The notes under the pieces are model-generated. The model worked only from the letters and a program-made list of their open reading frames with translations. It did no database searches and had not been told where the DNA came from. Shown one piece after another: positions 1 to 42,608 of a DNA stretch of 42,608 nucleotides (positions within the stretch are counted from its first letter, which is position 1; each line of letters starts with the position of its first letter). Where the stretch lies: the sequence record JN882298, one strand, 5' to 3'. The translations under genes and the position numbers were made by a program. Origin of the DNA: Escherichia phage phiKT.

Positions 1-1
1 C

Positions 2-427
2 GCTGAAAAGTCACCATACGAAGACTCAGTATATGCTACATGTGCTCGCTATGGCCTTAAGCCCGGAGATAAGTTCAAGGTAATCAACGCAGACCTTTAC
101 AAGGGTTTATCCGTTGGTGATATTGTAACTCTGCGAGAGGACGATGGTTCACCTTGCCCGTACTTTATCCGTGAGGCTACAGGACGGCTGGTATGTATCT
201 GCTTAGCGCGCCTCGTACCAGTGGCGGCTAACCAATCCAATATACGGGCACCCACCGCAACCCTGTCCACAGTGGACCAATTCAAATCAGAGATTGACGC
301 GTTACGTGCCAAGGCTACACAGAAGCGCGACCAGATTGCTCAGCTCTCAGAAGAGATTGCCGGGATTAACATCGCTATCTACAACACACGCAAGAAACTC
401 AAAGCCAGCTTAGACGGGTACATCTGA
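2..427 (+). CDS. Early hypothetical protein, 5'-truncated at the window edge (C-terminal coiled-coil-like segment)
   Basis: Frame 2 is open from the first base to the stop at 425..427; it is in frame with the ORF that runs off the right edge (42283..42608) if the sequence is circular. Confidence 0.5.
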   Translation, partial: AEKSPYEDSVYATCARYGLKPGDKFKVINADLYKGLSVGDIVTLREDDGSPCPYFIREATGRLVCICLARLVPVAANQSNIRAPTATLSTVDQFKSEIDALRAKATQKRDQIAQLSEEIAGINIAIYNTRKKLKASLDGYI

Positions 428-445
428 TGCTCAAAGGTGACAAAC

Positions 446-757
446 ATGAAACCGAATCAAAAGAAAATCCTCACGTACCTGCTATGCTCAGTCGGCCTGT
501 TATGGGCGGTGGCGGGGGCAATGCAAGCGTATGCTTCGACCCATATGCAGCGGGAGACAGTGACGTTCAACAGTCTTTTCAAGTCGGATGGGATGACTAT
601 CAGTGAGTATTGTTCTGTGACATTGCAGGGCAATACACAGATTGTTGAAGCATCCTGTTACGGCATACTGAAACCTACAGTGACGGACTTACAACGCCGC
701 TACCCACTCGTGGCCTTCCACGTGATTATCAATGGCGAGTCACTGAACACTATTTGA
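446..757 (+). CDS. Small early protein with N-terminal signal peptide (predicted secreted/periplasmic)
   Basis: Track ORF 437..757; internal ATG at 446 preceded by AAGGTGA; basic n-region (KPNQKK), hydrophobic h-region (ILTYLLCSVGLLWAVAGA), AYA-S cleavage-like site. Confidence 0.55.
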   Translation: MKPNQKKILTYLLCSVGLLWAVAGAMQAYASTHMQRETVTFNSLFKSDGMTISEYCSVTLQGNTQIVEASCYGILKPTVTDLQRRYPLVAFHVIINGESLNTI

Positions 758-765
758 GGTGTATC

Positions 766-1056
766 ATGGAATTATCTGATGATGAACTGCGCCTGATTCG
801 TCGGGCGCTGGCGTTCGCAGTCCGCCACCTTCACACCTGTGTCGAGGAAGCACGGGATAATCACCGCGTAAAAGAGAAGCTCGACTGTCAGGTCGAGGCA
901 GCACGTTTAGCCACACTATCGGAGAAACTCCATGAGCAACTCATCAAACAACTCAAAGTTAAATCTAAAAACACTACACGAGGAACTGAGGGATGCGGAG
1001 CCAGATGCACTAATCTCTGTGCGGCAGGCGCGTGTCCTAATCGCCAGTCTGATTAA
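766..1056 (+). CDS. Early hypothetical protein (3' portion uncertain)
   Basis: Track ORF 754..1056; ATG at 766 with GAGG 5 nt upstream; C-terminal third is Cys/Gly-rich and overlaps the next gene by ~125 nt. Confidence 0.4.
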   Translation: MELSDDELRLIRRALAFAVRHLHTCVEEARDNHRVKEKLDCQVEAARLATLSEKLHEQLIKQLKVKSKNTTRGTEGCGARCTNLCAAGACPNRQSD

Positions 1057-1258
1057 CCTCCAGAATGTTGTGGTGTCATTGATGGACACCATGGACCATA
1101 ACACCAAAATCATGAACGACTCCCACGCAGCGACGAATGAGAATTTCATCGGGCTGTTAGGCATCTGTAAGGTGCTGGGCCGGGAGTTAAACGTCGAGAT
1201 TAACGGCATCAACGAGGCCACCACAGGCTCCCCATACAACAACAAAACGAGGCACTAA
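932..1258 (+). CDS. Early hypothetical protein
   Basis: ATG at 932 with GGAG 7 nt upstream; protein-like composition. Confidence 0.5.
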   Translation: MSNSSNNSKLNLKTLHEELRDAEPDALISVRQARVLIASLINLQNVVVSLMDTMDHNTKIMNDSHAATNENFIGLLGICKVLGRELNVEINGINEATTGSPYNNKTRH

Positions 1259-1259
1259 C

Positions 1260-1565
1260 ATGAGCGAACGTATATGCGTACCATATGCATGTAAAGGCAA
1301 TCCAGACGTACACACTATCGTAATTCCAGCAGGCTTTATCAGTCTGGAAGACCTCTTGTCCCATGTCGGCTTCCAGCTTGGTATGGGCGGCCAGTTGCTG
1401 GATGAGTTTAACGGCCTTCTGGCACAGGAATACACAGCAGGCAAGCGCGCGCTGGCCGAAGTCCTGAGCCGGGCTACTCATAGCGCGGCGTACACTCCCA
1501 ACATGGAGGATGCGCACCGTATCCTGATGGCTGAAGAATTGGGGTATGCAAATGACCGTGAGTAA
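1260..1565 (+). CDS. Early hypothetical protein
   Basis: ATG 2 nt after the preceding stop, GAGG RBS; 101 aa. Confidence 0.55.
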   Translation: MSERICVPYACKGNPDVHTIVIPAGFISLEDLLSHVGFQLGMGGQLLDEFNGLLAQEYTAGKRALAEVLSRATHSAAYTPNMEDAHRILMAEELGYANDRE

Positions 1566-1656
1566 AGCCATTGGCTGGCTGATAGCCTACGCAGTGTTTT
1601 CTATAGTCGCCAACGTCATCGGCGGCATCTCGTTAATCATGTTCTTGTTAAAGTGA
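1552..1656 (+). CDS. 34-aa hydrophobic micropeptide (single predicted transmembrane helix)
   Basis: ATG overlapping the end of the upstream gene; peptide MTVSKAIGWLIAYAVFSIVANVIGGISLIMFLLK; below the ORF-track size cut-off. Confidence 0.35.
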   Translation: MTVSKAIGWLIAYAVFSIVANVIGGISLIMFLLK

Positions 1657-1662
1657 GGCGAT

Positions 1663-1938
1663 ATGTCCGAGTTCCAGAAGAAATTCAAACAGGCGTTTTA
1701 CGCTAACTTCTCCCGCCGCCGGACCGATGTAGATGGCGTCATTTCCTACCGGACCTATTTTGGTACGTCCCTCCCTACCACGCGGTACGTAGAGACGCTG
1801 GTGGATGAGAAGAAGTCTGCGACGGAAGGCGTGGACACAGTGGCGATTGTTGATCAGATTCGTGTGCACCACTTCAACGAAATCATGGGATACATCGACA
1901 ACGAACTGCGCAAGGTTCTCAAATTGCAGGAGGGGTAA
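1663..1938 (+). CDS. Early hypothetical protein
   Basis: ATG with GAGG RBS; 91 aa; followed by a 166-bp intergenic region. Confidence 0.55.
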   Translation: MSEFQKKFKQAFYANFSRRRTDVDGVISYRTYFGTSLPTTRYVETLVDEKKSATEGVDTVAIVDQIRVHHFNEIMGYIDNELRKVLKLQEG

Positions 1939-2104
1939 TGAGATTCCTGTGTAAATTAGGGATTCATCGCTACCGAACTCGACCGGAGTGGCATACAGTT
2001 CCTGAAGTGTGTAATCATGTGCAGACTGGTCGGTGGGTTCGTGTATGCTTCCACATAGGTTACTGTACCCGCTGTAATAAACGGGAATTTTCGAGGGGTA
2101 TGTA

Positions 2105-2923
2105 ATGAACTACCGGGATTCCGATTGGTATTTGGCTATAAAAGACCACCCGGTCGGTACGCGGTTACGGATGGCACACGATGGCTGCTCCACAAGTGAG
2201 GCACTCATCGTTACAAAACAGGATTCCGGGGTAAGCGCGTATTGCTTCCGTTGCAAGTGGAACGGATTCGTTGGCGCGCCTCCTGAATCGTTGGCCCAAA
2301 AGTTAGAGCGTAAATCTCGTGAGAAGCTCGCCAGCAAGGTGATGAAGGACAGTAAGGCGTTACCATTGCCTAAGTGTGAAAACATCGCTGAATGGCCGCT
2401 GGAAGCGCGTATTTGGCTCTATAAAGCTGGACTTAATAACCATGACATATCTGAAGCTGGTATTTATTATCATGGAGGCAGTAATCGTGTGGTCATTCCT
2501 GTATTTGATGGTGACGCGCTGGTGTATTGGCAAGCCCGTGGATTTGACCCTGAAGCGCCTAAGTACCTCAATCCGTCGGTGGTGGACCGGACTGCTCTTG
2601 TCGCCAACTGGTACGGCTCTGAAAGATGCCTTGTTCTTACAGAGGACTGGCTATCAGGCTACCGGGTACATCGGGCCACAGGCTTCCAAGTATATGCCCT
2701 CCTTGGGACAACACTCACGGACGCAATCGCGGCCCAAATCGTCTACAACCGTGTACCAGTGGCCGTATGGCTCGACCCGGATTCGGCGGGCCAGACTGCG
2801 GCGCGGAAGATTATTGCTAAACTCAGTGCGCTGAACCACCCGGTTAAAAACATCGTCACTGAGCGTGACCCTAAACTTTACAGTGACGCAGAAATCCGGG
2901 AGGTGTTAGGTGAGTCTGGATAG
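2105..2923 (+). CDS. DNA primase (zinc-ribbon + TOPRIM-like)
   Basis: N-terminal Cys cluster (C..C..CFRC); TOPRIM-like acidic motifs (LTEDWLSGYRV, VWLDPDSAG); sits immediately upstream of the helicase as in phiKMV-type phages. Confidence 0.8.
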   Translation: MNYRDSDWYLAIKDHPVGTRLRMAHDGCSTSEALIVTKQDSGVSAYCFRCKWNGFVGAPPESLAQKLERKSREKLASKVMKDSKALPLPKCENIAEWPLEARIWLYKAGLNNHDISEAGIYYHGGSNRVVIPVFDGDALVYWQARGFDPEAPKYLNPSVVDRTALVANWYGSERCLVLTEDWLSGYRVHRATGFQVYALLGTTLTDAIAAQIVYNRVPVAVWLDPDSAGQTAARKIIAKLSALNHPVKNIVTERDPKLYSDAEIREVLGESG

Positions 2924-4193
2924 TGAATTTCTCCGTAGTATCCGACATCGCTCTAAGTTCAAAGAGCGCATAGGCACTACGCCGCTGTATCTCTTCGAAG
3001 AGAAAACGAGAGATATTGTTAAGCTAATGAGCCGTTACTTTCGACAGTACAAATCAGCGGAGGTTATAGAGAAAGATGACTTCATCACTTGGATTAATGA
3101 ACTGAAGGGTGAGAAGTTTACGGATGCAGATAAGATTCTCTTTGATGCACTCATGGAAGATTTTGAGTACGACCTGTCCGCCGCCGCCGAGCAATTCCTG
3201 ACGGAGCGGTTGCAGGAGTCCGATTTAGTCTACAAAACCGCCGACCTTATTGAGAAATGGTCGAACGGTGATGAGATTGAAATTATTGAGCAAATGAAAA
3301 TCGTCACCGACAAAGCGGCATTTGGCCGTGCTGACCGGGACGGTATTAAAGTAGTCACAGAGTCGATTGAGGAGATTCTGGAGCACGCCGGGAGCAAGTG
3401 GGGATTCGAGTGGTCATTGCCAATATTAGCTAAGGCCATGCGACCCGCACAGCCGGGAGACATGATTCTCATAGCTGCCCGACCGGACCAAGGGAAGACT
3501 ACATTCATCGGTAACATTGTCCGGCCTTGGCTGGCACAACTGGATGAAATATTTCCCGATGAAGAACGCTGCATTCTCTGGCTCAATAACGAGGGACCGG
3601 GTACTCGTATCAAGCTCCGAAATTACCAATCGGCCCTCGGCCTGACTATCCCAGAAGTGGACCAGATGGCTCATACTCGTGGGATGCTGGACGAGGAATA
3701 CAGGAAGGTGGTAGCCAATGCCGACCGCCTGATTATCCTCGACGTCCACGGCAAGAACACGGCGCAGATTGAACGCAAAATTACGGAATTGAAGCCCGGT
3801 GTTATAGTCTGGGACATGCTGGATAAGGTGAAGTATGTTACAGAGGACGCTTTTAGGAACACTCGCACAGACGAATATCTTGAAGGCTTGTACTCATGGG
3901 TACGCGAATCCGGTGTTATATATGACTGCGTTAACGTCGTATCAACACAGTTATCCGGTGATGCTGAAAATATGCAGTATCCGCACCTAGGAATGCTCAA
4001 GGACTCAAAGACAGGCAAGCAAGGTACGGCTGATGCCATCATTACGTTCGGGTCGGTTGACACTTATCCCCGTACACGATTCATCGGTCTTACTAAAAAT
4101 AAGCTCAATATGGGCCGCGCTACGAGTCGCCTAGGCGAAGTCATATTCGACGGTGCACGTGGCTTAATCACTATGCCAGAGGTAGAGAAATGA
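2910..4193 (+). CDS. DnaB-like replicative DNA helicase
   Basis: Walker A (AARPDQGKTTF) and RecA-fold motifs; GTG start with GGGAGG RBS; overlaps the primase stop. Confidence 0.85.
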   Translation: MSLDSEFLRSIRHRSKFKERIGTTPLYLFEEKTRDIVKLMSRYFRQYKSAEVIEKDDFITWINELKGEKFTDADKILFDALMEDFEYDLSAAAEQFLTERLQESDLVYKTADLIEKWSNGDEIEIIEQMKIVTDKAAFGRADRDGIKVVTESIEEILEHAGSKWGFEWSLPILAKAMRPAQPGDMILIAARPDQGKTTFIGNIVRPWLAQLDEIFPDEERCILWLNNEGPGTRIKLRNYQSALGLTIPEVDQMAHTRGMLDEEYRKVVANADRLIILDVHGKNTAQIERKITELKPGVIVWDMLDKVKYVTEDAFRNTRTDEYLEGLYSWVRESGVIYDCVNVVSTQLSGDAENMQYPHLGMLKDSKTGKQGTADAIITFGSVDTYPRTRFIGLTKNKLNMGRATSRLGEVIFDGARGLITMPEVEK

Positions 4194-4777
4194 TTGATAC
4201 AGTAGTTTTAACGGCATCCGGCCAATACGTGAATATCCTTGCGCCAACCGAGGATGAGATTGACATCCATGATATTGCTCATGCGTTGGCTAATATCAAT
4301 CGGTTCAACGGTCACACCGCTGTACCCTACACGGTAGCAGAGCACTCATTGCGCTGTTCAGCCTTGCTTAAGGCGTGGGGATACACTCCCTCATCTCAGT
4401 TGGCTGGCCTGCTGCATGATGCTACCGAGGCGTATATCGGCGACGTGGCTACCCCACTCAAACAACTGCTGCCAGAGTTCAGAGTCATTGAGAAGAATCT
4501 GGAAAAGGTTATTGAGAAGAAGTTCGACATTATCATTAATGACCGTCCAGAAGTCCATTACGCAGACCTCCAGCTACTGGCATCCGAACGCAAGTACCTG
4601 ATGCCGGAAACGCCTGAGTATGTTTGGGAGATTATCGACGGGATTGACCCGACGACCTACTCCACAGTGACCGGCAACAATCCTAAGTGGGGTGGTCGGA
4701 CGCATAAGGAACTGGTCGGCTGGTTCATTAAACGCTTTGAGCAACTTATCAACGAGGTACACAATGTTAAAAATTGA
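4190..4777 (+). CDS. HD-domain phosphohydrolase (5'-deoxynucleotidase-like)
   Basis: H...HD...D metal-binding pattern (AEHSLRC ... LLHDATEAYIGDV); ATGA overlap with the helicase stop. Confidence 0.7.
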   Translation: MIDTVVLTASGQYVNILAPTEDEIDIHDIAHALANINRFNGHTAVPYTVAEHSLRCSALLKAWGYTPSSQLAGLLHDATEAYIGDVATPLKQLLPEFRVIEKNLEKVIEKKFDIIINDRPEVHYADLQLLASERKYLMPETPEYVWEIIDGIDPTTYSTVTGNNPKWGGRTHKELVGWFIKRFEQLINEVHNVKN

Positions 4778-5057
4778 CCTGACTATCGGCGCATTTAGGA
4801 TAACCTCTGATGAACACAATTACATTCTGCACCAGTGCAAGCCTAAGACCAAGGGTAAGGACGTAGGAACTTTACATTGGGCGGTGGTCGGGTACTACAG
4901 CAGTCTGGAGCACGTCGCTGGTAATATCGCAAAGTGTGCCGCAGACGGCGTTACCGAAGGCTTCCCTATCTACCAACTCGACGACCTGAAGAAAGTAGAA
5001 CGGGCTATCTCAGAGGTAGGCACGGAACTGGTTAAGGCAATACAGGAGAAAATTTAA
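4764..5057 (+). CDS. Hypothetical protein
   Basis: Track ORF 4692..5057; internal ATG at 4764 with GAGGT RBS; TAATG overlap with the DNA polymerase start. Confidence 0.45.
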   Translation: MLKIDLTIGAFRITSDEHNYILHQCKPKTKGKDVGTLHWAVVGYYSSLEHVAGNIAKCAADGVTEGFPIYQLDDLKKVERAISEVGTELVKAIQEKI

Positions 5058-7450
5058 TGTCCTATGTAACGTTCGATTTGGAGACAACGGTCAAATCCTT
5101 GGCTAAACGCAAGGCCAGCCCGTTCCACCCGAACAATTTCATAGTGGCGATTGGTTGGAAACGACAAAACTGCTCTGTTCAGGGTAGTTACAGTAAAACG
5201 GGCGAGCACCATCCCAATTGGTTCGAAGGTCTTTTGGCAGGTACTAAATTACTTGTCGGCCAGAATATCAAATTTGACATTCTCTATGCTATAACCCGGT
5301 CCGAATCGGCATACGCCGCTTGGATGAAATGGGTAGAGGCCGGAGGAAATGTTTGGGATTGCCAGCTTGCCGAGTATTTACTGCGAGGTCAGGAACAATC
5401 AGCCCACATGTTGTCGATGGATGAGATGGTCGAGGAGTACGGCGGGAACACGAAGGTGGATGAAGTCAAAGCCATGTGGGAAGCAGGCTACGATACACCG
5501 GAGATTCCTGAAGACTTGCTGATGCGTTATCTCTGCGGTGAGACAAAGGATGATGGTACTCGCGTGTTCGGCGATATTGAGAACACCGAAGCAATCTTCC
5601 TCGGTCAATTGAAGAAGGCACGTAAGCGCGGCCACCTGAAGTCCATCATGCTTAACATGGGGAGCCTGTTGGCCTCCATAGAGATGGAAAAGAACGGTAT
5701 GGCCGTTGACCTGAAGCTGGGCTTAGAGCAAGCCGAGAAGCTGAAGGAAGCGTGCAACGAACTCCGCGAGAAAATGCAGCAGTACCTGCCAAGCGACCTC
5801 CCTTGCGAGTTTAACTGGGGTTCCGGGCACCACTTATCGGCCCTTATCTTCGGCGGCGCGATTAAGTACAAGCAGAAAGCCGAGATTCTGGATGACGAAG
5901 GCAACAACGTCTACCCGCAGATTAAGGCGGTTGGGTACGAAACAGTGACCGGGGACTTCGTTATACCGGGACACGGTATCTCAGAAGAACGTTTTCAGGA
6001 GATGGTCGAGGCCGGGAACATCGCCACGTACAAGGCTGGGAAGAAGAAGGGCCAATTCCGGTCCAAGCAGGTTAGCATTGATGACCTGTCCCGACCTAAG
6101 ACGAAGATTATGGAGTTCCGGTATAACATGCCGGGGTTCACGGAGCCGGACCCGAAGTGGGAGACGAAGCACGAAGGCGTTTATGCCACGAACGCAGACG
6201 TCATTGAGGAACTGGGAACGCGTGATGTACCGTTCCTGAAAGACCTCACCAAGCTCAACAAAATGGATAAAGACCTGACGACATACTATATCTGCGAAGA
6301 CCCTAAGAAAGAAGGTATGTTCAAAGGTATGTTGACGCTGGTCGGCGATGACGGCATTATCCACGGCAGTATTAACCACACCTCCACAGTGACCGGGCGA
6401 TTCTCTGCGAGCAACCCTAACCTCCAGAACATCCCCCGTGCGGACACTTCTGAAGTTAAGAAGCTGTTCATCTCGCGCTTCGGCGACGACGGCCAGATTA
6501 TTCAGTCTGACTTCTCGTCTCTGGAGATTTACGTTCAGGCATTACTCACAGGTGACAAGCAACTGCTGGCAGACCTGAAGAAAGGTCTGGACATGCACTG
6601 CGTTCGCGTCGCCAGTAAATTCGGGGTGTCTTATGAGGAAGCAGTCAAACGTTGTAAGAAGGATGTTAACGCGCCGGACTACAAGCTATGGAAGTCTCGC
6701 AGGACTGGATGTAAGGAATTTTCATTCCAACGAGCATACGGCGCTGGAGCGGCAGCAGTGGCGAACTCTACGGGGATGTCTATTGAAGACGTGCAGGACC
6801 TTATCAAGTTAGAGGACGAACGTTACCCGGAGATTGAACCATTCTATGCAAGAGTTACAGCAGCAATTAACGAAAGCCGAGTACCAACAAGTCTGTATGT
6901 ACATCATCCAGAGATACGGGGACTGTCTGTCTGCATCGGCAAAGGATTTTATAGAACGCCTGATGGGAAGAAATACACTTACCGAGAGTACCCTGCTCCG
7001 GCTGGTTTTATCAAACGCGGGGGTGCACACGCCTCCTTCTCGCCTCCTGAAATTAAGAACTACATTGTGCAGGGTACAGGTGGCGAGTGGGCGAAAGCTG
7101 CAATGTGGCTTGCAGTCCGCACATTCTATCGCTTCAACAACTTCGGAGGAAAGGCGCTCTTAGTCAACGTAGTCCACGATGCGGTGTATGTAGATGGCCA
7201 CAACGATGTACTCGTAGAGGCATGTGCGGCGCTGGAGGCATGTATGTTTGGTGCTAACGAACTCATGGAGTACCGCTTTGACTGGCAGGTAGATGCGCCA
7301 GTGCCTGCGGAAACAACATTCGGGGTAGCTATGTATTACGAGACTGGCGCGGATACCTTAGACGGCTTTAAGGACAAGGTTAAAGAGATGCGTATGTTAA
7401 ACAGAGAGTTATATTTAGGAGGCTATACCCCGTCATGGGAGAATGTATAG
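5057..7450 (+). CDS. DNA polymerase, family A, with 3'-5' exonuclease domain
   Basis: 797 aa; N-terminal exonuclease motif (FDLETT); Pol I-like palm/fingers signatures; conserved position in T7-like replication module. Confidence 0.9.
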   Translation: MSYVTFDLETTVKSLAKRKASPFHPNNFIVAIGWKRQNCSVQGSYSKTGEHHPNWFEGLLAGTKLLVGQNIKFDILYAITRSESAYAAWMKWVEAGGNVWDCQLAEYLLRGQEQSAHMLSMDEMVEEYGGNTKVDEVKAMWEAGYDTPEIPEDLLMRYLCGETKDDGTRVFGDIENTEAIFLGQLKKARKRGHLKSIMLNMGSLLASIEMEKNGMAVDLKLGLEQAEKLKEACNELREKMQQYLPSDLPCEFNWGSGHHLSALIFGGAIKYKQKAEILDDEGNNVYPQIKAVGYETVTGDFVIPGHGISEERFQEMVEAGNIATYKAGKKKGQFRSKQVSIDDLSRPKTKIMEFRYNMPGFTEPDPKWETKHEGVYATNADVIEELGTRDVPFLKDLTKLNKMDKDLTTYYICEDPKKEGMFKGMLTLVGDDGIIHGSINHTSTVTGRFSASNPNLQNIPRADTSEVKKLFISRFGDDGQIIQSDFSSLEIYVQALLTGDKQLLADLKKGLDMHCVRVASKFGVSYEEAVKRCKKDVNAPDYKLWKSRRTGCKEFSFQRAYGAGAAAVANSTGMSIEDVQDLIKLEDERYPEIEPFYARVTAAINESRVPTSLYVHHPEIRGLSVCIGKGFYRTPDGKKYTYREYPAPAGFIKRGGAHASFSPPEIKNYIVQGTGGEWAKAAMWLAVRTFYRFNNFGGKALLVNVVHDAVYVDGHNDVLVEACAALEACMFGANELMEYRFDWQVDAPVPAETTFGVAMYYETGADTLDGFKDKVKEMRMLNRELYLGGYTPSWENV

Positions 7451-7821
7451 AGCACACACAAGTGGGTGACCTGTTCGGATATGCAAACACCCGGCGCGGA
7501 GGACGTCCCATGAAGATGCACCGCGCCGTGTTCCTTGATGTGCATGGGTATCTGCCAGAAGTTGTCAGACATACGTGTGACAACCCGCGCTGTATAAATC
7601 CTGAACATCTGCTTGCAGGTACGCAGAAGGATAATATGAGGGACTGTGTTGAGCGCGGTCGGAGAACACCTCCACCGAGACACAACAAGCTATCACAGGA
7701 ACAAGTATTAGAAATACGACGTGGAACCACGCCAGCGAAAGACCTCGCCGAACGCTTCGGTGTGTCTAAAGTAACCATTTACAATGTACGCAAGTTAAAA
7801 AGAGGGTATTACCATGGCTAA
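7435..7821 (+). CDS. HNH endonuclease (homing-endonuclease-like)
   Basis: HNH motif region (HRAVFLDVHGYLP ... HTCDNPRCINPEHLLAGTQKDNMRD); overlaps the 3' end of the polymerase gene; alternative start at 7510 with GGAGG RBS. Confidence 0.75.
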   Translation: MGECIEHTQVGDLFGYANTRRGGRPMKMHRAVFLDVHGYLPEVVRHTCDNPRCINPEHLLAGTQKDNMRDCVERGRRTPPPRHNKLSQEQVLEIRRGTTPAKDLAERFGVSKVTIYNVRKLKRGYYHG

Positions 7822-8752
7822 GCAATTTTCAGTTTTGAAGAAGAAAGAACTGCTCGTAGACCAGACCAAAGCAAGCACTGGTGGTGACTATACGCCACCA
7901 GCGGAAGGTCTGGCCCGTGCCCGACTCGTCGCCTACGTCGAGGTCGGCAAGCACGAGAAGGTCAGTAAGCAATACGGCACCAAGGTCCAGAGCATGGTGC
8001 ATCTGACCTTCGAACTGTCCGGTCCGAAGTGGGAGCCGAAGAAGCTGGATGATGGTACTCTGATTCCGCAGCGTATCACCCTGAAAGAGAACCTGTCCAC
8101 TAACACCAAGGCGCGATTCTACAAGCTGTTCCTGAAGCTCCGCGATGGTCGTGAGGACATTACTCACTTCGCCGAAATGCTGGGTGAAGCCTGCCTCATC
8201 CGTATCAAGCACCGTGAGTACGAGGTGGATGCTGGCGGCAAGAAAGAGAAGCGCGTTGCGGTCGATGTGTACTCTCCAGACAGTGGCTGGTCAATCACCC
8301 CGCCGTACATCCTGAAAGATATTATGGATGAGAACGACGAACCGACTGGCGAGCAAGAGAAGAAGCACGTCACCGTCTCCGACCCGGTTAGTGACCTCCG
8401 CCTGTTCATCTGGGATTGCGCGGACAAAGAGCAATGGGACAGCCTGTACATCGAACCGGGTGACGGCGACCGCAGCAAGAACGTGTTCCAAGAACTGATT
8501 GTCAACGCGAAGAACTTTATCGGTTCCCCGGCTGAAGCAGCGGCACACGGCTCTGAATCTCTGGAGGCCATTCTGAAGGGTGGTAAGGGTGCCAGTGAGT
8601 CTGCCACTGACGATGATGATGATGACGGCTCAGAAGGCGCTGTAGAGGATAAGAGCAGCAAGAAAGCTACCTCTGTTGTGAAGAAGGTCGTTAAGAAGAC
8701 GGTAGAGGCTGAAAAGCCTGCTGACGAAGATGACTTAGGGGATATTGACTAA
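7814..8752 (+). CDS. Hypothetical protein with strongly acidic C-terminal tail (possible ssDNA-binding/recombination protein)
   Basis: 312 aa; C-terminus DDDDDDGSEG ... ADEDDLGDID resembles the acidic tails of phage SSB-type proteins; functional call is tentative. Confidence 0.5.
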   Translation: MAKQFSVLKKKELLVDQTKASTGGDYTPPAEGLARARLVAYVEVGKHEKVSKQYGTKVQSMVHLTFELSGPKWEPKKLDDGTLIPQRITLKENLSTNTKARFYKLFLKLRDGREDITHFAEMLGEACLIRIKHREYEVDAGGKKEKRVAVDVYSPDSGWSITPPYILKDIMDENDEPTGEQEKKHVTVSDPVSDLRLFIWDCADKEQWDSLYIEPGDGDRSKNVFQELIVNAKNFIGSPAEAAAHGSESLEAILKGGKGASESATDDDDDDGSEGAVEDKSSKKATSVVKKVVKKTVEAEKPADEDDLGDID

Positions 8753-9722
8753 CATGACAAAGTTCAAGCTGCCTAAAGACCTTGGTTCGATGGTGCAGCC
8801 TGAACCTGTTAGCATTGTTCCTGAAATGGTTAAGGGTCGCCGCTGCCACATCGACGGCGACTACTTAGCCTACTTCGCCGCTGGCGGTGAGAATATGCCT
8901 GTGAGCATATGCCGCCAAGTGGTTCGGGAACGCGCCGAGAAGTTCCGGGTGATGACAGGTTCGGAAAGCATTCTACTGCAACTATCCGATAACCGATGCA
9001 CGAAAGGCGACCGGGTGTTCATTAGTACCACCCAACCATACCAAGGCCAACGCCTGTCCGGCAAGAAGCCGGGTAACTGGCAGGCAACCCGCGAGTATAT
9101 CGACTCTGGTGCTCATGGCATTCCAATGAAGGTTTGGAAAACGCGAGAGGCCGATGACGGAGCGGCATACTGTGCCGAGACGCAGAGCGGAGGCTTAGAT
9201 GCCATTTGTACTAAAGATAAAGATTGGCGTATGTTTGCTGGCCTGCACTGTATCTGGGATACTTTCCAATTGGTGCAAGTCAACCCCGGAGACTTTCGCG
9301 TCGATGGTCCTGCTCCTGTTAAGGATAAAAACGGCAAGACCCCACTTCAAAAGTATTATGGTCATTTCTTCTTCTGGCAGCAGATGCTATACGGAGACAC
9401 GGCAGACCACATCCCCGGTATACACGGGATTGGCGAGGCCACTGCCGCCCAACTTCTGCTTGACTGTACTAATAACGCCGAAGCATTCGATGTTGTCGCT
9501 GATATTTACAGGAAAAAGAAACGGGAGGAGTGGTCTGATTATATGGTTGAGCAGGCTGCGCTTCTATGGATGCGAACTGACCGACACGCAGACCTGCTGG
9601 ATTTCCTCAAGATATTCCCGGAAGATGAGGAAATTATCATTGCTGCGGAGAAGATGAGGCAGCGTGTTCTCGAAGATAAGGCTACCTTAGAGAGCATACT
9701 CAAAGGTTACTCACATAAATAG
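8745..9722 (+). CDS. 5'-3' exonuclease (FEN/T7 gene 6-like)
   Basis: PIN/FEN-type acidic motifs (HIDGDYLAY ...); position after the polymerase as in T7-like phages. Confidence 0.8.
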   Translation: MTNMTKFKLPKDLGSMVQPEPVSIVPEMVKGRRCHIDGDYLAYFAAGGENMPVSICRQVVRERAEKFRVMTGSESILLQLSDNRCTKGDRVFISTTQPYQGQRLSGKKPGNWQATREYIDSGAHGIPMKVWKTREADDGAAYCAETQSGGLDAICTKDKDWRMFAGLHCIWDTFQLVQVNPGDFRVDGPAPVKDKNGKTPLQKYYGHFFFWQQMLYGDTADHIPGIHGIGEATAAQLLLDCTNNAEAFDVVADIYRKKKREEWSDYMVEQAALLWMRTDRHADLLDFLKIFPEDEEIIIAAEKMRQRVLEDKATLESILKGYSHK

Positions 9723-9732
9723 AGGGTATTCA

Positions 9733-10215
9733 GTGATGATGAAATTAACCCAATCCCTAATCCCTGTAGTAAGACGCAAGATGGCAGCAGAGCAAGGGAA
9801 CCGATGTCTTTTGTGCGAAGAGATTATGGAAGATAAGCAAATGGTTCTGGACCACGACCATGATACAGGCCACTGTCGCGGGGTTCTCCACAGAGGCTGT
9901 AATGCCATGCTCGGACATCTGGAAAACAACCGTGCCCGTCACCTGCTGAAAGACGACGACAAGTTCGCTACGTTCCTCGGGAACATCATGGCGTATATCA
10001 CCATGGACTGCTCGCACCAGCCACTGCACAGCACTCATAAGAACGCTGCGGAGAAGAAAGCCGCAGCATATGAGAAGTCCCGGAAGAAACTGGTAGCCTC
10101 CCGGATTGCCTCCAACCCAACCGCCGCCGACGCTATCAAAGCGAAGGAAAAGGCACTGCGTAAAGTACGTGCTGACCGTAACCGTCCTACTGTTAAAGGA
10201 ACAAATGATGCCTAA
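9733..10215 (+). CDS. Endonuclease VII-like Holliday junction resolvase
   Basis: Motif C-L-L-C ... DHDHDTGHCRGVLHRGCNAMLG matches the zinc-binding/HNH-like core of T4 endonuclease VII. Confidence 0.75.
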   Translation: MMMKLTQSLIPVVRRKMAAEQGNRCLLCEEIMEDKQMVLDHDHDTGHCRGVLHRGCNAMLGHLENNRARHLLKDDDKFATFLGNIMAYITMDCSHQPLHSTHKNAAEKKAAAYEKSRKKLVASRIASNPTAADAIKAKEKALRKVRADRNRPTVKGTNDA

Positions 10216-11182
10216 AACTAGCCTGATTGCACTATTCACCAAGGAACAACACCAATCAATCCTCGGTAAGCATCTGGATAACACTGCTGCTGCCAAGGCA
10301 TACAACGAACTGCTGGGCTGGAATAGCCCGGTGGTCTACCGCCAAGTTGTAGCGTACTGGCGCAAGATTTACATCGACCATGGTGGTAAGAAAGGCGAGG
10401 CTATTCGTGAAGAGAAACAAGCTGTTAAGCTGGTTCAGCCATCACCAAGTGACGATATTGGTAACACTGACGTCCCTGACGTGTGTCGCCGTATCCTTGT
10501 GGTTGGTGATTTACATGCTCCTTATACTCATCCCGACGCTATTGCTTTCCTTCGCCATGTCCGAGACAGTTATGTTCCTGACATGGTTGTTCAGGTAGGT
10601 GATGAGACGGACGGCCACGCAATCAGCTTCCACGACTCGGACCCGAATCTGGATAGCGCCGGGGTCGAATTAGAGAAAGCCAAACTTGTACTGGAGAAAC
10701 TACATGACTTGTTCCCTAACCTTCTCGTTTGCGATTCCAATCACGGAAGTCTGGTGTATCGCCGCGCTAAAGCTCACGGTCTTCCAGTACAGTTCATCAA
10801 GAAATACCGCGATATACTGTTCCCGGAGCACGGTGCTAAGAAGTGGAGTTGGGCGGATGCTTGGGTTCTTAATACCCCACTCGGCCCTGTACGGTTCCAG
10901 CATCAGGTATCTGGTGACTTCATGCTCAACGCAAGCCACGAACGAACGTCTCTCGTTCTGGGTCACGAACATGGTCGCTTTGAAGTGCAATACGCAGCTT
11001 CTTCCTCTGCGCTGTATTTCGGGGCTTATGCCGGGTGTCTGATTGACCGTAAGTCTCTGGCCTTTGCCTACGGTAAGTTGCACCGCAAGAAACCAATCCT
11101 CGGCGTGATGGTAATCACCGATGGTTGTCCGCAGTTAATCCCTATGCTGATGAACGAAGAAGGTCGTTGGGTCGGTCGCTAA
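10205..11182 (+). CDS. Calcineurin-like metallophosphoesterase
   Basis: Track ORF 10106..11182; ATG at 10205 with AAAGGAA RBS; motifs GDLHAPY, GDETDGH, DSNHG, GHEHG. Confidence 0.7.
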   Translation: MMPKTSLIALFTKEQHQSILGKHLDNTAAAKAYNELLGWNSPVVYRQVVAYWRKIYIDHGGKKGEAIREEKQAVKLVQPSPSDDIGNTDVPDVCRRILVVGDLHAPYTHPDAIAFLRHVRDSYVPDMVVQVGDETDGHAISFHDSDPNLDSAGVELEKAKLVLEKLHDLFPNLLVCDSNHGSLVYRRAKAHGLPVQFIKKYRDILFPEHGAKKWSWADAWVLNTPLGPVRFQHQVSGDFMLNASHERTSLVLGHEHGRFEVQYAASSSALYFGAYAGCLIDRKSLAFAYGKLHRKKPILGVMVITDGCPQLIPMLMNEEGRWVGR

Positions 11183-11222
11183 TTATACCGGGCAGGGATG
11201 CCCATTCAATTGAGGATAAGAT

Positions 11223-11942
11223 ATGTTAGTAATGCTCTCTGGCGCGATTGGCGCTGGCAAAGATACCTTCGGTGAGTTCCTGTACGACTCATTTGACAAG
11301 TTCGGCTACAACGTGGAAGTGGTGAAGTTTGCCGACCCCATTCGTGAAGCTGCATTTAAGCTCGGATTCAATCCAGATGACCGGGCAACCAAGGAAGTAC
11401 CTGCAATACGCCATTATAAACTCTCAGAACTTGATGAGGCCATTTTTACTACTCATACCTGCCTGACACCTTACGAGCGCCGAATGGTCGCTGTACGAGT
11501 TCACCAGAGATTAATTAACATCCGTAAGGAAAAGCACGATGGCATTTATAAACCTGTCGTCAGTACGCGGGAGTTTATGCAGGTGGTTGGCGGCACTGTC
11601 CGAGATGCAGATGTGGATTACTATATCAAACACATGTTATCCAATGTACCCGTTGGGCGAATTAACATCTGCACTGACTCTCGGTTCCTTAACGAGCAAA
11701 AAATCGGGGATTATTCAATCTACGTTGAGCGTCCAAACAACCCGCTGGCGGTTAATACTCTCGACGCCTCGGAAGCAGCACAAGCATCGCTCCGAGGGGC
11801 GGCGAAGAAAGTAATCCTGAACAACAGCACTCTGGATAATCTGGCAGAAATGGCAGACTATGTGGCTACAACACTAATTTCAAAAGGGTATTGTGATGAT
11901 GCAGTTAAAGAGTCAAGCGGAACTGGAATCCTTATCGAGTGA
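11223..11942 (+). CDS. P-loop kinase (dNMP/nucleotide kinase-like)
   Basis: Walker A (GAIGAGKDT) at the N-terminus; 239 aa; 3' end overlaps the RNAP start. Confidence 0.55.
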   Translation: MLVMLSGAIGAGKDTFGEFLYDSFDKFGYNVEVVKFADPIREAAFKLGFNPDDRATKEVPAIRHYKLSELDEAIFTTHTCLTPYERRMVAVRVHQRLINIRKEKHDGIYKPVVSTREFMQVVGGTVRDADVDYYIKHMLSNVPVGRINICTDSRFLNEQKIGDYSIYVERPNNPLAVNTLDASEAAQASLRGAAKKVILNNSTLDNLAEMADYVATTLISKGYCDDAVKESSGTGILIE

Positions 11943-14367
11943 ACGCGGCCTTGCCAAGCTGATGGCCGAGTGTGAGCAGGCTGAATCAGCGGGGCGTGCA
12001 TCCGGCGCGTTTTATGCCAAGCAGTTGTTAGAGCGTTTTGTTAACCGTATGGCCGAACGTATTGACCACGAGATGGCGAATCCGGGTGCTGGCCGCGCGA
12101 AAGCGCATAAGAAACTGGTCGCTGTGTTTGACTCAAAAGTCACTGCGTTTATTTCTGTATCAACCACATTGAATATGCTGATGGTCAACGAGCAGACACC
12201 GGGCACCAGCCTTAGTCGCGCCCTCGGCAATGCAATGTACAACGAACTGTTCTGCACCACGTTCGACGATGCCAACCCGGACCTGTTCCACACCATCTGC
12301 AAGGACTTGGATAAGCGCCAGAGCAAATCCAGCCGCCACCGCATGACTGTGCTGAAGAATCAGGCAGCGAAGAAGGGTATCGCGTGGGAGAACTGGACCG
12401 TCACCGAAATCCTTCAGGTTGGTGAGTGGTGTCTGGATAATCTGGTGTCAGTTGGCCTGTGCGAAACGCATACCGAGGTGTCTCGCGGTAAGGCGAAGAT
12501 GTACGTGGAACTGTCCGACGAGGCGCTGGGAATGATTGAGGATACCAAACGTCTGGTGTCCTTCTTCCGGCCCCAGCGCCTCCCGTTCGTAGAGAAGCCT
12601 CTGGACTGGACCGGGATTGTTGGTGGTGGCTACCATACTGCTCGTATGCAGAGTACGATGCCTCGTTGCATCAAAGCCAGCCCGACCCAGATGGATGTAC
12701 TCATAAAGCATCGTGACGACTACAAGGGTACGGTGGTGGCGTGCATTAACACTCTGCAATCGGTAGAGTGGCGTATCAACAAGCGTATTCTGGAAGTGCA
12801 GCAGCAGATGTTCCGTGGCTTTGAGCCGAAGAACAAGCCGGATGCGCTGGAGTGTCATAGCAAGGACGTTGAGGATTGGACAGAGGCAGATAAATCTCTA
12901 CACAGCCACTGGAAGAAGGAAATGGCTCGCTGGTACACAGAGCAGCGTGCAGAGCGTTATGCCGCTTCACGACATGCCTACACGTTGTCAGTGGCACGAG
13001 AGTTCGCTGACTACCCGCGTATCTGGTTCATGTACTTCGCTGACTGGCGGGGCCGTTACTACCCGGCCACCACAGGCATCTCGCCGCAGGGGACCGACAT
13101 CTCTAAATCCATGCTGGAGTTCGCCAATGGCAAGCCCATCTCTGACCCAATCGCAGAACAGTTCTTCTTCCTCCTTGGTTCAACTAAATTCGGATTCGAC
13201 AAAGGCTCTATATCCGAACGAGTTCAGTGGGTTCACGAGAATCACGAACTTATCATGGCGTGTGCCGACGAACCGCTACTTCATACTGATTTCTGGTACA
13301 GAGAGGCAGATAAGAAGACCCGTTACCAATTTCTGGCATGGTGTTTTGAATATGCTGAATACAAACGGTTCCCGGCTGGATTTGTATCACGACTTCCGGT
13401 ATCTCTTGATGGCACATGTAACGGCCTACAACACTATTCGGCGATGTTACGAGATTCGGTTGGTGCTAAAGCTACCAACTTGTTACCTGCTAACCGACCA
13501 AACGATATTTACGCGCAAGTCGCAGGCGTTGTCACCAACCTTCTTGAAAGCATGTCACCTGCTGACTTCCCGGCACTGACACGCGAATCTAAGCCTCTCA
13601 GCATCTATGAGGTGGATTTTTTCAGGAGGGGGTGGTTACACCACGGCATTAGCCGTAGCCTCGTTAAACGGTGCGTTATGACGTTACCTTACGGGTCCAA
13701 GAAGTTCAGCATGGGTCGCTTCATTAAGGGCGATTACATGCTGGATATTCACCCGGAAGAGTTCGACACCGACGACTACACCGACGCGGCGAACTTCCTT
13801 GGCGATATAGTCTGGAAGGCTATCGGGATGGTGGTAGAGAAGGCGGTCGGCGGCATGAGCTACTTTCAAGGCACCAGCCGAGCAATTACCCGCAAGAAAG
13901 ACGTTGAGGTCATCCAGTGGCCGAGCATGACCGGACTTCCAATTGTTCAGGATTATTGGAAGACAGAGTACGTACAGTTCCGCTCAGTACGTGGTGGTGG
14001 TGCTCGACTGAAGTGTCTGGTCGAAACGGACAAGATTGACAAGCTGGGACATGCCAACGGAATCGCACCCAACATTGTTCACAGTCTGGATGCAGCGCAC
14101 TTAACGTTCGTTACGCTGGCCGCAGCAAAGGCTGGCATTGACTCCTTCGCAATGATTCACGACGACTACGGAACCCACGCAGCCGACACAGCACTCCTGT
14201 TCAAGCTCATCCGTGAAGAGTTCGTCAAGATGTACGAGCAAGACCCTTTCACAATGATTGCTGAAGCTCTTGAAGCACAAGCAATATCCAAGTATGTTCC
14301 TGCCAGACCAGAGTTCGGCGACCTCGACTTACAGCAGGTCAATCACTCCGAATACTTCTTCCTGTAG
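11896..14367 (+). CDS. Single-subunit DNA-directed RNA polymerase (T7-like)
   Basis: Motifs DGTCNGLQHYSAM and HDDYGTH match T7 RNAP active-site motifs A/C; ~820 aa; followed by a terminator and a phage-promoter-like motif. Confidence 0.9.
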   Translation: MMQLKSQAELESLSSERGLAKLMAECEQAESAGRASGAFYAKQLLERFVNRMAERIDHEMANPGAGRAKAHKKLVAVFDSKVTAFISVSTTLNMLMVNEQTPGTSLSRALGNAMYNELFCTTFDDANPDLFHTICKDLDKRQSKSSRHRMTVLKNQAAKKGIAWENWTVTEILQVGEWCLDNLVSVGLCETHTEVSRGKAKMYVELSDEALGMIEDTKRLVSFFRPQRLPFVEKPLDWTGIVGGGYHTARMQSTMPRCIKASPTQMDVLIKHRDDYKGTVVACINTLQSVEWRINKRILEVQQQMFRGFEPKNKPDALECHSKDVEDWTEADKSLHSHWKKEMARWYTEQRAERYAASRHAYTLSVAREFADYPRIWFMYFADWRGRYYPATTGISPQGTDISKSMLEFANGKPISDPIAEQFFFLLGSTKFGFDKGSISERVQWVHENHELIMACADEPLLHTDFWYREADKKTRYQFLAWCFEYAEYKRFPAGFVSRLPVSLDGTCNGLQHYSAMLRDSVGAKATNLLPANRPNDIYAQVAGVVTNLLESMSPADFPALTRESKPLSIYEVDFFRRGWLHHGISRSLVKRCVMTLPYGSKKFSMGRFIKGDYMLDIHPEEFDTDDYTDAANFLGDIVWKAIGMVVEKAVGGMSYFQGTSRAITRKKDVEVIQWPSMTGLPIVQDYWKTEYVQFRSVRGGGARLKCLVETDKIDKLGHANGIAPNIVHSLDAAHLTFVTLAAAKAGIDSFAMIHDDYGTHAADTALLFKLIREEFVKMYEQDPFTMIAEALEAQAISKYVPARPEFGDLDLQQVNHSEYFFL

Positions 14368-14401
14368 TACCTCGGCCAAGGATGGCTACCCTCCCCCCTA
14401 T

Positions 14402-14420
14402 TTCGTCACCTACAATAGCA
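14402..14420. repeat. Exact 19-nt sequence ttcgtcacctacaatagca, copy 1 (intergenic, after RNAP)
   Basis: Identical 19-mer at 19222..19240 inside the scaffolding gene. Confidence 0.7.
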
Positions 14421-14453
14421 CACAATACCCTCAAACTGTTCGTTTTGAACACT

Positions 14454-14493
14454 AGCCTTGGCCTCTTTGGTCAGGGCTATTTTTTCTGTTTTT
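14454..14493 (+). terminator. Rho-independent terminator downstream of the RNAP gene
   Basis: ~10-bp stem (agccttggcc/ggtcagggct, one G-U and one mismatch) followed by a T-run (attttttctgttttt). Confidence 0.55.
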
Positions 14494-14533
14494 GGGTATT
14501 CGTTAAATATGGCTTGAAGCCTTGATATATGGG

Positions 14534-14560
14534 GTTTCCGCACATTATTTTAATAAGGGG
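14534..14560 (+). promoter_or_regulatory. Phage RNAP promoter-like motif, copy 1
   Basis: gtttccgcacattattttaataagggg; near-identical copy at 38018..38044; ends in a TATA-AGGG(AG) element like T7-type promoters. Confidence 0.5.
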
Positions 14561-14576
14561 TCTGGAGGGTGTTAAA

Positions 14577-14924
14577 ATGTTCCTTAAATTTTTACTTTGG
14601 TTAATTTCTAAGTTAAGCGAAAGCCAACTTAGTAAGGTAAGAGATTATTACCTGATTAGTGGTCCATACCGTAGTGAATTAGAAAGACTACATTCCCGGA
14701 TTAGTGAGTTAGAGGGTGCTCTTTCCTCCTCAGAGTCTGTACCAGAACCTGTTACAGAAATATTCAGTAGAATGAACTATGAGGTGTACGAATACTTTGA
14801 GCGTACAGTAAGTAATACTTCTGTAGCTAGTTCTACTACTGATTTAGAAGCTGGGTTTAAATTAGGTGTCCAGCATGTTCTCGCCAAGTTGAGGAATGGG
14901 TATGTCACACCGCGAAGTCTCTGA
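14577..14924 (+). CDS. Hypothetical protein, AT-rich accessory gene (N-terminal hydrophobic segment)
   Basis: Track ORF 14529..14924; ATG at 14577 with GGAGGGTG RBS; by eye much lower GC and different codon choice (tta, agt, aga) than neighbours. Confidence 0.5.
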   Translation: MFLKFLLWLISKLSESQLSKVRDYYLISGPYRSELERLHSRISELEGALSSSESVPEPVTEIFSRMNYEVYEYFERTVSNTSVASSTTDLEAGFKLGVQHVLAKLRNGYVTPRSL

Positions 14925-15330
14925 TTCTGATTGGGTAGCTAGTGTTCCTAAGTTGGTTGAGGCTATTTGCAACTCACCTAGCAGGATGATATGTGATATT
15001 GACGTAGAGGCTACTCTGGCCCATTTTATGGCCGTAGCCACTCGTGGCGGTGCGTATATTGTCAAGGAGAAGTATCTGGTCGTATTCGACCGCTACAAGC
15101 TCTGGTACGCACCTACCAAGGATATTATCGAAGAGAAGATTGTCCTGTGTATTTATCCAGAAAATCCCGGCTCAATGTTCGATGTTGTCCGATTTCTAAT
15201 TGAACAACGTGATTACCTTGAAGCGAATCACTTGGTCATAGGTGACTTCCTGCACACTAATCAGGAAAAGTATGGTCGAGTCCTAACTAAATTAGGGTTG
15301 ACCAAAATCAACTCAGTTTACGCATGTTAG
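14902..15330 (+). CDS. Hypothetical protein, second gene of the AT-rich accessory pair
   Basis: ATG at 14902 with GAGGAA RBS; 142 aa; no motif recognised. Confidence 0.5.
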   Translation: MSHREVSDSDWVASVPKLVEAICNSPSRMICDIDVEATLAHFMAVATRGGAYIVKEKYLVVFDRYKLWYAPTKDIIEEKIVLCIYPENPGSMFDVVRFLIEQRDYLEANHLVIGDFLHTNQEKYGRVLTKLGLTKINSVYAC

Positions 15331-15340
15331 GAGGTTCCCA

Positions 15341-15943
15341 ATGGGAGGCTTACTCGGAGGGGGCGATAACGGGAAGGCTCAAGCAAAAGCGACCCGTGAA
15401 GCTGCCGAACGTCAGGCACAGGCAACATTGCAGGCCGCACGGGAGCAGATAGCGGCTCAGAACCGTCAGGCGGCTGCACAGAATCAATGGTCCAGTCAGC
15501 AGGCCGCGCAACAGCGTGAGTTTGAGGCCCAGCTAAATAAGACCAATCAAGAATACCAATCAACCCTACAAGCACAACAGCTTGCTCAGCAGAAAGCACT
15601 CACTGAACAGACTAACGCCATTAACAAGGCGTATCAGGACAAGATGGCTAGTCTGCAACAGCAGGCCAACGAACAACAGCAGTTTGAGTACACCCAGCAG
15701 CTTCTACAGTCCGCCGCAGACGCACAGCGCCAGCAGGCACTGAAGGATGCGCAGGATGCTACTTGGATGCCGCAGGAACAGGTCGAGGTTACTCTGGCCC
15801 CGGATAGCTCCACATATCTGGACGAGCAACGTCGTAGACGTCCCGTGAGCAACCTATACAACGGTGCTGGTAACGTGAACACGGCTTCGGCGGATACATC
15901 GTCTGCAAGTGGCACAGGGCTTTCTAGTGGCTTGAGGATTTAA
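15341..15943 (+). CDS. Gln/Ala-rich putative virion protein
   Basis: Strong RBS (TAGGAGG); low-complexity Q/A-rich coiled-coil-like protein upstream of the portal. Confidence 0.5.
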   Translation: MGGLLGGGDNGKAQAKATREAAERQAQATLQAAREQIAAQNRQAAAQNQWSSQQAAQQREFEAQLNKTNQEYQSTLQAQQLAQQKALTEQTNAINKAYQDKMASLQQQANEQQQFEYTQQLLQSAADAQRQQALKDAQDATWMPQEQVEVTLAPDSSTYLDEQRRRRPVSNLYNGAGNVNTASADTSSASGTGLSSGLRI

Positions 15944-15944
15944 T

Positions 15945-16883
15945 ATGACCGATGATGAAGCTCGCCAACTTGCTCAATGGGGCGAGGATGAGATTGCCCG
16001 AATACTGGGCCTGAACAGAAACTCATATTTGTCGGCACAGGGACAGTCGGTGGCTGACTGGTCCAGCCGCTGGTCCTCCGGCCTGCAAGATATTGTGGGT
16101 TACTATGACCAAGGTAAGGCCAACTCCCTGTACGCATCACTTGGTGGAACTACATCGGATACATACCTCAAACAGTTGTCGATGCTGGCAGAGGAATCCA
16201 ACAAGCTCTACACCATGATTAATAACCCCAATGCAGTGCATTCCAAGCTCCGGGCAGAGGCCGGGAAGCAGGGCGGTGTAGCGCAGTTCTCTATCGGTAT
16301 GGGTTATCGTACTGAGGGCAACGGCGGTTACGTTTACGACCTGATGGGCAACAGATACAACGATATAACGATGAGTCTGCTGTACAAATCCCTGTATAGC
16401 ATGGTTGATAGCTTCAGCAATCAACAAGGTAAAATCGTTAACGAGTTGAATGCACAGCAGGGTCGTGAGCAGAACTATATCAGTCAGATTAGTGGTTTAT
16501 TGCAGCAGGGTACATTAGCAAAGACCAAGGCTGAGCAGGAAGCGCAGAAGAAGGCGCTTGAGCAGCAATATGCACAGCAACAGGCAGAACTGAACAAGCA
16601 GGCTGAAGAGAATGCACGTATCCTCAAGGAGAAGCAGGAAGCTCAGACCAAGATGTTCAACGAGTCCGCTAAGGTTACGGCGGAATCCAACGCAGCGACA
16701 TCCCAGCTTCAACAGGCCAAATCTGCTGCCACTCAGGTAGCCAGTGTAGGTACATCTCGCGGTGGTGAGGCAATATCCTCAACCAACGCAGCCGCTAAAT
16801 CAAAGACCAGACAAACCACGCGTACTGAACGCTGGCAGTCAACCCGCTCCCCAGCCGCTGGCGGTGGCGGCATCAACGTTTAA
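15945..16883 (+). CDS. Putative virion protein (coiled-coil C-terminal half)
   Basis: 312 aa; sits between the Q-rich protein and the portal; by my reading of the printed sequence the ATG falls at 15946, so the 5' coordinate may be off by 1. Confidence 0.5.
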   Translation: MTDDEARQLAQWGEDEIARILGLNRNSYLSAQGQSVADWSSRWSSGLQDIVGYYDQGKANSLYASLGGTTSDTYLKQLSMLAEESNKLYTMINNPNAVHSKLRAEAGKQGGVAQFSIGMGYRTEGNGGYVYDLMGNRYNDITMSLLYKSLYSMVDSFSNQQGKIVNELNAQQGREQNYISQISGLLQQGTLAKTKAEQEAQKKALEQQYAQQQAELNKQAEENARILKEKQEAQTKMFNESAKVTAESNAATSQLQQAKSAATQVASVGTSRGGEAISSTNAAAKSKTRQTTRTERWQSTRSPAAGGGGINV

Positions 16884-16894
16884 CAGGAGCTATC

Positions 16895-18448
16895 ATGACC
16901 AACGCAGACAACGCTGTACAATCAACCGTTACAGCGCCGTCTCGCTGGACTGAACTTGACGGGCAGAGACGTAGCCTAGTGCGTCGGTGGGAGTCATATT
17001 CCATCTACACCATCCCCTACATCTGCCCTGATGAGAACTACCAGCAGGACACGGATGAAATGACCCACGACTTCCAAGCAGTGGGCGCACAAGCCGTGAA
17101 CAGTCTCGCCAACAAAATCATGTTAGCTCTGTTCGCACCCTCCAGACCATTCTTCAAACTCGACCCTGATGATGACACCAAGGAAGAGTTGATGAAGGTT
17201 GGTATCGACCCAGACGCATTGAAAGATGTGTTCTCATCCTTGGAACTTCAGAGCGCAAAGCTGCTGGATACCAAGAATTTCCGCCCGGTAATGTTCGAAA
17301 TCATCAAGTCACTCATCGTCACTGGCAATAGCCTGATGGACTTGGGTAACGAAGTGGCCTATGTCCGGGTACGTGATTTCGTAGTGAAGCGCGACTATTA
17401 CGGTCGTCCCTGCGAAATCATGATTAAGACCTGCCTCAAGTTTGAGCAGTTGACCATCGACGTTCAGGAATCCTGCAAGCAGAAGAAGCCGCATGGATAC
17501 ACCCCGGACACGAAAGTGGACGTTTACCGTTGGTACAAAGTGGATGAGACGGGTAAACGTATTAAGATGACTTACTGGATAGATGACCTCTCTCTGGAAG
17601 ATGGCAAGTATCAAGGGGATTGGAAGAGGGAAGATTGTCCCGTCCGCCCACTGACTTGGTGTCTTACTGCGAATGCCGACTACGGAACTGGTCTGGTAGA
17701 GGAATACGCTGGCGACTTCGCCGCGCTATCCACGATGTCAACCTCTTTCGTGCAGGGTAGTGTTCTCGCTTCCGAGTTCCGCTGGCTCTCCAACCCGGCT
17801 GGTATGACCCAACCGGAAGATGTCCGCGACTCAAATAACGGTGCAGTAATTCCCGGCGTCGAAGGCGACCTGTCACTCATCTCTGCTGGTCAGGGTATGG
17901 GGCAGACTCTCCAGATGATGATGAACGGTATGGACATTTACACCCGACGTATCAGTCAAGGATTCTTGATGCTGTCCGGTGTTACCCGCGATGCAGAACG
18001 TGTGACCGCCGAAGAGATTCGGATGCAGGCCAACGAACTGGAAAACTCACTGGGTGGAGCGTATAGCCGACTGGCTATCGACATGCAGCTTCCAATTGCC
18101 AACTGGCTTCTGGATATGCAAGACCTGTCCATCAAAGGCGTCAAGATGAACGTATCCATCGTGACTGGCCTCAACGCACTATCCCGTAACGGCGACCTTG
18201 ATAATCTCAACGCTGCCGTAGGCAATATCACCGCAATGTACCAGATGCCCCCGTTGGCTATGCGACTGCTCAAAATGGATGCAGTCATCTCCGACATCAT
18301 GGCAGGCCACGGCCTGTTGGCAGCCCGGTACGTCAAAACTCAAGCTGAAGTTGCTCAAGAAGAACAGCAGGCTCAACAGCAGGCTCTTGCTCAACAAGGC
18401 GCGGCAAACGTGGTAGACCAAGCCACGATGCCTCAACAACCAATGTGA
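16895..18448 (+). CDS. Portal (head-tail connector) protein
   Basis: 517 aa; position immediately upstream of scaffold and capsid; size and order as T7 gp8. Confidence 0.8.
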   Translation: MTNADNAVQSTVTAPSRWTELDGQRRSLVRRWESYSIYTIPYICPDENYQQDTDEMTHDFQAVGAQAVNSLANKIMLALFAPSRPFFKLDPDDDTKEELMKVGIDPDALKDVFSSLELQSAKLLDTKNFRPVMFEIIKSLIVTGNSLMDLGNEVAYVRVRDFVVKRDYYGRPCEIMIKTCLKFEQLTIDVQESCKQKKPHGYTPDTKVDVYRWYKVDETGKRIKMTYWIDDLSLEDGKYQGDWKREDCPVRPLTWCLTANADYGTGLVEEYAGDFAALSTMSTSFVQGSVLASEFRWLSNPAGMTQPEDVRDSNNGAVIPGVEGDLSLISAGQGMGQTLQMMMNGMDIYTRRISQGFLMLSGVTRDAERVTAEEIRMQANELENSLGGAYSRLAIDMQLPIANWLLDMQDLSIKGVKMNVSIVTGLNALSRNGDLDNLNAAVGNITAMYQMPPLAMRLLKMDAVISDIMAGHGLLAARYVKTQAEVAQEEQQAQQQALAQQGAANVVDQATMPQQPM

Positions 18449-18457
18449 GGGTAATTC

Positions 18458-19378
18458 ATGACCGTATCAACTCCGTCAACTCCGGTACAACAAGCAGCAG
18501 CCCCGGCGGCTGCTCCGGCACCACAAGCTCCGGCACAGAGCGGCATCCCGTATGTTCCGCCTGCCCCTGTAGCTCCGGCTGCTCCGGTGGAAGCACCGCA
18601 AGCAACGCTTGACCCGAATCAATTCGCTAACCCGTCTCAGGCAGGCACCCCCGCCGCCCCGGTACAGCAGCCAGCACCGCAGTCTCAACCGCAGGCTCCC
18701 GTAGAGCCGCCAGCACAGCAGACGCCATCGCAGGCAGAATTAACGCTGACAGAGAAACCGTTGTACAAGCACGAGCCTACTGGCAACGCTGCTTATGATA
18801 TGGCTATGAATGCCTTCGCAGCCAAGGGATTCTCCCCGGACCACCCTGCATTCGTCCCGGCATCAAAAGGCGACTTCTCCGCACTGGAGGCGTTCGTCAA
18901 GGAGCAGGGCATAGACCCACAATATCTGGCCTTGGCCCAACAGGCTTACGTCCAGATTTCTGAGCACCACAACGCCACTCATGGCGAGACTATCAAGAAA
19001 GCACTGGAAGTCGCTGGTGGTCAGGAACGCTGGAACAAGGTGCAGGAATGGGTTCAGAACGTAGCCAGCCCGGAAGAGATTACTTACTACAAACAGCAAC
19101 TGGAAGCTGGCGGTATCGCAACCCTGAAAGCGGTTGAATATCTGTCCGGCCTGTACGGCCAGCACGCAGAGAACGCTCCGGCACAGCCTAGCGAATCGCC
19201 TGCTACCCCGTTCAATACCAATTCGTCACCTACAATAGCAACTAACGGTGCCCCGATTTCCCCGCAAGAATTTCGGGCAGAACTGTCTCGTCTCATTGAC
19301 AAGGTAGGGTACTCCGGTCTGGAAACCTCACCGGAATACAAAGCGTTGCAACAACGTCGTCAGGCGTGGCGCGGGTAA
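18458..19378 (+). CDS. Capsid scaffolding protein
   Basis: Between portal and major capsid; Pro/Ala/Gln-rich N-terminal third. Confidence 0.65.
   Translation: MTVSTPSTPVQQAAAPAAAPAPQAPAQSGIPYVPPAPVAPAAPVEAPQATLDPNQFANPSQAGTPAAPVQQPAPQSQPQAPVEPPAQQTPSQAELTLTEKPLYKHEPTGNAAYDMAMNAFAAKGFSPDHPAFVPASKGDFSALEAFVKEQGIDPQYLALAQQAYVQISEHHNATHGETIKKALEVAGGQERWNKVQEWVQNVASPEEITYYKQQLEAGGIATLKAVEYLSGLYGQHAENAPAQPSESPATPFNTNSSPTIATNGAPISPQEFRAELSRLIDKVGYSGLETSPEYKALQQRRQAWRG
19222..19240. repeat. Exact 19-nt sequence ttcgtcacctacaatagca, copy 2 (inside scaffolding gene)
   Basis: Matches 14402..14420 exactly. Confidence 0.7.
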
Positions 19379-19427
19379 CATACATCCCTCCCGTCCTGCC
19401 GTAATCTTTGCTTAGAAGGAAACATAA

Positions 19428-20411
19428 ATGGCCTTACCAACTTGGACTCCTACCCGTCCTAACCAACAGAACCAAGCAGGTGATGTGAATGCTCTCATCA
19501 TCGAAGAGTTCACGGGCATCGTTGAGCACACTATTAAGCGTAAGCAGGTGCTGGCCCCGTTTATCCCGATGCGTACCATTCGTGGTACTAACACCCTGAC
19601 CAACTATGCGGTCGGCAACACCACTCTCGGCACTGTAACCACTGGTACTGAACCAGCGGAAACTTCTGGCCCGGATGTCTCCCGCAACTTCTTGGTTGTG
19701 GATACTCACGTCTATGCACGTAACTCCATCGGTCTTCTGGAAACCTTCCAGAGCACCATCGACATCCGTCGTGAGATTGCAATTGAGCATGGCGAAACCA
19801 TGTCCAAGTTTACTGACCAAGCCTTCTTCATTCAGGCGGTCAAAGCGGCTCGTGCTGTTCAGAGTTCTTACTCTGGTGGTACTGCTAGTAAACCGGGTGG
19901 CTTCGGCGTGGGTAACGTCCAGACTCTGGCTGCGGCTGGTGACGAACTGGATGGCACCAAGCTGTACAAAGCAATCAGCAACCTGTTCGTGAAGATGGAA
20001 CAGCAGGACGTGCAGCCGAATATGGATGGCATGGTTCTGGCTCTGGTTCCGTCTGCGTTCTACGCGCTGCTGGATGCTGAGCAAATCATCAACGGTAACT
20101 ATGTTACTGCTGACGGCACCAGCGTATCTGGTATGGTCTTCAAAGCGTTCGGTGTGCCTGTTGTTAAATCCAACAACATCCCGACCACCAACATCACATC
20201 ACATCCTCTGGGTGCGAACTACACTGGCGACTTCACCAAAGTCGTAGGCGTGGTTCTGTCTCCGAAGGCTCTGATGGCTGGTGAGACTATCCCGCTCCAG
20301 AGCGACCTGTTCTACGACAAGCTGCGTAAGACTTGGTACGTGGACTCCGAGCGTGCATTCGGTGTAGCACCGAACCGCAACGAATACGCTGGCGTTATTC
20401 AGAAAGCGTAA
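19428..20411 (+). CDS. Major capsid protein
   Basis: 327 aa; high-expression codon usage; followed by a strong terminator, as for T7 gene 10. Confidence 0.85.
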   Translation: MALPTWTPTRPNQQNQAGDVNALIIEEFTGIVEHTIKRKQVLAPFIPMRTIRGTNTLTNYAVGNTTLGTVTTGTEPAETSGPDVSRNFLVVDTHVYARNSIGLLETFQSTIDIRREIAIEHGETMSKFTDQAFFIQAVKAARAVQSSYSGGTASKPGGFGVGNVQTLAAAGDELDGTKLYKAISNLFVKMEQQDVQPNMDGMVLALVPSAFYALLDAEQIINGNYVTADGTSVSGMVFKAFGVPVVKSNNIPTTNITSHPLGANYTGDFTKVVGVVLSPKALMAGETIPLQSDLFYDKLRKTWYVDSERAFGVAPNRNEYAGVIQKA

Positions 20412-20418
20412 TACAACT

Positions 20419-20446
20419 AGCCCTCACTTCGGTGGGGGCTATTTTT
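20419..20446 (+). terminator. Rho-independent terminator after the major capsid gene (T-phi-like)
   Basis: 9-bp stem agccctcac/gtgggggct with ttcg tetraloop followed by attttt. Confidence 0.75.
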
Positions 20447-20471
20447 CCTAAAGTATTCAGAGGAACTTTTC

Positions 20472-21086
20472 ATGGGTAATATCACGAAGTTGACTGTGGT
20501 CAACGAATGCCTGAAGACTATGGGAGAGGTTCCTCTGAATACCTTGGTTAACGAGGACCACCCGTACATTGCAGCGGCATTATCCACGCTTGATTTGGCC
20601 CTTATCCGAGAACTCTCCTTGCCGTGGTGGTTCAATACCGAGTATTGTACCCTGCACCCGGATAGCGTCACGAAGAAGATTGTCCTTCCCCAGAACTGTC
20701 TGGACATTGACCCGCGTTCCGGTACTGGGTATCTGGTAGCCCGTGGCCGATACCTATTTGACCGCATGAGGCAGAGCTATGAGTTCGATAAGCCGGAGGA
20801 AGTCCGGTATACATCGTTCATTGAGTTCGATGACCTGCCGATGCTGTTCAAGATGTACGTGATGTATTCTGCGGTACTGGACTTCTGTTCCAGCTTTGAT
20901 GCAGATGCACAACGCGTACAGGAAGTGAACATGAAATATGCAGCTTCCCGTGTAACCGTGAAGTCGGCAGACACCCGCAACAAGGACATCAACATGTTCC
21001 AGCAGGTGAGCACTTCTACCAAACTTAACCGTATTGCTTGGCCGGGTACAACCGCTGTCCGAGCACGTAACGCAATGAGACGATAA
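20472..21086 (+). CDS. Tail tubular protein A
   Basis: 204 aa; position and size as T7 gp11. Confidence 0.7.
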   Translation: MGNITKLTVVNECLKTMGEVPLNTLVNEDHPYIAAALSTLDLALIRELSLPWWFNTEYCTLHPDSVTKKIVLPQNCLDIDPRSGTGYLVARGRYLFDRMRQSYEFDKPEEVRYTSFIEFDDLPMLFKMYVMYSAVLDFCSSFDADAQRVQEVNMKYAASRVTVKSADTRNKDINMFQQVSTSTKLNRIAWPGTTAVRARNAMRR

Positions 21087-21089
21087 TCT

Positions 21090-23720
21090 ATGGCGCGTGT
21101 TGAAGGTTCTTACGAATCAGTAGTTCGGGGCGTCTCTCAGCAGGTGCCACACCAACGTTTCTCCGGTCAGCACACTGACCAAAAAAACTTACTTAGTGAC
21201 CCGGTAGAGGGTCTGGTACGGCGTAGAGGTACTCGTCGCATATCAGAGCATCTTGTTACCCCGTCACTGACTGCCTCCGCTATTGCAGAGATTCAAAAAT
21301 ATCGTACACACAAGTGGAACCCCGGTTCCGCTGGCGAACCACTACAGGTTGCATATAAGGCCAAGCCCGGTGTTATAGGGGATGGCCGTCTGCTGTACAT
21401 CATCAATCAGGTTACTCGGAACCGGGTTAACACTGCTGGTATAGATGCCGAGACTGATACGGTGTATCAGAAAGCACTCGCTAATGGTCTGTCCGCCATA
21501 ACCTCTGTGGGTCGTTACCTGTTCATGGCGGTAAACAATCATGTGGGCAGCGTGGCTGCGTCTCAGGATTACTTAGCAACAACCAACCGCAATAAGGTTG
21601 TAGCATGGGTCCGTGGTGGGGCATATGCCCGTACATATACTGTGACCTTATTGCTGGATGCTGGTGGTCAGTTGAAGTTCAGCTATACCACAATGTCCTC
21701 GTCGTACCCGACAGTGATTAACACCGCTGCGGCTGGTAATACCACCGACACGGATTATCAGAATAAGCTGTCCAAGATAGTCGCCGATTACAACTCGGCC
21801 ACTACCAAGTGGATTTCGGACGCAGCCAAGGACATCGACGCGGAGAATATTGCCAACCGCTTATTGAACGGTCCAGCCACATCCGGTAATACTGGTACTG
21901 GTACTGGTCTTATTGCAGCCAACGCTGCTGCCACGGGAATCAATAAAGTAACCAACCTGACGTATGCGCTGGTTAGCTCCACGCTGTATATTCAGGGCGA
22001 CAACATTCGTGAGATAGTTGTTGACGATGGTGGCGACACGACACTGATTCGTGGCGTTGGTAACGAGGTAACTAGCGCAGACTTGGTATCCACCCGACAC
22101 TTCTATGACAAGATTGTGAAGGTGCGTGCTAAGAAGTCCGACGACTCTGACGCATACTACCTGAAGGCAGAATCAAAGAACGACTCCAATGACCCCGGTG
22201 TAACTGACCGTGGGGAAGTGGTCTGGAAAGAGTGTGCTGGATATACTCAGACGTTGACCAACCATTTCCTGTTCGGCTACTACCACACTGATGGGGTCGT
22301 GTATGTTTCAAGCTCTCTTTCTAAGCTGTCTACTACGCTTTCAATCACTACCCCGGTTCTCCAACCGAACCTTGCTGGGGATGATTTCACCAACCCACCG
22401 CCTAACTTCGGCACCAAGCAAATCACCTATTTGGGTATGTTCCAAGACCGTCTTGTCGTGGGTAGCGGGGCAGTTGCTTCGTTCTCGCGGCCCGGAGATT
22501 ACCTTAATTTCTTTAGACAATCGGTGCTCACGCTTACTGACACTGACCCAATCGACATGTTCGCACTCGGAGCGGAGGATGATGTTCTCCGACACTCGGC
22601 GCTGTTCGATAAGTCGTTATTCATCTTTGGCGACAAGCGACAATACGTAGTCAACGGGCGTACCGTCCTGACTCCTACCAACCAGAACATGACCGTGGTA
22701 TCGCAATTCCCGAACACTACCGGGGCGCAGCCACAGGGTTCCGGCAACTTCATCTTCTATACGAAGCCCGGTGACACGAGTTCTCCAGTTATTACTCTCA
22801 ACCAGATGCAGTACGGGCAGATTGCAGACTCCACGGAGTCCTACGACCTGTCTCAACAATTGACTGACTTCTGTGCTGGGGTATGTGCTGAAATCGTTCC
22901 TGTGACCTCTCCAGCGGCTGTGCTAGTTCGTCCAGAGACATCGCAGAACTTGTACGTGTTCCGATACACCGATGAGGTGGGTACTGGTCGTCGTATGCAG
23001 GCTGCGTGGGACCGCTGGGAGTTCGACCCGGCATTCGGGACAATCATCTCTATGGCGACCTACGGCGATGAGATTCTGGCTATGGTTATGCGTAGGGCCG
23101 AGGATGGTTCGACGTACCTGTGCGTTGAGCAGTTATCGTTACGACCTGCAAAAAGCAACGAACCATATTTCGACTCATATCAGGTGGCCACTGGTGTAGG
23201 TTCCGGGATTACCGTATCCTCTCCGTACCTGTTAGCAAGTCCGAACTTACTTAATCGCTGTTATGTTGCGGTTGTTGGTGGTAGCCATGCTTTGACCGGG
23301 ACCACGTATGAGGATCGTGCAGAACTGACAGCCTCTCAAATTGCCGATGGGACTTTGGCGGCAGGTATCCCGTTCGAATCTTCCTGCATCCCAACCAACC
23401 CTTATCAACGTGACCAGAATGGGAACGCTATTCTACAGGGTAGGCTGGTGCTGTCTCAGGTTCAAATATCCATGCAGGATACTGGGGCTATGGACGTATA
23501 CGTGGCTGACGCTAACCGTGAGTGGTTATCGAAACACTTCAACGGGTTCCGCCTGTCCCGTACCGCATCTATGGTTGGTAGTCAACCTGTCGTGGACACC
23601 TCTATAACAGCATTGATTGGCCGAGAGGTCCGTGAATGCCGTTATCGCATTCAATCCGTTAAATTCCTGCCCATGGTGGTAACAGCCATCTCGTGGCAGG
23701 GTCAATCATTTAGGAGATAA
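21090..23720 (+). CDS. Tail tubular protein B
   Basis: 876 aa; position and size as T7 gp12. Confidence 0.75.
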   Translation: MARVEGSYESVVRGVSQQVPHQRFSGQHTDQKNLLSDPVEGLVRRRGTRRISEHLVTPSLTASAIAEIQKYRTHKWNPGSAGEPLQVAYKAKPGVIGDGRLLYIINQVTRNRVNTAGIDAETDTVYQKALANGLSAITSVGRYLFMAVNNHVGSVAASQDYLATTNRNKVVAWVRGGAYARTYTVTLLLDAGGQLKFSYTTMSSSYPTVINTAAAGNTTDTDYQNKLSKIVADYNSATTKWISDAAKDIDAENIANRLLNGPATSGNTGTGTGLIAANAAATGINKVTNLTYALVSSTLYIQGDNIREIVVDDGGDTTLIRGVGNEVTSADLVSTRHFYDKIVKVRAKKSDDSDAYYLKAESKNDSNDPGVTDRGEVVWKECAGYTQTLTNHFLFGYYHTDGVVYVSSSLSKLSTTLSITTPVLQPNLAGDDFTNPPPNFGTKQITYLGMFQDRLVVGSGAVASFSRPGDYLNFFRQSVLTLTDTDPIDMFALGAEDDVLRHSALFDKSLFIFGDKRQYVVNGRTVLTPTNQNMTVVSQFPNTTGAQPQGSGNFIFYTKPGDTSSPVITLNQMQYGQIADSTESYDLSQQLTDFCAGVCAEIVPVTSPAAVLVRPETSQNLYVFRYTDEVGTGRRMQAAWDRWEFDPAFGTIISMATYGDEILAMVMRRAEDGSTYLCVEQLSLRPAKSNEPYFDSYQVATGVGSGITVSSPYLLASPNLLNRCYVAVVGGSHALTGTTYEDRAELTASQIADGTLAAGIPFESSCIPTNPYQRDQNGNAILQGRLVLSQVQISMQDTGAMDVYVADANREWLSKHFNGFRLSRTASMVGSQPVVDTSITALIGREVRECRYRIQSVKFLPMVVTAISWQGQSFRR

Positions 23721-23722
23721 CT

Positions 23723-24550
23723 ATGGGGTCTTCTGGTGGCGGTGCCTTGGGCGGTGCTGCTGGCGGTGCTGCTGCCGGGTTCTCTGTAGGGGGTCCGGCT
23801 GGCGCTTGGGTTGGCGGCGCTCTCGGCCTTGTCTCTGGCCTGTTCTCCGGTAACAAAGAGAAAGCTCAGGCCCGGATAGCGAACGCACAGCAACAAGCTC
23901 AGTACATCGTTCAGAACGCACAGGCTCAGGCTCAGACAATGCTGAGTCAGAACTCTGCGGCTGCTCAAAACTTGGTGGCATCGGGCAATAACTTTCTGGC
24001 AGCAGCCAATGAAAGCGTTGCCCTGTACACCCAATCTCTAAACAACCAGCGGTCATATAAGGCTACTGGAGAAGCATACAATGCCCTTCAGGAGTCTATT
24101 GGTCGTTACAGTGACGATTACCTTCGTGGCACATTCCAACAGCGCCTACAGGCTTCTGAGATGTTGGGACGCACAACGGCAGAGTTCGCTGCTGCCGGGG
24201 TTGGTGGTTCCACATCGCAACTCGTTAACCGGACCATGCGTCTTCAGGCTGGTGTGGCAGAAGAAGAGATGCGTATCGGTAATCGCTCGGCTATGTGGGA
24301 CTTCGCTAAACAGCGAGGGGCGCTCACTGACCAAGCAGTCGATGGTGTGCAGATGCTCGTCCAGCGTGATATGACGGGTTACGACCCTTCGGCTGGGTTC
24401 TACTTCGGTAACACTACGATAGGGCCACAGGCTCCTGTCGGTACTCAGAACCTTAATAGCTGGAGCAATACACTCGGTTCCGTACTCGGTTCCGGTATGT
24501 CTGCATATAATACCGTCCAAGGTATGAGCGCATTAAGTAAACTCAAATAG
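23723..24550 (+). CDS. Internal virion protein A (Gly-rich N-terminus)
   Basis: 275 aa; first of three consecutive internal-core genes as in T7 (gp14-like position). Confidence 0.6.
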   Translation: MGSSGGGALGGAAGGAAAGFSVGGPAGAWVGGALGLVSGLFSGNKEKAQARIANAQQQAQYIVQNAQAQAQTMLSQNSAAAQNLVASGNNFLAAANESVALYTQSLNNQRSYKATGEAYNALQESIGRYSDDYLRGTFQQRLQASEMLGRTTAEFAAAGVGGSTSQLVNRTMRLQAGVAEEEMRIGNRSAMWDFAKQRGALTDQAVDGVQMLVQRDMTGYDPSAGFYFGNTTIGPQAPVGTQNLNSWSNTLGSVLGSGMSAYNTVQGMSALSKLK

Positions 24551-24559
24551 TGAGGCTAT

Positions 24560-26869
24560 ATGGCAGGGCCAGAAACTTATTCAGTGAATACGCAGCGGCA
24601 ACAGGCTGCTGTTGCGCCACAGGGTCAATCTCTGATTCGCTCTACTGGCGCTGCCACTCGTCCCGCTACCGCTGCTCAACAGGGCAGCATTTCTTATGTC
24701 GGGGCGCAAGTGGCAGAGGAATCCGCCGCGTCCCAATACTCCCGTGCACAGAGCGACAAGACGACGGACTGGCTGTTAAAGGCCGCTTCCGCCATCATCG
24801 AACCAAAGATGCAGGCTCTTCAGTCCCAACAGGTGATGAAGGGTATTCAGGAAGCGGCAGCAGGGAAGTCGATTGATGAGATTAAGGACGCACCTCCGTG
24901 GTACTCCGCAATCTTCGGCGATAGCGATTTGGTTACTGCTGCCCGTGCTTATCAGGCACAGGCTGCGGTATCTAAGTTCGTAACCCAAGTACAGCGTGAC
25001 ATTCCGACGATGAACAATATGTCGCCGGAAGAAGCGCGGAACTACATGACCACCAAGTGGCAGGAGTTCCAGACCGGGGACATGATTACGGATGCCGTAG
25101 CGAACCAACAGTTCCTTAATGCGGCACCGGGCTTGTTTGAGCAATACAACAAGCAGAACTACAAGAACTGGCAGGAAACTGCCAAGGTTGCACAGCAGCA
25201 GGCGTACAGTGCCATGTCCGCCAGCTACAACCAGAAAGCCATGAGCTATGCGACGGACGGGACCATCTCCAAAGATGATCTTCTGAAATCGCAGGTTGAG
25301 CTGATTAACGGTCTGTCCTCGGTTGATGGTCAGACTTTTGAGTCGTGGTCCAGCAACTTGGTATCCGCTGTGCAGGATGCTGTTAACAATGGCAACTTCC
25401 ATTCGGTGACGGCGATAACTTCCTCCGGCTTACTGGACAACTTACCCCCTGACCAACAGTCCGCTATAGGTTCCATGATTCGTGCTGGTGAAGCCAAATC
25501 CATTATGGATGTGAGAATCACTCCAGAATACTCATCTCAGATTGCGGACCTGCAATGGGAACTGCGTACCGGGCAACTCTCCCCGCAGGATGTATTTCAA
25601 CGCACTGCGGTAATTAACGCCTCGGCCAAGGCCAAGTACGGGTACACGATGCCTCTAATCGGACCGGATGAGGTTGAGAGTTGGATGGGGACGTCAATTG
25701 GATTGATGTCCAATGAGACTAACCAATCACGTACTCAGGCTATCTCCGACCAGAAACGTCTGGCTCAGAAGACTGCTGATGAGGCTGCGCGTCAGGATGC
25801 GGAACGCCGGGAACTAATGCTGGGTGGGACCCGCTTCTCTTCGGGTGGGCTTATTCCTCCGGGAGAATCTACCGACCCAGTTAAGAAAGCTGGTGCTGGT
25901 ATGTTCGACCGTATGGAGCAGGTTAACCCCGGTAGCGGATATACGTCCCTAGTGAACCTCTACGCCAACAATAATGGTCTGGTCATCCCTACCCTACAGG
26001 CTCGCTTTCAGAGTGGCCTACAGACTTCTGACAAGACCGAATGGACGCCGGAGTTTGATGAATCCACTACCAAGCCGTTTATGCAGATGATAGCACAACA
26101 CGGTGGTCATAATGCGGCTGTTCAGTATTTCGGTGCTGGCGGTTATAAGAAGATGACCAACTACCTTTCTGCCATGAATAATGGTGTTCCCCAGCCGCTG
26201 GCGTATCATGAAGCCTTTGTGGAACCGCAGCGTCTGGGAGATACCGCCAACCTGACTAAAGAGGAACAGAAACTCTTACGCAAAGCGCTAGGTATGGTGT
26301 GGTATAAGAGGAACGGTAGGAGCGATTCTGCCACTGCTACCATCATGCAGTCCGCCGCTGGACATTATGCTGACCTGAAGGCAAACTCTCGGTACACGGA
26401 TGACGGCGAGAGAGCAGAGACAGCACTCAATCTGGCCCTAAATGATGGCAACATTGCCTCGTATGGGCGCTGGGCGTGGGACCGGGATAAGTCTGCAAAA
26501 CCTCTGCACGAGCAGGTTGGGCTGAGCAGCGACCAGACCTACGGTGTACTGTCCACGCATCTGGAGCGTATGCCGCAGTTCAAGGGGACCAATCTGGATA
26601 ACGCCTCGTTCATTGAGCGGGTTGACTCGGATGGTAACTCCGCCCTGCTGGTATACGTCCCTACTGGAGATGGTAAGTTCCGTATTGGTAGCGTATCCGC
26701 TGCTGACATCCGGGAAACGGCTAAGAAGATTCGTGATGCAGAGCGTGAGCACCGTATTAAGGTACATATGGAACTCAACAACCCGCCTATGCGCCGGGGC
26801 ACTGGCGAAGGCTTAATTAATACTGGTGGCGGTACTGGACTATTCTCAGGCGGTACTGGACAACGTTAA
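24560..26869 (+). CDS. Internal virion protein B
   Basis: 769 aa; position as T7 gp15. Confidence 0.65.
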   Translation: MAGPETYSVNTQRQQAAVAPQGQSLIRSTGAATRPATAAQQGSISYVGAQVAEESAASQYSRAQSDKTTDWLLKAASAIIEPKMQALQSQQVMKGIQEAAAGKSIDEIKDAPPWYSAIFGDSDLVTAARAYQAQAAVSKFVTQVQRDIPTMNNMSPEEARNYMTTKWQEFQTGDMITDAVANQQFLNAAPGLFEQYNKQNYKNWQETAKVAQQQAYSAMSASYNQKAMSYATDGTISKDDLLKSQVELINGLSSVDGQTFESWSSNLVSAVQDAVNNGNFHSVTAITSSGLLDNLPPDQQSAIGSMIRAGEAKSIMDVRITPEYSSQIADLQWELRTGQLSPQDVFQRTAVINASAKAKYGYTMPLIGPDEVESWMGTSIGLMSNETNQSRTQAISDQKRLAQKTADEAARQDAERRELMLGGTRFSSGGLIPPGESTDPVKKAGAGMFDRMEQVNPGSGYTSLVNLYANNNGLVIPTLQARFQSGLQTSDKTEWTPEFDESTTKPFMQMIAQHGGHNAAVQYFGAGGYKKMTNYLSAMNNGVPQPLAYHEAFVEPQRLGDTANLTKEEQKLLRKALGMVWYKRNGRSDSATATIMQSAAGHYADLKANSRYTDDGERAETALNLALNDGNIASYGRWAWDRDKSAKPLHEQVGLSSDQTYGVLSTHLERMPQFKGTNLDNASFIERVDSDGNSALLVYVPTGDGKFRIGSVSAADIRETAKKIRDAEREHRIKVHMELNNPPMRRGTGEGLINTGGGTGLFSGGTGQR

Positions 26870-26888
26870 TAACACATAGGAACCTCCG

Positions 26889-29800
26889 ATGAACTATACA
26901 GAACTTCGTGGTAAAACCTCCGACGAAATCTTTGAGGCTGTTGCCAAAGACACGGGGGTTCCTACTCAACTGCTGAAGAACATGTGGCAGGTAGAATCTG
27001 GTGGTGGACAGAATATGAAGTCCCCCGCAGGTGCTGTCGGCCACATGCAAATTATGCCGCGCGAATTGGGCGTAATGCGTAAGACCTATGGTGAAGACCT
27101 CGACCCTATGAATTTGGCTGACTCGGTGTTTATGGCCGGGAAGATGCTCAAAGAAAACATGCAGCACTTTGGGAACATCCCCGATGCTGTATCCGCCTAC
27201 AACGGCGGGTGGACTAAATCCAAATGGAGTAACCCAGAGACTTCGGCATACACCCCGAAGGTTCTCGCCGGAACAGGAATTACTTTCGATGCACAAGGCA
27301 CCCCGCACGTCGAGCAACCCTACACAACGAGCCGTGCTCAGATTGATTCGGTTCGTCCTGAACCTGTTGTTCAAGCGAAAACCTACTTAAATTCTGTAGA
27401 GAAGAACGCTATTGAACAGCAGATGTACAATAAGCAGCTTCAGGGTACTGACACCAATGAAGTTGTTAATGAGGCTGTTCAATTAAGTTTTAACCCGGAG
27501 GCTGCATTCGGTCTGGCTGATAGCCTATCCACTACACCTCCGGCAACCTCCTATGACAGCGCCGACCAAGCCATCGCCCTTGATGTGCAGGCGTCAGTCA
27601 AAGAGGCCACCCGTATTGCGAACACTACTGCCGGAGATGCCTTCTCCGCAGGATTACAGCTATACACACTGTCAGGCACTGCTATGGAGGCGATGGCTAA
27701 TACCACCGCCGACATCATGGACAAGCGTCAGCAGGTGGACCGGGAGTGGATACGGAAGTACGAGGCAGAGCGTGAGCAGATGATTAAGGGTCTGTCTCCG
27801 TATGCTGTTACTCAACTGGACCAAGCCATTAACGCGCAGGAAGCGAAGGCCATTGTGGACCGTGATAAGCGTGACCAAGTGGCCCAACAGACCCTGAATG
27901 ATTCTGGTCATCCAATCCTCTGGGGCTTAGCCGCAGGTATTCTTGACCCGGCTGGCTGGGTTGTTGGTGGGGGTGTAGGCAAGGCATTTATGCTTGGTAA
28001 AAGCGTCAGCATGGCTGCTCGCATGGGTAAGTTGGCCGCAGGTAACGCCGCAGGTAACGTGGCCGTTACTGGTGCTATGGATTTGTTGGGTGGCCAGATT
28101 ACCCCTGACGACTATATCCATGCCGCTGCCTTTGGTTTGGCTACTGGTGCCGCTTTGGGAGCATTCTCTCGTGGCGACCGGGCGGCTATACAGCAGGCAG
28201 CAGCCGACATGCACGAAGCCGCAGCAGCACGTACCCAGACGTTCGTGGAACGCGCGGCGAAAGAGCACTACAAAATGTACGCTGGTGTGGACCCGTTCGA
28301 AGCCACTGACCCAAATGCAATCGTACAGCTTCATCGTGGGAACACTGACCCTAGTAATGGTCCGGTGTGGTGGACTACCGACCGGGCTAAGGCCGCTGGG
28401 GATGGGGATGTTGACAGTATCTGGGTACGGGCCTCCGATATACAAACTAAGGGGGTGGCTGGTCCTAACGGCCCTGATGAAGTGGTATTCCAGACTGACC
28501 CGCGTTCGTTTGCTGTAGGCGGACCGAGTGCTGAGGATTTGGCCCAGACAGCAGCTAAGATGTCCGAGCGTGAGGTTATGGATGTTGTTGACCAAGTGCT
28601 AACCCAACCTACTGCTGAATCCAAAGTATTCCAGCCACGGGACATTGACCCGGTAGAGACTGGTCGTATACAGCAGCAGTACAGTCTGGATAGTGTGGCC
28701 GATGAGCATCGCTTGTCATCCATCAACTCCCTGTACAAATCGGCTGAAGACTTCCTCGCTGCCAACAAGGATAAGCTCCGCCATATGGCCATTGCCAACC
28801 AAAAGCGTCGGACCATCTCCGATACCCTCGGCTGGCGGTCTGCTGGTAACGAACTTATTACCGATGACAACCCTCTGGCGAAGATTTTGGGCATGGTGGT
28901 AGCTGAGGATGCTGCGGGTGTTTCCGGTGTTCGTGGGGTTACTGTGGCGATTAAATCTCGCTTACTGAACAACCACGTTAACCTGAACATTGAGCGCGGT
29001 ATCCACGAGAACTACACCGCTTGGCTCAAGGATAAGGGCGTTGGTCGCGTTAAAGGTGCTTTAGAAACCTACACCACCGGGAAGAACATTACCGAGTTCT
29101 ATGCACAGGTTGCAGCAGAGATGCGTAACCGGGCCAATCCGATGTTCGTGTCTACTGCACCGCGTTCCGTACAGCGAGCAGCCAACGTATTGGAAGATGG
29201 GTTCCAGCGTATGGGTGACTTGCAGCGTAAGGCTAAGACTCTGGGGCACGAGTTCATACCAACCAGTTCCCGTGGCTACCTGCCGCAACAACTGAATGGT
29301 AAAGCATTCGCTGCCTTGTCCGGTGCTGAGAAGCGACAGGTACAGCAAGAGTTCATCCGTCAGGCTACCCGTGATTTTGGGTGGGATACAGAGTTCGCCT
29401 CTAAGAAGGTGGCCGAGTACATGAACCGTGCTGAGGATGCTGCTACGCCTGCTGGCCGGATGAATCCATCTGCTGGTAAAGACCTGATGGGTGTTCTGAT
29501 GGAAGAATTGGATAACCCTAATCTGGCTCCTGACCAGTACATGCAGATTCTTGAGCGTCTCCGTTCTGGTGCTGCAAAGCATACCAGCAAACGTCTTGAT
29601 TGGGATTTGAACGCGACTATCCGTATGGATAACGGTGACATGATTCCTCTGTCCTCCCTGTACAATAACGACGTCCTGTCGCTGTACAAAGGATACGCCA
29701 ACCGGGTGTCCGGTGACGTAGCATTCGCCCATGTAGGAATTTATGGCGACCGTGACATCCGTATGATTACCGAGGCACTACAAAGGAGCAAAGTTGGCGA

Positions 29801-31091
29801 CCCTACGAAAACCATCCCGGCTTGGCAGCAAATCGTCAACGAAGTTTACCAGCGCCCTACTGCCATTGACGCTGGTGGTAATCTCTCCACTTCTGCTCGT
29901 TTTATTCGTCAGTATACTGGCGTCCGTCTTCTTGGCGGCGTAGGCTTTGCGCAGATGGCAGAACTGTCTAACACCATCGCTCACTTGGGCGTAGGTACGT
30001 TTATGAAGTTCCTCCCATCCGTTCCGCGTCTACTGAAAGAGACAAAGATGCTCAAGGCTGGTCAGATACCAGAGAACAGTGTTATGTGGTCTGTAGACTC
30101 CATAGCAGGTTCTCCGTTAGGTGTAGAGCAGTTCCAGATGGTAATGCCACAGGTTATTGATGAGGGTCTGTCCATTGTTGACCAGCGTTCATTCAATACT
30201 GTGATGCGTGCTATGGGTGGTGCTCAGTTGCTGCACAACAAGTTCTCCTTCATGCGTGCTGTAACGGCGGTGGAGCAGCGTTTCGTTGGTGATGAAATCG
30301 TCAAAAAGGCTATGCGCTATATGCGTGATGGTACGGATGACGTGGCTTTACGTGAGATGGGTATCACACCAGAACTGGCGGCTAAGTTCCGTGCAGAGAT
30401 GGGGAACATTGCCGAGTTCACTGAGAGCGGTCACCTGAAGGCGTTGAACCTCTACCATATGAAGGATATGGATGCTGTGGCGGAGTTCATTACGGCGGTA
30501 CGTCGTGGGACCGGGCAAATCATTCAGGATACCTTCCCCGGCGAGACTGGTAAGTGGATGCGTTCTGAGATTGGTCAGTTGCTGATGCAGTTCCGTAAGT
30601 TCCCTTCCGTAGCCATTGAGAAGCAGTACATGCGTCAGTACGGTAAGTTTGGGTTCACCAAGGCTCTGGGTGGCACATTGGCTGCTATGGGTATTGGCAC
30701 CTTACTTTACTACGGTCGTGCTATGGTTGCTGCCTCCTTGCTCGGAGAGAGTGAGCGTGAGAAGTTCTTAGAAACCCGTCTGTCCCCAGCATCCGTAGCG
30801 GGAGGGGCGTTGATGTACGTATCCAACTTGGGTATGCTCAACGACTTCATGCAGCTTGGTAGTGGTGTCGGGAACATGCTGGACGACTCTATGGACTTAG
30901 GCTGGACCCACGGACGCGGTATCCCGGCACAAGGTATCGGTGGGGTAATCCCATCCCTTGGTACGCTGAGCGATACCTACAACCTGACTCAACAGCCTTC
31001 TGTGAACGGTGCGTTGAAACTACTCCCATTCACAAACTTACCTATGGTTCTTCCGGTAATCAATGCAATCAAGCATTCGGATGACGACTAA
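26889..31091 (+). CDS. Internal virion protein C with N-terminal lytic transglycosylase domain
   Basis: 1400 aa; N-terminal SLT-like motifs (WQVESGGG ... GAVGHMQIMP); position and size as T7 gp16. Confidence 0.8.
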   Translation: MNYTELRGKTSDEIFEAVAKDTGVPTQLLKNMWQVESGGGQNMKSPAGAVGHMQIMPRELGVMRKTYGEDLDPMNLADSVFMAGKMLKENMQHFGNIPDAVSAYNGGWTKSKWSNPETSAYTPKVLAGTGITFDAQGTPHVEQPYTTSRAQIDSVRPEPVVQAKTYLNSVEKNAIEQQMYNKQLQGTDTNEVVNEAVQLSFNPEAAFGLADSLSTTPPATSYDSADQAIALDVQASVKEATRIANTTAGDAFSAGLQLYTLSGTAMEAMANTTADIMDKRQQVDREWIRKYEAEREQMIKGLSPYAVTQLDQAINAQEAKAIVDRDKRDQVAQQTLNDSGHPILWGLAAGILDPAGWVVGGGVGKAFMLGKSVSMAARMGKLAAGNAAGNVAVTGAMDLLGGQITPDDYIHAAAFGLATGAALGAFSRGDRAAIQQAAADMHEAAAARTQTFVERAAKEHYKMYAGVDPFEATDPNAIVQLHRGNTDPSNGPVWWTTDRAKAAGDGDVDSIWVRASDIQTKGVAGPNGPDEVVFQTDPRSFAVGGPSAEDLAQTAAKMSEREVMDVVDQVLTQPTAESKVFQPRDIDPVETGRIQQQYSLDSVADEHRLSSINSLYKSAEDFLAANKDKLRHMAIANQKRRTISDTLGWRSAGNELITDDNPLAKILGMVVAEDAAGVSGVRGVTVAIKSRLLNNHVNLNIERGIHENYTAWLKDKGVGRVKGALETYTTGKNITEFYAQVAAEMRNRANPMFVSTAPRSVQRAANVLEDGFQRMGDLQRKAKTLGHEFIPTSSRGYLPQQLNGKAFAALSGAEKRQVQQEFIRQATRDFGWDTEFASKKVAEYMNRAEDAATPAGRMNPSAGKDLMGVLMEELDNPNLAPDQYMQILERLRSGAAKHTSKRLDWDLNATIRMDNGDMIPLSSLYNNDVLSLYKGYANRVSGDVAFAHVGIYGDRDIRMITEALQRSKVGDPTKTIPAWQQIVNEVYQRPTAIDAGGNLSTSARFIRQYTGVRLLGGVGFAQMAELSNTIAHLGVGTFMKFLPSVPRLLKETKMLKAGQIPENSVMWSVDSIAGSPLGVEQFQMVMPQVIDEGLSIVDQRSFNTVMRAMGGAQLLHNKFSFMRAVTAVEQRFVGDEIVKKAMRYMRDGTDDVALREMGITPELAAKFRAEMGNIAEFTESGHLKALNLYHMKDMDAVAEFITAVRRGTGQIIQDTFPGETGKWMRSEIGQLLMQFRKFPSVAIEKQYMRQYGKFGFTKALGGTLAAMGIGTLLYYGRAMVAASLLGESEREKFLETRLSPASVAGGALMYVSNLGMLNDFMQLGSGVGNMLDDSMDLGWTHGRGIPAQGIGGVIPSLGTLSDTYNLTQQPSVNGALKLLPFTNLPMVLPVINAIKHSDDD

Positions 31092-31093
31092 AT

Positions 31094-31122
31094 GGTGGGC
31101 TTCGGCCCACCTCTATTTTATT
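31094..31122 (+). terminator. Rho-independent terminator/attenuator before the tail fiber gene
   Basis: 7-bp stem ggtgggc/gcccacc with ttcg loop followed by tctattttatt. Confidence 0.6.
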
Positions 31123-31132
31123 GGAGATTTTG

Positions 31133-33916
31133 ATGGCTATTACGTTTTATGCTACCAACAACTTCACTGGTGATGGTACTACCGTAAACTGGAATATTAA
31201 CTTCGCAGACGGTTACATCGACACCACCGACGTGAAGGCGCGGTATCTGGATAATACCGGGAGCTACGTTGACATCGCTATTTCAAGCGTGGCAGGAAAC
31301 GTAGTAACCATTTCCCCGGCTGTGGCGGACGGTCAGGAGTTCCAAATCTATCGTGATACAGAGAAGCGGTTCCCGCTGGTGGACTTCTCTGACGGTGCAA
31401 TCCTCAACGAGACTAACCTTGACACGCTGGCTACCCAGGCTGTGATGGTATCCGCTGAGGCATTCGACCAATCTAACAACGGTGTACGTATTGCTGGTGA
31501 TTCCTTGACTATCGCGCAAGGTATCGACGCCAAGGCACAGCTGGCTCTGGACAACTCCGAGGCTGCTGTAGCTACAGCGAACGGTATCGACGGTAAAGCG
31601 CAGACGGCATTGAATACCGCCGCCGCCGCTGTCGCCACGGCTAATGCTGCCACATCTACTGCTGCTGGTGCTGTATCTACGGCCAACACCGCACTGTCTA
31701 CTGCCAACGATGCCGCCGATGACGCAGCTACCGCTGTCACTACCGCTAACGCCGCTGTGACTACGGCCAATGCTGCAACCACTACGGCCAACGCCGCTAG
31801 TGCTGCCGCCTCTGCTGCAACGACTACTGCGAACAATGCTGCAAACGACGCTGCTACTGCTGTGTCTACTGCGAATACGGCCTTGTCTACTGCGAACACC
31901 GCATCTACCAACGCCTCTACCGCTGTGTCCACGGCTAACGCCGCTAAGGCTACTGCTGAGGGTATCGAGGCTAAAGCGGATTCTGCTTTGGCAGCTTCTG
32001 CTAACGCTGTGACCACAGCTAACGCAGCTGAGGCTACGGCTAATGCTATCGACGGTAAGGCTACGGACGCACTAAACACTGCTGATGCCGCTGAGGCTAC
32101 GGCTAATACTGCCGCTGCTACTGCGAGTTCGGCTGCTGCTGACGCCAGTACCGCTTTGAGCACAGTTACTGCTGCTGACACAAAGGCACAGACTGCTCTG
32201 GATAATATCGCGTCTCTGGATGCGGCCACCATGAAGAAAGCAGCTAACCTGTCTGATATTGCGGATAAGGCGGCTGCATGGCTTAACGTCCGTCCAATTG
32301 GCTCCACGCCATTGGCAGGCGACCCGGTAGGTGACTACGATGCTGTTACTAAGCGTTGGGTAGAGAACCTGATTAACACAGGTACTGTTGGTCCGACCAT
32401 GAATGGTGTGATGAACTACGGCGTTGGTGATTTTCATCTTCGTGATAGTCGCGCATACATTCAGCCGTATGAGGTTGTATCCGACGGTCAATTACTGAAC
32501 CGCGCTGATTGGCCTGAACTTTGGTCTTATGCGCAAATGTTGTCGCCCATCACCGATGCAGACTGGCTTGCTGACCCGCAAAAGCGCGGCAAGTATTCAC
32601 TAGGTAACGGCGCAACAACATTCCGCGTACCGGACCGCAACGGGGTTCAGGCAGGTTCAATAGCTGCATTGTTTGGCCGTGGTGATGGCGGGGTGTCATC
32701 TAGTGATGGGACAATTCTTGACAGTGCTGCACCAAACATTACAGGCTCATTTGGCCGATTGGTTTACGCGTCAACAGGCACTATTTATGAAGGAAACACA
32801 GGGACAGGTGCCTTCTCTGCTTTCTCACCACAAGCAAAATATAAAAAGATGTCAGACCTATCTTCAATTGATGCTCAGGCAGCGGAATATCCTTCTGGGT
32901 ATGAATTCTTCGCATCAAATTCAAGCCCGGTCTATGGTAGAGGTTCAACAGAAGTCCGACCCAAAGCATTCACTGGTGTTTGGGTGATTCGCGCATCTGG
33001 TGGATTTGTTGCTGCGAATACCCTGTGGAGTGTTATTAATGGCGATGCTACTAAACCCGCTAACAACACAAGTGTTAACGGTGGAGAGATTCAGTCTGAA
33101 TACCGTATTGGTACTCAGGTTGAAGGTAAAACATCTCTGCGATTTGTCGGTACTATCGGTCAGGCTTATGCTGCGCGCCTGAACGTATCAAATAACTCAA
33201 ATACTAATGCCTTTATCTACGATTTCGATGAGTATGGTCGGGTTAACTTCGGCAAACCGGGTGGTGTGATCAAATCTGGTGATATTACTCTGGATATGGC
33301 ATCCAACGGCGATTTCTACGTTACCACAACCCGTTTACGTGTAGAACACCCTACCTCTGGTGGTCAGACTATGGGGATATCCACTCAAGGTGGGGCCAAC
33401 CGTGGTGCTGATCAGGGGTGGTTTGAGCACTGGGGTAACTCCTATGGCGGTGGTTCTGACAAATCTCGTGCAACTGTTGTTGAACTTAAGATTGGTACTG
33501 GTTATGCGTGGTACAGTCAGAAACTAGCGAGTGGCGTATATGAAACCAGATTTGCAAGTGCAATCTATGCAACTGCATTCACTCAAAACTCTGATGAACG
33601 TATCAAGGAAAACATCGAGCGTATTAGCGATCCGTTGGAAAAGATGAAGCAAATTAAAGGTGTTTCATGGAATTTTAAAACGGTTGGTAATGCAAAAGGT
33701 TACGGCTTTATCGCACAGGATGTGGAAAGGGTACTCCCTGAAGCTGTAAGTGTCGGAGGTGGTGAACTGGAACTGACTGACGGTACTAAGGTATCCGATG
33801 TTAAATCGGTAAACACCAGCGGTGTGGCTGCTGCACTCCACCACGAAGCTATCCTAGCTTTGATGGATAAGGTTGAGGCTCTGGAAGCACGCATTGCAGA
33901 ACTAACTTCTCAGTAA
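31133..33916 (+). CDS. Tail fiber protein (T7 gp17-like anchor, Ala/Thr heptad stalk, collar-type receptor-binding region, C-terminal intramolecular chaperone)
   Basis: Track ORF 31121..33916; ATG at 31133 with GGAG RBS; N-terminus (QIYRDTEKRFPLVDFSDGAILNE) resembles the T7 gp17 anchor; tail-collar-like motif (GNGATTFRVPDRNG); last 108 aa (SDERIKENIERISD...) resemble the S74 chaperone domain. Confidence 0.8.
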   Translation: MAITFYATNNFTGDGTTVNWNINFADGYIDTTDVKARYLDNTGSYVDIAISSVAGNVVTISPAVADGQEFQIYRDTEKRFPLVDFSDGAILNETNLDTLATQAVMVSAEAFDQSNNGVRIAGDSLTIAQGIDAKAQLALDNSEAAVATANGIDGKAQTALNTAAAAVATANAATSTAAGAVSTANTALSTANDAADDAATAVTTANAAVTTANAATTTANAASAAASAATTTANNAANDAATAVSTANTALSTANTASTNASTAVSTANAAKATAEGIEAKADSALAASANAVTTANAAEATANAIDGKATDALNTADAAEATANTAAATASSAAADASTALSTVTAADTKAQTALDNIASLDAATMKKAANLSDIADKAAAWLNVRPIGSTPLAGDPVGDYDAVTKRWVENLINTGTVGPTMNGVMNYGVGDFHLRDSRAYIQPYEVVSDGQLLNRADWPELWSYAQMLSPITDADWLADPQKRGKYSLGNGATTFRVPDRNGVQAGSIAALFGRGDGGVSSSDGTILDSAAPNITGSFGRLVYASTGTIYEGNTGTGAFSAFSPQAKYKKMSDLSSIDAQAAEYPSGYEFFASNSSPVYGRGSTEVRPKAFTGVWVIRASGGFVAANTLWSVINGDATKPANNTSVNGGEIQSEYRIGTQVEGKTSLRFVGTIGQAYAARLNVSNNSNTNAFIYDFDEYGRVNFGKPGGVIKSGDITLDMASNGDFYVTTTRLRVEHPTSGGQTMGISTQGGANRGADQGWFEHWGNSYGGGSDKSRATVVELKIGTGYAWYSQKLASGVYETRFASAIYATAFTQNSDERIKENIERISDPLEKMKQIKGVSWNFKTVGNAKGYGFIAQDVERVLPEAVSVGGGELELTDGTKVSDVKSVNTSGVAAALHHEAILALMDKVEALEARIAELTSQ
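31510..32280 (+). repeat. Heptad-coded Ala/Thr repeat tract inside the tail fiber gene
   Basis: Protein shows more than 13 consecutive heptads of the form [ST]TAN.A. plus longer repeated units (ATANGIDGKAQTALNTA-like), from imperfect 21-bp DNA repeats. Confidence 0.7.
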
Positions 33917-33925
33917 GGAGAGCAG

Positions 33926-34297
33926 ATGTCCGACTTCGAAGAAGAGGATGTCACACAGGAAGAGAACGGGTCTTCGGACCTGTTCAAACCCTTAGAGACT
34001 ATCCCCGGCGCTACCGCCAACCGGGACCAGATGGCAGAGCTACACCAGCTTATCTGCATCGCCCTGTCCGCACGTATCCGGGCAGGTATCTGGTCCTCCG
34101 GCGATATTGCCGCAGCTACAAAGTTCCTGAAGGACAACAACGTCACTGCCGATGTTGGCGACAACAAGGCACTCCAGAAACTCCGCGATGAGATGGAGAC
34201 TAAGCAGAAGGCACGTCGTGAAGAACGGACGTATCTCTCTGAGCAGGAACTCGTCAAACTCGCAACGGAAGAACTGAATAACGAGATATGGCACTAA
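33926..34297 (+). CDS. Terminase small subunit
   Basis: 123 aa acidic protein immediately upstream of, and overlapping, the terminase large subunit. Confidence 0.55.
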   Translation: MSDFEEEDVTQEENGSSDLFKPLETIPGATANRDQMAELHQLICIALSARIRAGIWSSGDIAAATKFLKDNNVTADVGDNKALQKLRDEMETKQKARREERTYLSEQELVKLATEELNNEIWH

Positions 34298-36093
34298 GAG
34301 AATCAGCAGAAAGAGAAGAACAACGGCTACTTGAACTCGCAGCACTGCGGGACATGTACCCCACGTTCCTACCGTTTCTGATTGATTTCATGGTGATGCT
34401 CGGATTCTTCGTCACACCGGTACAGAAGCTCATTGCTCAATTCCTTGAGTACGGGCCTCTGTATCGGATGGTGCAGGCCCAGCGTGGTCAGGCGAAGACT
34501 ACCATCACAGCCGCATATGCAATCTGGCGACTTATCCACGATACCAACCTTGCCGTGTTGATCGTCTCGGCAGGGGGCAAGCAGGCGAACGAGATTTCAA
34601 CTCTCATCGTCCGCTCGTTCAAAACGTGGGATAGGCTGGCCTGCATGTGTCCTGACGCCTCTATGGGCGACCGTGAGTCAGTCGAAGCATTCGACGTTCA
34701 CTACAACTTAAAGAGGCTGAATAAATCTCCATCCGTGGCCTGTACTGGTATCACGGGTAACTTGCAGGGTAAACGTGCGGGTCTGCTTATCGCGGACGAC
34801 GTTGAGTCCCAGAAGAACTCCCTGACTGCGGTCATGCGTGAGAACCTCCTGAACCTGACTCGTGACTTTACCTCAATATGCTCCACCGGGGATATTATCT
34901 ACCTCGGTACACCACAGACTACAGAATCAATTTATAACACCTTGCCGGGGCGTGGCTTTACTGTCCGCATCTGGCCGGGACGTTTCCCTAACGCAGAACA
35001 GGTGGAAGCCTACGGCGACCAGCTATGCCCTGTCTTTAGGATGAAGATTGCTTCACGCCCTGACCTGACTACAGGCTACGGGCCGGATGGGCTTCAGGGT
35101 GCTCCGGTTGACCCGGTAATCCTTGGTGAAGCCTTCCTGAACAAGAAAGAGATTGACCAAGGGACTGCATACTTCCAGTTGCAGCACATGCTTCAGACGC
35201 GCCTGATGGATGCTATGCGCAAGCCATTACACGCAGAGAAGCTGATTGTGGCCCAACTGCCGAAGCGGGACGGTCTGTTCCCTATCACCATTACGCGAGA
35301 AATCTCTGTACAAGCCTACATGCGCCGAAACGTCCTGAGCAAGCCTCTGGTATTCGGTGTGCCCGGTAGCGTGTCTAAGGACGTCGCTACGCTTCAGGGC
35401 GTATGCTTCTACATCGACCCCGCTGGTGGTGGTAAGAACGCGGATGAAACTGCATTCGCTTGTACCGGGTTCCTGAACTCCAATATCTTCTTGCTGGATT
35501 GGGGCGGCTTACCGGGCGGATATGCCCCGGATGTTATGACCGCTCTCGCCCAACGTGTGTTTGAAGTGCGGCCCAATGTTGTCAAAATCGAAAAGAACTT
35601 CGGTTACGGCGTTCCGCGAAGTATGGTTGCCGTACCTCTGGGCCATTTTGATAAAGCTGGTGTTAACCGTCCCGGCGTAGAGGACGATATGGTACACGGC
35701 CAGAAGGAGAAGCGAATCATTGATACGCTTGAGCCTGTAATGGGTCGTGGCTCGCTCATTGTTGACGAGCGTCTCATCAAGGAAGACGAAGACCAGACCA
35801 TGCGGTACAGCGCACAAATGCGTGTGACGTACTCCGGGTTCCTACAGATGGTTAATATCTCCTACGACAAAGATGCGTTGGTGCATGATGACCGACTGGA
35901 TGCTTTGGAAGGAGCGGTTCGTCATTGGCAGGATTGGCTGGCCAAGAACCAAGAGAAGGCCATTCAGGCTCAACGGAAACGTGAGTTCGAAGAGTGGCAG
36001 AAAGACCCGATGATGAAGAAGCGTTGTCAGTCCGTGAAGGAATACAATGCTGGTCGTCGTGGTAAAACCATGTTTGATAAGAGAAAACGCTAA
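34288..36093 (+). CDS. Terminase large subunit
   Basis: 601 aa; ATPase P-loop-like segment (QRGQAKTT) and C-terminal nuclease-type acidic motifs; position as T7 gp19. Confidence 0.85.
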   Translation: MALRESAEREEQRLLELAALRDMYPTFLPFLIDFMVMLGFFVTPVQKLIAQFLEYGPLYRMVQAQRGQAKTTITAAYAIWRLIHDTNLAVLIVSAGGKQANEISTLIVRSFKTWDRLACMCPDASMGDRESVEAFDVHYNLKRLNKSPSVACTGITGNLQGKRAGLLIADDVESQKNSLTAVMRENLLNLTRDFTSICSTGDIIYLGTPQTTESIYNTLPGRGFTVRIWPGRFPNAEQVEAYGDQLCPVFRMKIASRPDLTTGYGPDGLQGAPVDPVILGEAFLNKKEIDQGTAYFQLQHMLQTRLMDAMRKPLHAEKLIVAQLPKRDGLFPITITREISVQAYMRRNVLSKPLVFGVPGSVSKDVATLQGVCFYIDPAGGGKNADETAFACTGFLNSNIFLLDWGGLPGGYAPDVMTALAQRVFEVRPNVVKIEKNFGYGVPRSMVAVPLGHFDKAGVNRPGVEDDMVHGQKEKRIIDTLEPVMGRGSLIVDERLIKEDEDQTMRYSAQMRVTYSGFLQMVNISYDKDALVHDDRLDALEGAVRHWQDWLAKNQEKAIQAQRKREFEEWQKDPMMKKRCQSVKEYNAGRRGKTMFDKRKR

Positions 36094-36329
36094 TGACTAT
36101 TGCTGCACAACTCCCAGACCCGAAGCTCGACGTTAAGGGCGACCGACTGCGTTTCCTGTTGGCCGCTTGTATCAGCGAGTGTAATATCCAAGCAGACAAC
36201 GGTGCGTATGATAAAGGCACCAGCTTCAAAGCCCTGCTTACTGCCGCTGCTGCACTCGTGAAGGTAGCTCCGGTAGAACCTGAAGACCCGGAAGACCCTG
36301 AAGACCCTGAAGACCCTGAAAACCCGTAA
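36093..36329 (+). CDS. Small hypothetical protein with C-terminal PEDPEDPEDPEDPENP repeat
   Basis: TAATG overlap with the terminase stop; C-terminus encoded by five tandem 9-bp units. Confidence 0.4.
   Translation: MTIAAQLPDPKLDVKGDRLRFLLAACISECNIQADNGAYDKGTSFKALLTAAAALVKVAPVEPEDPEDPEDPEDPENP
36283..36327. repeat. 5 x 9-bp tandem repeat (gaagaccc[g/t])
   Basis: Tandem units read directly in the sequence; encodes the (PED)n tail of the 36093..36329 ORF. Confidence 0.85.
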
Positions 36330-36372
36330 GAATAATACAATTGGCCAAGGACGGCTATTGAGGAACCTATTT

Positions 36373-36660
36373 ATGCGTATCGACGATATCTGCTCACCCG
36401 GTTTTGTACCTAACTCCCACCGTCTTCGTCAGGAGACTGTCCGGGCCATTGCTTTCTGTGAAACCATAGGAAGCGCTGAGAAGGCCGTAGAGCTACAGAA
36501 ATACTTTCGTGAGGCTATCGAATACCTTGACCGAGAAATTGTCTCCAGCGGCTTGCCAGAGAGCGAGAAGCCTATTGTGGATGCTGATGCTGTGTCACCA
36601 TTCGATGAGGAAGAAGTTGTGGCCGAGCCGAAACCTAAAGCCAAAGGAGGCAAGAAGTGA
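36373..36660 (+). CDS. Hypothetical acidic protein upstream of the endolysin
   Basis: Track ORF 36358..36660; ATG at 36373 with GAGGAA RBS; no transmembrane segment seen. Confidence 0.45.
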   Translation: MRIDDICSPGFVPNSHRLRQETVRAIAFCETIGSAEKAVELQKYFREAIEYLDREIVSSGLPESEKPIVDADAVSPFDEEEVVAEPKPKAKGGKK

Positions 36661-37109
36661 ATCTGACCGCAGCGGAGAAGTTAGTTCGACATTTTGAAGG
36701 TCTGAAGTTAGAAGCGTACCTGTGCCCTGCTGGTAAGTGGACTATCGGGTACGGACAGACCAAGGGTATTAAGGAAGGTATGGTGTGGACCAAGGCTCAG
36801 GCCGAAGCAGATATGTCTGCCACTGTCCGACGCTTTGCCGAAGAAGTACGTCAACTGGTCCGCAAGGATACGACCGACGCTGAACTAAGCGCATTCACTT
36901 CTCTGGCCTATAACATCGGTACTCCAAACTTTAAGACGTCCTCTGCTCTGCGTTGGCATAATGCCCGTGAGTCCGCGTCCAAGGTGTGCGCTGGTATCCG
37001 TATGTGGAACAAGGCCACCGTCAATGGTAAGAAGATTATCCTGAAGGGTCTGGTACGTCGCCGAGAGGCTGAATGCTCCGTATACACAACTGGAGACTTT
37101 AATGAGTAA
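36657..37109 (+). CDS. Endolysin, phage lysozyme (GH24 T4-lysozyme-like muramidase)
   Basis: N-terminus MNLTAAEKLVRHFEGLKLEAYLCPAGKWTIGYGQT aligns with the T4 lysozyme catalytic Glu/Asp/Thr region; GTG start overlapping the upstream stop. Confidence 0.85.
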   Translation: MNLTAAEKLVRHFEGLKLEAYLCPAGKWTIGYGQTKGIKEGMVWTKAQAEADMSATVRRFAEEVRQLVRKDTTDAELSAFTSLAYNIGTPNFKTSSALRWHNARESASKVCAGIRMWNKATVNGKKIILKGLVRRREAECSVYTTGDFNE

Positions 37110-37272
37110 ATTCAAGAAATATCTGGGTGCCGCATGGGATTTCACCAAGGAACATGGTGTGACTATCCTGCGTGGTGTGGCTGTCCTCCTTGTAGGTCGT
37201 AAGGTTGGTCGCGTTGCCAACCAGTCCGCCGATGTACTTGATACGGTCATCAAAGGGACTAAGAAGAATTAA
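37102..37272 (+). CDS. 56-aa small membrane protein (possible holin/antiholin-type lysis accessory)
   Basis: ATG overlapping the endolysin end; one hydrophobic segment (GVTILRGVAVLLVG); below the ORF-track cut-off. Confidence 0.35.
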   Translation: MSKFKKYLGAAWDFTKEHGVTILRGVAVLLVGRKVGRVANQSADVLDTVIKGTKKN

Positions 37273-37281
37273 AGGATAGCC

Positions 37282-37665
37282 ATGTTCGAAGGCACCGGGA
37301 ACTACGGTTCCCTTGTGACCACCCTCCTTACGGGAGCAGTGGCGGCTCAAACCTCTTATCAGGTATCCCGTATAGTCACACATGATTCTCTGTTATTAGT
37401 TGGCATCCTCTGCGTCATCGGTATCGTGGTAGGTCTGGGCCATGCTCTCTCAAGCAAGTCCCCTCTCCCATTCCGTCGTATCGTAGGCAAGGTGCTTATG
37501 TCTACTGGCGTGGCCGTTACAGCCGCTGCCGTCTATTACTTCAAACCAAGTACCGACCCGTTAGTCGTCATTGCCATTGGCGCTGGGTTAAGCGTCATGG
37601 GTTCTGGCTGGCTGGAAGAGTTCGTCCGGAACAGAACAGGAACCAAGAAGGATGATGGTAGTTAA
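37282..37665 (+). CDS. Holin-like multi-pass membrane protein
   Basis: 127 aa with about three hydrophobic segments and a charged C-terminal tail; adjacent to the endolysin. Confidence 0.5.
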   Translation: MFEGTGNYGSLVTTLLTGAVAAQTSYQVSRIVTHDSLLLVGILCVIGIVVGLGHALSSKSPLPFRRIVGKVLMSTGVAVTAAAVYYFKPSTDPLVVIAIGAGLSVMGSGWLEEFVRNRTGTKKDDGS

Positions 37666-37720
37666 AAGCTCTCAGAAGCTCTACAACGCTCTCAAGGACG
37701 AGAGCAATACGATGTTACCA

Positions 37721-37795
37721 CCTGACCCTGATTAGATGCCTGATGACTTCATTAGCACGTTTTAAGTTGATTCCTGATTAGATGATTAGCTAGTC
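37721..37795. repeat. Direct repeats of cctgattagatg and related attag units
   Basis: cctgattagatg at ~37727..37738 and ~37773..37784, with additional attag copies between. Confidence 0.6.
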
Positions 37796-37810
37796 CACAG
37801 AGGGCAGTCC

Positions 37811-37854
37811 TAAAATTTGATATAATTTTGTGAGGGGGCAGTCCAACACAAATG
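37811..37854. repeat. Direct repeat (a)gggcagtcc flanking an AT-rich palindrome
   Basis: agggcagtcc at ~37811..37820 and gggcagtcc at ~37846..37854 flank taaaatttgatataatttt. Confidence 0.5.
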
Positions 37855-37886
37855 AGGTCGCGTTTCCCCCGTAGGCCCGGCCTTCT

Positions 37887-37958
37887 GGATGGCTGAATGG
37901 CTGGATGGATGGATGGCTGGACGGCTAGACGTTTAGACGGCTAAATGGCCAAATGACC
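37887..37958. repeat. Tandem array of nine imperfect 8-bp units (consensus ggatggct)
   Basis: ggatggct gaatggct ggatggat ggatggct ggacggct agacgttt agacggct aaatggcc aaatgacc read in strict 8-nt register. Confidence 0.8.
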
Positions 37959-38017
37959 GTAAAAAAGGGCCGTGTGCACTGATAGGGTCAATCGGGCTGT
38001 AGGTCGCGCCAACCGGA

Positions 38018-38044
38018 GTTTCCGCACATTACTTTATAAGGGAG
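38018..38044 (+). promoter_or_regulatory. Phage RNAP promoter-like motif, copy 2
   Basis: gtttccgcacattactttataagggag; matches 14534..14560 except for one substitution and one indel. Confidence 0.5.
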
Positions 38045-38134
38045 CTTGTAAGGTGTCTGGCGGCGATCCGTCTGACGACGGGAGAAGGGAAGAGACGTGG
38101 GGTATCTATCTTTTTGTGATTAGTGTTAGTTGTG

Positions 38135-38165
38135 TATCTATCTATCTATGTATGTATGTATATCC
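38135..38165. repeat. Tetranucleotide microsatellite (tatc)3(tatg)3
   Basis: tatctatctatctatgtatgtatgtata read directly. Confidence 0.8.
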
Positions 38166-38209
38166 GGCTATCCTTTATCTGCGCTGCGACGGGCCAGCTA
38201 TCGCTTTCC

Positions 38210-38239
38210 TTGTCTTCGCTACGATAAGGAAGCTATAAT
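38210..38239 (+). promoter_or_regulatory. Sigma70-type promoter candidate driving the 38279 mini-operon
   Basis: -35 TTGTCT, 18-nt spacer, -10 TATAAT (perfect); ~40 nt upstream of a strong-RBS ATG. Confidence 0.5.
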
Positions 38240-38278
38240 AGGGATTGTATTATTGCTCTTTAATAATGAGGTGAGATT

Positions 38279-38482
38279 ATGGCTATACGTAATTGGATGG
38301 CGGTTATGGCTATTGTGGATAGTGTGGGGATTGAAGCGGCGTTAGCCTTGCCATACGTTCCGCCGGATTCTAACACTATGCCGGGCCGTGCCGAACGTTA
38401 TGCAATTGAGTACAACATACAACGGGGGAAGTATGGCGAGACCATGCCGGAAGTATCGACGTCGTGCACTCATCGGGATTGA
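38279..38482 (+). CDS. Hypothetical small protein (first gene of the left-end mini-operon)
   Basis: GAGGTGA RBS before the ATG; 67 aa; atypical codon usage; overlaps the next ORF. Confidence 0.35.
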   Translation: MAIRNWMAVMAIVDSVGIEAALALPYVPPDSNTMPGRAERYAIEYNIQRGKYGETMPEVSTSCTHRD

Positions 38483-38873
38483 TGTATCGGGGTATCATCC
38501 GCCGGCTGTAGTCCGGGACTGGTTAAGGGATACTTTAAGGGATGACTCCAAGGGACTAGCCGATCAGCTTATTTGTAAACCGTGGGCTGTATGGTTAGTG
38601 TGGGCGCATGATGAAATCACTAGTAAGCGGGTTCGTCTTCTCTGCTGTGTAGGGGAGCGACAAGCGCTATACATAATGGATTATGCGGCCCGGCTTGATG
38701 GGTATCTGTGCCGACTGTATCAATCCGACGGTGACGTGATTGATATTAGTCATCTGTCCGAGTGTCAATCGGTGCATAACTGGACCGGATACTGGCGACA
38801 CGTCAACGGCGAAAGTAAGCCGATGACGATTAGTGACGATGGATTGAGAAAGCTGCGGGAGCTGATAGCATGA
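38433..38873 (+). CDS. Hypothetical protein (second gene of the left-end mini-operon)
   Basis: Track ORF 38388..38873; ATG at 38433 after a GGGGG stretch; stop is followed directly by a terminator hairpin; atypical codon usage (cgg, agt, tta, ata). Confidence 0.4.
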   Translation: MARPCRKYRRRALIGIDVSGYHPPAVVRDWLRDTLRDDSKGLADQLICKPWAVWLVWAHDEITSKRVRLLCCVGERQALYIMDYAARLDGYLCRLYQSDGDVIDISHLSECQSVHNWTGYWRHVNGESKPMTISDDGLRKLRELIA

Positions 38874-38877
38874 CGAT

Positions 38878-38914
38878 AAGGGGCCGGGAGTGTATCCTTG
38901 CCCCTTTCTTTTTT
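38878..38914 (+). terminator. Rho-independent terminator after the 38433..38873 ORF
   Basis: Stem aaggggc(cggga)/(tcctt)gcccctt followed by tcttttttg. Confidence 0.6.
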
Positions 38915-39079
38915 GTCCTGGACAAACCGCTACATTCTGGATGTATGTTGTACGCATAATCTCTTGCGTTCTCCTGATCGGGCTTATGCACTCATGGGTA
39001 TACGTTGGCTTGTCTTACGTGTGATTAGGTGTCTGGTGAGAACGTGGGAGATTATTTTCGATTATTTTTAAATATTCGC

Positions 39080-39108
39080 TTGCACTATCCGAAAACGTCG
39101 CGTATAAC
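39080..39108 (+). promoter_or_regulatory. Sigma70-type early promoter candidate
   Basis: -35 TTGCAC, 17-nt spacer, -10 TATAAC; AT-rich UP-like element upstream (ttttcgattatttttaaatatt). Confidence 0.5.
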
Positions 39109-39368
39109 TATCTACATCAGGACGGGCAAGGCAATACGGACTGAAGGAGGAGGCGCAACGGAAGGCGCGACACGGCGGGAGTGATACAAGGACGCGCCAA
39201 GGGGGAACGGATAGGAACTGCGAAGCCTGCCGGATACCCGCTAAGGAAAGCAACGTTTGCCGGAGTATGCAGACACGGCAAACAAATAAAAGTAGTTCGG
39301 GAGGCAAGGATAGCCCACGTAGTGGCTGCCGATAGCGTATGAAGTATCGGATAACCGAACGAAAGCGA

Positions 39369-39397
39369 TTGACACGTTAAGCAATATGCCGTAATTT
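39369..39397 (+). promoter_or_regulatory. Second sigma70-type early promoter candidate (weaker -10)
   Basis: -35 TTGACA (perfect), 17-nt spacer, -10 TAATTT. Confidence 0.3.
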
Positions 39398-39755
39398 AGA
39401 TAACAAGCAGTACAGCAACATTACAGCAAACTAGAATAGTTTGAGTCGCATTGAGTGCGGATAGCTGACCTGACAGCGATATGATTCAGGGGGGCCGGAG
39501 GTTAGATAGGACGTCGCCAATAAGCCTGATAAACAAAACACTGTTTATCTAATGCTACTCATTGAGCGGCATTATATAAGCAACAAGCGCGGGGGAGTCC
39601 TACCAGCACAACGCGCTTTATAAATCAAGGCCACACGACGTCGTAAAATGACGGGAAAGGTCAGGAGTGTAGGCGCGGCGGTCGCCCGTGTAGTATCAAA
39701 GATACAGCGACCAACTAAACCAAATCACTTAAACGCAACGTAAACGAGGCGCACA

Positions 39756-40250
39756 ATGAAAGTATTAATTTCTGCATTCCGTAAAGAAAACGACCTGCTG
39801 ACTCATATCAACAATCACGCAGAACTGTACGACCGCATTGCAGCGTTGGGCCTGACACCACAGCCCGTCGATGGCGTGTGGAAAGGTGTCAGCGAATTTT
39901 CTTACATGGTACACGGTGTAACCGCAGCGATGGTAAAAGCGTTTTATGCAATGGCCCGCGACTACAATCAGGAGGCTATCTTGCTTGTTGCTGATGATAA
40001 CCGTGCCGCAGTAGTACCGACCGATGGCCCGGCAATGGCCCCGATGATTGACGTCGGCGACTGGAGGGAAGTCAGTAAAGAGATCGCCATACAGTTCGAC
40101 GGGTACACCAAGACACGCGACGGCCGCTATTTTGTCGCAGCCACTCGTGAGCAGTTTGGCCTCGCCACTCGTCGGCTGTTAGCCACACAGCCGGGCGTGA
40201 TCGCAGCTAACGAGTATGCCGCACGTGTAAACGCAGTGGGAGGATTATAA
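39756..40250 (+). CDS. First early protein of the main early operon, function unknown
   Basis: GAGG RBS; 164 aa; first ORF after ~650 nt of leader. Confidence 0.6.
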   Translation: MKVLISAFRKENDLLTHINNHAELYDRIAALGLTPQPVDGVWKGVSEFSYMVHGVTAAMVKAFYAMARDYNQEAILLVADDNRAAVVPTDGPAMAPMIDVGDWREVSKEIAIQFDGYTKTRDGRYFVAATREQFGLATRRLLATQPGVIAANEYAARVNAVGGL

Positions 40251-40251
40251 A

Positions 40252-40500
40252 ATGCGCAAACTTAGTGAAATTGTACATCATACCCACGTATTCTATAACA
40301 GCAAGGGTTATCTGTGGATAACCCTGAAGGAAGTGCGACCTGACGGGCGTCGTCGTGTGGTAGTACGTAAAATGAACAGCAAATACTTCAGTAATTGGTC
40401 ATTGGATACAGTACGCATTAATAACGAGACTTTTCAGATTGACTCACAGATTGACCTACAACCAACGGCAAGCCATTCCGCACCATATTTCTCCAACTGA
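40252..40500 (+). CDS. Early hypothetical protein (basic)
   Basis: GGGAGGA RBS; ATG one nt after the upstream stop; 82 aa. Confidence 0.5.
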   Translation: MRKLSEIVHHTHVFYNSKGYLWITLKEVRPDGRRRVVVRKMNSKYFSNWSLDTVRINNETFQIDSQIDLQPTASHSAPYFSN

Positions 40501-40515
40501 ATCCGGGCCTATGCC
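40497..40515. repeat. 19-nt motif ctgaatccgggcctatgcc, copy 1 (followed by a hairpin)
   Basis: Identical 19-mer recurs at 40881..40899; both copies lie at or just after a stop codon. Confidence 0.7.
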
Positions 40516-40622
40516 GCGCACTCATGGGCGGCAAATGCCTTGTCTTATAGTGTACCAGTGGATACCTACACAGTGGCGTAGGTATCAGCAGATACATTAA
40601 TCAAAAACACAGAGGTAACACC

Positions 40623-40865
40623 ATGCAAACTATTATCACCAAATACCACGGCGCTACCAGCACACGCGGGGGCCGTATCGTTGCCAAATACTGGAACGGT
40701 AAAAAAACGGTATCATACGACCACAGCCTGAATGCAGACGCTAACCATAAGGCCGCAGCCGATGCACTCATCGCCGACCTGAAGGCGCGTACAGGCAGCG
40801 ACTGGTCCATCATTGCAGCTGGTTGCCTACCAGACCACACGGGGTACGCGTTTATCATCGAGTAA
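40623..40865 (+). CDS. Early hypothetical protein
   Basis: GAGGT RBS; 80 aa. Confidence 0.5.
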   Translation: MQTIITKYHGATSTRGGRIVAKYWNGKKTVSYDHSLNADANHKAAADALIADLKARTGSDWSIIAAGCLPDHTGYAFIIE

Positions 40866-40880
40866 GATTTACACAGTCAC

Positions 40881-40899
40881 CTGAATCCGGGCCTATGCC
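40881..40899. repeat. 19-nt motif ctgaatccgggcctatgcc, copy 2
   Basis: Exact match to 40497..40515. Confidence 0.7.
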
Positions 40900-40936
40900 A
40901 CGTTGATTCGTGGGAAACACAGCAGACAGGTACATT

Positions 40937-41170
40937 ATGATGGCATATAAAACTCAGGTCCGCGCCTGCACGAATTTAACCACAGGCCGCGAAAGTTTTT
41001 ATCAACGGCATGTTAACGGCTTTGGTAATCCCTATTGGGAGAAAATAGGCCGGGCATGGTATTTGGAGTTAATGGCGAAAGCTGACCGCAGGAATACCAT
41101 CGTTGAGCGCCACGACGCTAACAGCCGTAGCGTGGACCGCGAACTATTTTTTAAGGTGTCACCAGTATGA
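40937..41170 (+). CDS. Early hypothetical protein
   Basis: Track ORF 40910..41170; internal ATG at 40937 with AGGT 5 nt upstream. Confidence 0.45.
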   Translation: MMAYKTQVRACTNLTTGRESFYQRHVNGFGNPYWEKIGRAWYLELMAKADRRNTIVERHDANSRSVDRELFFKVSPV

Positions 41171-41280
41171 ATACAATCACGTCCGGCCTTGCACTCATCG
41201 GCGCGATTATCGGCGTCGCTGTGTTCAACGCCTTGCCAATGATTATTGGCGTGGCGGTCCTCAGTTGGTGGCTGTCATAA
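41167..41280 (+). CDS. 37-aa hydrophobic micropeptide (single predicted transmembrane helix)
   Basis: ATGA overlap with the upstream stop; MNTITSGLALIGAIIGVAVFNALPMIIGVAVLSWWLS. Confidence 0.35.
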   Translation: MNTITSGLALIGAIIGVAVFNALPMIIGVAVLSWWLS

Positions 41281-41345
41281 TCCGCGCACTCATAGCCACA
41301 CTGTGCGTTTCCCAATCGCATAAATCATTTTTGAGATACACACAT

Positions 41346-41525
41346 ATGAATATCAAAGAATCCGTAGCCACAGAACGCGCCGCCGCCATACAGTACGCGC
41401 ACGATAACCTATCACCGGATGCCTACTGGCTGTTCTGCGACCGCCTTCGAGAAACAGAAGACCTATCACCGGATAATATCCGCGCCATTATTGTCGCAGT
41501 AGCGCAGGAGGTGTCTAATGTTTGA
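41346..41525 (+). CDS. Early hypothetical small protein
   Basis: In-frame ATG within track ORF 41103..41525, after the micropeptide; weak RBS. Confidence 0.3.
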   Translation: MNIKESVATERAAAIQYAHDNLSPDAYWLFCDRLRETEDLSPDNIRAIIVAVAQEVSNV

Positions 41526-41763
41526 AGCAGCGAACGATGATCATTACAACGAGAAAACAGCGGTGGCAGAGGCACAGAAGCGCCAGCGGGATATAAATAT
41601 GGCCTACTATACACGCGTGCCGCCGTTTTACGTGTTCCAGTGTGGTACGGACGGAAACCAGTTTGGTTACGTCACCAAGTACGGCTATTGTGACGTTGGT
41701 TTTAATAGCTTCGCAGATGCCACAGAGGCGGCGGAGGAGTACACACAGAGGGTAGAGCTATGA
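41518..41763 (+). CDS. Early hypothetical protein
   Basis: Strong RBS (AGGAGG); 81 aa. Confidence 0.5.
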   Translation: MFEAANDDHYNEKTAVAEAQKRQRDINMAYYTRVPPFYVFQCGTDGNQFGYVTKYGYCDVGFNSFADATEAAEEYTQRVEL

Positions 41764-41948
41764 CACAACCAGTATACAACGTGTATCGGGGTACGGGCGT
41801 ATGCGTCCGGATGACATACCGGGCTGTTCCGGGGGCCACAGTGTCCCAATACCTCACTGACTCCGGTTGGCAGGATAGTTTAGTGACTGAACGCACTATT
41901 CGCGCCAGCCTCCCACTCGTGGCTAAAAACGTGAGGTTCAAGGCATGA
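41760..41948 (+). CDS. Early hypothetical protein
   Basis: ATGA overlap with the upstream gene; GAGGG RBS; 62 aa. Confidence 0.4.
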   Translation: MTQPVYNVYRGTGVCVRMTYRAVPGATVSQYLTDSGWQDSLVTERTIRASLPLVAKNVRFKA

Positions 41949-42280
41949 AAATCATTAATCCGTTACATCTCATCCAGTTCGTGGTGGTTTACTTGTACAC
42001 GTGGTACGCACTACGCAGTGCGCCGCGTGTAGAAGGCTTTAATGTCGGCTGGAGTAGTCCGCACGATGACTTTCAGGTGTACTATAACGCGCAGGTCAAC
42101 GTGTTAGGCGTAATCACACCAGCGCAGGACACTACATGGCAACCAGTCGGCTGGCGTGCGTGGTTCAACCTTGTCCGGGCATATGATGACCTGCTCGAAC
42201 AGACCACAGCGGCGTTCATTGAAGCGTATCTCCCAGACTTCGCAGATGACATCAACGAATCAGACACAGAAGGCAAATAA
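41945..42280 (+). CDS. Early hypothetical protein (hydrophobic N-terminus, acidic C-terminus)
   Basis: ATGA overlap with the upstream gene; 111 aa. Confidence 0.5.
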   Translation: MKIINPLHLIQFVVVYLYTWYALRSAPRVEGFNVGWSSPHDDFQVYYNAQVNVLGVITPAQDTTWQPVGWRAWFNLVRAYDDLLEQTTAAFIEAYLPDFADDINESDTEGK

Positions 42281-42282
42281 TT

Positions 42283-42608
42283 ATGACAAGCATCAATCCG
42301 GTAGACCTGACCACTTTAGGCGCACGAGTAACCGACCCGGCACAGTTGACCGAAGGCCGCTGGTATGCGGTACGCGTTAACTGTAGAGGCTATATCCCAC
42401 TGGTACACGCCAAATACTTGGGTAGGAAAGGTCGGTATTCACATGCGTTTGAGGTGTGCGATGAGGATCATCTCGCGTTAAAGCGTTCTCTGGGCCTCGC
42501 CAAGCGCATCCACCGCGACAACGGTAGTATCCACTCGGGGAAGATTGATGGCGGCGGTATCTGCGAGATATTCAAGTTTAAGCAGGTGGTGGATGGTCCC
42601 GTAAGCAC
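42283..42608 (+). CDS. Early hypothetical protein, 3'-truncated at the window edge
   Basis: ATG at 42283, open to the last base; frame is continuous with 2..427 if the sequence is circular. Confidence 0.45.
   Translation, partial: MTSINPVDLTTLGARVTDPAQLTEGRWYAVRVNCRGYIPLVHAKYLGRKGRYSHAFEVCDEDHLALKRSLGLAKRIHRDNGSIHSGKIDGGGICEIFKFKQVVDGPVS

Follow-up and report, generated by a model that had tools for sequence, protein, structure and literature searches.

To our knowledge, few proteins of virulent phages are known to act in the periplasm (Sp, Imm and RI of T4, and Llp of T5). Each of these proteins has revealed phage control of entry, exclusion or lysis at the cell envelope. A small gene at positions 446..757 of Escherichia phage phiKT raises the question of whether its product belongs among such proteins and, if so, what it might bind after leaving the cytoplasm. 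In what follows, the window is the whole stretch of DNA that was analysed; its 42,608 bp are the complete, circularly permuted genome of phiKT, a virulent podophage.

The gene, its relatives and its genomic setting

The open reading frame read from the sequence runs on the + strand from an ATG at 446 to a TGA at 755-757 (446..757, stop included) and encodes a preprotein of 103 aa, bearing out the coordinates and the length of about 103 aa given in the earlier, sequence-only reading. A Shine-Dalgarno sequence, AAGGTG (434..439, + strand), was read directly 6 nt 5' of this ATG, and the alternative start, a GTG at 437, lies within it. The orthologue in Escherichia phage PGT2 (Autographiviridae, Ermolevavirus, phiKT group), whose DNA is 95.7% identical to that of phiKT, is gp12 (YP_009795444). 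This protein has 95% aa identity to the phiKT protein, is annotated from the same ATG and is labelled 'hypothetical protein'. Its gene (5151..5462) is the twelfth from the left end of the PGT2 genome, about 5.1 kb in. In phiKT, the + strand carries all genes and the RNA polymerase gene comes after the DNA polymerase gene. The physical left end lies near position 37,900 of the window, and the gene at 446..757 belongs to a series of small genes that precede the primase gene.

All of the non-synonymous changes that separate the phiKT and PGT2 genes (7/7) fall in the signal-peptide part, at residues 9-26, while the 73 codons of the mature part carry no non-synonymous and three synonymous changes. 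Comparison of the mature part with that of a more distant relative, L002, gives an omega of 0.38. Judged from the comparison of coding sequences, the gene is under purifying selection. Furthermore, its conservation in 35 distinct sequences indicates that the gene is real.

Relatives were gathered in three steps. A word-indexed search returned only five close ones. An exhaustive HMMER search of 1.84 billion representatives, using an alignment of the close relatives, added four distant proteins of 100-110 aa, and further profile searches yielded about 30 protein clusters. A structure search of predicted viral proteins (BFVD) linked the domain to ORF11 of Pantoea phage LIMEzero (Waewaevirus), gp13 of Escherichia phage Lidtsur (Bonnellvirus) and PTXU04_00062 of an Escherichia phage assigned to Xuquatrovirus, and these links were confirmed by gene reading, tblastn and hhalign. 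The remotest of them is PTXU04_00062, which is encoded by a 61.6-kb podophage outside the Autographiviridae and was aligned by hhalign with a probability of 90.7% (E 1.3e-6), both cysteines being aligned. The resulting family comprises 35 distinct sequences of 94-111 aa with 10-30% identity, all from virulent podophages of Enterobacterales, and covers Ermolevavirus-like phages, Waewaevirus, Bonnellvirus and Xuquatrovirus. Where long contigs are present, they are phage-like and measure 42-45 kb (61.6 kb in PTXU04), and the family gene always has small genes of the left-end or early type around it.

No prophage or cellular relative was detected when 185,579 representative bacterial genomes were examined by pattern scans, a method of limited sensitivity; the broad alignment, A4, was too divergent to be used for such scans. 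The only additions from IMG/VR were the PGT2 genome itself and L014-L016, three Bonnellvirus-like loci of which one is identical to Lidtsur. On the sequences collected, the family looks confined to virulent phages of Enterobacterales, with hosts in Escherichia, Pantoea, Kosakonia and Cronobacter. Within Bonnellvirus the protein is 84-87% identical across four host genera, whereas identity is only 10-33% when different phage genera with E. coli as their common host are compared.

The 103-aa protein of phiKT has no match in Pfam-A, PHROGs v4 or NCBIfam 20. When 13 family members were compared with PHROGs, a single match was obtained, to the unannotated phrog_7036 (E 1.4e-5), and all matches of the same members to Pfam were noise (E >0.03). 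No mention of the 103-aa protein was found in the literature on phiKT and PGT2, LIMEzero, Bonnellvirus and accessory-gene screens. Signal-peptide-bearing accessory proteins of virulent phages were already known; what is new is a conserved, phage-only family of small proteins with export leaders and a confidently predicted fold.

The surroundings of the gene have also been compared. The upstream gene enters the window from its other end, continuing from 42283..42608 across the junction into 1..427 (+ strand), where it stops at 425-427. Its product, a modular repeat protein of 250 aa, carries a coiled coil at the C-terminus. This neighbour adjoins the family gene in Ermolevavirus-like phages only; its place in LIMEzero and Bonnellvirus is taken by a 110-aa protein unrelated to it. 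The genes downstream of the family gene likewise differ between genera. A conserved partner gene is ruled out by this variation on both sides.

The expression of the gene early in infection is inferred from its position and from the annotation of LIMEzero, in which a terminator and the first phage-specific promoter are placed downstream of ORF11, just before the primase gene. Scans for sigma-70 promoters and terminators near 446..757 gave background levels, and the only repeated promoter-like motif, of 42 nt (14531 and 38015), does not lie near the gene. Consequently, the case for early timing stays positional.

Leader architecture, export and cleavage

The first 30 residues of the preprotein have the layout of a Sec-type signal peptide and would act as one. 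The n-region (residues 1-7, MKPNQKK; 446..466, + strand) has a net charge of +3. It is followed by a hydrophobic h-region of 19 uncharged, mostly hydrophobic residues (residues 8-26, ILTYLLCSVGLLWAVAGAM; 467..523, + strand) and by the c-region QAYA (residues 27-30; 524..535, + strand), beyond which the sequence reads STHM. Application of the (-3,-1) rule predicts cleavage by signal peptidase I after Ala30 (AYA-ST). The AYA-S site (residues 28-31) has small uncharged residues at -3 and -1 and no proline at +1, in agreement with the von Heijne rule. The sequence-only reading had described a basic n-region, a hydrophobic core of 18 residues and an AYA-S cleavage-like site; the n-region and the site stand as described, and the length of the core needs correction, the uncharged stretch being 19 residues long.

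The same layout was sought with a crude three-part rule that asks for a basic n-region, a hydrophobic stretch and a small-x-small site. This rule is passed by 5 of the 173 six-frame phiKT ORFs of at least 60 aa, and the four others are nested inside longer genes or lie on the non-coding strand. Shuffles of the 103-aa protein satisfy the rule in 1.3% of cases. Across the family, the n-region has a net charge of at least +1 in 34 of the 35 members, and the exception, P0030, looks N-terminally truncated by the gene call. A hydrophobic region is present in all 35, and the small-x-Ala site behind it falls at position 21-36 (median 27, n = 35); the sites in relatives include ATA-S, VFA-A, ALA-E, VHA-A, ALA-A and AHA-N.

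The leader sequences themselves cannot be aligned between family lineages. The relative L002 (ENA contig k119_18991) carries an HNH endonuclease gene inserted immediately upstream, which overlaps the 5' end of the homologue, and its leader has been replaced by MKRNKLLLLSGVILVACLVVGTSRAHL. The new leader begins at a GTG behind the Shine-Dalgarno sequence GAGGTGG and is again basic and then hydrophobic. Because charge and hydrophobicity are kept while the sequence diverges freely, the leader is read as a targeting signal and not as part of a folded core. This conservation of properties without conservation of sequence is the strongest argument for export. The earlier proposal of a Sec-type signal peptide and a periplasm-targeted protein thus gains support from a leader plan that recurs in 35 family members from four genera, and the domain of the phiKT protein is very probably located in the periplasm.

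A contrary reading is that the protein stays inside the cell, its hydrophobic N-terminus lying buried or in the cytoplasm, or that the ORF is no real gene. In favour of this reading, the first AlphaFold2 model of the full-length protein, built from six sequences, was poor, with a pLDDT of 56. However, this ORF is conserved under purifying selection, its 35 relatives combine the same leader plan with paired cysteines, the leader rule is satisfied by few shuffles, and the leaders retain charge and hydrophobicity through free divergence; a protein that is not exported is therefore a highly improbable reading.

Two other export signals were considered and rejected. A lipoprotein signal, cleaved by signal peptidase II, would be marked by a lipobox, [LVI][ASTVI][GAS]C, and no consistent lipobox occurs in the family. 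Cys14 of the phiKT protein is preceded by Y-L-L, which does not match this pattern, the leader cysteine is missing in six members (P0006, P0008, P0013, P0014, P0018 and P0019), and L002 alone has a chance LVAC. A Tat signal is likewise rejected, as neither the phiKT protein nor its relatives have RR in the n-region and the motif S/T-R-R-x-F-L-K is absent.

Whether the leader is removed is a separate matter. Finding a small-x-Ala site behind the core is not significant against shuffles of local composition, since 55-87% of the shuffles per lineage contain one; taken jointly over nine lineages, the probability in such local shuffles is about 0.1. For this reason, the case for cleavage rests on the whole leader architecture and not on the AxA site by itself. 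On that architecture, cleavage by signal peptidase I after Ala30 is probable.

The length of the hydrophobic core bears on this question in both directions. In phiKT's own subgroup and in the LIMEzero-like subgroup, the strongly hydrophobic core spans 18-19 residues, long enough to cross the membrane, so in the phiKT subgroup an uncleaved N-terminus could hold the protein in the inner membrane in type II orientation (N-in, C-out), with the 73-aa domain tethered at the periplasmic face. A rough Hessa-scale sum over the best 19-residue segment is near zero or negative and thus compatible with insertion. AlphaFold2 draws residues 3-32 as one continuous helix, with low confidence. Furthermore, AxA sites are expected by chance in such an Ala-rich context, and P0004 and L002 lack AYA and have only SRA-H left. 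In most lineages, however, including the homologous Bonnellvirus proteins and several metagenomic lineages (P0008, P0010 and P0014), the strongly hydrophobic core has 11-15 residues, a length that is too short for a bilayer and that cleaved signal peptides typically show. In every lineage, moreover, position -1 is Ala and position -3 is small or aliphatic, the site being placed 3-7 residues past the core and right before a polar stretch, and in phiKT the helix is broken by Gly24 and Gln27 ahead of the site. An uncleaved anchor is on this evidence unlikely. It would change the topology only, being compatible with either an exclusion or a host-envelope function. Cleaved or anchored, the 73-aa domain is predicted to face the periplasm.

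The predicted mature domain and its paired cysteines

The predicted mature periplasmic domain consists of residues 31-103 (73 aa; 536..754, + strand), with the predicted order beta1-beta2-beta3-alpha-beta4-beta5. An AlphaFold2 model of this part, calculated from an alignment of 14 sequences, has a pLDDT of 91.6 and a pTM of 0.77 and supersedes the full-length model mentioned above. It contains three antiparallel strands, a helix of 15 residues and a C-terminal hairpin (beta3-alpha-beta2). Independent BFVD models of relatives superpose on this domain with TM scores of 0.98 (PGT2), 0.81 (PTXU04), 0.71 (LIMEzero) and 0.71 (Lidtsur). In a Foldseek comparison with solved structures nothing was found below E 0.1, and an unrelated PstS chain was the sole match in a profile search of PDB chain sequences that admitted E values up to 10.

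In 35 of 35 family members the domain, about 73-77 aa long, has two cysteines and no more, and these are 15-19 residues apart. In phiKT these are Cys56 (codon 611..613, + strand) and Cys71 (codon 656..658, + strand), both of which are invariant in alignments A2-A4. Their strict pairwise conservation, taken together with the periplasmic location, suggests a disulfide, and the domain is presumed to contain this one, Cys56-Cys71. Near the C-terminus, Ile95-Asn96-Gly97 (728..736, + strand) forms the invariant turn of the predicted beta-hairpin, which reads L-D-G in PTXU04, and the family proteins end three to four residues past it. The only residues invariant across the family are the two cysteines, Thr64 and Ile-Asn-Gly, and they are apparently structural. 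The alignment contains no polar residue conserved across the family. As no polar or catalytic residue is conserved, the domain is likely to be a binder rather than an enzyme. The observation made by the sequence-only reading, and its core interpretation, are accordingly upheld by the comparative work, which adds that the gene is not an isolated ORF and belongs to a phage-only family with two invariant cysteines.

Candidate roles at the cell envelope

The sequence-only reading pointed to known examples that act in superinfection exclusion or on envelope processes, and either kind of role is plausible here. Superinfection exclusion is tentatively favoured as the role of the phiKT protein, as a reasoned guess that draws on analogy. 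Early in infection, the 103-aa preprotein would cross the inner membrane. Cleavage after Ala30 would most likely free the beta3-alpha-beta2 domain of 73 aa into the periplasm, and its Cys56-Cys71 disulfide would be made there by the host Dsb system. The domain may then bind the periplasm-exposed ejection machinery of a second, related phage, and this binding would keep the incoming DNA out of the cytoplasm, in an exclusion of the T4 Spackle type. Candidate targets are the SLT (lytic transglycosylase) domain of a gp16-like internal protein or a gp14-like channel protein; phiKT itself encodes a 1400-aa gp16-like internal protein with an N-terminal SLT domain at residues 15-110, plus a T7 gp14-like protein, and its gp14-, gp15- and gp16-like proteins are encoded at 23723-31091. 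The broader proposal, that the members in Ermolevavirus, Waewaevirus, Bonnellvirus and Xuquatrovirus all bind the ejectosome of related incoming phages where it is exposed to the periplasm, for instance at its gp16-like SLT domain, is rather doubtful. The explanation as a whole, including its leading functional guess, falls somewhat short of being probable.

T4 Spackle (Sp, gp61.3) is an early periplasmic protein of 97 aa whose mature form has 75 aa and one disulfide, and its target, which it inhibits by binding, is gp5, the tail lysozyme of the superinfecting phage (PMC7677548). By analogy, Spackle may be regarded as the closest known counterpart in architecture. Both proteins are made as precursors of about 100 aa with an N-terminal signal for the periplasm (here 103 aa, with 73 aa predicted for the mature form), and both genes are early genes of virulent coliphages, early being a positional term for phiKT. 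Both proteins are also small, with one disulfide (presumed here), non-enzymatic (as is likely here) and dispensable in the laboratory (here for a remote homologue). In contrast, Spackle is an alpha-helical bundle and the phiKT domain has a predicted beta3-alpha-beta2 fold; neither the PDB sequence-profile search nor the fold searches returned a Spackle structure (such as 6X6O, cited in PMC7677548). The targets would differ as well, as phiKT has nothing that corresponds to gp5, a myophage tail lysozyme, and the nearest analogue is the gp16-like SLT domain. Membership in the Spackle family is consequently rejected, there being no homology and a different predicted fold, and the two proteins may nonetheless work alike.

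The main alternative keeps the same export and places the target in the host, where a peptidoglycan hydrolase, a periplasmic protease, the Tol-Pal or TonB machinery, LPS/O-antigen or another receptor-related factor might be bound. Such binding would preserve the integrity of the infected cell, make the infection more successful, or hide receptors and so save progeny from being lost on debris. Sparing progeny from debris by receptor masking is the logic of T5 Llp, which also carries a disulfide. The phiKT protein resembles T5 Llp and the Cor-type receptor-blocking lipoproteins in that all are small, phage-encoded, exported envelope proteins that are made early and act by binding, properties that are inferred or proposed for phiKT. 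Llp and the Cor-type proteins are, however, outer-membrane lipoproteins with a lipobox cysteine, and the phiKT family has no conserved lipobox, which argues against an outer-membrane lipoprotein of their type.

[quoted passage not shown] These inhibitors are small, beta-rich proteins that bind and inhibit muramidases, the kind of activity proposed here against the SLT domain of an incoming phage. They differ from the phiKT family in that the latter has no Pfam, NCBIfam or PDB match and is found only in phage genomes, and the lack of a match to any known inhibitor family weighs against a host target of this kind. Also contrary to a host target is the comparison of the three lineages that infect E. 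coli (phiKT/PGT2, Lidtsur and PTXU04; 10-18% identity), which have no polar surface residue in common, so that a shared and conserved host partner would be unexpected. The high identity within Bonnellvirus, together with the low identity and differing binding surfaces between genera that share E. coli, is at least compatible with a lineage-specific phage partner, fitting it at least as well as a conserved host target. A host target is accordingly possible and somewhat doubtful.

A single experimental result, from PTXU04, offers further information. In a genome-wide CRISPRi-ART knock-down, PTXU04_00062 was scored as 'Not Fit', that is, dispensable on laboratory E. coli (PMC11879866, supplementary file 16), and neither HHpred nor a comparison of structures moved it out of the class 'Unknown' (PMC11879866, supplementary files 8 and 16). 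This dispensability, which concerns a remote homologue under laboratory conditions only, fits an accessory rather than a core protein, and it would fit a conditionally useful host-directed factor equally well. As for superinfection exclusion, the compared genera contain no conserved neighbouring gene that would link the family gene to ejection proteins.

A third possibility is that the protein regulates the timing of lysis, either as a periplasmic antiholin-like protein following the logic of T4 RI or as a modulator of the endolysin or the disruptin. RI is likewise a protein of about 100 aa; a hydrophobic segment at its N-terminus brings a small domain into the periplasm, and its partner there is another phage protein. 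The lysis cassette of phiKT is also unusual in containing a cationic, gp28 disruptin-like peptide of 56 aa. However, RI keeps its SAR (signal-anchor-release) segment uncleaved, has a helical domain and depends on a holin whose periplasmic domain is large, whereas the phiKT holin, a multi-transmembrane protein (Phage_holin_3_2), lacks a periplasmic domain of any considerable size, and the endolysin, a soluble lysozyme, has no SAR segment. Moreover, the gene at 446..757 is not near the lysis genes; it belongs to the block of small genes at the left end, and the lysis cassette is about 10 kb away on the circular map. Family members are found in phiKT-like phages, which have no spanin, and also in LIMEzero, a phage with a u-spanin (PMC6139136), and the family therefore does not track the lysis system. 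Taken together, these observations make a role in lysis timing improbable.

Related assignments were also rejected. A link to spanin-less, disruptin-type lysis is ruled out by the family member in the u-spanin-bearing LIMEzero. The phiKT protein is neither an i-spanin nor a u-spanin, as its gene is far from the lysis genes (36657-37665) and its domain is predicted to be globular alpha/beta; for a u-spanin it also lacks the lipobox and the C-terminal transmembrane domain, and LIMEzero has its family member in addition to a u-spanin.

The 103-aa protein of phiKT and its relatives may thus be regarded as a well-supported exported ORFan family rather than a surprise, and their role would most plausibly be the blocking or modifying of events at the cell envelope. 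The family is compact and easy to test, with about 35 sequences in four genera that include phages growing on E. coli K-12. If a host envelope protein is bound, the phage protein would be a new small inhibitor of that target. If the ejectosome is bound, this would be the first Spackle-like system described for phages of the T7 supergroup. A block of ejection would provide a handle on the poorly understood periplasmic stage of DNA delivery by podophages, and it could explain interference between related phages in cocktails.

A modular gene upstream of the gene for the predicted exported protein

The gene immediately upstream of that for the predicted exported small protein spans the window junction (42283..42608 joined to 1..427), indicating that the window is a circular permutation. 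Its product is modular: an N-terminal domain is followed by repeats of ~80 aa in varying number (motif GDKFxVV...IVTL..DDGSxCPYF...RLAP), and then by a coiled coil at the C-terminus. The protein contains no repeat in the close relative PGT2 (169 aa), one in the window (250 aa), and at least three in one metagenomic relative, where it reaches at least 518 aa. Counterparts of this gene are found at five other loci carrying a homologue of the exported protein gene (L001 4623-5132; L002 3299-4039; L003 4783-5889; L004 4674-6014; L006 3-1559). At L002 (ENA ERZ27235534 k119_18991), an inserted HNH endonuclease gene (HNH_3; 4039-4659) separates the upstream gene from the homologue of the exported protein gene. 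The inserted gene overlaps the 5' end of this homologue, which the automatic gene call cut to 70 aa; the complete ORF starts at GTG 4511 and encodes a leader that is different yet signal-like.

Small ORFs downstream

Two candidate ORFs of 96 and 108 aa (766..1056 and 932..1258, both + strand) lie downstream, overlapping by 125 nt in different frames, and each has a conserved counterpart in PGT2 and in L002. Only the 96-aa ORF is present in the PGT2 annotation, and only the 108-aa ORF is reported by the metagenomic gene caller. Further downstream, an unannotated ORF (1546..1656, + strand) encodes 36 aa, all hydrophobic (MQMTVSKAIGWLIAYAVFSIVANVIGGISLIMFLLK), and is conserved in PGT2 (6251-6358, likewise without annotation; 94% aa identity) and in L002 (81%). 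It probably encodes a small membrane peptide. In the metagenomic relative L006, the family member is followed directly by a gene (1842-2042) whose 66-aa product is predicted to have two transmembrane helices; this neighbor was not seen in the other lineages of the family.

Lysis cassette, tail fiber and repeated sequences

The lysis cassette is of the phiKT type (36657..37665, + strand throughout) and comprises a soluble, T4-lysozyme-like endolysin lacking a signal-anchor-release (SAR) segment (36657..37109), a 56-aa peptide of net charge +7 (37102..37272) that fits what is described for the phiKT gp28 'disruptin', and a holin (37282..37665). A spanin was not seen. In the tail fiber gene (31121..33916), imperfect repeats with a 21/42-nt period extend over a long stretch (31598..32131, + strand) and encode heptads rich in Ala, Thr, and Asn; this stretch is flanked by a T7-tail-fiber N-terminal domain and a C-terminal Peptidase_S74 chaperone domain. 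Short tandem repeats occur at 36263-36325 (9-nt units) and, near the genome end, at 37886-37933 (8-nt units). Additionally, a 42-nt motif beginning GGRGTTTCCGCACATTAYTTTA is present in two copies on the + strand (14531..14572 and 38015..38056), one just past the RNA polymerase gene and the other near the left genome end. This motif is a candidate promoter for the phage RNA polymerase.

Follow-up and report, generated by a model that had tools for sequence, protein, structure and literature searches.

The window analysed here, a stretch of 42,608 nucleotides (JN882298), comprises the whole genome of Escherichia phage phiKT, an Ermolevavirus of the Autographiviridae. An earlier note on this DNA had described an HD-domain phosphohydrolase, a calcineurin-like metallophosphoesterase (MPE) and a P-loop kinase encoded in the replication module, and the three open reading frames are found exactly where it placed them, all on the + strand, with matches to the corresponding domains and a Shine-Dalgarno-like sequence 5' of each (Table 1). 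The start codon of the HD gene overlaps the stop codon of the helicase gene in an ATGA, and its ribosome-binding site is GAGG. The three genes form neither one unit nor one dedicated system; 5.4 kb separate the HD gene from the other two, and phiKT and PGT2 are the only cultured Autographiviridae in which it is present. The phage is a published one, and its three genes already carry these ordinary names of DNA and nucleotide recycling in public records, the close relative PGT2 having the same three annotated as dNMP phosphatase, metallo-phosphoesterase, and dNMP kinase.

Table 1. Location of the three genes, their neighbours in the DNA-metabolism module and an early anti-defence gene in the phiKT genome.
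Feature	Position	Strand	Evidence or remark
Primase	2105-2923		DNA-metabolism module
Helicase	2910-4193		DNA-metabolism module
Predicted YfbR-like HD-domain 5'-deoxynucleotidase (dNMP -> deoxynucleoside + Pi), 195 aa	4190..4777	+	PF12917, phrog_318, YfbR alignment
DNA polymerase	5057-7450		DNA-metabolism module
5'-3' exonuclease	8745..9722	+	PF01367 E 3.6e-8, 34.2 bits, below 40-bit cutoff; annotated exonuclease in PGT2
Endonuclease VII	9733..10215	+	PF02945 E 3.1e-15; directly upstream of MPE, 11-nt overlap
MPE N-terminal domain (aa 1-60, helical bundle) and conserved linker (aa 61-94)	10205..10486	+	
MPE catalytic core, binuclear calcineurin-like, aa 95-325	10487..11182	+	
Predicted divergent deoxynucleoside monophosphate kinase of the T4 gp1 type, 239 aa	11223..11942	+	P-loop, phrog_139, 1dek profile match
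RNA polymerase	11893-14367		DNA-metabolism module
SAM lyase, early anti-defence gene	39756-40250		

The HD protein is predicted to be a YfbR-like 5'-deoxynucleotidase in which the catalytic residues of YfbR are conserved. It matches the Pfam YfbR-like family PF12917 with 31.8 bits (cutoff 25.9) and the dNMP phosphatase family phrog_318 with an E-value of 4.8e-67, and its match to the dATP-triphosphohydrolase PHROG is weak and partial (41 residues, E 1e-4). Against the NCBIfam equivalog PRK03826 it scores 18.3 bits, short of the cutoff of 122. Only YfbR-like and generic HD families were returned by Pfam, with none of the HD-GYP, SpoT-type, or SAMHD1/Dgt-type families among them. The overall identity to Escherichia coli YfbR is low (E 0.016), but the signature HDxxExxxGDxxTPxK and the catalytic Glu are common to the phiKT protein, YfbR, and Atu1052 (2gz4), the best solved relative (E 6.6e-14), which is itself without known function. 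In the alignment to YfbR (2paq), H76-D77, E80, and D85 are in register, and E80, three residues after the HD pair, aligns with the catalytic E72 of YfbR, the residue that is Ala in the E72A mutant chain 2par. The HMMER alignment covers residues 51-117, and the metal ligands H52 and D126 were assigned by eye.

The kinase is best described, judging from its motifs and profile matches, as a putative and very divergent dNMP kinase of the T4 gp1 type. Its P-loop reads GAIGAGKDT and it matches the dNMP kinase family phrog_139 with an E-value of 2e-28. The top solved match of its family profile is the dNMP kinase of T4 (1dek, E 1.7e-7), aligned in two stretches that include SxRxxMQxLG and DxR. The likeness to T4 gp1 (PF21448) extends to the P-loop ending in GKDT, the AxPI, SxRxxMQxLG, DxR, and SE motifs, and a similar length. 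On its own, the phiKT kinase reaches 20.1 bits against PF21448, under the Pfam cutoff of 27.1, and this domain is present in the precomputed annotation of seven of its 12 homologues. These 12 are the only relatives found among 5.8 billion proteins, and residues G7, G10, G12, K13, D14, T15, S114, R116, D152, and R154 are invariant. The substrates of T4 gp1 are hmdCMP, dGMP, and dTMP.

The MPE is a protein of 325 aa with a catalytic domain beginning around residue 95. The extra N-terminal region, which had been put at roughly 100 aa, measures about 94 aa, many homologues existing as stand-alone proteins of ~235 aa. The match to PF00149 (23.3 bits, cutoff 21.5) spans the first motifs only, and that to phrog_221 has an E-value of 3e-107. 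Its five motifs (D102xH104, G132-D133xxD136, (S)N179-H180, H233, and G253-H254xH256) show full invariance or at least 90% conservation across 104 homologues. The binuclear active site is intact, and the family-specific motifs HAxSFHDSDPNLDSAG, SNHGSLxYRR, and GCLID are present as well. The linker holds a motif of its own, QPSPTDDIGxTxVP. No solved structure was matched by sequence or profile search; the beta-sandwich typical of the MPE fold was found, and the nearest solved folds are PolD DP1, YfcE, MJ0936, and SbcD/Mre11, that is, nucleases and phosphodiesterases, which have the binuclear metal site in common with the phiKT protein. Distant homologues carry the same core fused to canonical HTH domains, and the conserved, helical N-terminal domain of 94 aa is probably DNA-binding. 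Fold neighbours and HTH fusions together point to nucleic acid as the substrate, rather than to small signalling molecules. The domain assignments of the earlier note, and its simpler suggestion of nucleotide-pool handling, hold for the HD enzyme and the kinase.

The MPE is also by far the most conserved protein of phiKT, far above the polymerases, the capsid, and the terminase. Its core is 89-95% identical across subfamilies whose DNA polymerases share about 31%, and its dN/dS of 0.05-0.11 reflects extreme purifying selection. Inteins are inserted in its homologues at three catalytic motifs (I, II, and V), which, together with the low dN/dS, indicates an important and strongly constrained enzyme. 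More than 600 sequenced Autographiviridae encode a member of the family (phrog_221), among them many therapeutic phages of Klebsiella and E. coli; no annotated MPE gene was found in T7-group phages. No biochemistry for this family was found in the literature.

The order exonuclease, endonuclease VII, MPE, and nucleotide kinase is conserved across subfamilies of the Autographiviridae, being seen in Ermolevavirus, Pienvirus, and Vectrevirus (as in PGT2, phiR8-01, and VEc3), and the adjacency of MPE and kinase extends to Friunavirus. The slot beside the MPE is filled by non-homologous kinases, which are gp1-like in some lineages and DUF3310 proteins (T7 gp1.7-like) in others. Since gene order is largely inherited in these small genomes, adjacency of genes is weak evidence that they are coupled.

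On balance, it is somewhat probable that the three proteins act as enzymes of host-DNA breakdown and dNMP handling in a lytic phage of the T7 supergroup. The MPE would be a metal-dependent phosphodiesterase acting most likely on DNA, either in the breakdown of the host chromosome or in the processing of DNA ends or oligonucleotides, with its small helical N-terminal domain, probably DNA-binding, tethering it to the substrate. Its partners may be the neighbouring 5'-3' exonuclease and endonuclease VII, in a role much like that of the A1 metallophosphatase of T5. In the division of labour that we infer, the T4 gp1-like kinase would convert the released dNMPs to dNDPs, which the host NDP kinase can turn into dNTPs for phage replication. 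The YfbR-like HD enzyme, an accessory gene product limited to the genus of phiKT and PGT2, would take some of the dNMPs to nucleosides, trimming or balancing the nucleotide pool like the Dmp protein of T5. Against this reading, phiKT encodes an exonuclease and an endonuclease as it is, and no annotated MPE gene was found in the T7 group, so that the need for an additional nuclease is not obvious. The presence of both a dNMP phosphatase and a dNMP kinase also seems antagonistic, unless the two enzymes differ in timing or specificity.

The earlier note had gone further in suggesting that such enzymes could degrade immune signalling nucleotides or counter defences based on dNTP depletion, and neither idea found support. 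That at least one of the three is an anti-defence factor, destroying cyclic oligonucleotides or cADPR derivatives or opposing dNTP depletion, is quite improbable. An invariant small-molecule substrate would be in keeping with how very strongly the MPE core is conserved, and a 5'-deoxynucleotidase could in principle erase a dNMP-type signal such as m6-dAMP, which is released by phage-induced chromosome breakdown and triggers the PUA-Cal-HAD system (bioRxiv 10.64898/2026.01.15.699771). However, the HD protein groups with YfbR, away from the HD families named above and far closer to the dNMP phosphatase PHROG than to the dATP-triphosphohydrolase one, and the MPE has nucleases as its best fold matches and relatives with HTH domains. 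The MPE gene moreover lies within the DNA-metabolism block and not with early anti-defence genes such as that of the SAM lyase, and none of the three proteins has a meaningful match among the PADLOC models. A dNMP phosphatase removes nucleotides, cutting the supply of dNTP precursors instead of raising it, and therefore cannot restore a depleted dNTP pool. Known signal-degrading enzymes of phages have other folds, Acb1 being a 2H phosphoesterase and Apyc1 a metallo-beta-lactamase, and the HD, MPE, and P-loop folds found here differ from these as well as from the DUF1874 fold of AcrIII-1.

Other roles can be considered for the MPE in particular. It might be a nucleic-acid end-healing enzyme (2',3'-cyclic phosphodiesterase or 3'-phosphatase) comparable to the MPE module in the Pnkp of bacteria, and would then act with a kinase and a ligase to mend tRNA or DNA that host nucleases have cut. 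A kinase is always near the MPE, a DNA ligase gene is found nearby in related phages (in the same block in VEc3, upstream of the DNA polymerase gene in phiR8-01), and Drulisviruses encode a protein with a HAD_PNKP 3'-phosphatase domain in the same module; but no ligase or polynucleotide kinase can be recognised in phiKT itself, its kinase resembles T4 gp1 and not Pnkp, and in SP6-like phages the adjoining kinase is a T7 gp1.7-like nucleotide kinase, which makes this role unlikely. A role in the replisome, as a DP1-like accessory exonuclease that serves the phage DNA polymerase in proofreading or primer removal, would agree with the Drulisvirus arrangement, where the MPE gene is directly 3' of the DNA polymerase gene, and with the fact that replisome proteins typically host inteins. 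It is nevertheless very unlikely, given that both exonuclease motifs, Exo I (FDLET) and Exo II (NIKFD), are retained in the family-A polymerase of phiKT and that a separate 5'-3' exonuclease is encoded. Some homologue records are named 'protein phosphatase 2A-like', one phage record (H107) among them, as would suit a Ser/Thr or Tyr protein phosphatase reprogramming host proteins. The signatures GDxHG, GDxVDRG, and GNHE of the PPP family (lambda PP, PP1, and calcineurin) are absent, though, with GDLHA, GDETDGH, and SNHG in the phiKT protein; the PPP enzymes rank under nucleases and phosphodiesterases in the fold matches, and the HTH fusions of relatives suit DNA better than protein substrates, all of which leaves this function extremely improbable.

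A reading that goes further can also be proposed, although it is unlikely. Here, an HTH-tethered MPE nuclease resembling A1 of T5 would drive the destruction of the host chromosome in most Autographiviridae outside the T7 group, and the HD enzyme of phiKT would remove the dNMP by-products, including methylated ones (m6-dAMP, for example) to which defence systems of the PUA-Cal-HAD kind respond, the trio forming a pathway to degrade, erase, and recycle that hides the phage from dNMP-sensing immunity. An A1-like nuclease activity would explain why the MPE is the slowest-evolving protein and a repeated target of inteins. As it stands, the finding is ordinary and adds little, the phage being published and its three genes annotated, and the part worth biochemistry is the MPE family. 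Should the MPE be the nuclease that destroys host DNA in this lineage, the counterpart of A1, a gap in the host takeover of KP34-like and SP6-like phages would be filled and a conserved marker or target gained.

Among known systems, Mre11/SbcD differs from the phiKT MPE in having a Rad50/SbcC partner, no gene for which was recognised in the phiKT genome, and in its capping domains; the phiKT protein has neither capping nor OB domains and ends with the MPE core. A phage MPE of another kind is Gp48 from cluster A mycobacteriophages, which has phosphodiesterase activity and disrupts or damages host genomic DNA (PMC12287305). This protein belongs to a different phage group and has no N-terminal extension described, and in a tblastn search of phage genomes with the phiKT MPE, neither the ten commonest organism groups nor the 50 matches listed included a mycobacteriophage.

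The closest functional analogue is T5. Its predicted metallophosphatase A1 is necessary and sufficient for host-DNA degradation, and its dNMP phosphatase Dmp raises virulence; host nucleotides are discarded by T5 and reused by T7-type phages (bioRxiv 10.64898/2026.04.02.716235). The two sets differ in several respects. A1 has 556 aa, about 290 of them in an N-terminal region, and works with a partner, A2, and the T5 genes are pre-early or early, whereas those of phiKT lie in the middle, DNA-metabolism block. No similarity between Dmp and the phiKT HD protein was detected (no significant BLASTP alignment, E 4), and Dmp has no Pfam match, HD included. For the MPE, hhalign gives a probability of 7.7% with full-length A1 and of 57% when only the cores are compared using 120 A1 relatives (pairwise E 1e-4), this latter alignment running end to end over 204 columns with all motifs in register, so that relatedness beyond the superfamily level is only suggestive. 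Both proteins nevertheless have the unusual SNH motif III, an N-terminal HTH is frequent in A1 relatives and is also carried by distant relatives of the phiKT MPE, and T5, with A1, Dmp, and a dNMP kinase, combines the same three activities in one virulent coliphage.

The HD-domain protein, the metallophosphoesterase (MPE), and the P-loop kinase that the earlier note had grouped as three nucleotide-phosphate enzymes of the replication module are indeed encoded by open reading frames with plausible ribosome-binding sites, and all three fall into large phage protein families (see table). The window comprises the entire 42,608-base genome of Escherichia phage phiKT. All phiKT genes lie on the + strand, and the region 4000-12000 shares 92.9% identity with Escherichia phage PGT2 (Autographiviridae, genus Ermolevavirus). 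The MPE reading frame corresponds to "hypothetical protein phiKT_00010" (100% identity), and the GenBank and RefSeq records of PGT2 already use the names "deoxyribonucleoside 5'-monophosphate phosphatase", "metallo-phosphoesterase", and "dNMP kinase". The observation is correct, not new, and the finding itself is ordinary because both sequence and annotations are public. The three genes do not form one locus, as the HD gene is located 5.4 kb upstream of those for MPE and the kinase.

Genes of the phiKT DNA-metabolism block, with protein family matches and corresponding intervals in phage PGT2 (record L001)
Gene	phiKT coordinates	Strand	PHROG match	PGT2 interval
Primase	2105-2923	+		
Helicase	2910-4193	+		
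HD protein	4190-4777	+	phrog_318, E 4.8e-67	
Small replication protein	about 4764-5057	+		
Family-A DNA polymerase	5057-7450	+		7056-9449
HNH endonuclease	7435-7821	+		
phrog_862 protein	7814-8752	+	phrog_862	
5'-3' exonuclease	8745-9722	+		
Endonuclease VII	9733-10215	+		
MPE	10205-11182	+	phrog_221, E 3e-107	11843-12832
Kinase	11223-11942	+	phrog_139, E 2e-28	
T7-type RNA polymerase	11893-14367	+		14066-16036

Two further differences separate these congeners. The HNH homing endonuclease of phiKT, which has a C-terminal HTH, is encoded after the DNA polymerase and ahead of the phrog_862 gene, while PGT2 has none in that position and carries one between primase and helicase instead. The RNA polymerase of PGT2 is labelled as a 656-aa "N4-like RNA polymerase" and that of phiKT is an 824-aa T7-type enzyme; the tblastn alignment of the two ends at residue 632, possibly because the PGT2 gene is interrupted or was mis-called.

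Across the subfamilies of Autographiviridae, no other phiKT protein comes close to MPE in conservation. In whole-genome tblastn comparisons of phiKT proteins with the phages AltoGao (Slopekvirinae), phiR8-01 (Melnykvirinae), and VEc3 (Molineuxvirinae), MPE shows 79-80% identity to AltoGao and phiR8-01; the runner-up in cross-subfamily identity is the large terminase (39-51%), and the capsid (24-45%), DNA polymerase (31-32%), and RNA polymerase (28-32%) are also far below. Identity amounts to 89-95% in the catalytic core (10487-11182) and to 54-58% in the N-terminal region. Nei-Gojobori estimates put dN at 0.16-0.19 over the full gene and at 0.07-0.09 within the core, with a dN/dS of about 0.05-0.11. 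Since whole-gene pS between subfamilies is near saturation (0.66-0.85), the conservation stems mainly from long-term purifying selection, not from very recent transfer; recent horizontal transfer as the only cause is unsupported at this distance. Some allele exchange is suggested by a core pS of just 0.48-0.59 to some Klebsiella phages and, between phiKT and PGT2, by a dS higher for MPE (0.56, and 0.63-0.86 in the core) than for the DNA polymerase (0.22), which hints that the MPE allele of this pair was replaced by recombination. Homing endonuclease genes adjoin MPE in several Klebsiella phages and in PGT2, where gp26, an HNH/endoVII-like reading frame missing from phiKT, is inserted between MPE and the kinase.

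Several MPE homologues are additionally interrupted by inteins, identified by their N-terminal Cys, TxxH block, LAGLIDADG homing-endonuclease domain, and C-terminal GN with a Cys or Ser after it. These are placed exactly at three catalytic motifs: motif I, after DLH (homologue P0208); motif II, within GDExD (P0138, P0136, P0189, and P0268); and motif V, after GHxH (P0231). Inteins typically settle where important proteins of replication, repair, and nucleotide metabolism are most conserved, and their placement here fits an important, tightly constrained MPE. With this outlier conservation and the inteins, the MPE family is the sole element of the analysis that merits experiments.

A library-wide HMMER search with MPE retrieves 1,610 representatives, many of which are stand-alone proteins of ~235 aa matching residues ~95-325. 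In an alignment of 104 sequences, the canonical metal-binding and catalytic residues, D102xH104, G132-D133xxD136, N179-H180, H233, and G253-H254xH256, show no variation or a conservation of 90% or more, accompanied by the family-specific motifs HAxSFHDSDPNLDSAG, SNHGSLxYRR, and GCLID. PDB sequence and profile searches returned no informative solved relative, and a literature search found no characterization of this MPE family. The AlphaFold model is confident (pLDDT 93.8), and the modelled fold favours a nuclease or phosphodiesterase, although it does not fix the substrate.

The N-terminal extension begins with a small helical bundle (residues 1-60; helices 13-22, 26-37, and 46-58), connected to the catalytic core through a nearly invariant linker motif, QPSPTDDIGxTxVP (residues 78-91; 10436-10477), part of which is modelled with lower confidence; the linker might serve as a docking peptide, in autoinhibition, or in partner binding. 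Because this region lines up in a multiple alignment with the canonical HTH N-termini of distant homologues, the domain is probably HTH-like and nucleic-acid-binding. These N-termini match HTH_psq in P0149 (39.9 bits against a cutoff of 20.4), HTH_23 in P0157 (33.7 against 24.6), and both HTH_psq and HTH_3 in P0170, the last two barely over their cutoffs.

The MPE family is essentially phage-borne. It is found by tblastn in 641 phage records, nearly all from Autographiviridae and including SP6/K1-5-like phages, and at only 10 loci among 185,579 species genomes; most of these are phage-like MAG contigs, one, in Bdellovibrio, neighbours an integrase, and the 10 give no clue to function. The order exonuclease, endonuclease VII, MPE, and nucleotide kinase is shared by Ermolevavirus, Pienvirus phiR8-01, and Vectrevirus VEc3, which has a DNA ligase after this series; in Drulisvirus, MPE follows the DNA polymerase gene. 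As gene order is inherited in these genomes, adjacency of MPE and kinase is by itself weak evidence of coupling. The kinase slot has non-homologous occupants, namely a gp1-like kinase (phrog_139) in phiKT and phiR8-01 and a DUF3310, T7 gp1.7-like nucleotide kinase in VEc3, and such non-orthologous replacement suggests a demand for a nucleotide kinase at that position. The Drulisvirus "polynucleotide kinase" (AltoGao gp30; L005 17749-18243) holds a HAD_PNKP 3'-phosphatase domain alone and lacks a kinase domain.

The phiKT dNMP kinase is a member of a very small clade, with only 12 relatives (E <= 1e-3) among 5.8 billion clustered proteins, 7 of them carrying PF21448; the exact phiKT sequence is absent from the 12 homologues listed. 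The protein alone scores under the Pfam DNMK cutoff. With a family profile, the best solved match is the T4 gp1 dNMP kinase (1dek, E 1.7e-7), spanning the P-loop and the SxRxxMQxLG, DxR, and SE motifs. Among cultured phages, the proteins closest to the phiKT kinase are Friunavirus "dNMP kinases" (26-31% identity), several of them annotated as adjoining a phosphoesterase.

For the HD protein, the best-supported activity would be the conversion of a dNMP into deoxynucleoside and phosphate. The protein exceeds the cutoff of the Pfam YfbR-like model (31.8 against 25.9 bits), and its best solved relative is the uncharacterized Atu1052 (2gz4, E 6.6e-14). In the alignment with E. coli YfbR, HDATEAYIGDVATPLK stands opposite HDASEVLTGDLPTPVK, so that E80 matches the catalytic Glu, identified through the E72A mutant chain 2par, and H76-D77 and D85 are in register with YfbR ligands; H52 and D126, both outside the aligned stretch, would by eye be the remaining ligands. 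The protein falls below the NCBIfam equivalog threshold and is thus a YfbR-like enzyme, not a YfbR orthologue. Among phages, tblastn finds a high-identity copy only in PGT2, every other match being below 60%; those listed show 32-46% identity over most of the protein and belong to unrelated, mostly temperate or large phages. T5 Dmp was rejected as a homologue, since it shares no sequence similarity with the HD protein, and a DatZ-like dATPase reading, as in Z-genome phages, had only a 41-residue match to a dATP-triphosphohydrolase PHROG (E 1e-4), with no PurZ-like gene recognized in phiKT.

These assignments uphold the nucleotide- and DNA-economy half of the earlier interpretation. The other half, by which the enzymes would degrade immune signals or counter dNTP depletion, gains no support, and nothing points to it beyond what the folds allow: the HD enzyme is of the dNMP-phosphatase type, MPE looks nucleic-acid-directed, a PADLOC scan returned only a generic P-loop match, and the genes lie outside the early anti-defence region. 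One gene of that region (39756-40250) is hit by the S-adenosylmethionine lyase model PF23780 (E 2e-24), which represents anti-restriction proteins of the T3 SAMase type; PGT2 gp05, the apparent counterpart of this gene by early-region position alone, is a "SAM-dependent methyltransferase" in RefSeq. More speculatively, a 5'-deoxynucleotidase could erase the m6-dAMP that is released by host-DNA breakdown and triggers PUA-Cal-HAD, a counter-measure not mentioned in the study describing this signal (bioRxiv 10.64898/2026.01.15.699771).

Other roles can be considered for MPE itself. Pnkp-like end healing during repair would fit poorly with a genome in which no ligase or polynucleotide kinase is recognizable, and a DP1-like proofreader acting in trans is weakened by the phiKT polymerase retaining its own Exo I and Exo II motifs. 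A protein phosphatase would be expected to hold the PPP signature motifs, which are absent from MPE. The favoured reading remains a nuclease or phosphodiesterase.

Phage T5, which encodes a dNMP kinase, is the closest functional analogue of the phiKT set. Its dNMP phosphatase Dmp improves virulence, and its pre-early protein A1, a predicted metallophosphatase, is required for host-DNA degradation, suffices to cause it, and reportedly resembles double-strand-break-repair nucleases and polymerase proofreading subunits (bioRxiv 10.64898/2026.04.02.716235). Profile comparison of MPE with the A1 family gives a probability of 7.7% at full length and, for the core against 120 A1 relatives, of 57% (pairwise E 1e-4). 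When the threshold is permissive, A1 and the MPE core can be aligned from end to end with every motif in register, an unusual SNH motif III common to both among them, and several A1 relatives have N-terminal HTH Pfam domains. T5 A1 does not appear by name among the top 50 matches of a Foldseek search of BFVD with MPE. The profile match is suggestive but falls short of proof: MPE may work like A1, whether or not it belongs to the A1 family. The mycobacteriophage MPE Gp48, which has phosphodiesterase activity, likewise damages host DNA (PMC12287305).

Follow-up and report, generated by a model that had tools for sequence, protein, structure and literature searches.

The HNH endonuclease gene that overlaps the 3′ end of the DNA polymerase gene in Escherichia phage phiKT raises the question of whether it is a selfish element that homes into polymerase alleles lacking it, and whether it marks an exchange of modules between phages. 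We analysed the 42,608-nucleotide sequence record JN882298 of this T7-like coliphage (phiKT/PGT2-type Autographiviridae, genus Ermolevavirus), hereafter called the window. All features described below lie on its plus strand unless stated otherwise.

The HNH gene and its junctions

As a sequence-only reading had proposed, the ORF at 7435-7821 overlaps the polymerase gene at its 3′ end: it starts with ATG, encodes 128 aa followed by a stop codon, and shares 16 nt with the polymerase gene. An antisense ORF of 132 aa, which matches no family, spans the same stretch. Thus, ORF length carries no weight for the coding call, and we base it on Pfam and PHROG matches, on 269 homologues (E ≤ 1e-10 in a large protein collection) and on a dN/dS of 0.09. 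The protein matches Pfam HNH_3 (PF13392) over aa 28-69 (E 2.3e-10; 40.4 bits against a cut-off of 24.8) and PHROG 59 'HNH endonuclease' (E 1.7e-26). The antisense ORFs at 7380-7778 and 7423-7683 are without family hits and were treated as chance ORFs. An exact-protein look-up of the HNH protein found nothing on record.

The dN/dS value comes from the 94%-identical homologue in L087, one of three metagenomic relatives (L087, L092 and L097) that carry the gene at the same junction; the two genes differ at 22 synonymous and 8 non-synonymous positions. This substitution pattern indicates purifying selection on the HNH gene, which is functional and not decaying.

The protein has a modular layout, an HNH core and then a C-terminal helix-turn-helix. 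The HNH_3 / His-Me finger nuclease core (7516-7641, aa 28-69) includes H46, C48, D49, N50, C53, N55, H58 and N67, all of which are invariant in 71 aligned homologues. From known HNH motifs, we take these residues to include the catalytic His and the metal-coordinating Asn/His. The putative DNA-binding helix-turn-helix (7684-7785, aa 84-117) matches Pfam HTH_7 (24.4 bits against a cut-off of 23.8) and is the most variable region among the homologues. The AlphaFold model has a pLDDT of 87, and its closest match in fold is I-HmuI. We also noticed a Cys/His pattern (C4, H7, C48, C53 and H58) and a weak I-PpoI-like zinc-loop signal. A PDB sequence search returned only matches to concatenated RecA chains, which we discarded as spurious (per-domain E-values >100).

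The start at 7435 is supported by a Shine-Dalgarno motif, AGGAGG (7417-7422), located 12 nt upstream of the ATG, and by the conservation of residues 1-25 in the homologues. This motif, read from the sequence, lies inside polymerase codons L-G-G; it also occurs in L087 and L092, and the HNH-less alleles have ATGAACG there instead. Scanning 6800-8900 for sigma-70 consensus promoters and terminators, we found no promoter-like site and one terminator-like site, on the minus strand. The GC profile is unremarkable and shows no compositional sign of foreign origin.

The gene is wedged between two neighbours. Upstream, the family A DNA polymerase gene (5057-7450; Pfam DNA_pol_A, E 4.3e-37, and PHROG hits), which is the presumed target gene, encodes an uninterrupted protein of 797 aa; its length is the same as in PGT2, the nearest sequenced relative, and its stop codon is homologous. 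The 16-nt overlap (7435-7450), TCATGGGAGAATGTATAG, encodes both SWENV* of the polymerase and MGECI of the nuclease. Downstream, a conserved gene (7814-8752; PHROG 862, 312 aa) shares 8 nt with the HNH gene, including its TAA stop codon (7814-7821, ATGGCTAA). Both overlaps are conserved in L087, L092 and L097. The Shine-Dalgarno of the downstream gene, GAGGG (7802-7806), sits within the last HNH codons (K-R-G), and in the HNH-less genomes the equivalent GAGG sits in the last polymerase codons.

The description of the gene as free-standing holds: it is an independent ORF beside a continuous polymerase, and an Rfam search of 4000-10500 gave no match at E ≤ 1 and no intron. For the same reasons, we rejected collaborative homing, in which a free-standing endonuclease acts with an ORF-less polymerase intron. 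A terminase-associated HNH packaging factor of the HK97 gp74 kind was also rejected; the gene is part of the replication module and is ~26 kb away from the large terminase ORF (34288-36093, collinear with the annotated large terminase of PGT2).

Relatives, the diverged polymerase tract and the linked allele

Comparing 12 related loci, we found an HNH gene at the polymerase junction in 4 (the window, L087, L092 and L097) and none in the other 8 (PGT2, L095, L093, L096, L088, L005, L006 and L094). The gene is therefore not universal at this position, as predicted for a homing element. PGT2 and L095 are the closest non-carriers (~95% identical in backbone) and the other six are more distant. L096 is without the gene at both sites where the family is known, within 10 kb of its replication module, and L005 and L006 have no HNH homologue from primase through gp22. 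The place just behind a polymerase had been called the classic location for such genes. For this HNH family, that holds only loosely: 42 of 80 IMG/VR homologue loci adjoin replication or recombination genes, but only one of the 80 lies directly after a polymerase.

Further scans added little to this panel. Searching IMG/VR with the downstream gene and the HNH protein, we recovered PGT2 as the sole near relative and HNH homologues of at most 59% identity; a metagenome scan with the downstream gene gave two loci only. The HNH-linked polymerase tail pattern described below matched nothing in IMG/VR or GTDB genomes. A protein search with the C-terminal 237 aa of the polymerase missed the near relatives, probably as truncated genes at contig ends are unindexed, and its matches served as an outgroup panel.

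The alignment with PGT2 shows an abrupt change near the end of the polymerase gene. Upstream, the two phages are 99.6% identical up to 7164, and likewise over the 453 nt preceding 7163, with 2 mismatches in 6669-7164; over the last 288 nt of the polymerase gene (7163-7450) the identity drops to 61%. In this diverged tract (7165-7450), dN reaches 0.30 and synonymous substitutions are at saturation; for the rest of the gene dS is 0.096 and dN 0.005. Within 22 nt past the HNH gene, identity is back to ~99% (from 7836); the downstream gene has 19 mismatches in 939 nt, 3 of them at 7831-7835. The breakpoints thus fall in 7133-7164 and 7836-7896, with outer flanks 99-100% identical, and closely bound the HNH gene and the adjoining final 286 nt of the polymerase gene. 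This agrees with the suggestion that the gene marks a module exchange.

The tract resembles a co-conversion product, a 'W-type' allele linked to the HNH gene. Against the HNH-carrying L092, the window is 90.6% identical in the tract and 82.8% identical upstream of it. The DNA upstream groups the window with the HNH-less PGT2, and the tract groups it with L092. On these alignments, the tract has a history different from that of its flanks. Since identity between PGT2 and L095 stays at a uniform 92-95% throughout the end of the polymerase gene, the tract of the window is the odd one out. L087 is uniformly ~93% identical to the window across flanks and cassette, so that prolonged vertical inheritance of the HNH gene with a loss in PGT2 would fit as well as a recent gain. 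The comparisons with L087, L092, L093 and L095 may therefore reflect either a gain in the window lineage or a loss in PGT2.

Within the tract, the codons for LEACMFGANEL (7232-7264) stand in place of those for the ancestral LHAAMEAASEF; they follow closely behind the VHD motif, which is motif C of family A polymerases. All four HNH carriers have the derived allele (LEACMxGAN plus a PSWE tail) and all eight non-carriers have the ancestral LHAxMExAS. Among 53 other polymerases of the clade, H is found in 51 and S in 51 at these positions, and F and N in none. We consider the HNH-linked allele derived because the carriers' residues are unusual at positions that are near-invariant in these 53 polymerases. 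L097 narrows the HNH-linked segment to the 7232-7264 region and downstream. We propose 7232-7264 as a candidate immune version of the endonuclease target.

A mirror case exists in PGT2, where an HNH paralogue (gp17, ~400 nt; 41-44% identical to the window HNH) lies between the primase and helicase genes. The corresponding junction in the window (2908-2913) is empty, and the adjacent 5′ tract of the helicase gene (2948-3250) is diverged: it is 69-80% identical to PGT2, with 98-100% on either side, and its dS is 1.22 compared with 0.17 in the rest of the gene. Each of the two phages has exactly one gene of this HNH family, at different sites.

Probable homing and the alternatives

The presence/absence polymorphism, the sharp breakpoints and the linked derived polymerase allele support the idea that the gene is a selfish element. 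We consider it probable that the ORF is a free-standing gene for a working homing endonuclease, likely directed at HNH-less polymerase alleles. According to this proposal, the gene would be translationally coupled to both the polymerase and the next gene. In a co-infection with an HNH-less relative, the enzyme would bind through its helix-turn-helix and nick or cut the 3′ region of the HNH-less polymerase allele, the likeliest site being the LHAAMEAAS codons, which precede the insertion point by 190-220 bp. Repair by recombination from the HNH-carrying genome would then transfer both the nuclease gene and the stretch of polymerase 3′ end that lies between it and the cut (co-conversion), and the carrier polymerase would escape cutting through the LEACMxGAN substitutions. 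Because the polymerase tail of the carriers holds the ribosome-binding site and start codon of the HNH gene, tail and nuclease gene are expected to move as a ~670-bp cassette (7165-7835).

A recent homing of a single element would be too simple an account. The HNH genes at the polymerase junction are 50-58% identical among the carriers and the linked polymerase tract is ~90% identical; this disparity speaks against it.

The foremost alternative, which we judge unlikely, is a domesticated nuclease that serves the phage, for example in breaking down the DNA of the host or of competitors or in replication-coupled recombination, its position being incidental. A useful non-selfish function would fit the single family member in each of the window and PGT2 at different sites, and the purifying selection as well. 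The junction architecture, common to four genomes despite the divergence of their HNH proteins (50-58% identity), points to long residence, and the gene appears translationally coupled in the replication operon, its own strand showing neither a promoter- nor a terminator-like site in the sigma-70 consensus scan. However, the absence of the gene from both sites in L096, and from primase to gp22 in L005 and L006, suggests that it is dispensable, at least in the replication module. A housekeeping role also does not predict diverged tracts at both HNH indels or a linked derived allele, and a weaponised cutting of competitor genomes would be homing mechanistically.

It is improbable that the gene is a passive passenger of ordinary homologous recombination, with the nuclease active on another substrate or inactive. 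General recombination could give similar boundaries, as seen from mosaic patches of low identity to PGT2 that have no nuclease gene (8800-9400, 10700-11100 and the tail-fibre region), and the PGT2 genome paper ascribed nine low-homology regions to recombination (PMC5773715). Yet intervals of 100 nt that are <85% identical to PGT2 make up only 8.4% genome-wide, and both HNH indels adjoin such tracts, which are the most diverged alignable ones of the replication module; insertions of 501 nt and 167 nt that are specific to the window and free of HNH genes have no low-identity interval alongside. A passenger would also not account for the perfect linkage of the gene with the derived allele (4/4 against 0/8) at near-invariant polymerase residues, or for intact catalytic residues under purifying selection.

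A decaying remnant or a chance ORF, inactive in either case, is highly implausible: nothing specific favours it beyond the expectation of homing-cycle theory that such genes degenerate once fixed, and against it stand a full-length ORF with all invariant residues, the dN/dS of 0.09, the strong Shine-Dalgarno and domain E-values far beyond chance.

Returning to homing, we tentatively raise a further idea, to which we give a low probability: the HNH genes of the window and PGT2 may form a mutual-exclusion pair, each cutting the replication gene of the other phage in mixed infections. The two phages were isolated from the same horse-faeces site, and in each of them the HNH gene is linked to a diverged, putatively immune allele of the replication gene beside it.

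Known systems and significance

The HNH gene is best placed in a familiar class, the free-standing homing endonuclease genes, and is most likely an ordinary selfish 'homing' gene. MobE of T4, which nicks the neighbouring nrdB of T2 in a strand-specific manner, shows co-conversion and has protective polymorphisms in its own allele (PMC2790892). Its gene, like that of the window, stands free between two essential genes (nrdA and nrdB in T4) and encodes an HNH enzyme. It depends on upstream transcription and has its target in the adjacent essential gene of MobE-less phages (PMC2790892), features that the window matches at the level of sequence. Unlike the target of MobE, which lies downstream of the gene, the putative target in the window lies upstream (the polymerase 3′ end), and the window gene overlaps both neighbours. 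Nicking by MobE was shown experimentally, whereas an activity of the window HNH is deduced.

MobE and I-HmuI, an HNH nicking enzyme of Bacillus phage SPO1 (PDB 1U3E), both have the HNH core plus C-terminal helix-turn-helix of the window protein. However, I-HmuI is encoded in a group I intron and is 20% identical to the window protein, whose gene is free-standing with no intron detected. The Cys/His pattern and weak I-PpoI-like zinc-loop signal of the window protein are not known for I-HmuI either.

By position, the gene can be likened to the gene 5.3-type endonuclease genes of the T7/T3 group (phiYeO3-12 and Citrobacter phage SH2), which lie directly after gene 5. Among these near-identical phages, SH2 and phiYeO3-12 have the 5.3 gene, and SH1 is without it and has another endonuclease gene elsewhere (PMC4925675), a reciprocal presence and absence that resembles the window/PGT2 pattern. 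In contrast to this positional likeness, the tblastn matches of the window HNH in the T7 group fall on genes annotated as 7.7 and 2.8 and not on 5.3, and the window phage belongs to a different genus.

In a study of ICP1 and other phages by Barth, Dunham and Seed (2023), IPA-HNH genes were near polymerase genes in 29% of neighbourhoods (PMC10448857). Those HNH genes mark boundaries of genetic exchange, and cognates at the same site are possibly only distant homologues (PMC10448857). Like them, the window HNH adjoins essential replication genes and marks an exchange boundary. It differs from them in having an HTH_7-type DNA-binding domain in place of AP2, and in having only a ~670-bp cassette and no large 'HEG island'.

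Elements of this type and the way they behave are well documented, so current understanding is unchanged. The locus is a clean natural case in which the replication module of a phage has been shaped by a homing-type nuclease gene. Taken together, the sharp breakpoints, the saturated tract and the substitutions beside the active-site motif allow a specific, testable conjecture about where the target lies. The two phages of this one sampling site, with their reciprocal HNH genes, would allow homing and marker exclusion to be measured by a simple cross in T7-like phages, among which few such enzymes are characterised. Mutual exclusion, if true, would drive the H to E, S to N and E to F replacements beside the polymerase active site, and the overlaps with both neighbours would lock the nuclease gene to the C-terminus of an essential gene. 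Between lineages that circulate together, it would also act as a nascent barrier or force an exchange.

The HNH gene at the polymerase junction

An HNH endonuclease gene overlapping the 3′ end of the DNA polymerase gene had been proposed from the sequence alone, and our ORF calls and family searches bear it out. The plus-strand ORF (7435..7821; 128 codons, ATG start) has a strong Shine-Dalgarno sequence (AGGAGG, plus strand, 7417-7422) 12 nt 5′ of its ATG. Its start overlaps the end of the family A polymerase ORF (5057..7450, plus strand, 797 aa; Pfam DNA_pol_A, E 4.3e-37) by 16 nt, and its end overlaps the start of the downstream gene (7814..8752, plus strand; PHROG 862) by 8 nt. Since an antisense ORF of 132 aa without a family match covers the same stretch, ORF length by itself is no evidence for coding. 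The coding call is based instead on matches to Pfam HNH_3 (40.4 bits, cut-off 24.8), Pfam HTH_7 (24.4 bits, cut-off 23.8) and PHROG 59 (E 1.7e-26), on 269 homologues of the protein at E <= 1e-10, and on a dN/dS of 0.09 against a 94%-identical homologue from the metagenomic locus L087.

Aligning the protein with 70 homologues, we find M1, R30, H46, C48, D49, N50, C53, N55, H58, L59, G62, N67 and D70 to be invariant and C4, H7 and H29 nearly so. The window protein keeps every one of these residues, which leaves the HNH motif and a probable Cys/His metal site intact. The AlphaFold model built from the homologue alignment (mean pLDDT 87) places three C-terminal helices after a small nuclease core of beta/alpha type, and its top Foldseek match is I-PpoI, a weak one (E 0.087). 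A PDB sequence search yielded only RecA, which is spurious. As modelled, the protein combines a nuclease core with a helix-turn-helix DNA-binding module, a layout like that of modular monomeric HNH homing enzymes.

The window is collinear genome-wide with its nearest sequenced relative, Escherichia phage PGT2 of the genus Ermolevavirus in the Autographiviridae (median identity 97% per 100 nt), and the PGT2 annotation and paper name phiKT as the sister phage from the same isolation site (PMC5773715). The replication module runs primase, helicase, HD phosphatase, small ORF, polymerase, HNH gene, PHROG 862 gene, 5′-3′ exonuclease and endonuclease VII. A scan of the surrounding DNA gave no sigma-70-like promoter near the HNH gene, and no plus-strand terminator was found near it. 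An Rfam search of 4000-10500 returned zero family matches, so an intron is absent there; the GC content around the gene is unremarkable. The product of the downstream gene (7814-8752) shows a sub-threshold NCBIfam match to the NGO0469 phage replication initiation family (35.7 bits, cut-off 75) and ends in an acidic, D-rich tail. The second His-Me-type nuclease gene of the module, recombination endonuclease VII (9733-10215; Pfam E 3.1e-15), is kept in PGT2 and is presumably an ordinary, non-mobile T7 gene 3-like resolvase.

Searching large collections, we obtained 10 related loci beyond the window and PGT2. The HNH gene is present at the polymerase junction in 4 of these 12 loci and absent from 8. 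The other carriers are the metagenomic loci L087, L092 and L097, whose HNH proteins are 94%, 56-58% and 50% identical to that of the window and whose genes show the same 16-nt and 8-nt overlaps. The non-carriers are PGT2, L095 and L096 (downstream gene 95% and 79% identical), L093 (polymerase 80% identical in amino acids), L088 (66%), whose HNH gene lies at the primase/helicase site, and L005, L006 and L094 (about 47-52%). In PGT2, the ATG of the next gene follows the polymerase stop (12389) two bases on. Its own HNH gene, gp17 (7451..7852), lies between primase and helicase, where the window has directly overlapping primase (2105..2923) and helicase (2910..4193) genes and an empty junction (2908-2913). 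The gp17 protein shares 41-44% identity with the HNH protein of the window, and no second copy exists in either genome. The gene is thus no fixture of all relatives, and the comparison of their polymerase loci supports the sequence-only reading of it as a possible selfish homing element.

The linked polymerase allele

The window and PGT2 polymerase genes are equally long, and their codons align one to one as far as homologous stops. Only two mismatches occur over 6669-7164, and identity then falls to 61% over 7165-7450 (the tract). At synonymous sites the tract is saturated, with 56 differences in 61 sites, and its dN is 0.30, compared with a dS of 0.096 and a dN of 0.005 in the rest of the gene. 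On the 3′ side, identity recovers to about 99% after three mismatches at 7831-7835. By this profile across the polymerase end and the downstream gene, the two phages differ over 7165-7835: the final 286 nt of the polymerase gene, 363 nt of net insertion and some 20 nt of the gene that follows. A mirror image is seen at the HNH site of PGT2: identity is 98-99% upstream and drops to 69-80% in the helicase 5′ end (window 2948-3250), where dS is 1.22 as against 0.17 for the rest of the helicase gene.

The tract is 93% identical to L087 and 90.6% to L092, whereas the 453 nt upstream of it are 99.6% identical to PGT2 and only 82.8% to L092. The tract groups with HNH carriers and the upstream DNA with PGT2, so the two differ in history. 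PGT2 and L095 show a uniform 92-95% identity through the polymerase end, and the PGT2 tract is as distant from the outgroup L093 as expected, so it is the window-type tract that deviates.

All 8 non-carrier polymerases contain ...LHAxMExAS(E/D)FME... and the tail ...YMN.Y.P(S/T)..., while all 4 carriers contain ...LEACM(F/C)GANELME... and the tail ...YL.GY.PSWE... Among 53 other polymerases of the clade, the ancestral H is found in 51 and the carrier E in one; the ancestral S in 51 and the carrier N in none; the ancestral E in 34 and the F of three carriers in none, L097 having C. Judged by its segments, L097 is a natural recombinant: its polymerase keeps the ancestral NMVHDAQYVDAH segment together with the derived LEACMCGAN segment and the derived tail. 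This mix narrows the obligatory HNH-linked segment to the part from about 7232 on. In DNA sequence, the non-carriers PGT2, L093 and L088 are near-invariant across GC.ATGGAAGCGGC.AGCGA.TT.ATGGAG, a region where the window, L087 and L092 have many fixed differences in common. Because of this substitution pattern, we put forward the DNA around the LHAAMEAAS codons (window 7232-7264, 190-220 bp upstream of the insertion point) as the most likely candidate for the recognition or cleavage region.

The carrier polymerase tail holds the HNH ribosome-binding site (AGGAGG, codons L-G-G) and start codon (TCATGG, codons S-W), where non-carriers have ATGAACG and TCATT(C/T). At the other end, the Shine-Dalgarno sequence of the downstream gene sits in the last HNH codons (K-R-G, AAAAGAGGG), or in the last polymerase codons of non-carriers (GAGGG or AGAGG), and the HNH stop codon is made from codons 2-3 of the downstream gene. 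With translation signals shared at both ends, the HNH gene is thus built without a break into the translational coupling of its two conserved neighbours. Polymerase tail and nuclease gene are one cassette.

This one architecture is found in four genomes despite HNH proteins only 50-58% identical, which suggests a single old insertion at the polymerase site and then fast divergence of the nuclease gene, mainly in its HTH region. Short-term evolution of the gene is nevertheless constrained (dN/dS 0.09). The L092 HNH gene (727-1116) encodes a protein 56-58% identical to that of 7435-7821, and its linked polymerase tract has 88-94% DNA identity. Two explanations offer themselves: much more rapid evolution of the nuclease gene than of its cassette partner, or its replacement by a homologue.

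Probable homing and its alternatives

The best-supported reading, and in our judgement a probable one, is that the HNH gene is a free-standing homing endonuclease gene, of predicted activity, spreading by intronless homing. In a mixed infection, the nuclease would nick or cut the polymerase 3′ region of genomes without the gene, the cassette would be copied during repair templated by the carrier genome, and the derived polymerase allele would shield the carrier. This mechanism, read here from sequence, matches the behaviour of T4 MobE, which experiments have shown to nick the T2 copy of the adjacent nrdB gene, with accompanying co-conversion and polymorphisms that give protection (PMC2790892). 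It also agrees with the general finding that phage nuclease genes adjoin essential replication genes at exchange boundaries (PMC10448857). Likewise, an endonuclease gene directly after gene 5 is present in some T7/T3-group phages and absent in others (PMC4925675). The identity of L087 to the window stays near 93% in the cassette and on both sides of it. The HNH gene may therefore be long established, with PGT2 and L095 having lost it or never acquired it, instead of having entered the window lineage recently.

We think it unlikely that the nuclease is domesticated and serves the phage itself. A shade less probable is a passive passenger of ordinary recombination. Across the genome, only 8.4% of 100-nt windows are less than 85% identical to PGT2. 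Mosaic patches without nuclease genes do occur, for example at 8800-9400 and in the tail-fibre region. The former, in the 5′ part of the 5′-3′ exonuclease gene (8745..9722), is a 600-nt patch of 73-77% identity between flanks of 96-99%; no nuclease gene adjoins it in the window or PGT2, so such patches also arise without a homing gene. Three large indels are free of HNH genes. Among them, the window-specific insertions of 501 and 167 nt have no adjacent low-identity window, and a PGT2-specific one (11156-11164) lies about 100-150 nt downstream of a patch at 10700-11000 (81-85%), with an identical stretch between. A decaying remnant is scarcely credible, being contradicted by the intact residues and the purifying selection.

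These indels have features of their own. The indel at 11156-11164 consists of about 530 nt present in PGT2 (its hypothetical protein gp26) but not in the window; it involves no nuclease gene. The 167 nt (1935-2101) lie just 5′ of the primase gene and have no PGT2 counterpart. The 501 nt (13787-14287; 167 codons, in frame) belong to the single-subunit RNA polymerase ORF (11893..14367) and are missing in PGT2; they include an ...AMIHDDYGTH... segment, which we take to resemble catalytic motif C. We would read this difference as a deletion in the PGT2 record, or an artefact of its assembly, and not as a window insertion.

Insertion sites across the HNH family

Performing tblastn with the HNH protein, we found relatives in 1181 phage records, mostly of enterobacteria-infecting Autographiviridae, with a best identity of about 46% at high query coverage; the matches are often annotated beside primase, helicase, polymerase or exonuclease genes. 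In 42 of 80 IMG/VR loci, a helicase, polymerase, exonuclease or endonuclease VII gene is found no more than 400 bp from the homologue. The homologue directly follows a polymerase gene in only one of the 80 and stands just 5′ of an endonuclease VII gene in 21. L097 has, besides its polymerase-site gene, a second HNH_3 gene (3311-3721, 136 aa) directly 5′ of its endonuclease VII gene.

The window HNH protein is about equally near the primase/helicase-site HNH of L088 (54%) and the polymerase-site HNH of L092 (58%), with PGT2 gp17 farther away (41%). From this we conclude that insertion sites in the family shift in the course of evolution. This kind of element is already well known, and the window gene is a further example; it is useful chiefly as a neat natural case open to testing, for which a specific target site is predicted and PGT2 serves as the reciprocal partner phage.

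Follow-up and report, generated by a model that had tools for sequence, protein, structure and literature searches.

The string RAGGGTATT, which recurs before three genes of the replication module of Escherichia phage phiKT (record JN882298; a phiKT/PGT2-type Autographiviridae coliphage, analysed here as one window of 42,608 nt), probably belongs to the translation-initiation regions of these genes, and its three copies are most plausibly alike by convergence with some contribution of chance, and not as a recombination signal (a reading to which we give a probability of roughly 0.85). In a densely packed, one-directional phage operon of this kind, each region would comprise three parts: an SD core (GAGG or AGGG) able to pair with the 16S rRNA 3' terminus, a brief A/U-rich spacer, and between one and three candidate start codons. 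The cores are placed within or next to the end of the preceding reading frame, the textbook arrangement for translational coupling. From the nucleotide sequence we infer both the use of the three sites by ribosomes and this coupling.

Occurrence of the repeated string

The recurrence pointed out by an earlier, sequence-only reading was borne out: RAGGGTATT begins at 7802, 9722 and 11884, as part of AGAGGGTATT at 7801–7810 (site 1) and 9721–9730 (site 2) and of AAAGGGTATT at 11883–11892 (site 3), and ends 0–5 nt before the first candidate start codon of the genes for an acidic-tail protein, endonuclease VII and RNA polymerase, respectively. The window contains six copies of RAGGGTATT against 0.39 expected, a number that none of 100 shuffles reached, and three of the six lie away from gene starts. 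Two of these, both AAGGGTATT on the plus strand, are intragenic and are not translation starts: the copy at 24839–24847 is read as AAG GGT ATT (K G I) and is also kept in PGT2, and the copy at 36762–36770 lies within the endolysin gene, again encoding K G I in frame. The third (GAGGGTATT, 14424–14432, minus strand) is intergenic, 3' of the RNA polymerase gene, with no gene after it.

AGGG is present in 9 of the 44 initiation regions of the window and is followed by TATT in three of the nine (P ~0.004 under a composition model, judged post hoc), while 3.7% of within-region shuffles produce an 8-mer common to at least three initiation regions. Sites 1 and 2 are identical at 14 of 15 nt (TAAA[A/T]AGAGGGTATT); since the 7.7-kb region holds 39 families of direct repeats of at least 12 nt, pairwise repeats among the sites are not unusual in length. 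The start run GTGATGATG noticed earlier at the endonuclease VII and RNA polymerase genes is indeed there, at sites 2 and 3 only, and this 9-nt string occurs twice against 0.42 expected, a count that 8 of 100 shuffles reach. The recurrence is thus real and nominally above chance, but modest and post hoc.

Properties of the predicted ribosome-binding sites

The calculated duplexes with the anti-SD sequence GAUCACCUCCUUA (-6.9, -7.0 and -4.5 kcal/mol for sites 1, 2 and 3) pair via GAGG or AAGGG, with or without AUU, and rank mid to low among the 44 initiation regions (-14.3 to -2.9 kcal/mol). The GAGGG core is spaced 7 nt from the ATG at 7814, 6, 9 and 12 nt from the candidate starts at 9733, 9736 and 9739, and 4, 7 and 10 nt from those at 11893, 11896 and 11899, so that at all three sites a core stands about 4–12 nt before a start codon of a real, conserved gene, each downstream gene having Pfam or homologue support. 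Folding z-scores against shuffled sequences (+1.1, +0.3 and +2.3, in the same order) indicate that none of the regions folds better than shuffled sequence, and 198 of 200 shuffles are more structured than site 3. A like core precedes other genes of the phage, namely the scaffold gene (18447; GAGGGTAAT), the primase gene (GAGGGGTAT) and the genes at 41760 (GAGGGTAGA) and 14577 (GAGGGTGTT).

No Rfam match and no promoter-like or terminator-like site was found at the three sites, and the plus strand between 7300 and 12100 contains no promoter-like site, the sole two matches being on the minus strand, elsewhere. A promoter for a T7-group RNA polymerase was also considered and rejected: such promoters form a conserved block of about 17–23 nt before transcription units, whereas the three sites share at most 10–15 nt, and two of them are inside upstream coding sequence.

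Origin of the shared letters at each site

Site 1 (7801–7816, plus strand) consists of AGAGGGTATTACC followed by ATG, and would give the acidic-tail protein gene (7814–8752, plus strand, from the list of open reading frames) its SD, its spacer and, 3 nt beyond the motif at 7814, its start codon. The 312-aa product ends in DDDDDD...ADEDDLGDID; it has no Pfam match and is a homologue of PGT2 gp22. The site coincides with the last codons, AGA GGG TAT TAC CAT GGC TAA (R G Y Y H G stop), of a 128-aa HNH homing endonuclease gene (7435–7821, plus strand; Pfam HNH_3, 2.3e-10, and the helix-turn-helix family HTH_7, 3e-5) inserted between the genes for DNA polymerase and the acidic-tail protein. At this junction the window and the relative L005 carry the HNH gene, which PGT2, L006 and L010–L012 lack. 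Site 1 is identical in L005, while its equivalents in PGT2 (GAGGGTAATTAATA-ATG) and L006 (GAGGAAGCCGCATA) come from C-terminal Glu codons of the polymerase gene. The letters of site 1 are supplied by the C-terminal Arg-Gly-Tyr codons of the inserted endonuclease. Around the insertion, HMM segmentation and alignments delimit a tract divergent from or absent in PGT2 (7165–7835, plus strand), which spans the 3' end of the polymerase gene (~70% identity to PGT2), the endonuclease insertion and the first 22 nt of the gene that follows, and looks like a co-conversion tract.

Site 2 (9720–9741, plus strand) comprises the stop codon TAG of the 5'-3' exonuclease gene (8754–9722, plus strand), overlapping GAGGGTATTCA such that the G of TAG is also part of the motif, and then GTGATGATG; it would provide SD, spacer and tandem start codons (GTG 9733, ATG 9736, ATG 9739) for the endonuclease VII gene (9733–10215, plus strand; PF02945, 3e-15). 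Four relatives (L003, L006, L007 and L012) have an ATG directly before AAATTA or AAGCTA, the position of ATG 9739 in the window. The initiation region is conserved in PGT2 and L005 and diverged yet recognisable in L013 (AAGGATATTTCGTG), L006 (GAGGGTGATTTGGT) and L010, and it persists in relatives regardless of the upstream gene: in L006, L007 and L010–L013 an extra gene of ~200 aa and/or an HNH gene occupies the exonuclease/endonuclease VII junction. The C-termini of the ~200-aa proteins (REGDLV*, DEGRLI* and AEGRIV*) are in the same frame as E-G-I-Q* at site 2, and site 2 possibly keeps these last codons as a relic of a gene lost from the phiKT clade. We would place the immediate source of its letters in the endonuclease VII initiation region adjoining the exonuclease stop codon.

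Site 3 (11883–11901, plus strand) is AAAGGGTATT followed by GTGATGATG, a predicted weak SD with the candidate start codons GTG 11893, ATG 11896 and ATG 11899 of the T7-type single-subunit RNA polymerase gene (11896–14367, plus strand; PF00940, 2.8e-88). It lies wholly within the codons AAA GGG TAT TGT GAT GAT GCA (K G Y C D D A) of the dNMP kinase gene (11223–11942, plus strand), whose last ~50 nt overlap the RNA polymerase gene. The peptide is kept in relatives as KGLCDDA, KGYCNDA or RGYADDA, and TATT is not; the equivalents are AAGGGGTTATGTAACG in L004, AAGGGTTATGCG in L007 and AGAGGGTACGCAG in L010. Here the Lys-Gly-Tyr-Cys codons of the overlapping kinase gene are the source of the letters.

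The reading frames also differ, GGG TAT being preceded by AGA in the HNH gene and by AAA in the kinase gene, while site 2, which adjoins the exonuclease stop, reads GAG GGT ATT, one base off the register of the other two. Three independent sources of this kind suggest that the likeness arose by convergence (a purine codon, a Gly codon and a T/A-rich codon) and not by common descent. In the ten relatives, conservation of the motif extends to the purine core only; TATT does not occur outside the phiKT clade (window, PGT2, L005), except as a partial match in L013. Since the identity (TATT in three of nine, 14 of 15 nt, GTGATGATG) somewhat exceeds what ribosome binding needs, a small additional cause may act, for which a cassette borne by homing endonucleases, a shared RNA-binding factor and gene conversion are candidates.

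Possible spread with homing endonuclease genes

The first of these candidates is an outside chance, yet the strongest of the competing explanations. The 3' end of the HNH family (K/Q-R-G-Y codons, spacer and ATG) would be a portable start cassette that the element sets before any gene next to which it inserts, resident at site 1 and left as a scar at site 2. Site 1 is in fact the 3' end of an HNH gene; C-termini within the family (KRGYYHG, KRGFTYV, QQRGY) are alike; and in L015 an HNH protein of 52% identity, encoded at the primase/helicase junction, ends in CAA AGG GGG TAC TGA CC-ATG, with the R-G-Y codons and the ACCATG of site 1. L013 carries an HNH gene of the same family (49% identity) directly upstream of endonuclease VII, and sites 1 and 2 match nearly throughout, with AGA GGG TAT in frame at both on this account. 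However, the 3' end of the L013 gene (AAG GAT ATT TCG TGA) aligns to site 2 in the other frame, E-G-I-Q*, which also fits the C-termini of the ~200-aa proteins, so that site 2 is accounted for no less well by a relic of the ~200-aa gene. PGT2, which has no endonuclease gene at the exonuclease/endonuclease VII junction, already has GAGGGTA there, the conserved kinase codons fully account for site 3, and the matches behind such a spread are short.

Module boundaries and recombination

The sequence-only reading had taken the strings for ribosome-binding sites that might, in addition, mark module boundaries used in recombination between related phages. The first part agrees with the pairing, spacing and low structure described above; the second is not supported, as breakpoints are not enriched at the three junctions relative to other gene starts, the outcome that the reading itself had named as its refutation. 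Two of the three motif junctions (polymerase/acidic-tail protein and exonuclease/endonuclease VII) do vary in gene content among relatives, but so do five of the seven motif-less junctions in the module.

The corresponding explanation, that the identical 9–10-nt strings are short homologous linkers for the exchange of gene modules, appears improbable to us. Beyond the variable gene content, it can draw on the position of site 1, 22–33 nt from the right end of the 7165–7835 replacement or insertion tract, and on a patch divergent from PGT2 that ends at ~11949, ~50 nt beyond site 3. Yet the distances from the motif copies to the nearest of 130 HMM boundaries against PGT2 (29, 77 and 27 nt) are not smaller than those of three random gene starts (P = 0.08–0.16) and only marginally smaller than those of random positions (P = 0.03–0.14). 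Large indels against PGT2 in the module number four (HNH gp17, the HNH gene of the window, gp26 and 502 bp within the RNA polymerase gene), and one of them touches a motif copy. The dNMP kinase/RNA polymerase overlap is kept, with the junction unbroken, in all nine relatives spanning it. The motif is not conserved in genomes with alternative gene arrangements: junction alignments, in which a linker should be retained as the same sequence beside alternative neighbour genes, show the G-rich core only. The clearest exchanged module is a metallophosphoesterase ORF (10205–11182) that shares 73–80% nucleotide identity with over 400 podophages from other genera. The motif does not flank it; other sequences form its bounds, as they do for the hypervariable segment between endonuclease VII and dNMP kinase. 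Efficient homologous recombination needs roughly 20–30 nt, and 9 nt is well below this. Moreover, the copies are direct repeats, so that exchange between them would delete the intervening replication-module genes. A recombination role of the motif is thus unsupported by the genome comparisons.

Finally, it is very improbable that the string acts as an operator through which one post-transcriptional regulator (a RegA-like repressor or a processing enzyme) controls three DNA-metabolism genes together: an identical 8–10-nt string does overlap the ribosome-binding sites of three genes of the same class, with a nominally non-random recurrence, but its conservation stops at the phiKT clade although that of the genes and their order does not, the sites have no common structure or Rfam match, neither a Pfam scan of 8 proteins nor the PGT2 annotation yielded a candidate RNA-binding regulator, and two further motif copies lie inside unrelated late genes.

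Comparison with known systems

In itself the result matters little, apart from removing a speculative recombination signal. The phiKT/PGT2-type phages form a small, strongly mosaic genus, and the gene insertions in it, mostly of HNH homing endonuclease genes, fall precisely on start codons; an inserted gene uses the ribosome-binding site already in place and provides another through its own final codons. This pattern accounts for the presence of look-alike start cassettes at the edges of gene cassettes without their being the cause of recombination.

The idea of the sequence-only reading resembles the PeSLs of T4-type phages, repeated regulatory sequences at gene boundaries that end with an SD and start codon and mediate gene insertion, deletion and replacement between close relatives (Arbiol et al. 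2010, PMC2839356; Comeau et al. 2014, PMC4122927). PeSLs are long, composite and intergenic, with an AT-rich tract, sigma-70 -35 and -10 boxes, a stem-loop terminator and an SD, and they number about 50 per genome, mostly in hyperplastic regions, with indel end points inside them (PMC2839356; PMC4122927). In contrast, the phiKT motif measures 9–10 nt and stands at three gene starts, and it does not border the variable segment. The three sites have neither a sigma-70-like promoter with an AT-rich tract nor a stable stem-loop terminator, and the large indels against PGT2 do not, save the one mentioned, end in motif copies.

Free-standing HNH genes of T7-like and T4-like phages are another parallel, one of them carrying site 1 at its 3' end and having a divergent flank that resembles co-conversion, but they would account for site 1 only, perhaps also for site 2. 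Their insertion relies on homology of the flanks following a double-strand break, and not on a 9-mer. The HNH genes of L005, PGT2, L013 and L015 all lie exactly at start codons and supply a new SD for the displaced gene.

The closest likeness is to the SD regions of the compact, translationally coupled operons of T7-group phages. There too a purine core complementary to 16S rRNA is separated from ATG or GTG by a short A/U-rich spacer, lies in or adjoins the 3' end of the upstream gene, and is found in RNA of weak local structure. Nothing essential differs: the phiKT cores are average to weak, the TATT spacer is common to the three sites, and sites 2 and 3 have three tandem candidate starts (GTGATGATG). 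The three sites are in all likelihood ordinary ribosome-binding sites.

Recurrence of the motif at gene starts

phiKT is a phiKMV-like coliphage of the Autographiviridae with 93–95% identity to Escherichia phage PGT2 (genus Ermolevavirus), relative to whose record it is circularly permuted, and all of its genes are tightly packed on the plus strand. They include those for the DNA polymerase (5057–7450), an HNH endonuclease (7435–7821; HNH_3 plus HTH, 128 aa), an acidic-tail protein (7814–8752; 312 aa, no Pfam match), the 5'-3' exonuclease (8754–9722), endonuclease VII (9733–10215; PF02945), a metallophosphoesterase (10205–11182), the dNMP kinase (11223–11942) and the single-subunit RNA polymerase (11896–14367; PF00940 and PF14700). 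The RNA polymerase has 823–824 aa, versus 656 aa as annotated in PGT2 and 806–833 aa in relatives with a complete gene. The PGT2 record lacks 502 bp of the 3' part of this gene (window 13788–14289; about 18898 in PGT2, locus L001), which is probably due to an assembly error (454/Newbler) or to a defective genome.

The sequence-only reading had noticed the string RAGGGTATT before the genes of the acidic-tail protein, endonuclease VII and RNA polymerase, and both the string and the gene identities were confirmed. On the plus strand, AGAGGGTATT is found at 7801–7810 (site 1, followed by ATG 7814) and again at 9721–9730 (site 2, followed by GTG 9733, ATG 9736 and ATG 9739), and AAAGGGTATT at 11883–11892 (site 3, followed by GTG 11893, ATG 11896 and ATG 11899). 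Sites 1 and 2 are identical at 14 of 15 nt, and GTGATGATG occurs in the window at sites 2 and 3 only.

RAGGGTATT has 6 matches in the window versus 0.39 expected, half of them away from gene starts: those at 24839 and 36762 fall within late genes, where they encode Lys-Gly-Ile in frame, and that at 14424 is intergenic, on the minus strand downstream of the RNA polymerase gene. In this intergenic stretch (14380–14435) the minus-strand sequence GAGGGTATTGTG is an inverted match to 11 nt of the RNA polymerase start region, and a second GAGGGTA lies ~35 nt from it; both are intergenic and kept in PGT2, and the inverted match is probably fortuitous. AGGG is present in 9 of the 44 initiation regions and is followed by TATT in 3 of those 9 (P about 0.004), and 3.7% of shuffles within regions produce an 8-mer common to at least three of them; the conditional statistics for the recurrence are modest. 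Since the 7.7-kb region contains 39 families of direct repeats of at least 12 nt, the pairwise repeats between sites are of ordinary length.

The strings as probable ribosome-binding sites

By membership, and probably by function, the three strings are Shine-Dalgarno cores plus spacers, as the sequence-only reading had proposed; pairing with 16S rRNA, placement of the core and weakness of local structure all agree with this. The energies predicted for pairing with the 3' end of E. coli 16S rRNA (−6.9, −7.0 and −4.5 kcal/mol for sites 1, 2 and 3, respectively) are middling to weak for this genome, whose 44 initiation regions range from −14.3 to −2.9, and they rule out an unusually strong ribosome-binding site. 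Cores of the GAGGG(G)TA type are also found before the genes for primase and scaffold and before those that begin at 14577 and 41760. Promoters of phage or host type and terminators were rejected for the three sites, as no promoter-like or terminator-like consensus match was found at any of the three and they have at most 10–15 nt in common, and so was a known structured RNA, as the Rfam search of 7000–14700 gave no match at E <= 1 and the folds at all three sites are weaker than in shuffled sequence.

Each core lies inside, or abuts, the 3' end of the upstream reading frame, which is the usual layout for translational coupling. Site 1 is within the HNH codons AGA GGG TAT TAC CAT GGC TAA (R-G-Y-Y-H-G-stop), and the HNH gene shares 8 nt with the one that follows; at site 2 the G of the exonuclease stop codon TAG is the first G of the string; site 3 is within the dNMP kinase codons AAA GGG TAT TGT GAT GAT GCA (K-G-Y-C-D-D-A), and the dNMP kinase and RNA polymerase genes overlap by about 50 nt. 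From this arrangement we infer translational coupling at all three sites.

Separate origins of the three sites

Descent of the three copies from one another by duplication is ruled out by their differing reading frames and unrelated upstream genes, and the three sites are of independent origin. Global alignment of the window, PGT2 and the contig of a near relative (L005) places the HNH gene, present in L005 and missing from PGT2 at this junction, directly after the polymerase stop codon. PGT2 reads here ...TTC GAG GGT AAT TAA TA-ATG, i.e. the C-terminal Glu-Gly codons of the polymerase serve as the ribosome-binding site of gp22, the homologue of the acidic-tail protein; in contigs L006, L010 and L012 the site is likewise taken from polymerase codons, with other Glu codons. 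In the window and L005 the polymerase-derived site has been shifted away by ~370 nt, and its replacement comes from the 3'-terminal codons of the HNH gene. The polymerase C-terminus is altered from ATG AAC GAC to TTA GGA GGC (ATGAACGAC to TTAGGAGGC), a codon change that yields the HNH gene's own AGGAGG Shine-Dalgarno sequence. The tract 7165–7835 around the HNH gene diverges from PGT2 between flanks of 99–100% identity, and looks like a co-conversion tract.

At site 3 it is the dNMP kinase peptide K/R-G-Y/L-C/A-D/N-D-A that is kept in the relatives (KGLCDDA in L007, KGLCNDA in L004, KGYCNDA in L013, RGYADDA in L010), and the nucleotides drift beneath it, with TATT gone in L003, L004, L007 and L010.

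The initiation region of endonuclease VII is kept regardless of the upstream gene: the exonuclease gene precedes it in the window, PGT2 and L005, L013 has an HNH gene in that position, and L006, L007 and L010–L012 have a gene of ~200 aa. The region diverges gradually from GAGGGTATTCAGTGATG in the window to AAGGATATTTCGTGATG in L013, GAGGGTGATTTGGTATG in L006 and GCGGGGTATTGAAATG in L010. The ~200-aa gene (L006 9369–9950, L007 373–987, L010 5357–6010, L011 5366–6001, L012 5417–6001 and L013 1–170) separates the exonuclease gene from that of endonuclease VII in more distant relatives and is missing from the phiKT clade; 3 of its 6 copies show a weak match to Pfam Gad2, and with its C-terminal codons, E-G-x-L-x-stop, it supplies the ribosome-binding site of endonuclease VII. 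Read as GAG GGT ATT CAG TGA (E-G-I-Q-stop), site 2 resembles the C-termini encoded by this gene (REGDLV*, DEGRLI*, SEGRLF*, AEGRIV*), so it may, with moderate to low confidence, be a 3' end kept after the gene was lost from the phiKT clade.

It is also conceivable, if improbable, that a portable start cassette travels with the HNH family, site 2 being the scar of one. Such a cassette would fit the near-identity of sites 1 and 2, and an HNH gene of 52% identity does occur at another junction, primase|helicase, in L015, where its 3' end, CAA AGG GGG TAC TGA CC-ATG, repeats the R-G-Y codons and the ACCATG of site 1; other family members end in KRGFTYV or QQRGY, and in L013 a 49%-identical HNH gene directly precedes endonuclease VII. 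The frame comparison with the ~200-aa gene accounts for site 2 at least as well.

HNH genes of the relatives are found in L005 (3349–3747, 13615–14040 and 14457–15002), PGT2 (7451–7852), L013 (166–573) and L015 (2501–2884); the three in L005, gp17 of PGT2 and those of L013 and L015 lie at gene junctions and overlap their neighbours. Those at L005 3349 and 14457 and PGT2 gp17 begin at the resident start codon and re-use the resident ribosome-binding site, the two L005 genes also re-using the first codons of the resident gene (ATGTCCT, ATGGGA). Among the 3' ends checked (PGT2 gp17, L005 3349, L013 and L015), all provide the displaced gene with a new Shine-Dalgarno sequence.

Recombination at the motif junctions

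A two-state HMM applied to the whole-genome alignment with PGT2 placed 130 boundaries in a strongly mosaic pattern; recombination patches have also been reported in PMC5773715. The nearest boundaries are 29, 77 and 27 nt from sites 1, 2 and 3, respectively, distances not below those of three random gene starts (P = 0.08–0.16, depending on minimum patch size) and marginally smaller than those of random positions (P = 0.03–0.14). Of 4 large indels relative to PGT2 in the replication module, one, the HNH gene of the window, touches a copy of the motif; the others are an HNH gene of PGT2 at primase|helicase (gp17), the PGT2 gene gp26 upstream of the dNMP kinase gene, and the 502 bp missing from RNA polymerase in the PGT2 record. 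Sharp patches of 68–80% identity interrupt 98–100% identical sequence at 2969–3146, 8819–9408, 10685–11032 and 11522–11795. Several begin or end within a gene, thus recombination joints in the genus are not confined to gene boundaries.

The wider comparison covered the junctions from primase through RNA polymerase in ten contigs: IMG/VR returned PGT2 itself only, JGI metagenomes added two partial contigs, a phage collection searched at the nucleotide level had PGT2 as the sole close relative, and protein clusters led to eight further contigs. As L005 alone among the latter is close at the nucleotide level, and PGT2 elsewhere, the breakpoint enrichment test rests on few genomes. Gene content is polymorphic at 2 of 3 motif junctions (polymerase|acidic-tail protein and exonuclease|endonuclease VII) and at 5 of 7 motif-free ones, and the dNMP kinase|RNA polymerase junction, spanned by 9 relatives, is unbroken in every one of them.

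Between endonuclease VII and the dNMP kinase is a hypervariable segment, occupied, depending on the genome, by small ORFs or by a gene for a phosphoesterase or an RNase-H-like protein. Its edges are the stop region of endonuclease VII (GTTAAAGGNAANAATGATG) and a small, conserved hairpin upstream of the dNMP kinase gene, and RAGGGTATT is at neither. The hairpin, GGGCA-GGGA-TGCCC at about 11189–11203 in the intergenic region 11183–11222, forms the right edge; PGT2 and L004 retain its GGGC/GCCC stem, and the extra PGT2 gene gp26 ends directly 5' of it. It may act in RNA processing, as a terminator or as part of a promoter. Podophages of Klebsiella, Cronobacter, Yersinia and Pectobacterium, more than 400 in number, match the metallophosphoesterase ORF at 73–80% nucleotide identity; the homology stops at both ends of the ORF, and the neighbouring genes have no such matches. 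The RNA polymerase has at most 36% identity to anything outside the genus. L003, L004, L007 and L012 lack a gene of the size of the window's phosphoesterase gene. By these comparisons the ORF is clearly a single-gene, horizontally exchanged module, and the motif is missing from its edges.

As to mechanism, 9–10 nt fall far short of the length for efficient homologous exchange, and exchange between direct repeats would delete the replication-module genes between the motif copies. The PGT2 comparison and the wider relatives give no breakpoint enrichment at the three junctions in these few genomes and, together with the exchanged module and the mechanism, leave unsupported the suggestion that the motif marks module boundaries used in recombination between related phages.

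Comparison with known systems

The recurrence of the motif is real but ordinary. The nearest known match to the concept of a start cassette doubling as a module boundary is the PeSL, a mobile regulatory cassette of T4-type phages (PMC2839356); the PeSL is defined by promoter boxes, a stem-loop, dozens of copies in hyperplastic regions and indel end points inside the repeats, and by our tests the phiKT motif does not share these features.

Follow-up and report, generated by a model that had tools for sequence, protein, structure and literature searches.

Repeated promoter-like motifs after the RNA polymerase gene and in the terminal repeat of Escherichia phage phiKT

We examined the DNA of Escherichia phage phiKT (sequence record JN882298; the whole stretch of 42,608 nucleotides is called the window here) and identified two repeated, promoter-like motifs. 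Motif A occurs behind the gene for the phage single-subunit RNA polymerase (RNAP) and again in the terminal repeat; it is kept in place and orientation in relatives, and its copies evolve in concert. We regard it as a functional rightward cis-element specific to the phiKT/PGT2 clade and, tentatively, as most likely a second class of promoter for the phage RNAP. Motif B, which was absent from the first-pass annotation of this DNA, has one copy 130 bases upstream of the first copy of A, and judged by its sequence it appears to fit a T7/phiKMV-type promoter better than A does. A third element, a signal like that of the T7 concatemer junction, is found at the edge of the terminal repeat. In the literature that we searched, we found no transcriptome or biochemistry of phiKT or PGT2 and no description of promoters in this genus (Ermolevavirus), and the PGT2 announcement mentions none.

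For the greater part of its extent, the window matched Escherichia phage PGT2 (Ermolevavirus, Autographiviridae) at ~95% identity, and the PGT2 paper describes a matching pattern of phiKT/PGT2 similarity. The window is a circular permutation of a phiKT/PGT2-type genome, with all genes on the + strand. PGT2 has an exact 260-bp direct repeat at both ends; its nt 1 corresponds to position 37842 of the window, and its last nucleotide (42686) corresponds to position 38103. The ends of PGT2 were assigned by similarity to phiKT plus RFLP (PGT2 announcement), and the Logan contig L050, from a relative, has as its very last base the counterpart of the right edge of the repeat (...GGGGT).

In INPHARED and IMG/VR (the latter by an RNAP alignment search), we found no relative between PGT2 and ~41% RNAP identity. 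A large protein collection contained RNAPs at 78, 75, 75, 74, 58, and 56% identity, encoded on metagenome contigs (L044, L047, L048, L045, L046, and L049); records of these relatives include Logan SRR26065827_195622 and SRR19681057_8313 and NCBI JACCDR010390208.1. The genome ends of three relatives (L050, L052, and L053) were obtained from TerL-anchored loci, whereas the DNA-polymerase-anchored loci were on contigs that ended too early or had early regions too long to span both copies of motif A. Beyond the window and PGT2, a within-genome pair of motif A copies was available for one phage only (L045/L050). The features discussed below are as follows (window coordinates).

11893 to 14367, + strand: single-subunit RNAP gene, 824 aa, catalytic Asp motifs and C-terminal YFFL intact (PF14700 and PF00940 in homologues)
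14401 to 14420, + strand: motif B copy 1 (B1), TTTCGTCACCTACAATA followed by GCA, 34 nt past the RNAP stop and upstream of the terminator; predicted +1 G at 14418
14453 to 14485, + strand: intrinsic terminator between B1 and A1, an 11-bp stem and then TTTTTT; position kept in relatives
14511 to 14521, + strand: upstream block of A1, GGCTTGAAGCC, then 9 nt, then GGGG-TTT
14531 to 14560, + strand: motif A copy 1 (A1), GGGGTTTCCGCACATTATTTTAATAAGGGG, the first-pass element at 14534 to 14560 plus GGG; identical in PGT2
14564 to 14924, + strand: Shine-Dalgarno sequence GGAGGG (14564 to 14569) and first late ORF (ATG at 14577), the gene that A1 would drive
19221 to 19240, + strand: motif B copy 2 (B2), ATTCGTCACCTACAATA followed by GCA, within the scaffold gene, with the capsid ATG (19428) 190 nt further on; predicted +1 G at 19238
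37842 to 38103, no strand: terminal-repeat equivalent, the PGT2 260-bp direct repeat collapsed to one copy in the permuted window
37989 to 38005, + strand: upstream block of A2, CAATCGGGCTGTAGGTC (PGT2, CAATCGGGCTGTAAGCC), 9 nt ahead of GGAG-TTT
38015 to 38044, + strand: motif A copy 2 (A2), GGAGTTTCCGCACATTACTTTATAAGGGAG, within the terminal-repeat equivalent; counterparts in the genome ends of L050, L052, and L053
38104 to 38115, + strand: junction-like signal, ATCTATCTTTTT, directly past the repeat edge and 60 to 65 nt downstream of the predicted A2 start

Both copies of motif A named in the first-pass annotation are present on the + strand, GTTTCCGCACATTATTTTAATAAGGGG at 14534 to 14560 and GTTTCCGCACATTACTTTATAAGGGAG at 38018 to 38044. 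They differ by one T/C substitution and one 1-nt indel, both 3' of a common 14-mer (GTTTCCGCACATTA) whose exact matches in the window are at 14534 and 38018 only. The likeness is longer than first noted, covering 42 nt at 76% ungapped identity (14531 to 14572 versus 38015 to 38056), and the upstream blocks of A1 and A2 also match at a conserved spacing. The count of two in the window was borne out by mismatch and gapped scans, which gave no third copy; in the gapped scan with motif A, the partner site scored 43 and every other site 26 or less (null maximum, 20 to 28). We rejected TTCCGCACCATATTTCT at 40476 as a third copy, which is kept in PGT2 but scores in the null range. The sequence there (40476 to 40493; PGT2 3403), AAGCCA-TTCCGCACCATATTTCT, lies at the 3' end of an early ORF and has the octamer TTCCGCAC and AAGCC in common with motif A, at a score within the chance range.

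The second site had been placed at the genome terminus, next to the terminal repeats. It is at the genome end but lies inside the repeat, at positions 177 to 203. PGT2 has motif A three times (at 176, 19143, and 42602), and because site 2 is within the terminal-repeat equivalent, virion DNA should hold three copies. Whether counted in the window (two) or in PGT2 virion DNA (three), the copies all have + orientation and lie outside called genes. In an all-against-all self-comparison of the window, the A pair scored 17, against 15.1 ± 0.8 (maximum, 17) in 40 shuffled genomes; on its own, the pair is thus only marginally significant over chance. It is important to note that we take motif A to be real on the basis of its conservation and concerted change in relatives and not on the basis of the pair score.

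At the first site, the RNAP gene ends the DNA-metabolism block, as in phiKMV-like phages. A1 starts 164 nt past the RNAP stop, beyond B1 and the terminator, 46 nt past the T-run of the latter and 17 nt ahead of the ATG at 14577, and this place is kept in L044, L045, L048, and L046. The terminator is of the same type as the post-capsid terminator at 20418 to 20446, and genes of 114 to 117 aa orthologous to the first late ORF are called in L044, L045, and L048. The predicted starts fall somewhere within 14552 to 14557 at A1 and within 38036 to 38040 at A2.

Several other observations concern this region. The transcript that would run from B1 to the terminator (14418 to 14486) would be 69 nt long, with two hairpins (dG, −22.5 kcal/mol; z, −4.8) and without an Rfam match; its segment ATACCCTCAAnTGTTCnnnTTGAAC is kept in relatives, and a role as a short RNA or as part of a 3'-UTR is possible. 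No Rfam family was found anywhere in the window, and a tRNA scan of the window found none. In L049 (56% RNAP identity), the space from the RNAP gene to the first late gene is enlarged to 660 nt, and long inverted repeats and a tRNA-Asn (GTT) lie there (12645 to 12718). The PGT2 record is without ~500 bp of the RNAP gene (window 13788 to 14289 versus PGT2 18897 to 18899), including the specificity loop and the second catalytic Asp, which led to the annotation of a 656-aa "N4-like RNA polymerase"; the gap is probably an assembly error, as close relatives encode 823 to 824 aa.

A-like elements were found after the RNAP gene in L044, L045, L048, L046, L047, and L134 and in the genome-end region of PGT2, L050, L052, and L053 (in the three relatives, in the region homologous to the repeat). 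Motif A is retained at both places down to 56 to 58% RNAP identity while its flanks diverge; the window and PGT2, ~96% identical in the motif A region, are too close to reveal constraint. The order in relatives is RNAP stop, motif B, hairpin terminator, GGCTGnAAGCC, 9 nt, A-like element, Shine-Dalgarno sequence, and first late gene. L047 and L134 are exceptions, with the A-like element upstream of B and of the terminator, and A is therefore not always a promoter after a terminator. The upstream block with its 9-nt spacing (GGCTGnAAGCC-N9) is kept in 9 of 12 A modules; the versions in L046, L047, and L134 are without it and keep a promoter-sized core.

The copies of motif A have changed together. 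In the window both are TTTCCGCACATTAY, and in the L045/L050 phage both are TTWTGGCATGTTATC; identity is 19/21 within a genome versus 12 to 16/21 between genomes. The 9-nt spacer inside the module differs between copies, though the blocks on both sides of it are alike, and since the spacer was not homogenized, selection is favored over simple gene conversion. In 79 loci of more distant relatives (IMG/VR RNAP search, ≤41% identity) we found no A-like motif, and a motif A scan of IMG/VR returned PGT2 as the sole match. We dismissed 30 metagenome matches to motif A as chance matches without homology to the window.

The first-pass annotation read motif A as a T7-type promoter, pointing to its TATA-AGGG(AG) end. 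That likeness to the T7 initiation region holds (TTATA-AGGGAG versus CTATA-AGGAGAG in phiOL), and the element is real, co-oriented with the genes, and at promoter-like positions, but its spacing, its variable core, and the presence of motif B argue against a T7-type promoter in the strict sense. The two window copies differ by 1 nt in the distance from the GGGGTTT block to the +1 G candidate, which is 25 to 29 nt among relatives and becomes constant only with a register starting at an A/T inside the AT-rich run; such variability makes A unlike the rigid T7-type promoters. The core of A is CCGCAC, CAGTCA, TGGCAT, or CGGACAC under one specificity loop (VQFRSVRGGG[A/S]RLKC, alike in the RNAPs of the window, L044, L045, L047, and L048), so that A would not be readable through the same base contacts as B. 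Further, a conserved upstream block is not a feature of known single-subunit RNAP promoters.

Motif B (TTTCGTCACCTACAATAGCA) emerged from a repeat scan in which every 16-mer of the 300 nt after the RNAP stop was compared with its own genome, with ≤2 mismatches. The scan recovered the known promoters of T7, KP34, and LUZ19 as positive controls, and in the window it returned two families, motif A and motif B. B1 and B2 have a 19-nt exact match in common (score, 19; highest score among shuffles, 17). If +1 is taken to be G 14418, motif B has the T7 geometry from −17 to +1, with 9 of 18 consensus matches that include A−6, C−5, and ATA-G at −3 to +1, and the B motif of L044 holds an exact ACTATAG. 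The B core, TTCGTCACC (−15 to −8), is invariant in five lineages whose RNAP specificity loop is invariant too. The −7 to −3 block covaries between the copies (B1/B2 by genome, TACAA/TACAA, CACTA/CACTA, TAGAA/TAGTA, GTAAA/GAATA, and CTCAA/CCAAA), and among 120 permutations of the B1-B2 pairing none does as well as the true one; one of the B2 changes in this block is a synonymous codon change in the scaffold gene. A position weight matrix (PWM) made from B placed the LUZ19 promoters P008 and P001 among that genome's top four sites and the Cota motif first and fifth in Cota. With its T7-type geometry, invariant core, covarying copies, and likeness to mapped promoters, motif B is very likely a phage promoter, a candidate proposed here from sequence.

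We also considered A and B as one family linked by TTTCSKCAC. This holds in the window (9/17 in register) and fails in relatives, where A changes and B does not, and the string common to the two would be coincidence or old ancestry. A PWM from the Cota motif ranked B1 ~5th and A2 ~7th of 85,000 positions in the window, both under the shuffle maximum, and these ranks are suggestive only.

The placement of motif A had been likened to that of T7 promoters. Its positions, behind the RNAP gene and at the left end of the genome, are indeed those used in related phages, but it is B, and not A, that is the most T7-like. In T7, promoters phi1.1A and phi1.1B stand in tandem just after gene 1, like B1 and then A1, and phiOL lies at the left genome end, comparable to A2, which is at the genome end and points rightward. 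The arrangement of phiOR and phiOL with the concatemer-junction pause site also resembles that of A2 with ATCTATCTTTTT. T7 differs in having one consensus for all 17 of its promoters, versus two unrelated motifs in the phiKT-type phage. Further, phiOL and phiOR lie 245 bp to the right and 549 bp to the left of the 160-bp T7 repeat, whereas A2 is inside its repeat, 60 to 65 nt from the edge; the function that a compact A2 cassette would have is spread over ~700 bp in T7.

The promoters of KP34 (Drulisvirus), mapped in vitro and by 5'-RACE, include one at 22197, immediately past the RNAP gene, and one at 475, close to the left end. The KP34 RNAP works from promoters of two unrelated classes, both of them present where its gene ends, a weak one in the last ~50 nt and a strong one just past the stop. 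KP34 resembles the window in having the RNAP gene at the end of the DNA-metabolism block and few promoters. It differs in that its left-end promoter is 260 bp outside its 216-bp repeat and in that its promoters, TAATGTTACAGGAGTA and ACTTTGGACATCCGTCAAGT, are unrelated or loosely similar to A, at an RNAP identity of 27%. The only repeat of >20 nt in KP34 was inactive in vitro, a warning against equating the only long repeat with a promoter.

LUZ19 has four phage-specific promoters (GgtTATGTCACacACAnnGG) by ONT-cappable-seq, two of which follow the RNAP gene immediately, with another close to the left end. The string GTCACC(C)AC(A/T)ATAG is common to the LUZ19/phiKMV promoters and motif B; the likeness is to B and not to A, the left-end promoter of LUZ19 (P001) is antisense, and RNAP identity is again 27%. 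The suggestion that phage-RNAP transcription is driven from very few sites agrees with the promoter counts of four in LUZ19 and in KP34 and two in Syn5, few promoters being normal in phiKMV-like phages; motif A is not the sole candidate, however, as B exists.

The nearest RNAP relatives among the listed phages (40 to 43% identity) are Xylella phage Cota, Caulobacter phage Cd1, Burkholderia phage JG068, and Ralstonia phage RSB1, and the repeat scan found strong post-RNAP motifs in all four. The predicted copies of these motifs follow the RNAP gene, precede capsid or tail-fiber genes, and are also found toward the left end or in the early region, the left end of Cota and Cd1 being assumed to be the start of the record. 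The left-end copies are at 252 in JG068 (annotated in the record) and, as predictions of the repeat scan, at 312 in Cd1 and 387 in RSB1. The Cota motif, GAGTTTCGGCACCCTACATA, agrees with A over the 5' half of the latter and with B over almost its whole length (14/18 with B of L044). In these phages a single predicted motif serves all positions, whereas the phiKT clade splits the positions between A and B.

The signal past the repeat edge resembles the class II pause signal of the T7 concatemer junction in sequence and position. In T7 the heptamer ATCTGTT is a pause and termination signal that acts on single-subunit RNAPs, and its sole occurrence begins at nt 161, the first base after the 160-bp repeat (CCCT, then ATCTGTT). 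In the window and in PGT2 (261 to 272), T and then ATCTATCTTTTT follows the same rule, so that in both types of phage the terminal repeat is directly followed by ATCT(G/A)T. L052 (~11866) and L053 (~13756) carry CCCT followed by ATCTATCTTT(T/G)T in alignment with the junction signal, at contig positions whose repeat edges are not mapped, and ATCTATCTTT is found at the homologous place in four lineages. In JG068, ATCTGTA straddles the repeat edge, starting at the last repeat base; at the repeat edges of KP34 and LUZ19 we found nothing like the signal. The match to the T7 heptamer itself is partial, ATCTATC preceded by T in the window versus ATCTGTT preceded by A, C, or T (5/7). With T7 RNAP any base change abolishes the class II signal, and another polymerase may read another heptamer at 38104 to 38115. 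TATCT recurs further right of the repeat edge, and ATCTATCTTTTT could belong to a repeat array.

Several lines of evidence favor a promoter at motif A. It is the sole element common to the post-RNAP place and the genome end in the window, it is co-oriented with the genes, downstream of a terminator and 17 nt before the first late ATG, and KP34 provides the precedent of one RNAP with two unrelated promoter classes. In addition, the 5' half of A, GRGTTTCSGCAC, resembles the post-RNAP motif of Cota, GAGTTTCGGCAC, a similarity that is below the genome-wide null. RNA synthesis would then start at A, carried out by the phage polymerase. A1, just past the intrinsic terminator, would restart transcription 20 to 25 nt before the first late gene. 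A2 would fire rightward at the left genome end and at every concatemer junction; a polymerase from A2 would meet ATCTATCTTTTT after 60 to 65 nt, pause at the repeat edge, and proceed into the early region, an arrangement that would be of use in DNA maturation or replication in addition to expression. The canonical late promoters would be supplied by a motif distinct from A, motif B (14401 and 19221), and the roles of motif A would resemble those of phi1.1 and phiOL/phiOR.

Another possibility, which we consider rather unlikely, is that B is the only promoter of the phage RNAP and that A is a site acting at the DNA level, such as a replication origin or a site for helicase/primase loading or for recognition by terminase or some other DNA-binding protein of the phage. 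In T7, the places that correspond to those of A, after the RNAP gene and at the genome end, are where the primary and secondary origins and the packaging signals lie. These T7 elements themselves need phage promoters, so that the two readings overlap. A bipartite module of ~55 to 65 nt, larger than a T7-type promoter, with the near-palindromic GGCTTGAAGCC, a fixed 9-nt spacer, and an AT-rich segment, would suit a DNA-level site, but L046, L047, and L134 keep the promoter-sized core without the upstream block. The core of A does not track the specificity loop, B alone occupies the canonical post-RNAP and pre-capsid positions, and the only long repeat of KP34 is no promoter, all of which agree with a DNA-level site. 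A terminase site duplicated at 40% of the genome, however, would be hazardous, and the strict co-orientation and the 17 nt to the late ATG would be left unexplained.

It is improbable, in our estimate, that A is a promoter of the host RNA polymerase, read by sigma70 alone or with a phage activator on GGCTGnAAGCC, with A2 as the first early promoter to enter the cell. Site 1 does overlap TTGATA-N18-TATTTT (9/12 match), TTGATA being the first six nucleotides of the 9-nt spacer of A1 (14522 to 14527), and in orthologous post-RNAP copies the corresponding columns read TTGGTA or TTGCCA, N18, and TATATT or TATCTT. Nine of the 12 modules have a TAYNTT hexamer, initiation 6 to 8 nt past it would fall on GGG, and A2 is at the extreme left end, upstream of all early genes. 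The terminal-repeat copies, on the other hand, have GCGCCA, ACGCCA, or TACTGC in the −35 columns, and A2 itself (GCGCCA-N18-TACTTT, ~6/12) is at the random level, so that sigma70 hexamers are not found in all copies. The best-conserved part, GGGGTTT..GCA, would sit in the spacer, unread by sigma70; a simple scan found no excess of sigma70-like sites in either region; and host-driven late genes would contradict the Autographiviridae scheme. By eye, no sigma54, sigma32, or other alternative sigma consensus fitted at motif A. Finally, that the copies are a functionless neutral duplication or are alike by gene conversion is very improbable: the best of 40 shuffles equals the pair in score and window and PGT2 are too close for constraint to show, but A is kept at both places to 56 to 58% RNAP identity amid diverged flanks, with blocks homogenized on both sides of a spacer that is not.

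The reading of motif A as a second promoter class for the phage RNAP can be made more specific, in a form that we hold to be doubtful. The RNAP of this clade would read both the rigid, T7-like B and, outside the reach of its specificity loop, the long A with its AT-rich spacer (often with GGCTGnAAGCC), and A2 with ATCTATCTTTTT would form a "promoter plus pause" cassette marking the genome end for concatemer processing.

The window contains other repeats and signals. Inside the terminal repeat, 37886 to 37957 hold about nine tandem 8-bp units (TGGATGGC, TGAATGGC, TAGACGGC, and similar), and a 75-bp stretch (37881 to 37959) is ~80% identical to jumbo coliphages such as PBECO4 and slurp01. A perfect extended −10 (TGATATAAT, 37818 to 37826) lies 16 nt left of the terminal-repeat start, within a block, AAAATTTGAT...GAGGGGGCAG followed by TCCAAC, that is partly conserved in L050, L052, and L053 and may be the region recognized or cut on the left. 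Behind the large terminase gene, a gap of 265 nt has five or six tandem 9-bp units (GAAGACCCT, 36263 to 36325). A 19-nt exact direct repeat, CTGAATCCGGGCCTATGCC, occurs at the ends of early ORFs (40497 to 40515 and 40881 to 40899), the first copy overlapping the stop of the ORF that ends at 40500 and the second just past the ORF that ends at 40865, and it ties for the strongest dispersed repeat in the genome.

Few promoters are the documented state of phiKMV-like phages, and that part of the picture is not new. For the identification of phage promoters, "the one long repeat" is an unreliable guide; the more canonical candidate in this genome is a repeat of 19 nt, half concealed within a coding region. 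Should the one 824-aa polymerase read both A and B, this would be the second single-subunit RNAP with two promoter classes, after KP34, and would offer new orthogonal polymerase-promoter pairs for in vitro transcription. With A2 and the junction-like signal in a compact 100-bp cassette, the long-standing idea from T7 that DNA maturation is directed by a polymerase transcribing through the concatemer junction and pausing there would become testable.

Follow-up and report, generated by a model that had tools for sequence, protein, structure and literature searches.

The closest described counterparts of the locus analyzed here come from phages LUZ19 and T7. LUZ19 gp28 (Rac) is a GNAT protein encoded 3' of the RNA polymerase (RNAP) gene, and its gene overlaps the first structural gene (PMC7552054). 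Rac causes cleavage of the alpha subunit of the host RNAP, thereby shutting down host transcription. This cleavage was reported to be Phikmvvirus-specific, as the GNAT protein of phage LKA1, encoded in the same place, does not cleave the subunit (PMC7552054). LUZ19 gp27 is absent from the toxic proteins of the Rac screen (PMC7552054). In T7, the class III leader (phi6.5 and genes 6.5, 6.7, 7, and 7.3) begins with uncharacterized small proteins; a ~135-aa protein, gp7.3-like virion proteins, and the portal gene come next. The T7 promoters phiOL, phi1.1B, and phi6.5 are all origin-associated (PMC8373140).

We analyzed the comparable junction in Escherichia phage phiKT (sequence record JN882298), where the window, i.e., the whole stretch of DNA under study, covers 42,608 nucleotides. 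Two small genes located between the RNAP gene and the virion genes had been described in an initial annotation as an AT-rich accessory island of recent horizontal origin. The reading that we favor, with moderate confidence, is that the region forms the start of the phiKT late (virion) operon, composed of a vertically inherited gene pair and a regulatory hub, and is not an acquired island; the pair would head this operon throughout the phage group. The pair consists of ordinary conserved genes, and the new annotation they receive is modest.

Gene models and signals at the RNAP/late-gene junction

The upstream neighbor of the pair is an 824-aa open reading frame (11893..14367, + strand) for the single-subunit phage RNAP. 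The equivalent gene in relatives matches Pfam RPOL_N and RNA_pol, and the copy in PGT2, which is ~98% identical to phiKT over the region, is annotated as RNA polymerase. Downstream, on the same strand, lie gene 13 (phiKT_00013; 14577..14924, 115 aa) and gene 14 (phiKT_00014; 14902..15330, 142 aa), both publicly annotated as hypothetical. The two reading frames overlap, as first proposed, and do so by 23 nt. The starts kept among relatives are 14577 and 14902, while the public phiKT annotation gives 14529 and 14896; gene 13 belongs to the 90%-identity cluster of phiKT_00013, whose annotated start is further upstream. Both genes are under purifying selection, with dN/dS values of 0.08-0.34 for the C-terminal domain of gene 13, 0.26-0.41 for its N-terminal part, and 0.11-0.24 for gene 14. 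These values, together with in-frame indels, identify them as real coding genes. PGT2 shows a possible frameshift at its counterpart of the T-run 14590-14594. Two Q-rich genes of 200 and 312 aa (15341..16883, + strand), conserved in relatives, precede the portal gene and probably encode small virion or ejection proteins; the C-terminus of the 312-aa protein (...GGGGINV) resembles, by eye, the end of T7 gp7.3 (...SSGGGINI).

The pair was said to follow an RNAP terminator and a phage-promoter-like motif, and the leader indeed holds a hairpin with a T-run and two repeated promoter-like motifs. Motif 1, ATTTCGTCACCTACAATAGCAC (14399..14421, + strand), is phage-promoter-like and directly follows the RNAP stop codon (14367). 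Its only other copy (19219..19241, + strand) falls within the final part of the scaffold gene, and the capsid gene follows ~190 nt downstream. Zero copies are expected by chance; the motif is conserved in relatives, and the two copies co-vary within each of them. An intrinsic-terminator-like hairpin with an 11-bp stem and T-run follows (14453..14489, + strand). The hairpin part (14453-14479) has a folding energy of -19 kcal/mol (z = -3.8), shows compensatory stem changes in relatives L002 and L005, and is also found in L066.

Motif 2, GGGGTTTCCGCACATTATTTTAATAAGGGGTCTGGAGGGTGT (14531..14572, + strand), contains the Shine-Dalgarno sequence GGAGG and ends 4 nt before the ATG of gene 13. It also occurs exactly twice in the genome, the second copy (38015-38056, + strand) being part of the terminal repeat close to the left physical end, as mapped from the PGT2 ends and the 260-bp PGT2 terminal repeat. 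Relatives retain motif 2 even where the nucleotide identity of the RNAP gene has dropped to 71%, and the 3' part of the motif appears, by eye, to resemble the end of the T7 promoter, ...TATAGGGAGA. In a search for co-variation of the two motif 2 copies in other phages, a metagenome scan returned 55 stretches, of which one (L066) was related and covers the junction copy only, and IMG/VR yielded only PGT2, as did an exact-protein look-up with the holin. Scanning for sigma-70 sites near motif 2 yielded nothing beyond weak matches (9/12). Against the experimentally derived LUZ19 promoter consensus, the phiKT motifs agree at 8-11 of 18 positions, while shuffled sequence reaches 13-14, and we therefore claim no likeness to it. 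Motif 1 is the better promoter candidate of the two. Its copies are candidate promoters for phiKT-like RNAPs and could serve orthogonal expression systems.

Conservation and composition of the gene pair

As a pair, genes 13 and 14 are inherited vertically, and they lie 3' of the RNAP gene in phiKT and all its relatives. The order RNAP gene, first small gene, second small gene, virion genes, and portal gene is the same in every relative examined. In PGT2 and four metagenomic relatives, the pair has the RNAP gene on one side and the portal module on the other, with identities to phiKT as low as 42% for gene 13 and 54% for gene 14. Homologues or positional equivalents of the pair exist in many Autographiviridae that have the RNAP gene beside the structural genes. 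For instance, the same position is occupied by homologous or equivalent pairs in Percy, Cd1, Babayka, BC, RS-PII-1, phiR8-01, and LUZ19 (gp27/gp28), from hosts that include Caulobacter, Brevundimonas, Ralstonia, Yersinia, and, for LUZ19, Pseudomonas. The pairs of Percy, Cd1, Babayka, BC, and RS-PII-1 (RSB1 gp27/gp28) belong to PHROG 5112 and PHROG 6472 and are true homologues of both phiKT genes. They are adjacent, overlapping, and directly 3' of the RNAP gene, as in phiKT, although their first gene encodes a bare 54-62-aa domain that lacks the phiKT N-terminal extension. All are annotated as hypothetical and thus give no functional clue. LUZ19 shares the wider layout with phiKT, i.e., an RNAP gene, a gap of ~170-210 nt that holds phage promoters (putative ones in phiKT), one small gene, a ~150-aa GNAT-fold gene overlapping its neighbors, small virion proteins, and the portal gene (gene order gp26, gp27, gp28, portal), and it has a GC trough at the same junction.

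Both genes had been described as having much lower GC and a different codon preference (TTA, AGT, AGA, ATA) than their flanks, which holds for gene 13 and not for gene 14. The genome minimum of GC is found at 14471-14820 (0.369; genome mean 0.516, standard deviation 0.032 at 350 nt). Gene 13 is extreme, with a GC of 0.39, a GC3 of 0.33, a 7-10-fold enrichment of TTA, AGT, and AGA, and a codon-adaptation index of 0.606, the lowest among all genes and a value reached by none of 5000 random chunks (null 0.751 +/- 0.054). In contrast, the GC of gene 14 (0.443) is only ~2 standard deviations below the mean, its codon-adaptation index of 0.724 (z = -0.8) is matched or undercut by 21% of random chunks, and TTA, AGT, and AGA are not enriched. 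ATA shows no notable enrichment in either gene.

The low GC is itself conserved. Gene 13 is uniformly AT-rich in close relatives (GC 0.34-0.40, GC3 0.28-0.375), and the lowest-GC 300-mer is located at the RNAP/late-gene junction in all 11 loci compared, which represent eight genera or lineages. The AT-richness is thus old and tied to position, and it does not signal recent transfer. It is centered on the leader and gene 13, reaches synonymous sites, and is kept at the junction across genera.

Recent transfer of the pair from an AT-rich donor, as anti-defence, exclusion, or takeover cargo, would account for the strong deviation of gene 13 in GC, GC3, and codon adaptation, and HNH homing endonuclease genes inserted beside the pair in some relatives indicate that the neighborhood tolerates insertions. 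We nonetheless reject an acquired island as very improbable because homologues fill this position in all relatives, where presence is universal and syntenic, with no patchiness, and homologous or equivalent pairs recur in other genera. The compositional deviation is restricted to gene 13, is retained even in relatives at 42-44% identity, and coincides with a trough that is positional in every locus compared. Gene 14 has ordinary codon use, and in L002 its GC resembles that of the genome (0.534 versus 0.545). Mobility genes flanking the pair were not found within the window. A promoter-proximal, AT-rich pair in a lytic phage resembles cargo, yet by position this one is among the most conserved parts of the genome, and composition-only island scans would be misled at this junction in all phiKMV-like phages.

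Predicted properties of gp13 and gp14

The two parts of gp13 differ in distribution. The N-terminal extension (14577..14753, + strand) is predicted to start with an amphipathic helix at residues 2-13 and to continue with variable helices of coiled-coil-like character. It carries in-frame indels and is confined to the phiKT lineage plus about a dozen further cluster representatives. The conserved C-terminal domain of ~50 aa (14754..14924, + strand) belongs to PHROG 5112, whose 60-position family profile matches residues 63-111 with E = 8.9e-18. It follows the pattern R-L-x-x-E-x-Y-x-x-L-E ... T-T-D-L-E-A-G-F-x-L-G-V-Q-x-V-L-x-x-L-R-x-G-Y-V. With 173 cluster representatives at E <= 1e-3, PHROG 5112 can be delineated as a widespread family of small proteins, always 3' of the RNAP gene. 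The AF2 model of gp13 is of low confidence (pLDDT 65), placing helices at residues 2-11, 15-28, and 32-51 and two helices in the C-terminal domain. A fold search with this model returned only noise, and Pfam, NCBIfam, and PDB sequence searches with gp13 and the family profile gave no meaningful match. The hydrophobic N-terminus noted in the initial annotation, MFLKFLLWLISKL, is present, but it is amphipathic, and it could not span a membrane at this length. The coiled-coil-like middle agrees with the long helix predicted for residues 32-51 and with weak coiled-coil family matches.

Profile comparison aligned the gp13 family with LUZ19 gp27 (PHROG 6575) over 42 columns, i.e., the whole domain, at E = 1.1e-3 and a probability of 20% (hhalign), while BLASTP between gp13 and gp27 found nothing. 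LUZ19 gp27 differs in having neither the N-terminal amphipathic helix nor the coiled coil of gp13. The comparison with T7 gp6.5 (DUF2717, PHROG 1447) was not significant (hhalign E = 0.16), and gp13 has no Pfam DUF2717 match. A ribbon-helix-helix identity for the C-terminal domain was considered on the basis of a by-eye pattern, V-V-x-R-L-T-x-E-x-Y-x-x-L-E ... T-T-D-L. We make no such claim, as Pfam and PDB searches gave no match apart from a NikA-like one at E = 0.057 for two family members, and the monomer model contains two helices and no strand. We suggest that gp13 may be a small oligomeric regulator or adaptor, possibly DNA-binding.

For gp14, structure prediction assigns a GNAT acetyltransferase fold. 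The AF2 model (pLDDT 90.3, pTM 0.84) has the element order beta1-alpha1-alpha2-beta2-beta3-beta4-alpha3-beta5-alpha4-beta6, which is the GNAT topology. Its top 50 PDB structure matches are all GNAT-fold proteins, nearly all annotated as acetyltransferases (probability 0.98-1.00, TM 0.6-0.71), and its BFVD matches include many Autographiviridae proteins, some of them annotated as acetyltransferases. At the sequence level, gp14 matches PHROG 37045 and PHROG 6472. PHROG 1249 ('acetyltransferase') is weakly matched by 10 of 29 members of the gp14 family (best E = 1.8e-3), and one Ralstonia homologue carries the UniRef name 'N-acetyltransferase domain-containing protein'. Pfam and NCBIfam searches with gp14 and its relatives, and a PDB sequence search with the family profile, gave no match. 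The modeled fold provides a confident assignment for a family (PHROG 6472 and 37045) annotated as hypothetical.

Several conserved features bear on the predicted activity. Inspection of the C-terminal part reveals a conserved motif-B-like stretch, G-T-A-L-A...R-V-Y-x-x-x-G-F (G114...L117...R-V-(Y/L)-x-x-x-G132-F/L), and strand beta4 carries an invariant Glu. The loop between beta4 and alpha3 reads E87-N-P-G90-S-M92, where the canonical acetyl-CoA pyrophosphate-binding loop is Q/R-x-x-G-x-G/A. The Gly is kept in the phiKT lineage, the basic residue and the second G/A are missing, and distant family members have a loop two residues shorter. Since this loop departs from the canonical one, gp14 is a candidate catalyst.

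Gene 14 occupies the position of Rac: it is the second gene 3' of the RNAP gene and overlaps the beginning of the structural module. Both proteins are small and GNAT-fold, and Rac also weakly matches PHROG 1249; they differ in their PHROGs (37045 and 6472 versus 3986) and in their acetyl-CoA loops. Direct homology was not supported. BLASTP found nothing, gp14 has no PHROG 3986 match, and hhalign, using shallow alignments limited to close relatives for Rac and T7 gp7 alike, gave E = 0.15 with a probability of 0.4% for Rac and E = 0.54 for gp7 (PHROG 2746). The link between gp14 and Rac is one of predicted fold and position only. Furthermore, a Rac-like target should not be assumed for gp14 because alpha-subunit cleavage is reported to be Phikmvvirus-specific and the LKA1 GNAT does not cleave. 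By analogy, gp14 might act like Rac, modifying a protein target in an acetyl-CoA-dependent manner; it would be made at the middle-to-late switch and would most likely help to turn off host functions. The accessory roles first proposed for the pair were host takeover, anti-defence, and superinfection exclusion. Host takeover is plausible for gene 14 alone, given its predicted GNAT fold and Rac position, and we found nothing in support of the other two. The gp14 family may thereby join LUZ19 Rac among the candidates for acetylation-based host takeover, here in a coliphage.

The AT-rich tract and alternative readings of the junction

The least stable 300-bp stretch of the genome (14546..14845; nearest-neighbor stability z = 4.9) includes the top-ranked 40-, 60-, and 100-mers and has a core of 25% GC at 14572-14631. 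The other 60-mer of 25% GC (38103-38162, + strand) lies 3' of the second motif 2 copy. Each of the genome's two most AT-rich 60-mers is thus found downstream of a copy of this motif, at distances of 0-60 and 47-107 nt. The same computation in T7 places the most AT-rich 60-mers of the regions examined after phiOL, phi1.1B (the primary origin), and phi6.5. The classical description of the T7 origin as AT-rich reportedly goes back to Saito and colleagues in 1980 and to Fuller and Richardson in 1985. Cumulative GC and AT skews of phiKT rise monotonically, with no feature at the 14.5 kb junction.

In the late-operon reading that we favor, the low GC would reflect a DNA-level constraint imposed by a regulatory hub in which an easily melted tract is combined with a terminator and two phage-promoter-like motifs, an arrangement of the kind that marks T7 replication origins. 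A more specific possibility, which we regard as less likely than not, is that the trough is a T7-type replication origin (a phage promoter plus an easily melted tract) overlapping gene 13, that the overlap imposes AT-rich codons on the gene, and that the terminal repeat carries a second such element. The restriction of motif 2 to two copies, each trailed by a 25%-GC 60-mer, points in this direction, as do the agreement of both positions with T7 phi1.1A/B and phiOL, the recovery of T7 phiOL, phi1.1B, and phi6.5 by the same computation, and the conservation of synonymous-site AT bias while gp13's N-terminal part drifts. Conversely, motif 2 is a putative promoter, with motif 1 the better candidate; the AT-rich zone of ~400 bp is far longer than the 61 bp of T7; the skews are uninformative; and AT-rich leaders are expected anyway at the 5' ends of operons. 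The origin reading is compatible with the late-operon reading and sharpens its DNA-level part, and an origin-like signature open to testing is a by-product of the analysis. Translation-level tuning or relaxed selection could also lower the GC of gene 13, either because rare TTA, AGT, and AGA codons keep the level of a small regulatory or potentially toxic protein low or because a weakly expressed short gene drifts AT-ward. The codon statistics of gene 13 given above fit this explanation; other small phiKT genes, such as that at 40252-40500 (0.43), are also lowish in GC, and GC3 of both genes of the pair is below that of the RNAP and portal genes in most genera. We consider it unlikely, given the strong purifying selection on the C-terminal domain, the position of gene 13 as the first gene of the late operon with a strong GGAGG site, which is unlike that of an unimportant gene, and a non-coding leader that is as AT-rich as the coding N-terminal part and better conserved. 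In phiR8-01, the trough is intergenic and falls outside the gene.

The role of gp14 admits an alternative of its own, in which it would be a morphogenesis or 'host-range' factor, like the product of T7 gene 7 at the same position, that modifies or chaperones virion rather than host proteins, or else a catalytically dead GNAT scaffold. Gene 14 is co-transcribed with the virion genes, directly 5' of the gp7.3-like small virion proteins, and its acetyl-CoA loop is degenerate. In addition, phiR8-01 g032, at the same position, matches both the PHROG of T7 gp7 (PHROG 2746, 1e-38), which has the database label 'host range and adsorption protein', and that of Rac (PHROG 3986, 4e-4), which suggests that they form a single, diverse positional family. 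Profile comparison of the gp14 family with T7 gp7 gave no significant match, however, and we regard this alternative as possible but doubtful. A composite scheme for phiKT-like and, more broadly, phiKMV-like phages would unite the parts of the locus: the junction would be a late-promoter and replication-origin hub, with motif 2 once at the junction and once per terminal repeat, each followed by an unwinding tract that at the junction has been absorbed into gene 13. In such a scheme, gp13 would unite a coiled coil and a ribbon-helix-helix-like domain with an amphipathic helix that seeks membranes, and it would act on the DNA of the hub, for example to tether or regulate the origin or late promoter. 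At the same switch, host proteins would be modified by the neighboring GNAT. Taken as a whole, this scheme is quite improbable.

The gene order of the phiKT region parallels the T7 class III leader, from the small proteins at the start through a protein of similar size to the ~135-aa T7 protein, gp7.3-like virion proteins, and the portal gene, and each phage has its locally most AT-rich tract 3' of a promoter, a putative one in phiKT. The T7 tracts are intergenic, whereas that of phiKT extends into coding sequence. The T7 RNAP gene lies well away from the late genes, which keeps elements 'after the RNAP gene' and 'before the first late gene' separate; in phiKT, the RNAP gene adjoins the late genes and the two coincide. 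An HNH endonuclease gene is found in the same interval in both groups, namely gene 7.7 in T7 and its counterparts in the phiKT relatives L003 and L004.

The gene pair and its place in the late operon

The pair of open reading frames between the RNA polymerase (RNAP) gene and the virion genes exists as proposed in the initial annotation: gene 1 (phiKT_00013, gp13; 14577..14924) and gene 2 (phiKT_00014, gp14; 14902..15330) overlap by 23 nt, and both are under purifying selection. Comparative data favour the starts at 14577 and 14902, with N-termini in relatives reading MFLKFLL... and M(S/Y/L)(F/Y)RE..., respectively; the phiKT annotation starts gene 1 further upstream, at an ATG (14529) that is unconserved, being ATA in two metagenomic relatives (L003 and L004). 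In Escherichia phage PGT2 (L001, NC_047890), the TTTTT found at 14590-14594 in phiKT and other relatives is TTTT (L001 about 6190), which causes a frameshift five codons into gene 1; the gene is unannotated there, and its tblastn match begins only at residue 5. Because PGT2 was sequenced by 454, this is likely a homopolymer error.

The low GC and unusual codons initially ascribed to both genes hold for gene 1 and its leader, but not for gene 2. Gene 1 and its leader form the genome's deepest GC trough at 200, 350 and 750 nt. GC3 of gene 1 is 0.33 versus about 0.55-0.6 elsewhere, its codon-adaptation index is below that of 5000/5000 random chunks from other genes, and TTA, AGT and AGA are 7-10x enriched. 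Gene 2 has a GC of 0.443, a codon-adaptation z of -0.8, and no excess of rare codons.

These features had been read as an AT-rich island recently acquired by horizontal transfer, a reading that the relatives contradict. Full-length homologues of both proteins occur together in PGT2 and in metagenomic phage contigs (identities in the latter down to 42% for gene 1 and 54% for gene 2), in the order RNAP, gene 1, gene 2, Q-rich protein, ~300-aa protein, portal. Distant homologues form an adjacent, overlapping pair directly 3' of the RNAP gene in Caulobacter phages Percy and Cd1, Brevundimonas phages Babayka and BC, and Ralstonia phage RS-PII-1. PHROG 5112 corresponds to the C-terminal domain of gene 1 and PHROG 6472 to gene 2; in Yersinia phage phiR8-01 the gene after the PHROG 5112 member is T7-gp7-like, and in Pseudomonas phage LUZ19, gp27 and gp28 occupy the pair's position. 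Homologues hold this position in all relatives, the very outcome that the initial annotation had named as grounds for rejecting the island.

The composition is similarly old. Gene 1 has a GC of 0.34-0.40 in all PGT2 and metagenomic relatives, whose loci lie at 0.50-0.55; for gene 2 the values span 0.44-0.53, and that of the metagenomic relative L002 matches its genome. In 11/11 loci (7-12 kb examined each), the lowest-GC 300-mer lies -267 to +130 nt from the small-gene start, and in most genera the first one or two late genes have a lower GC3 than the RNAP and portal genes. The recurrent troughs, together with the AT-rich homologues at the junction, indicate that low GC is an old property of the position, and a foreign island is rejected on synteny and on this conserved composition. 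The pair is an ordinary, conserved late-operon leader, already deposited as two hypothetical genes. New here are the confident assignment of gp14 to the GNAT fold and an AT-rich regulatory hub that is conserved and may be an origin.

Leader elements and the AT-rich junction

The terminator and promoter-like motif noticed upstream of gene 1 were recovered as a hairpin with a T-run (14453-14489; -19 kcal/mol, z = -3.8), whose stem carries compensatory changes in diverged relatives, and as two repeated motifs that are candidate promoters. Motif 1 (19-20 nt) lies at 14399-14421 and 19219-19241, and motif 2 (42 nt) at 14531-14572 and 38015-38056; a GGAGG ribosome-binding site completes the gene 1 leader. 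The intergenic leader is better conserved than the N-terminal coding part of gene 1, even in the metagenomic relatives L002, L005 and L066. In L066 (1-440, minus strand), where the RNAP gene has only 71% nucleotide identity, the terminator hairpin, a block AAGCCTTGGTAT...GGTTTACGCACATTAATTTAT and an AT-rich gene-1 homologue (MFTKLIHILITYLVNKF...) are retained, and an additional GC-rich hairpin lies right 3' of the RNAP stop codon.

As promoter for the phage RNAP, motif 1 is the strongest candidate. The copies co-vary within a phage (phiKT has ...CCTACAATAGCA in both, L002 has ...CCCAATGTAGCA in both, at 3447 and 8401, and L005 has the variant ...CCTAG(A/T)ATAGCA, at 5510 and 10382), the pattern of a promoter that co-evolves with its RNAP. 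Each genome has just two copies, in agreement with the low number of promoters that phiKMV-like phages are reported to have. Their positions are those of the LUZ19 phage-specific promoters, which were mapped experimentally directly 3' of the RNAP gene and among the structural genes (PMC10914365); resemblance to the LUZ19 promoter consensus is no better than chance.

Motif 2 may be linked to replication. One copy lies 4 nt 5' of gene 1 and the other in the terminal repeat, each just upstream of one of the genome's most AT-rich 60-mers (14572-14631 and 38103-38162, both 25% GC), and the two 300-mers of lowest stability are at these sites too. When run on T7, this computation places the most AT-rich 60-mers of the regions examined right after phiOL, phi1.1B and phi6.5, which are primary and secondary origins (PMC8373140); phi1.1B, the primary origin, lies directly downstream of T7 gene 1. 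In sequence, the phiKT junction therefore has the hallmarks of a T7-type origin and may be one; skew analysis of the genome was uninformative on this point. The tract runs on into gene 13, that is, gene 1, where an origin would account for an AT bias at synonymous sites that is retained as the protein drifts, and might also account for the F/L/K/I-rich N-terminus of gp13; the conservation of the N-terminal helix is nevertheless sufficient for a functional one. The AT-richness may instead reflect codon-level tuning of a low-abundance protein. At 38103-38163, a TATC/TATG microsatellite-like tract (TATCTATCTATCTATGTATGTATGTATAT) begins exactly where the terminal repeat ends on its inner side, and the PGT2 sequence differs there.

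The two proteins

An AlphaFold2 model of gp14 (29-sequence alignment; pLDDT 90.3, pTM 0.84) has the element order beta-alpha-alpha-beta-beta-beta-alpha-beta-alpha-beta, and Foldseek against the PDB returned only GNAT acetyltransferases (probability about 1, TM up to 0.71). Among viral models, the phiKT protein itself came first, followed by many uncharacterised Autographiviridae proteins and annotated phage acetyltransferases. PHROG 1249 'acetyltransferase' is weakly matched by 10/29 family members and likewise by LUZ19 gp28 (Rac), and one homologue is named an N-acetyltransferase-domain protein. A motif-B-like C-terminal stretch and a Glu on beta4 are invariant; the pyrophosphate loop has the non-canonical sequence E-N-P-G-S-M.

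Rac is a GNAT whose position is exactly that of gp14, and the LUZ19 gp27/Rac arrangement matches the phiKT pair in placing a small protein and a GNAT downstream of the RNAP gene. Rac leads to cleavage of the alpha subunit of host RNAP, probably via acetylation of host factors, and this cleavage is reported to be Phikmvvirus-specific (PMC7552054). No significant sequence relation was detected between gp14 and either Rac or T7 gp7. From its model, gp14 is classed as a predicted GNAT-fold protein and the positional counterpart of Rac, and not as belonging to the Rac family. A Rac-like host-modifying role, by analogy, is a tentative proposal with the odds somewhat against it; the alternatives are that gp14 acts in virion maturation, as its T7 gene 7 position might suggest, or is a non-catalytic scaffold. 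In phiR8-01, the 'gene b' protein (L008 4147-4572) has matches to two PHROGs, that of T7 gp7 ('host range', 1.4e-38) and that of Rac (4.2e-4), and from this double match the T7 gene 7 proteins may be GNAT-like and diverged from Rac.

The conserved domain of gp13 (residues ~62-111) reads (V)-V-x-R-L-x-x-E-x-Y-x-x-L-E ... V-x-x-x-T-T-D-L-E-A-G-F-x-L-G-V-Q-x-V-L-x-x-L-R-x-G-Y-V. An exhaustive profile search with it gave 173 cluster representatives, mostly of 56-90 aa and all with the domain C-terminal; about a dozen, the phiKT lineage included, have an N-terminal extension made up of a K/R-studded hydrophobic helix (MFLKFLLWLISKL, hydrophobic moment 0.32) and a variable helical spacer carrying in-frame indels. 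The structure model is all-helical and of low confidence, and family, structure and fold searches gave no match. The family profile aligns with LUZ19 gp27 over the whole domain (E = 1.1e-3, probability 20%) and with T7 gp6.5 only at E = 0.16. Among 14 LUZ19 genes expressed (ten early and two on each side of the RNAP gene), only Gp4, Gp5 and Gp28 inhibited growth (PMC7552054); by position, gp27 was included. Our best guess, of low confidence, is that the small protein gp13 forms oligomers, acts as a regulator or adaptor, and possibly binds DNA. A ribbon-helix-helix, of which the sequence pattern is reminiscent, was supported by no test. The second LUZ19 phage-specific promoter motif (L010 5313-5332) lies 29 nt within the annotated gp27 ORF, so its transcripts cannot encode full-length gp27; the gp27 start may be mis-annotated, or the first promoter may be the sole source of gp27.

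Genome layout and neighbouring genes

The window is the phiKT genome: the gene 2 product occurs in the public collection exactly, as phiKT_00014, and gene 1 clusters with phiKT_00013. The region is 97.9% identical to PGT2 (Ermolevavirus, Autographiviridae). With respect to the physical ends, the window is circularly permuted; the left end of PGT2 corresponds to 37842, and the 260-bp terminal repeat occupies ~37842-38103. From the left end follow early genes, DNA metabolism, the RNAP gene (11893-14367) and all virion and lysis genes, a phiKMV-type arrangement. The dNMP-kinase gene overlaps the RNAP ORF by ~50 nt (11893-11942), and the true RNAP start is probably the ATG at about 11896-11899, judging by relatives that begin MTQLKTQ/MQLKTQ. 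The PGT2 RNAP is annotated shorter (1971 nt, L001 3998-5968, 'N4-like RNA polymerase'), with megablast coverage of only 80% in two pieces, and PGT2 has an extra 498-nt gene, missing from phiKT, between the metallophosphoesterase and dNMP-kinase genes.

Close relatives carry HNH homing-endonuclease genes (L003 6832-7380; L004 4435-4860 and 6808-7215) after gene 2, between genes 1 and 2, or before the portal gene, the same interval as T7 HNH gene 7.7; the borders of the pair are insertion hot spots and the pair itself is fixed. Two Gln-rich proteins encoded between gene 2 and the portal gene (15341-15943 and 15945-16883) are probably small ejected virion proteins. The C-terminus of the second, ...AAGGGGINV, resembles that of T7 gp7.3, ...SSGGGINI, and in other genera the proteins encoded here likewise end in Gly-rich stretches. 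The tail-fibre gene (31121-33916) contains 14 copies of a 21-nt-periodic Ala/Thr-rich repeat at 31596-32187, and the ORF at 36093-36329 ends in five 9-nt tandem repeats (36263-36325) coding for roughly PEDPED...
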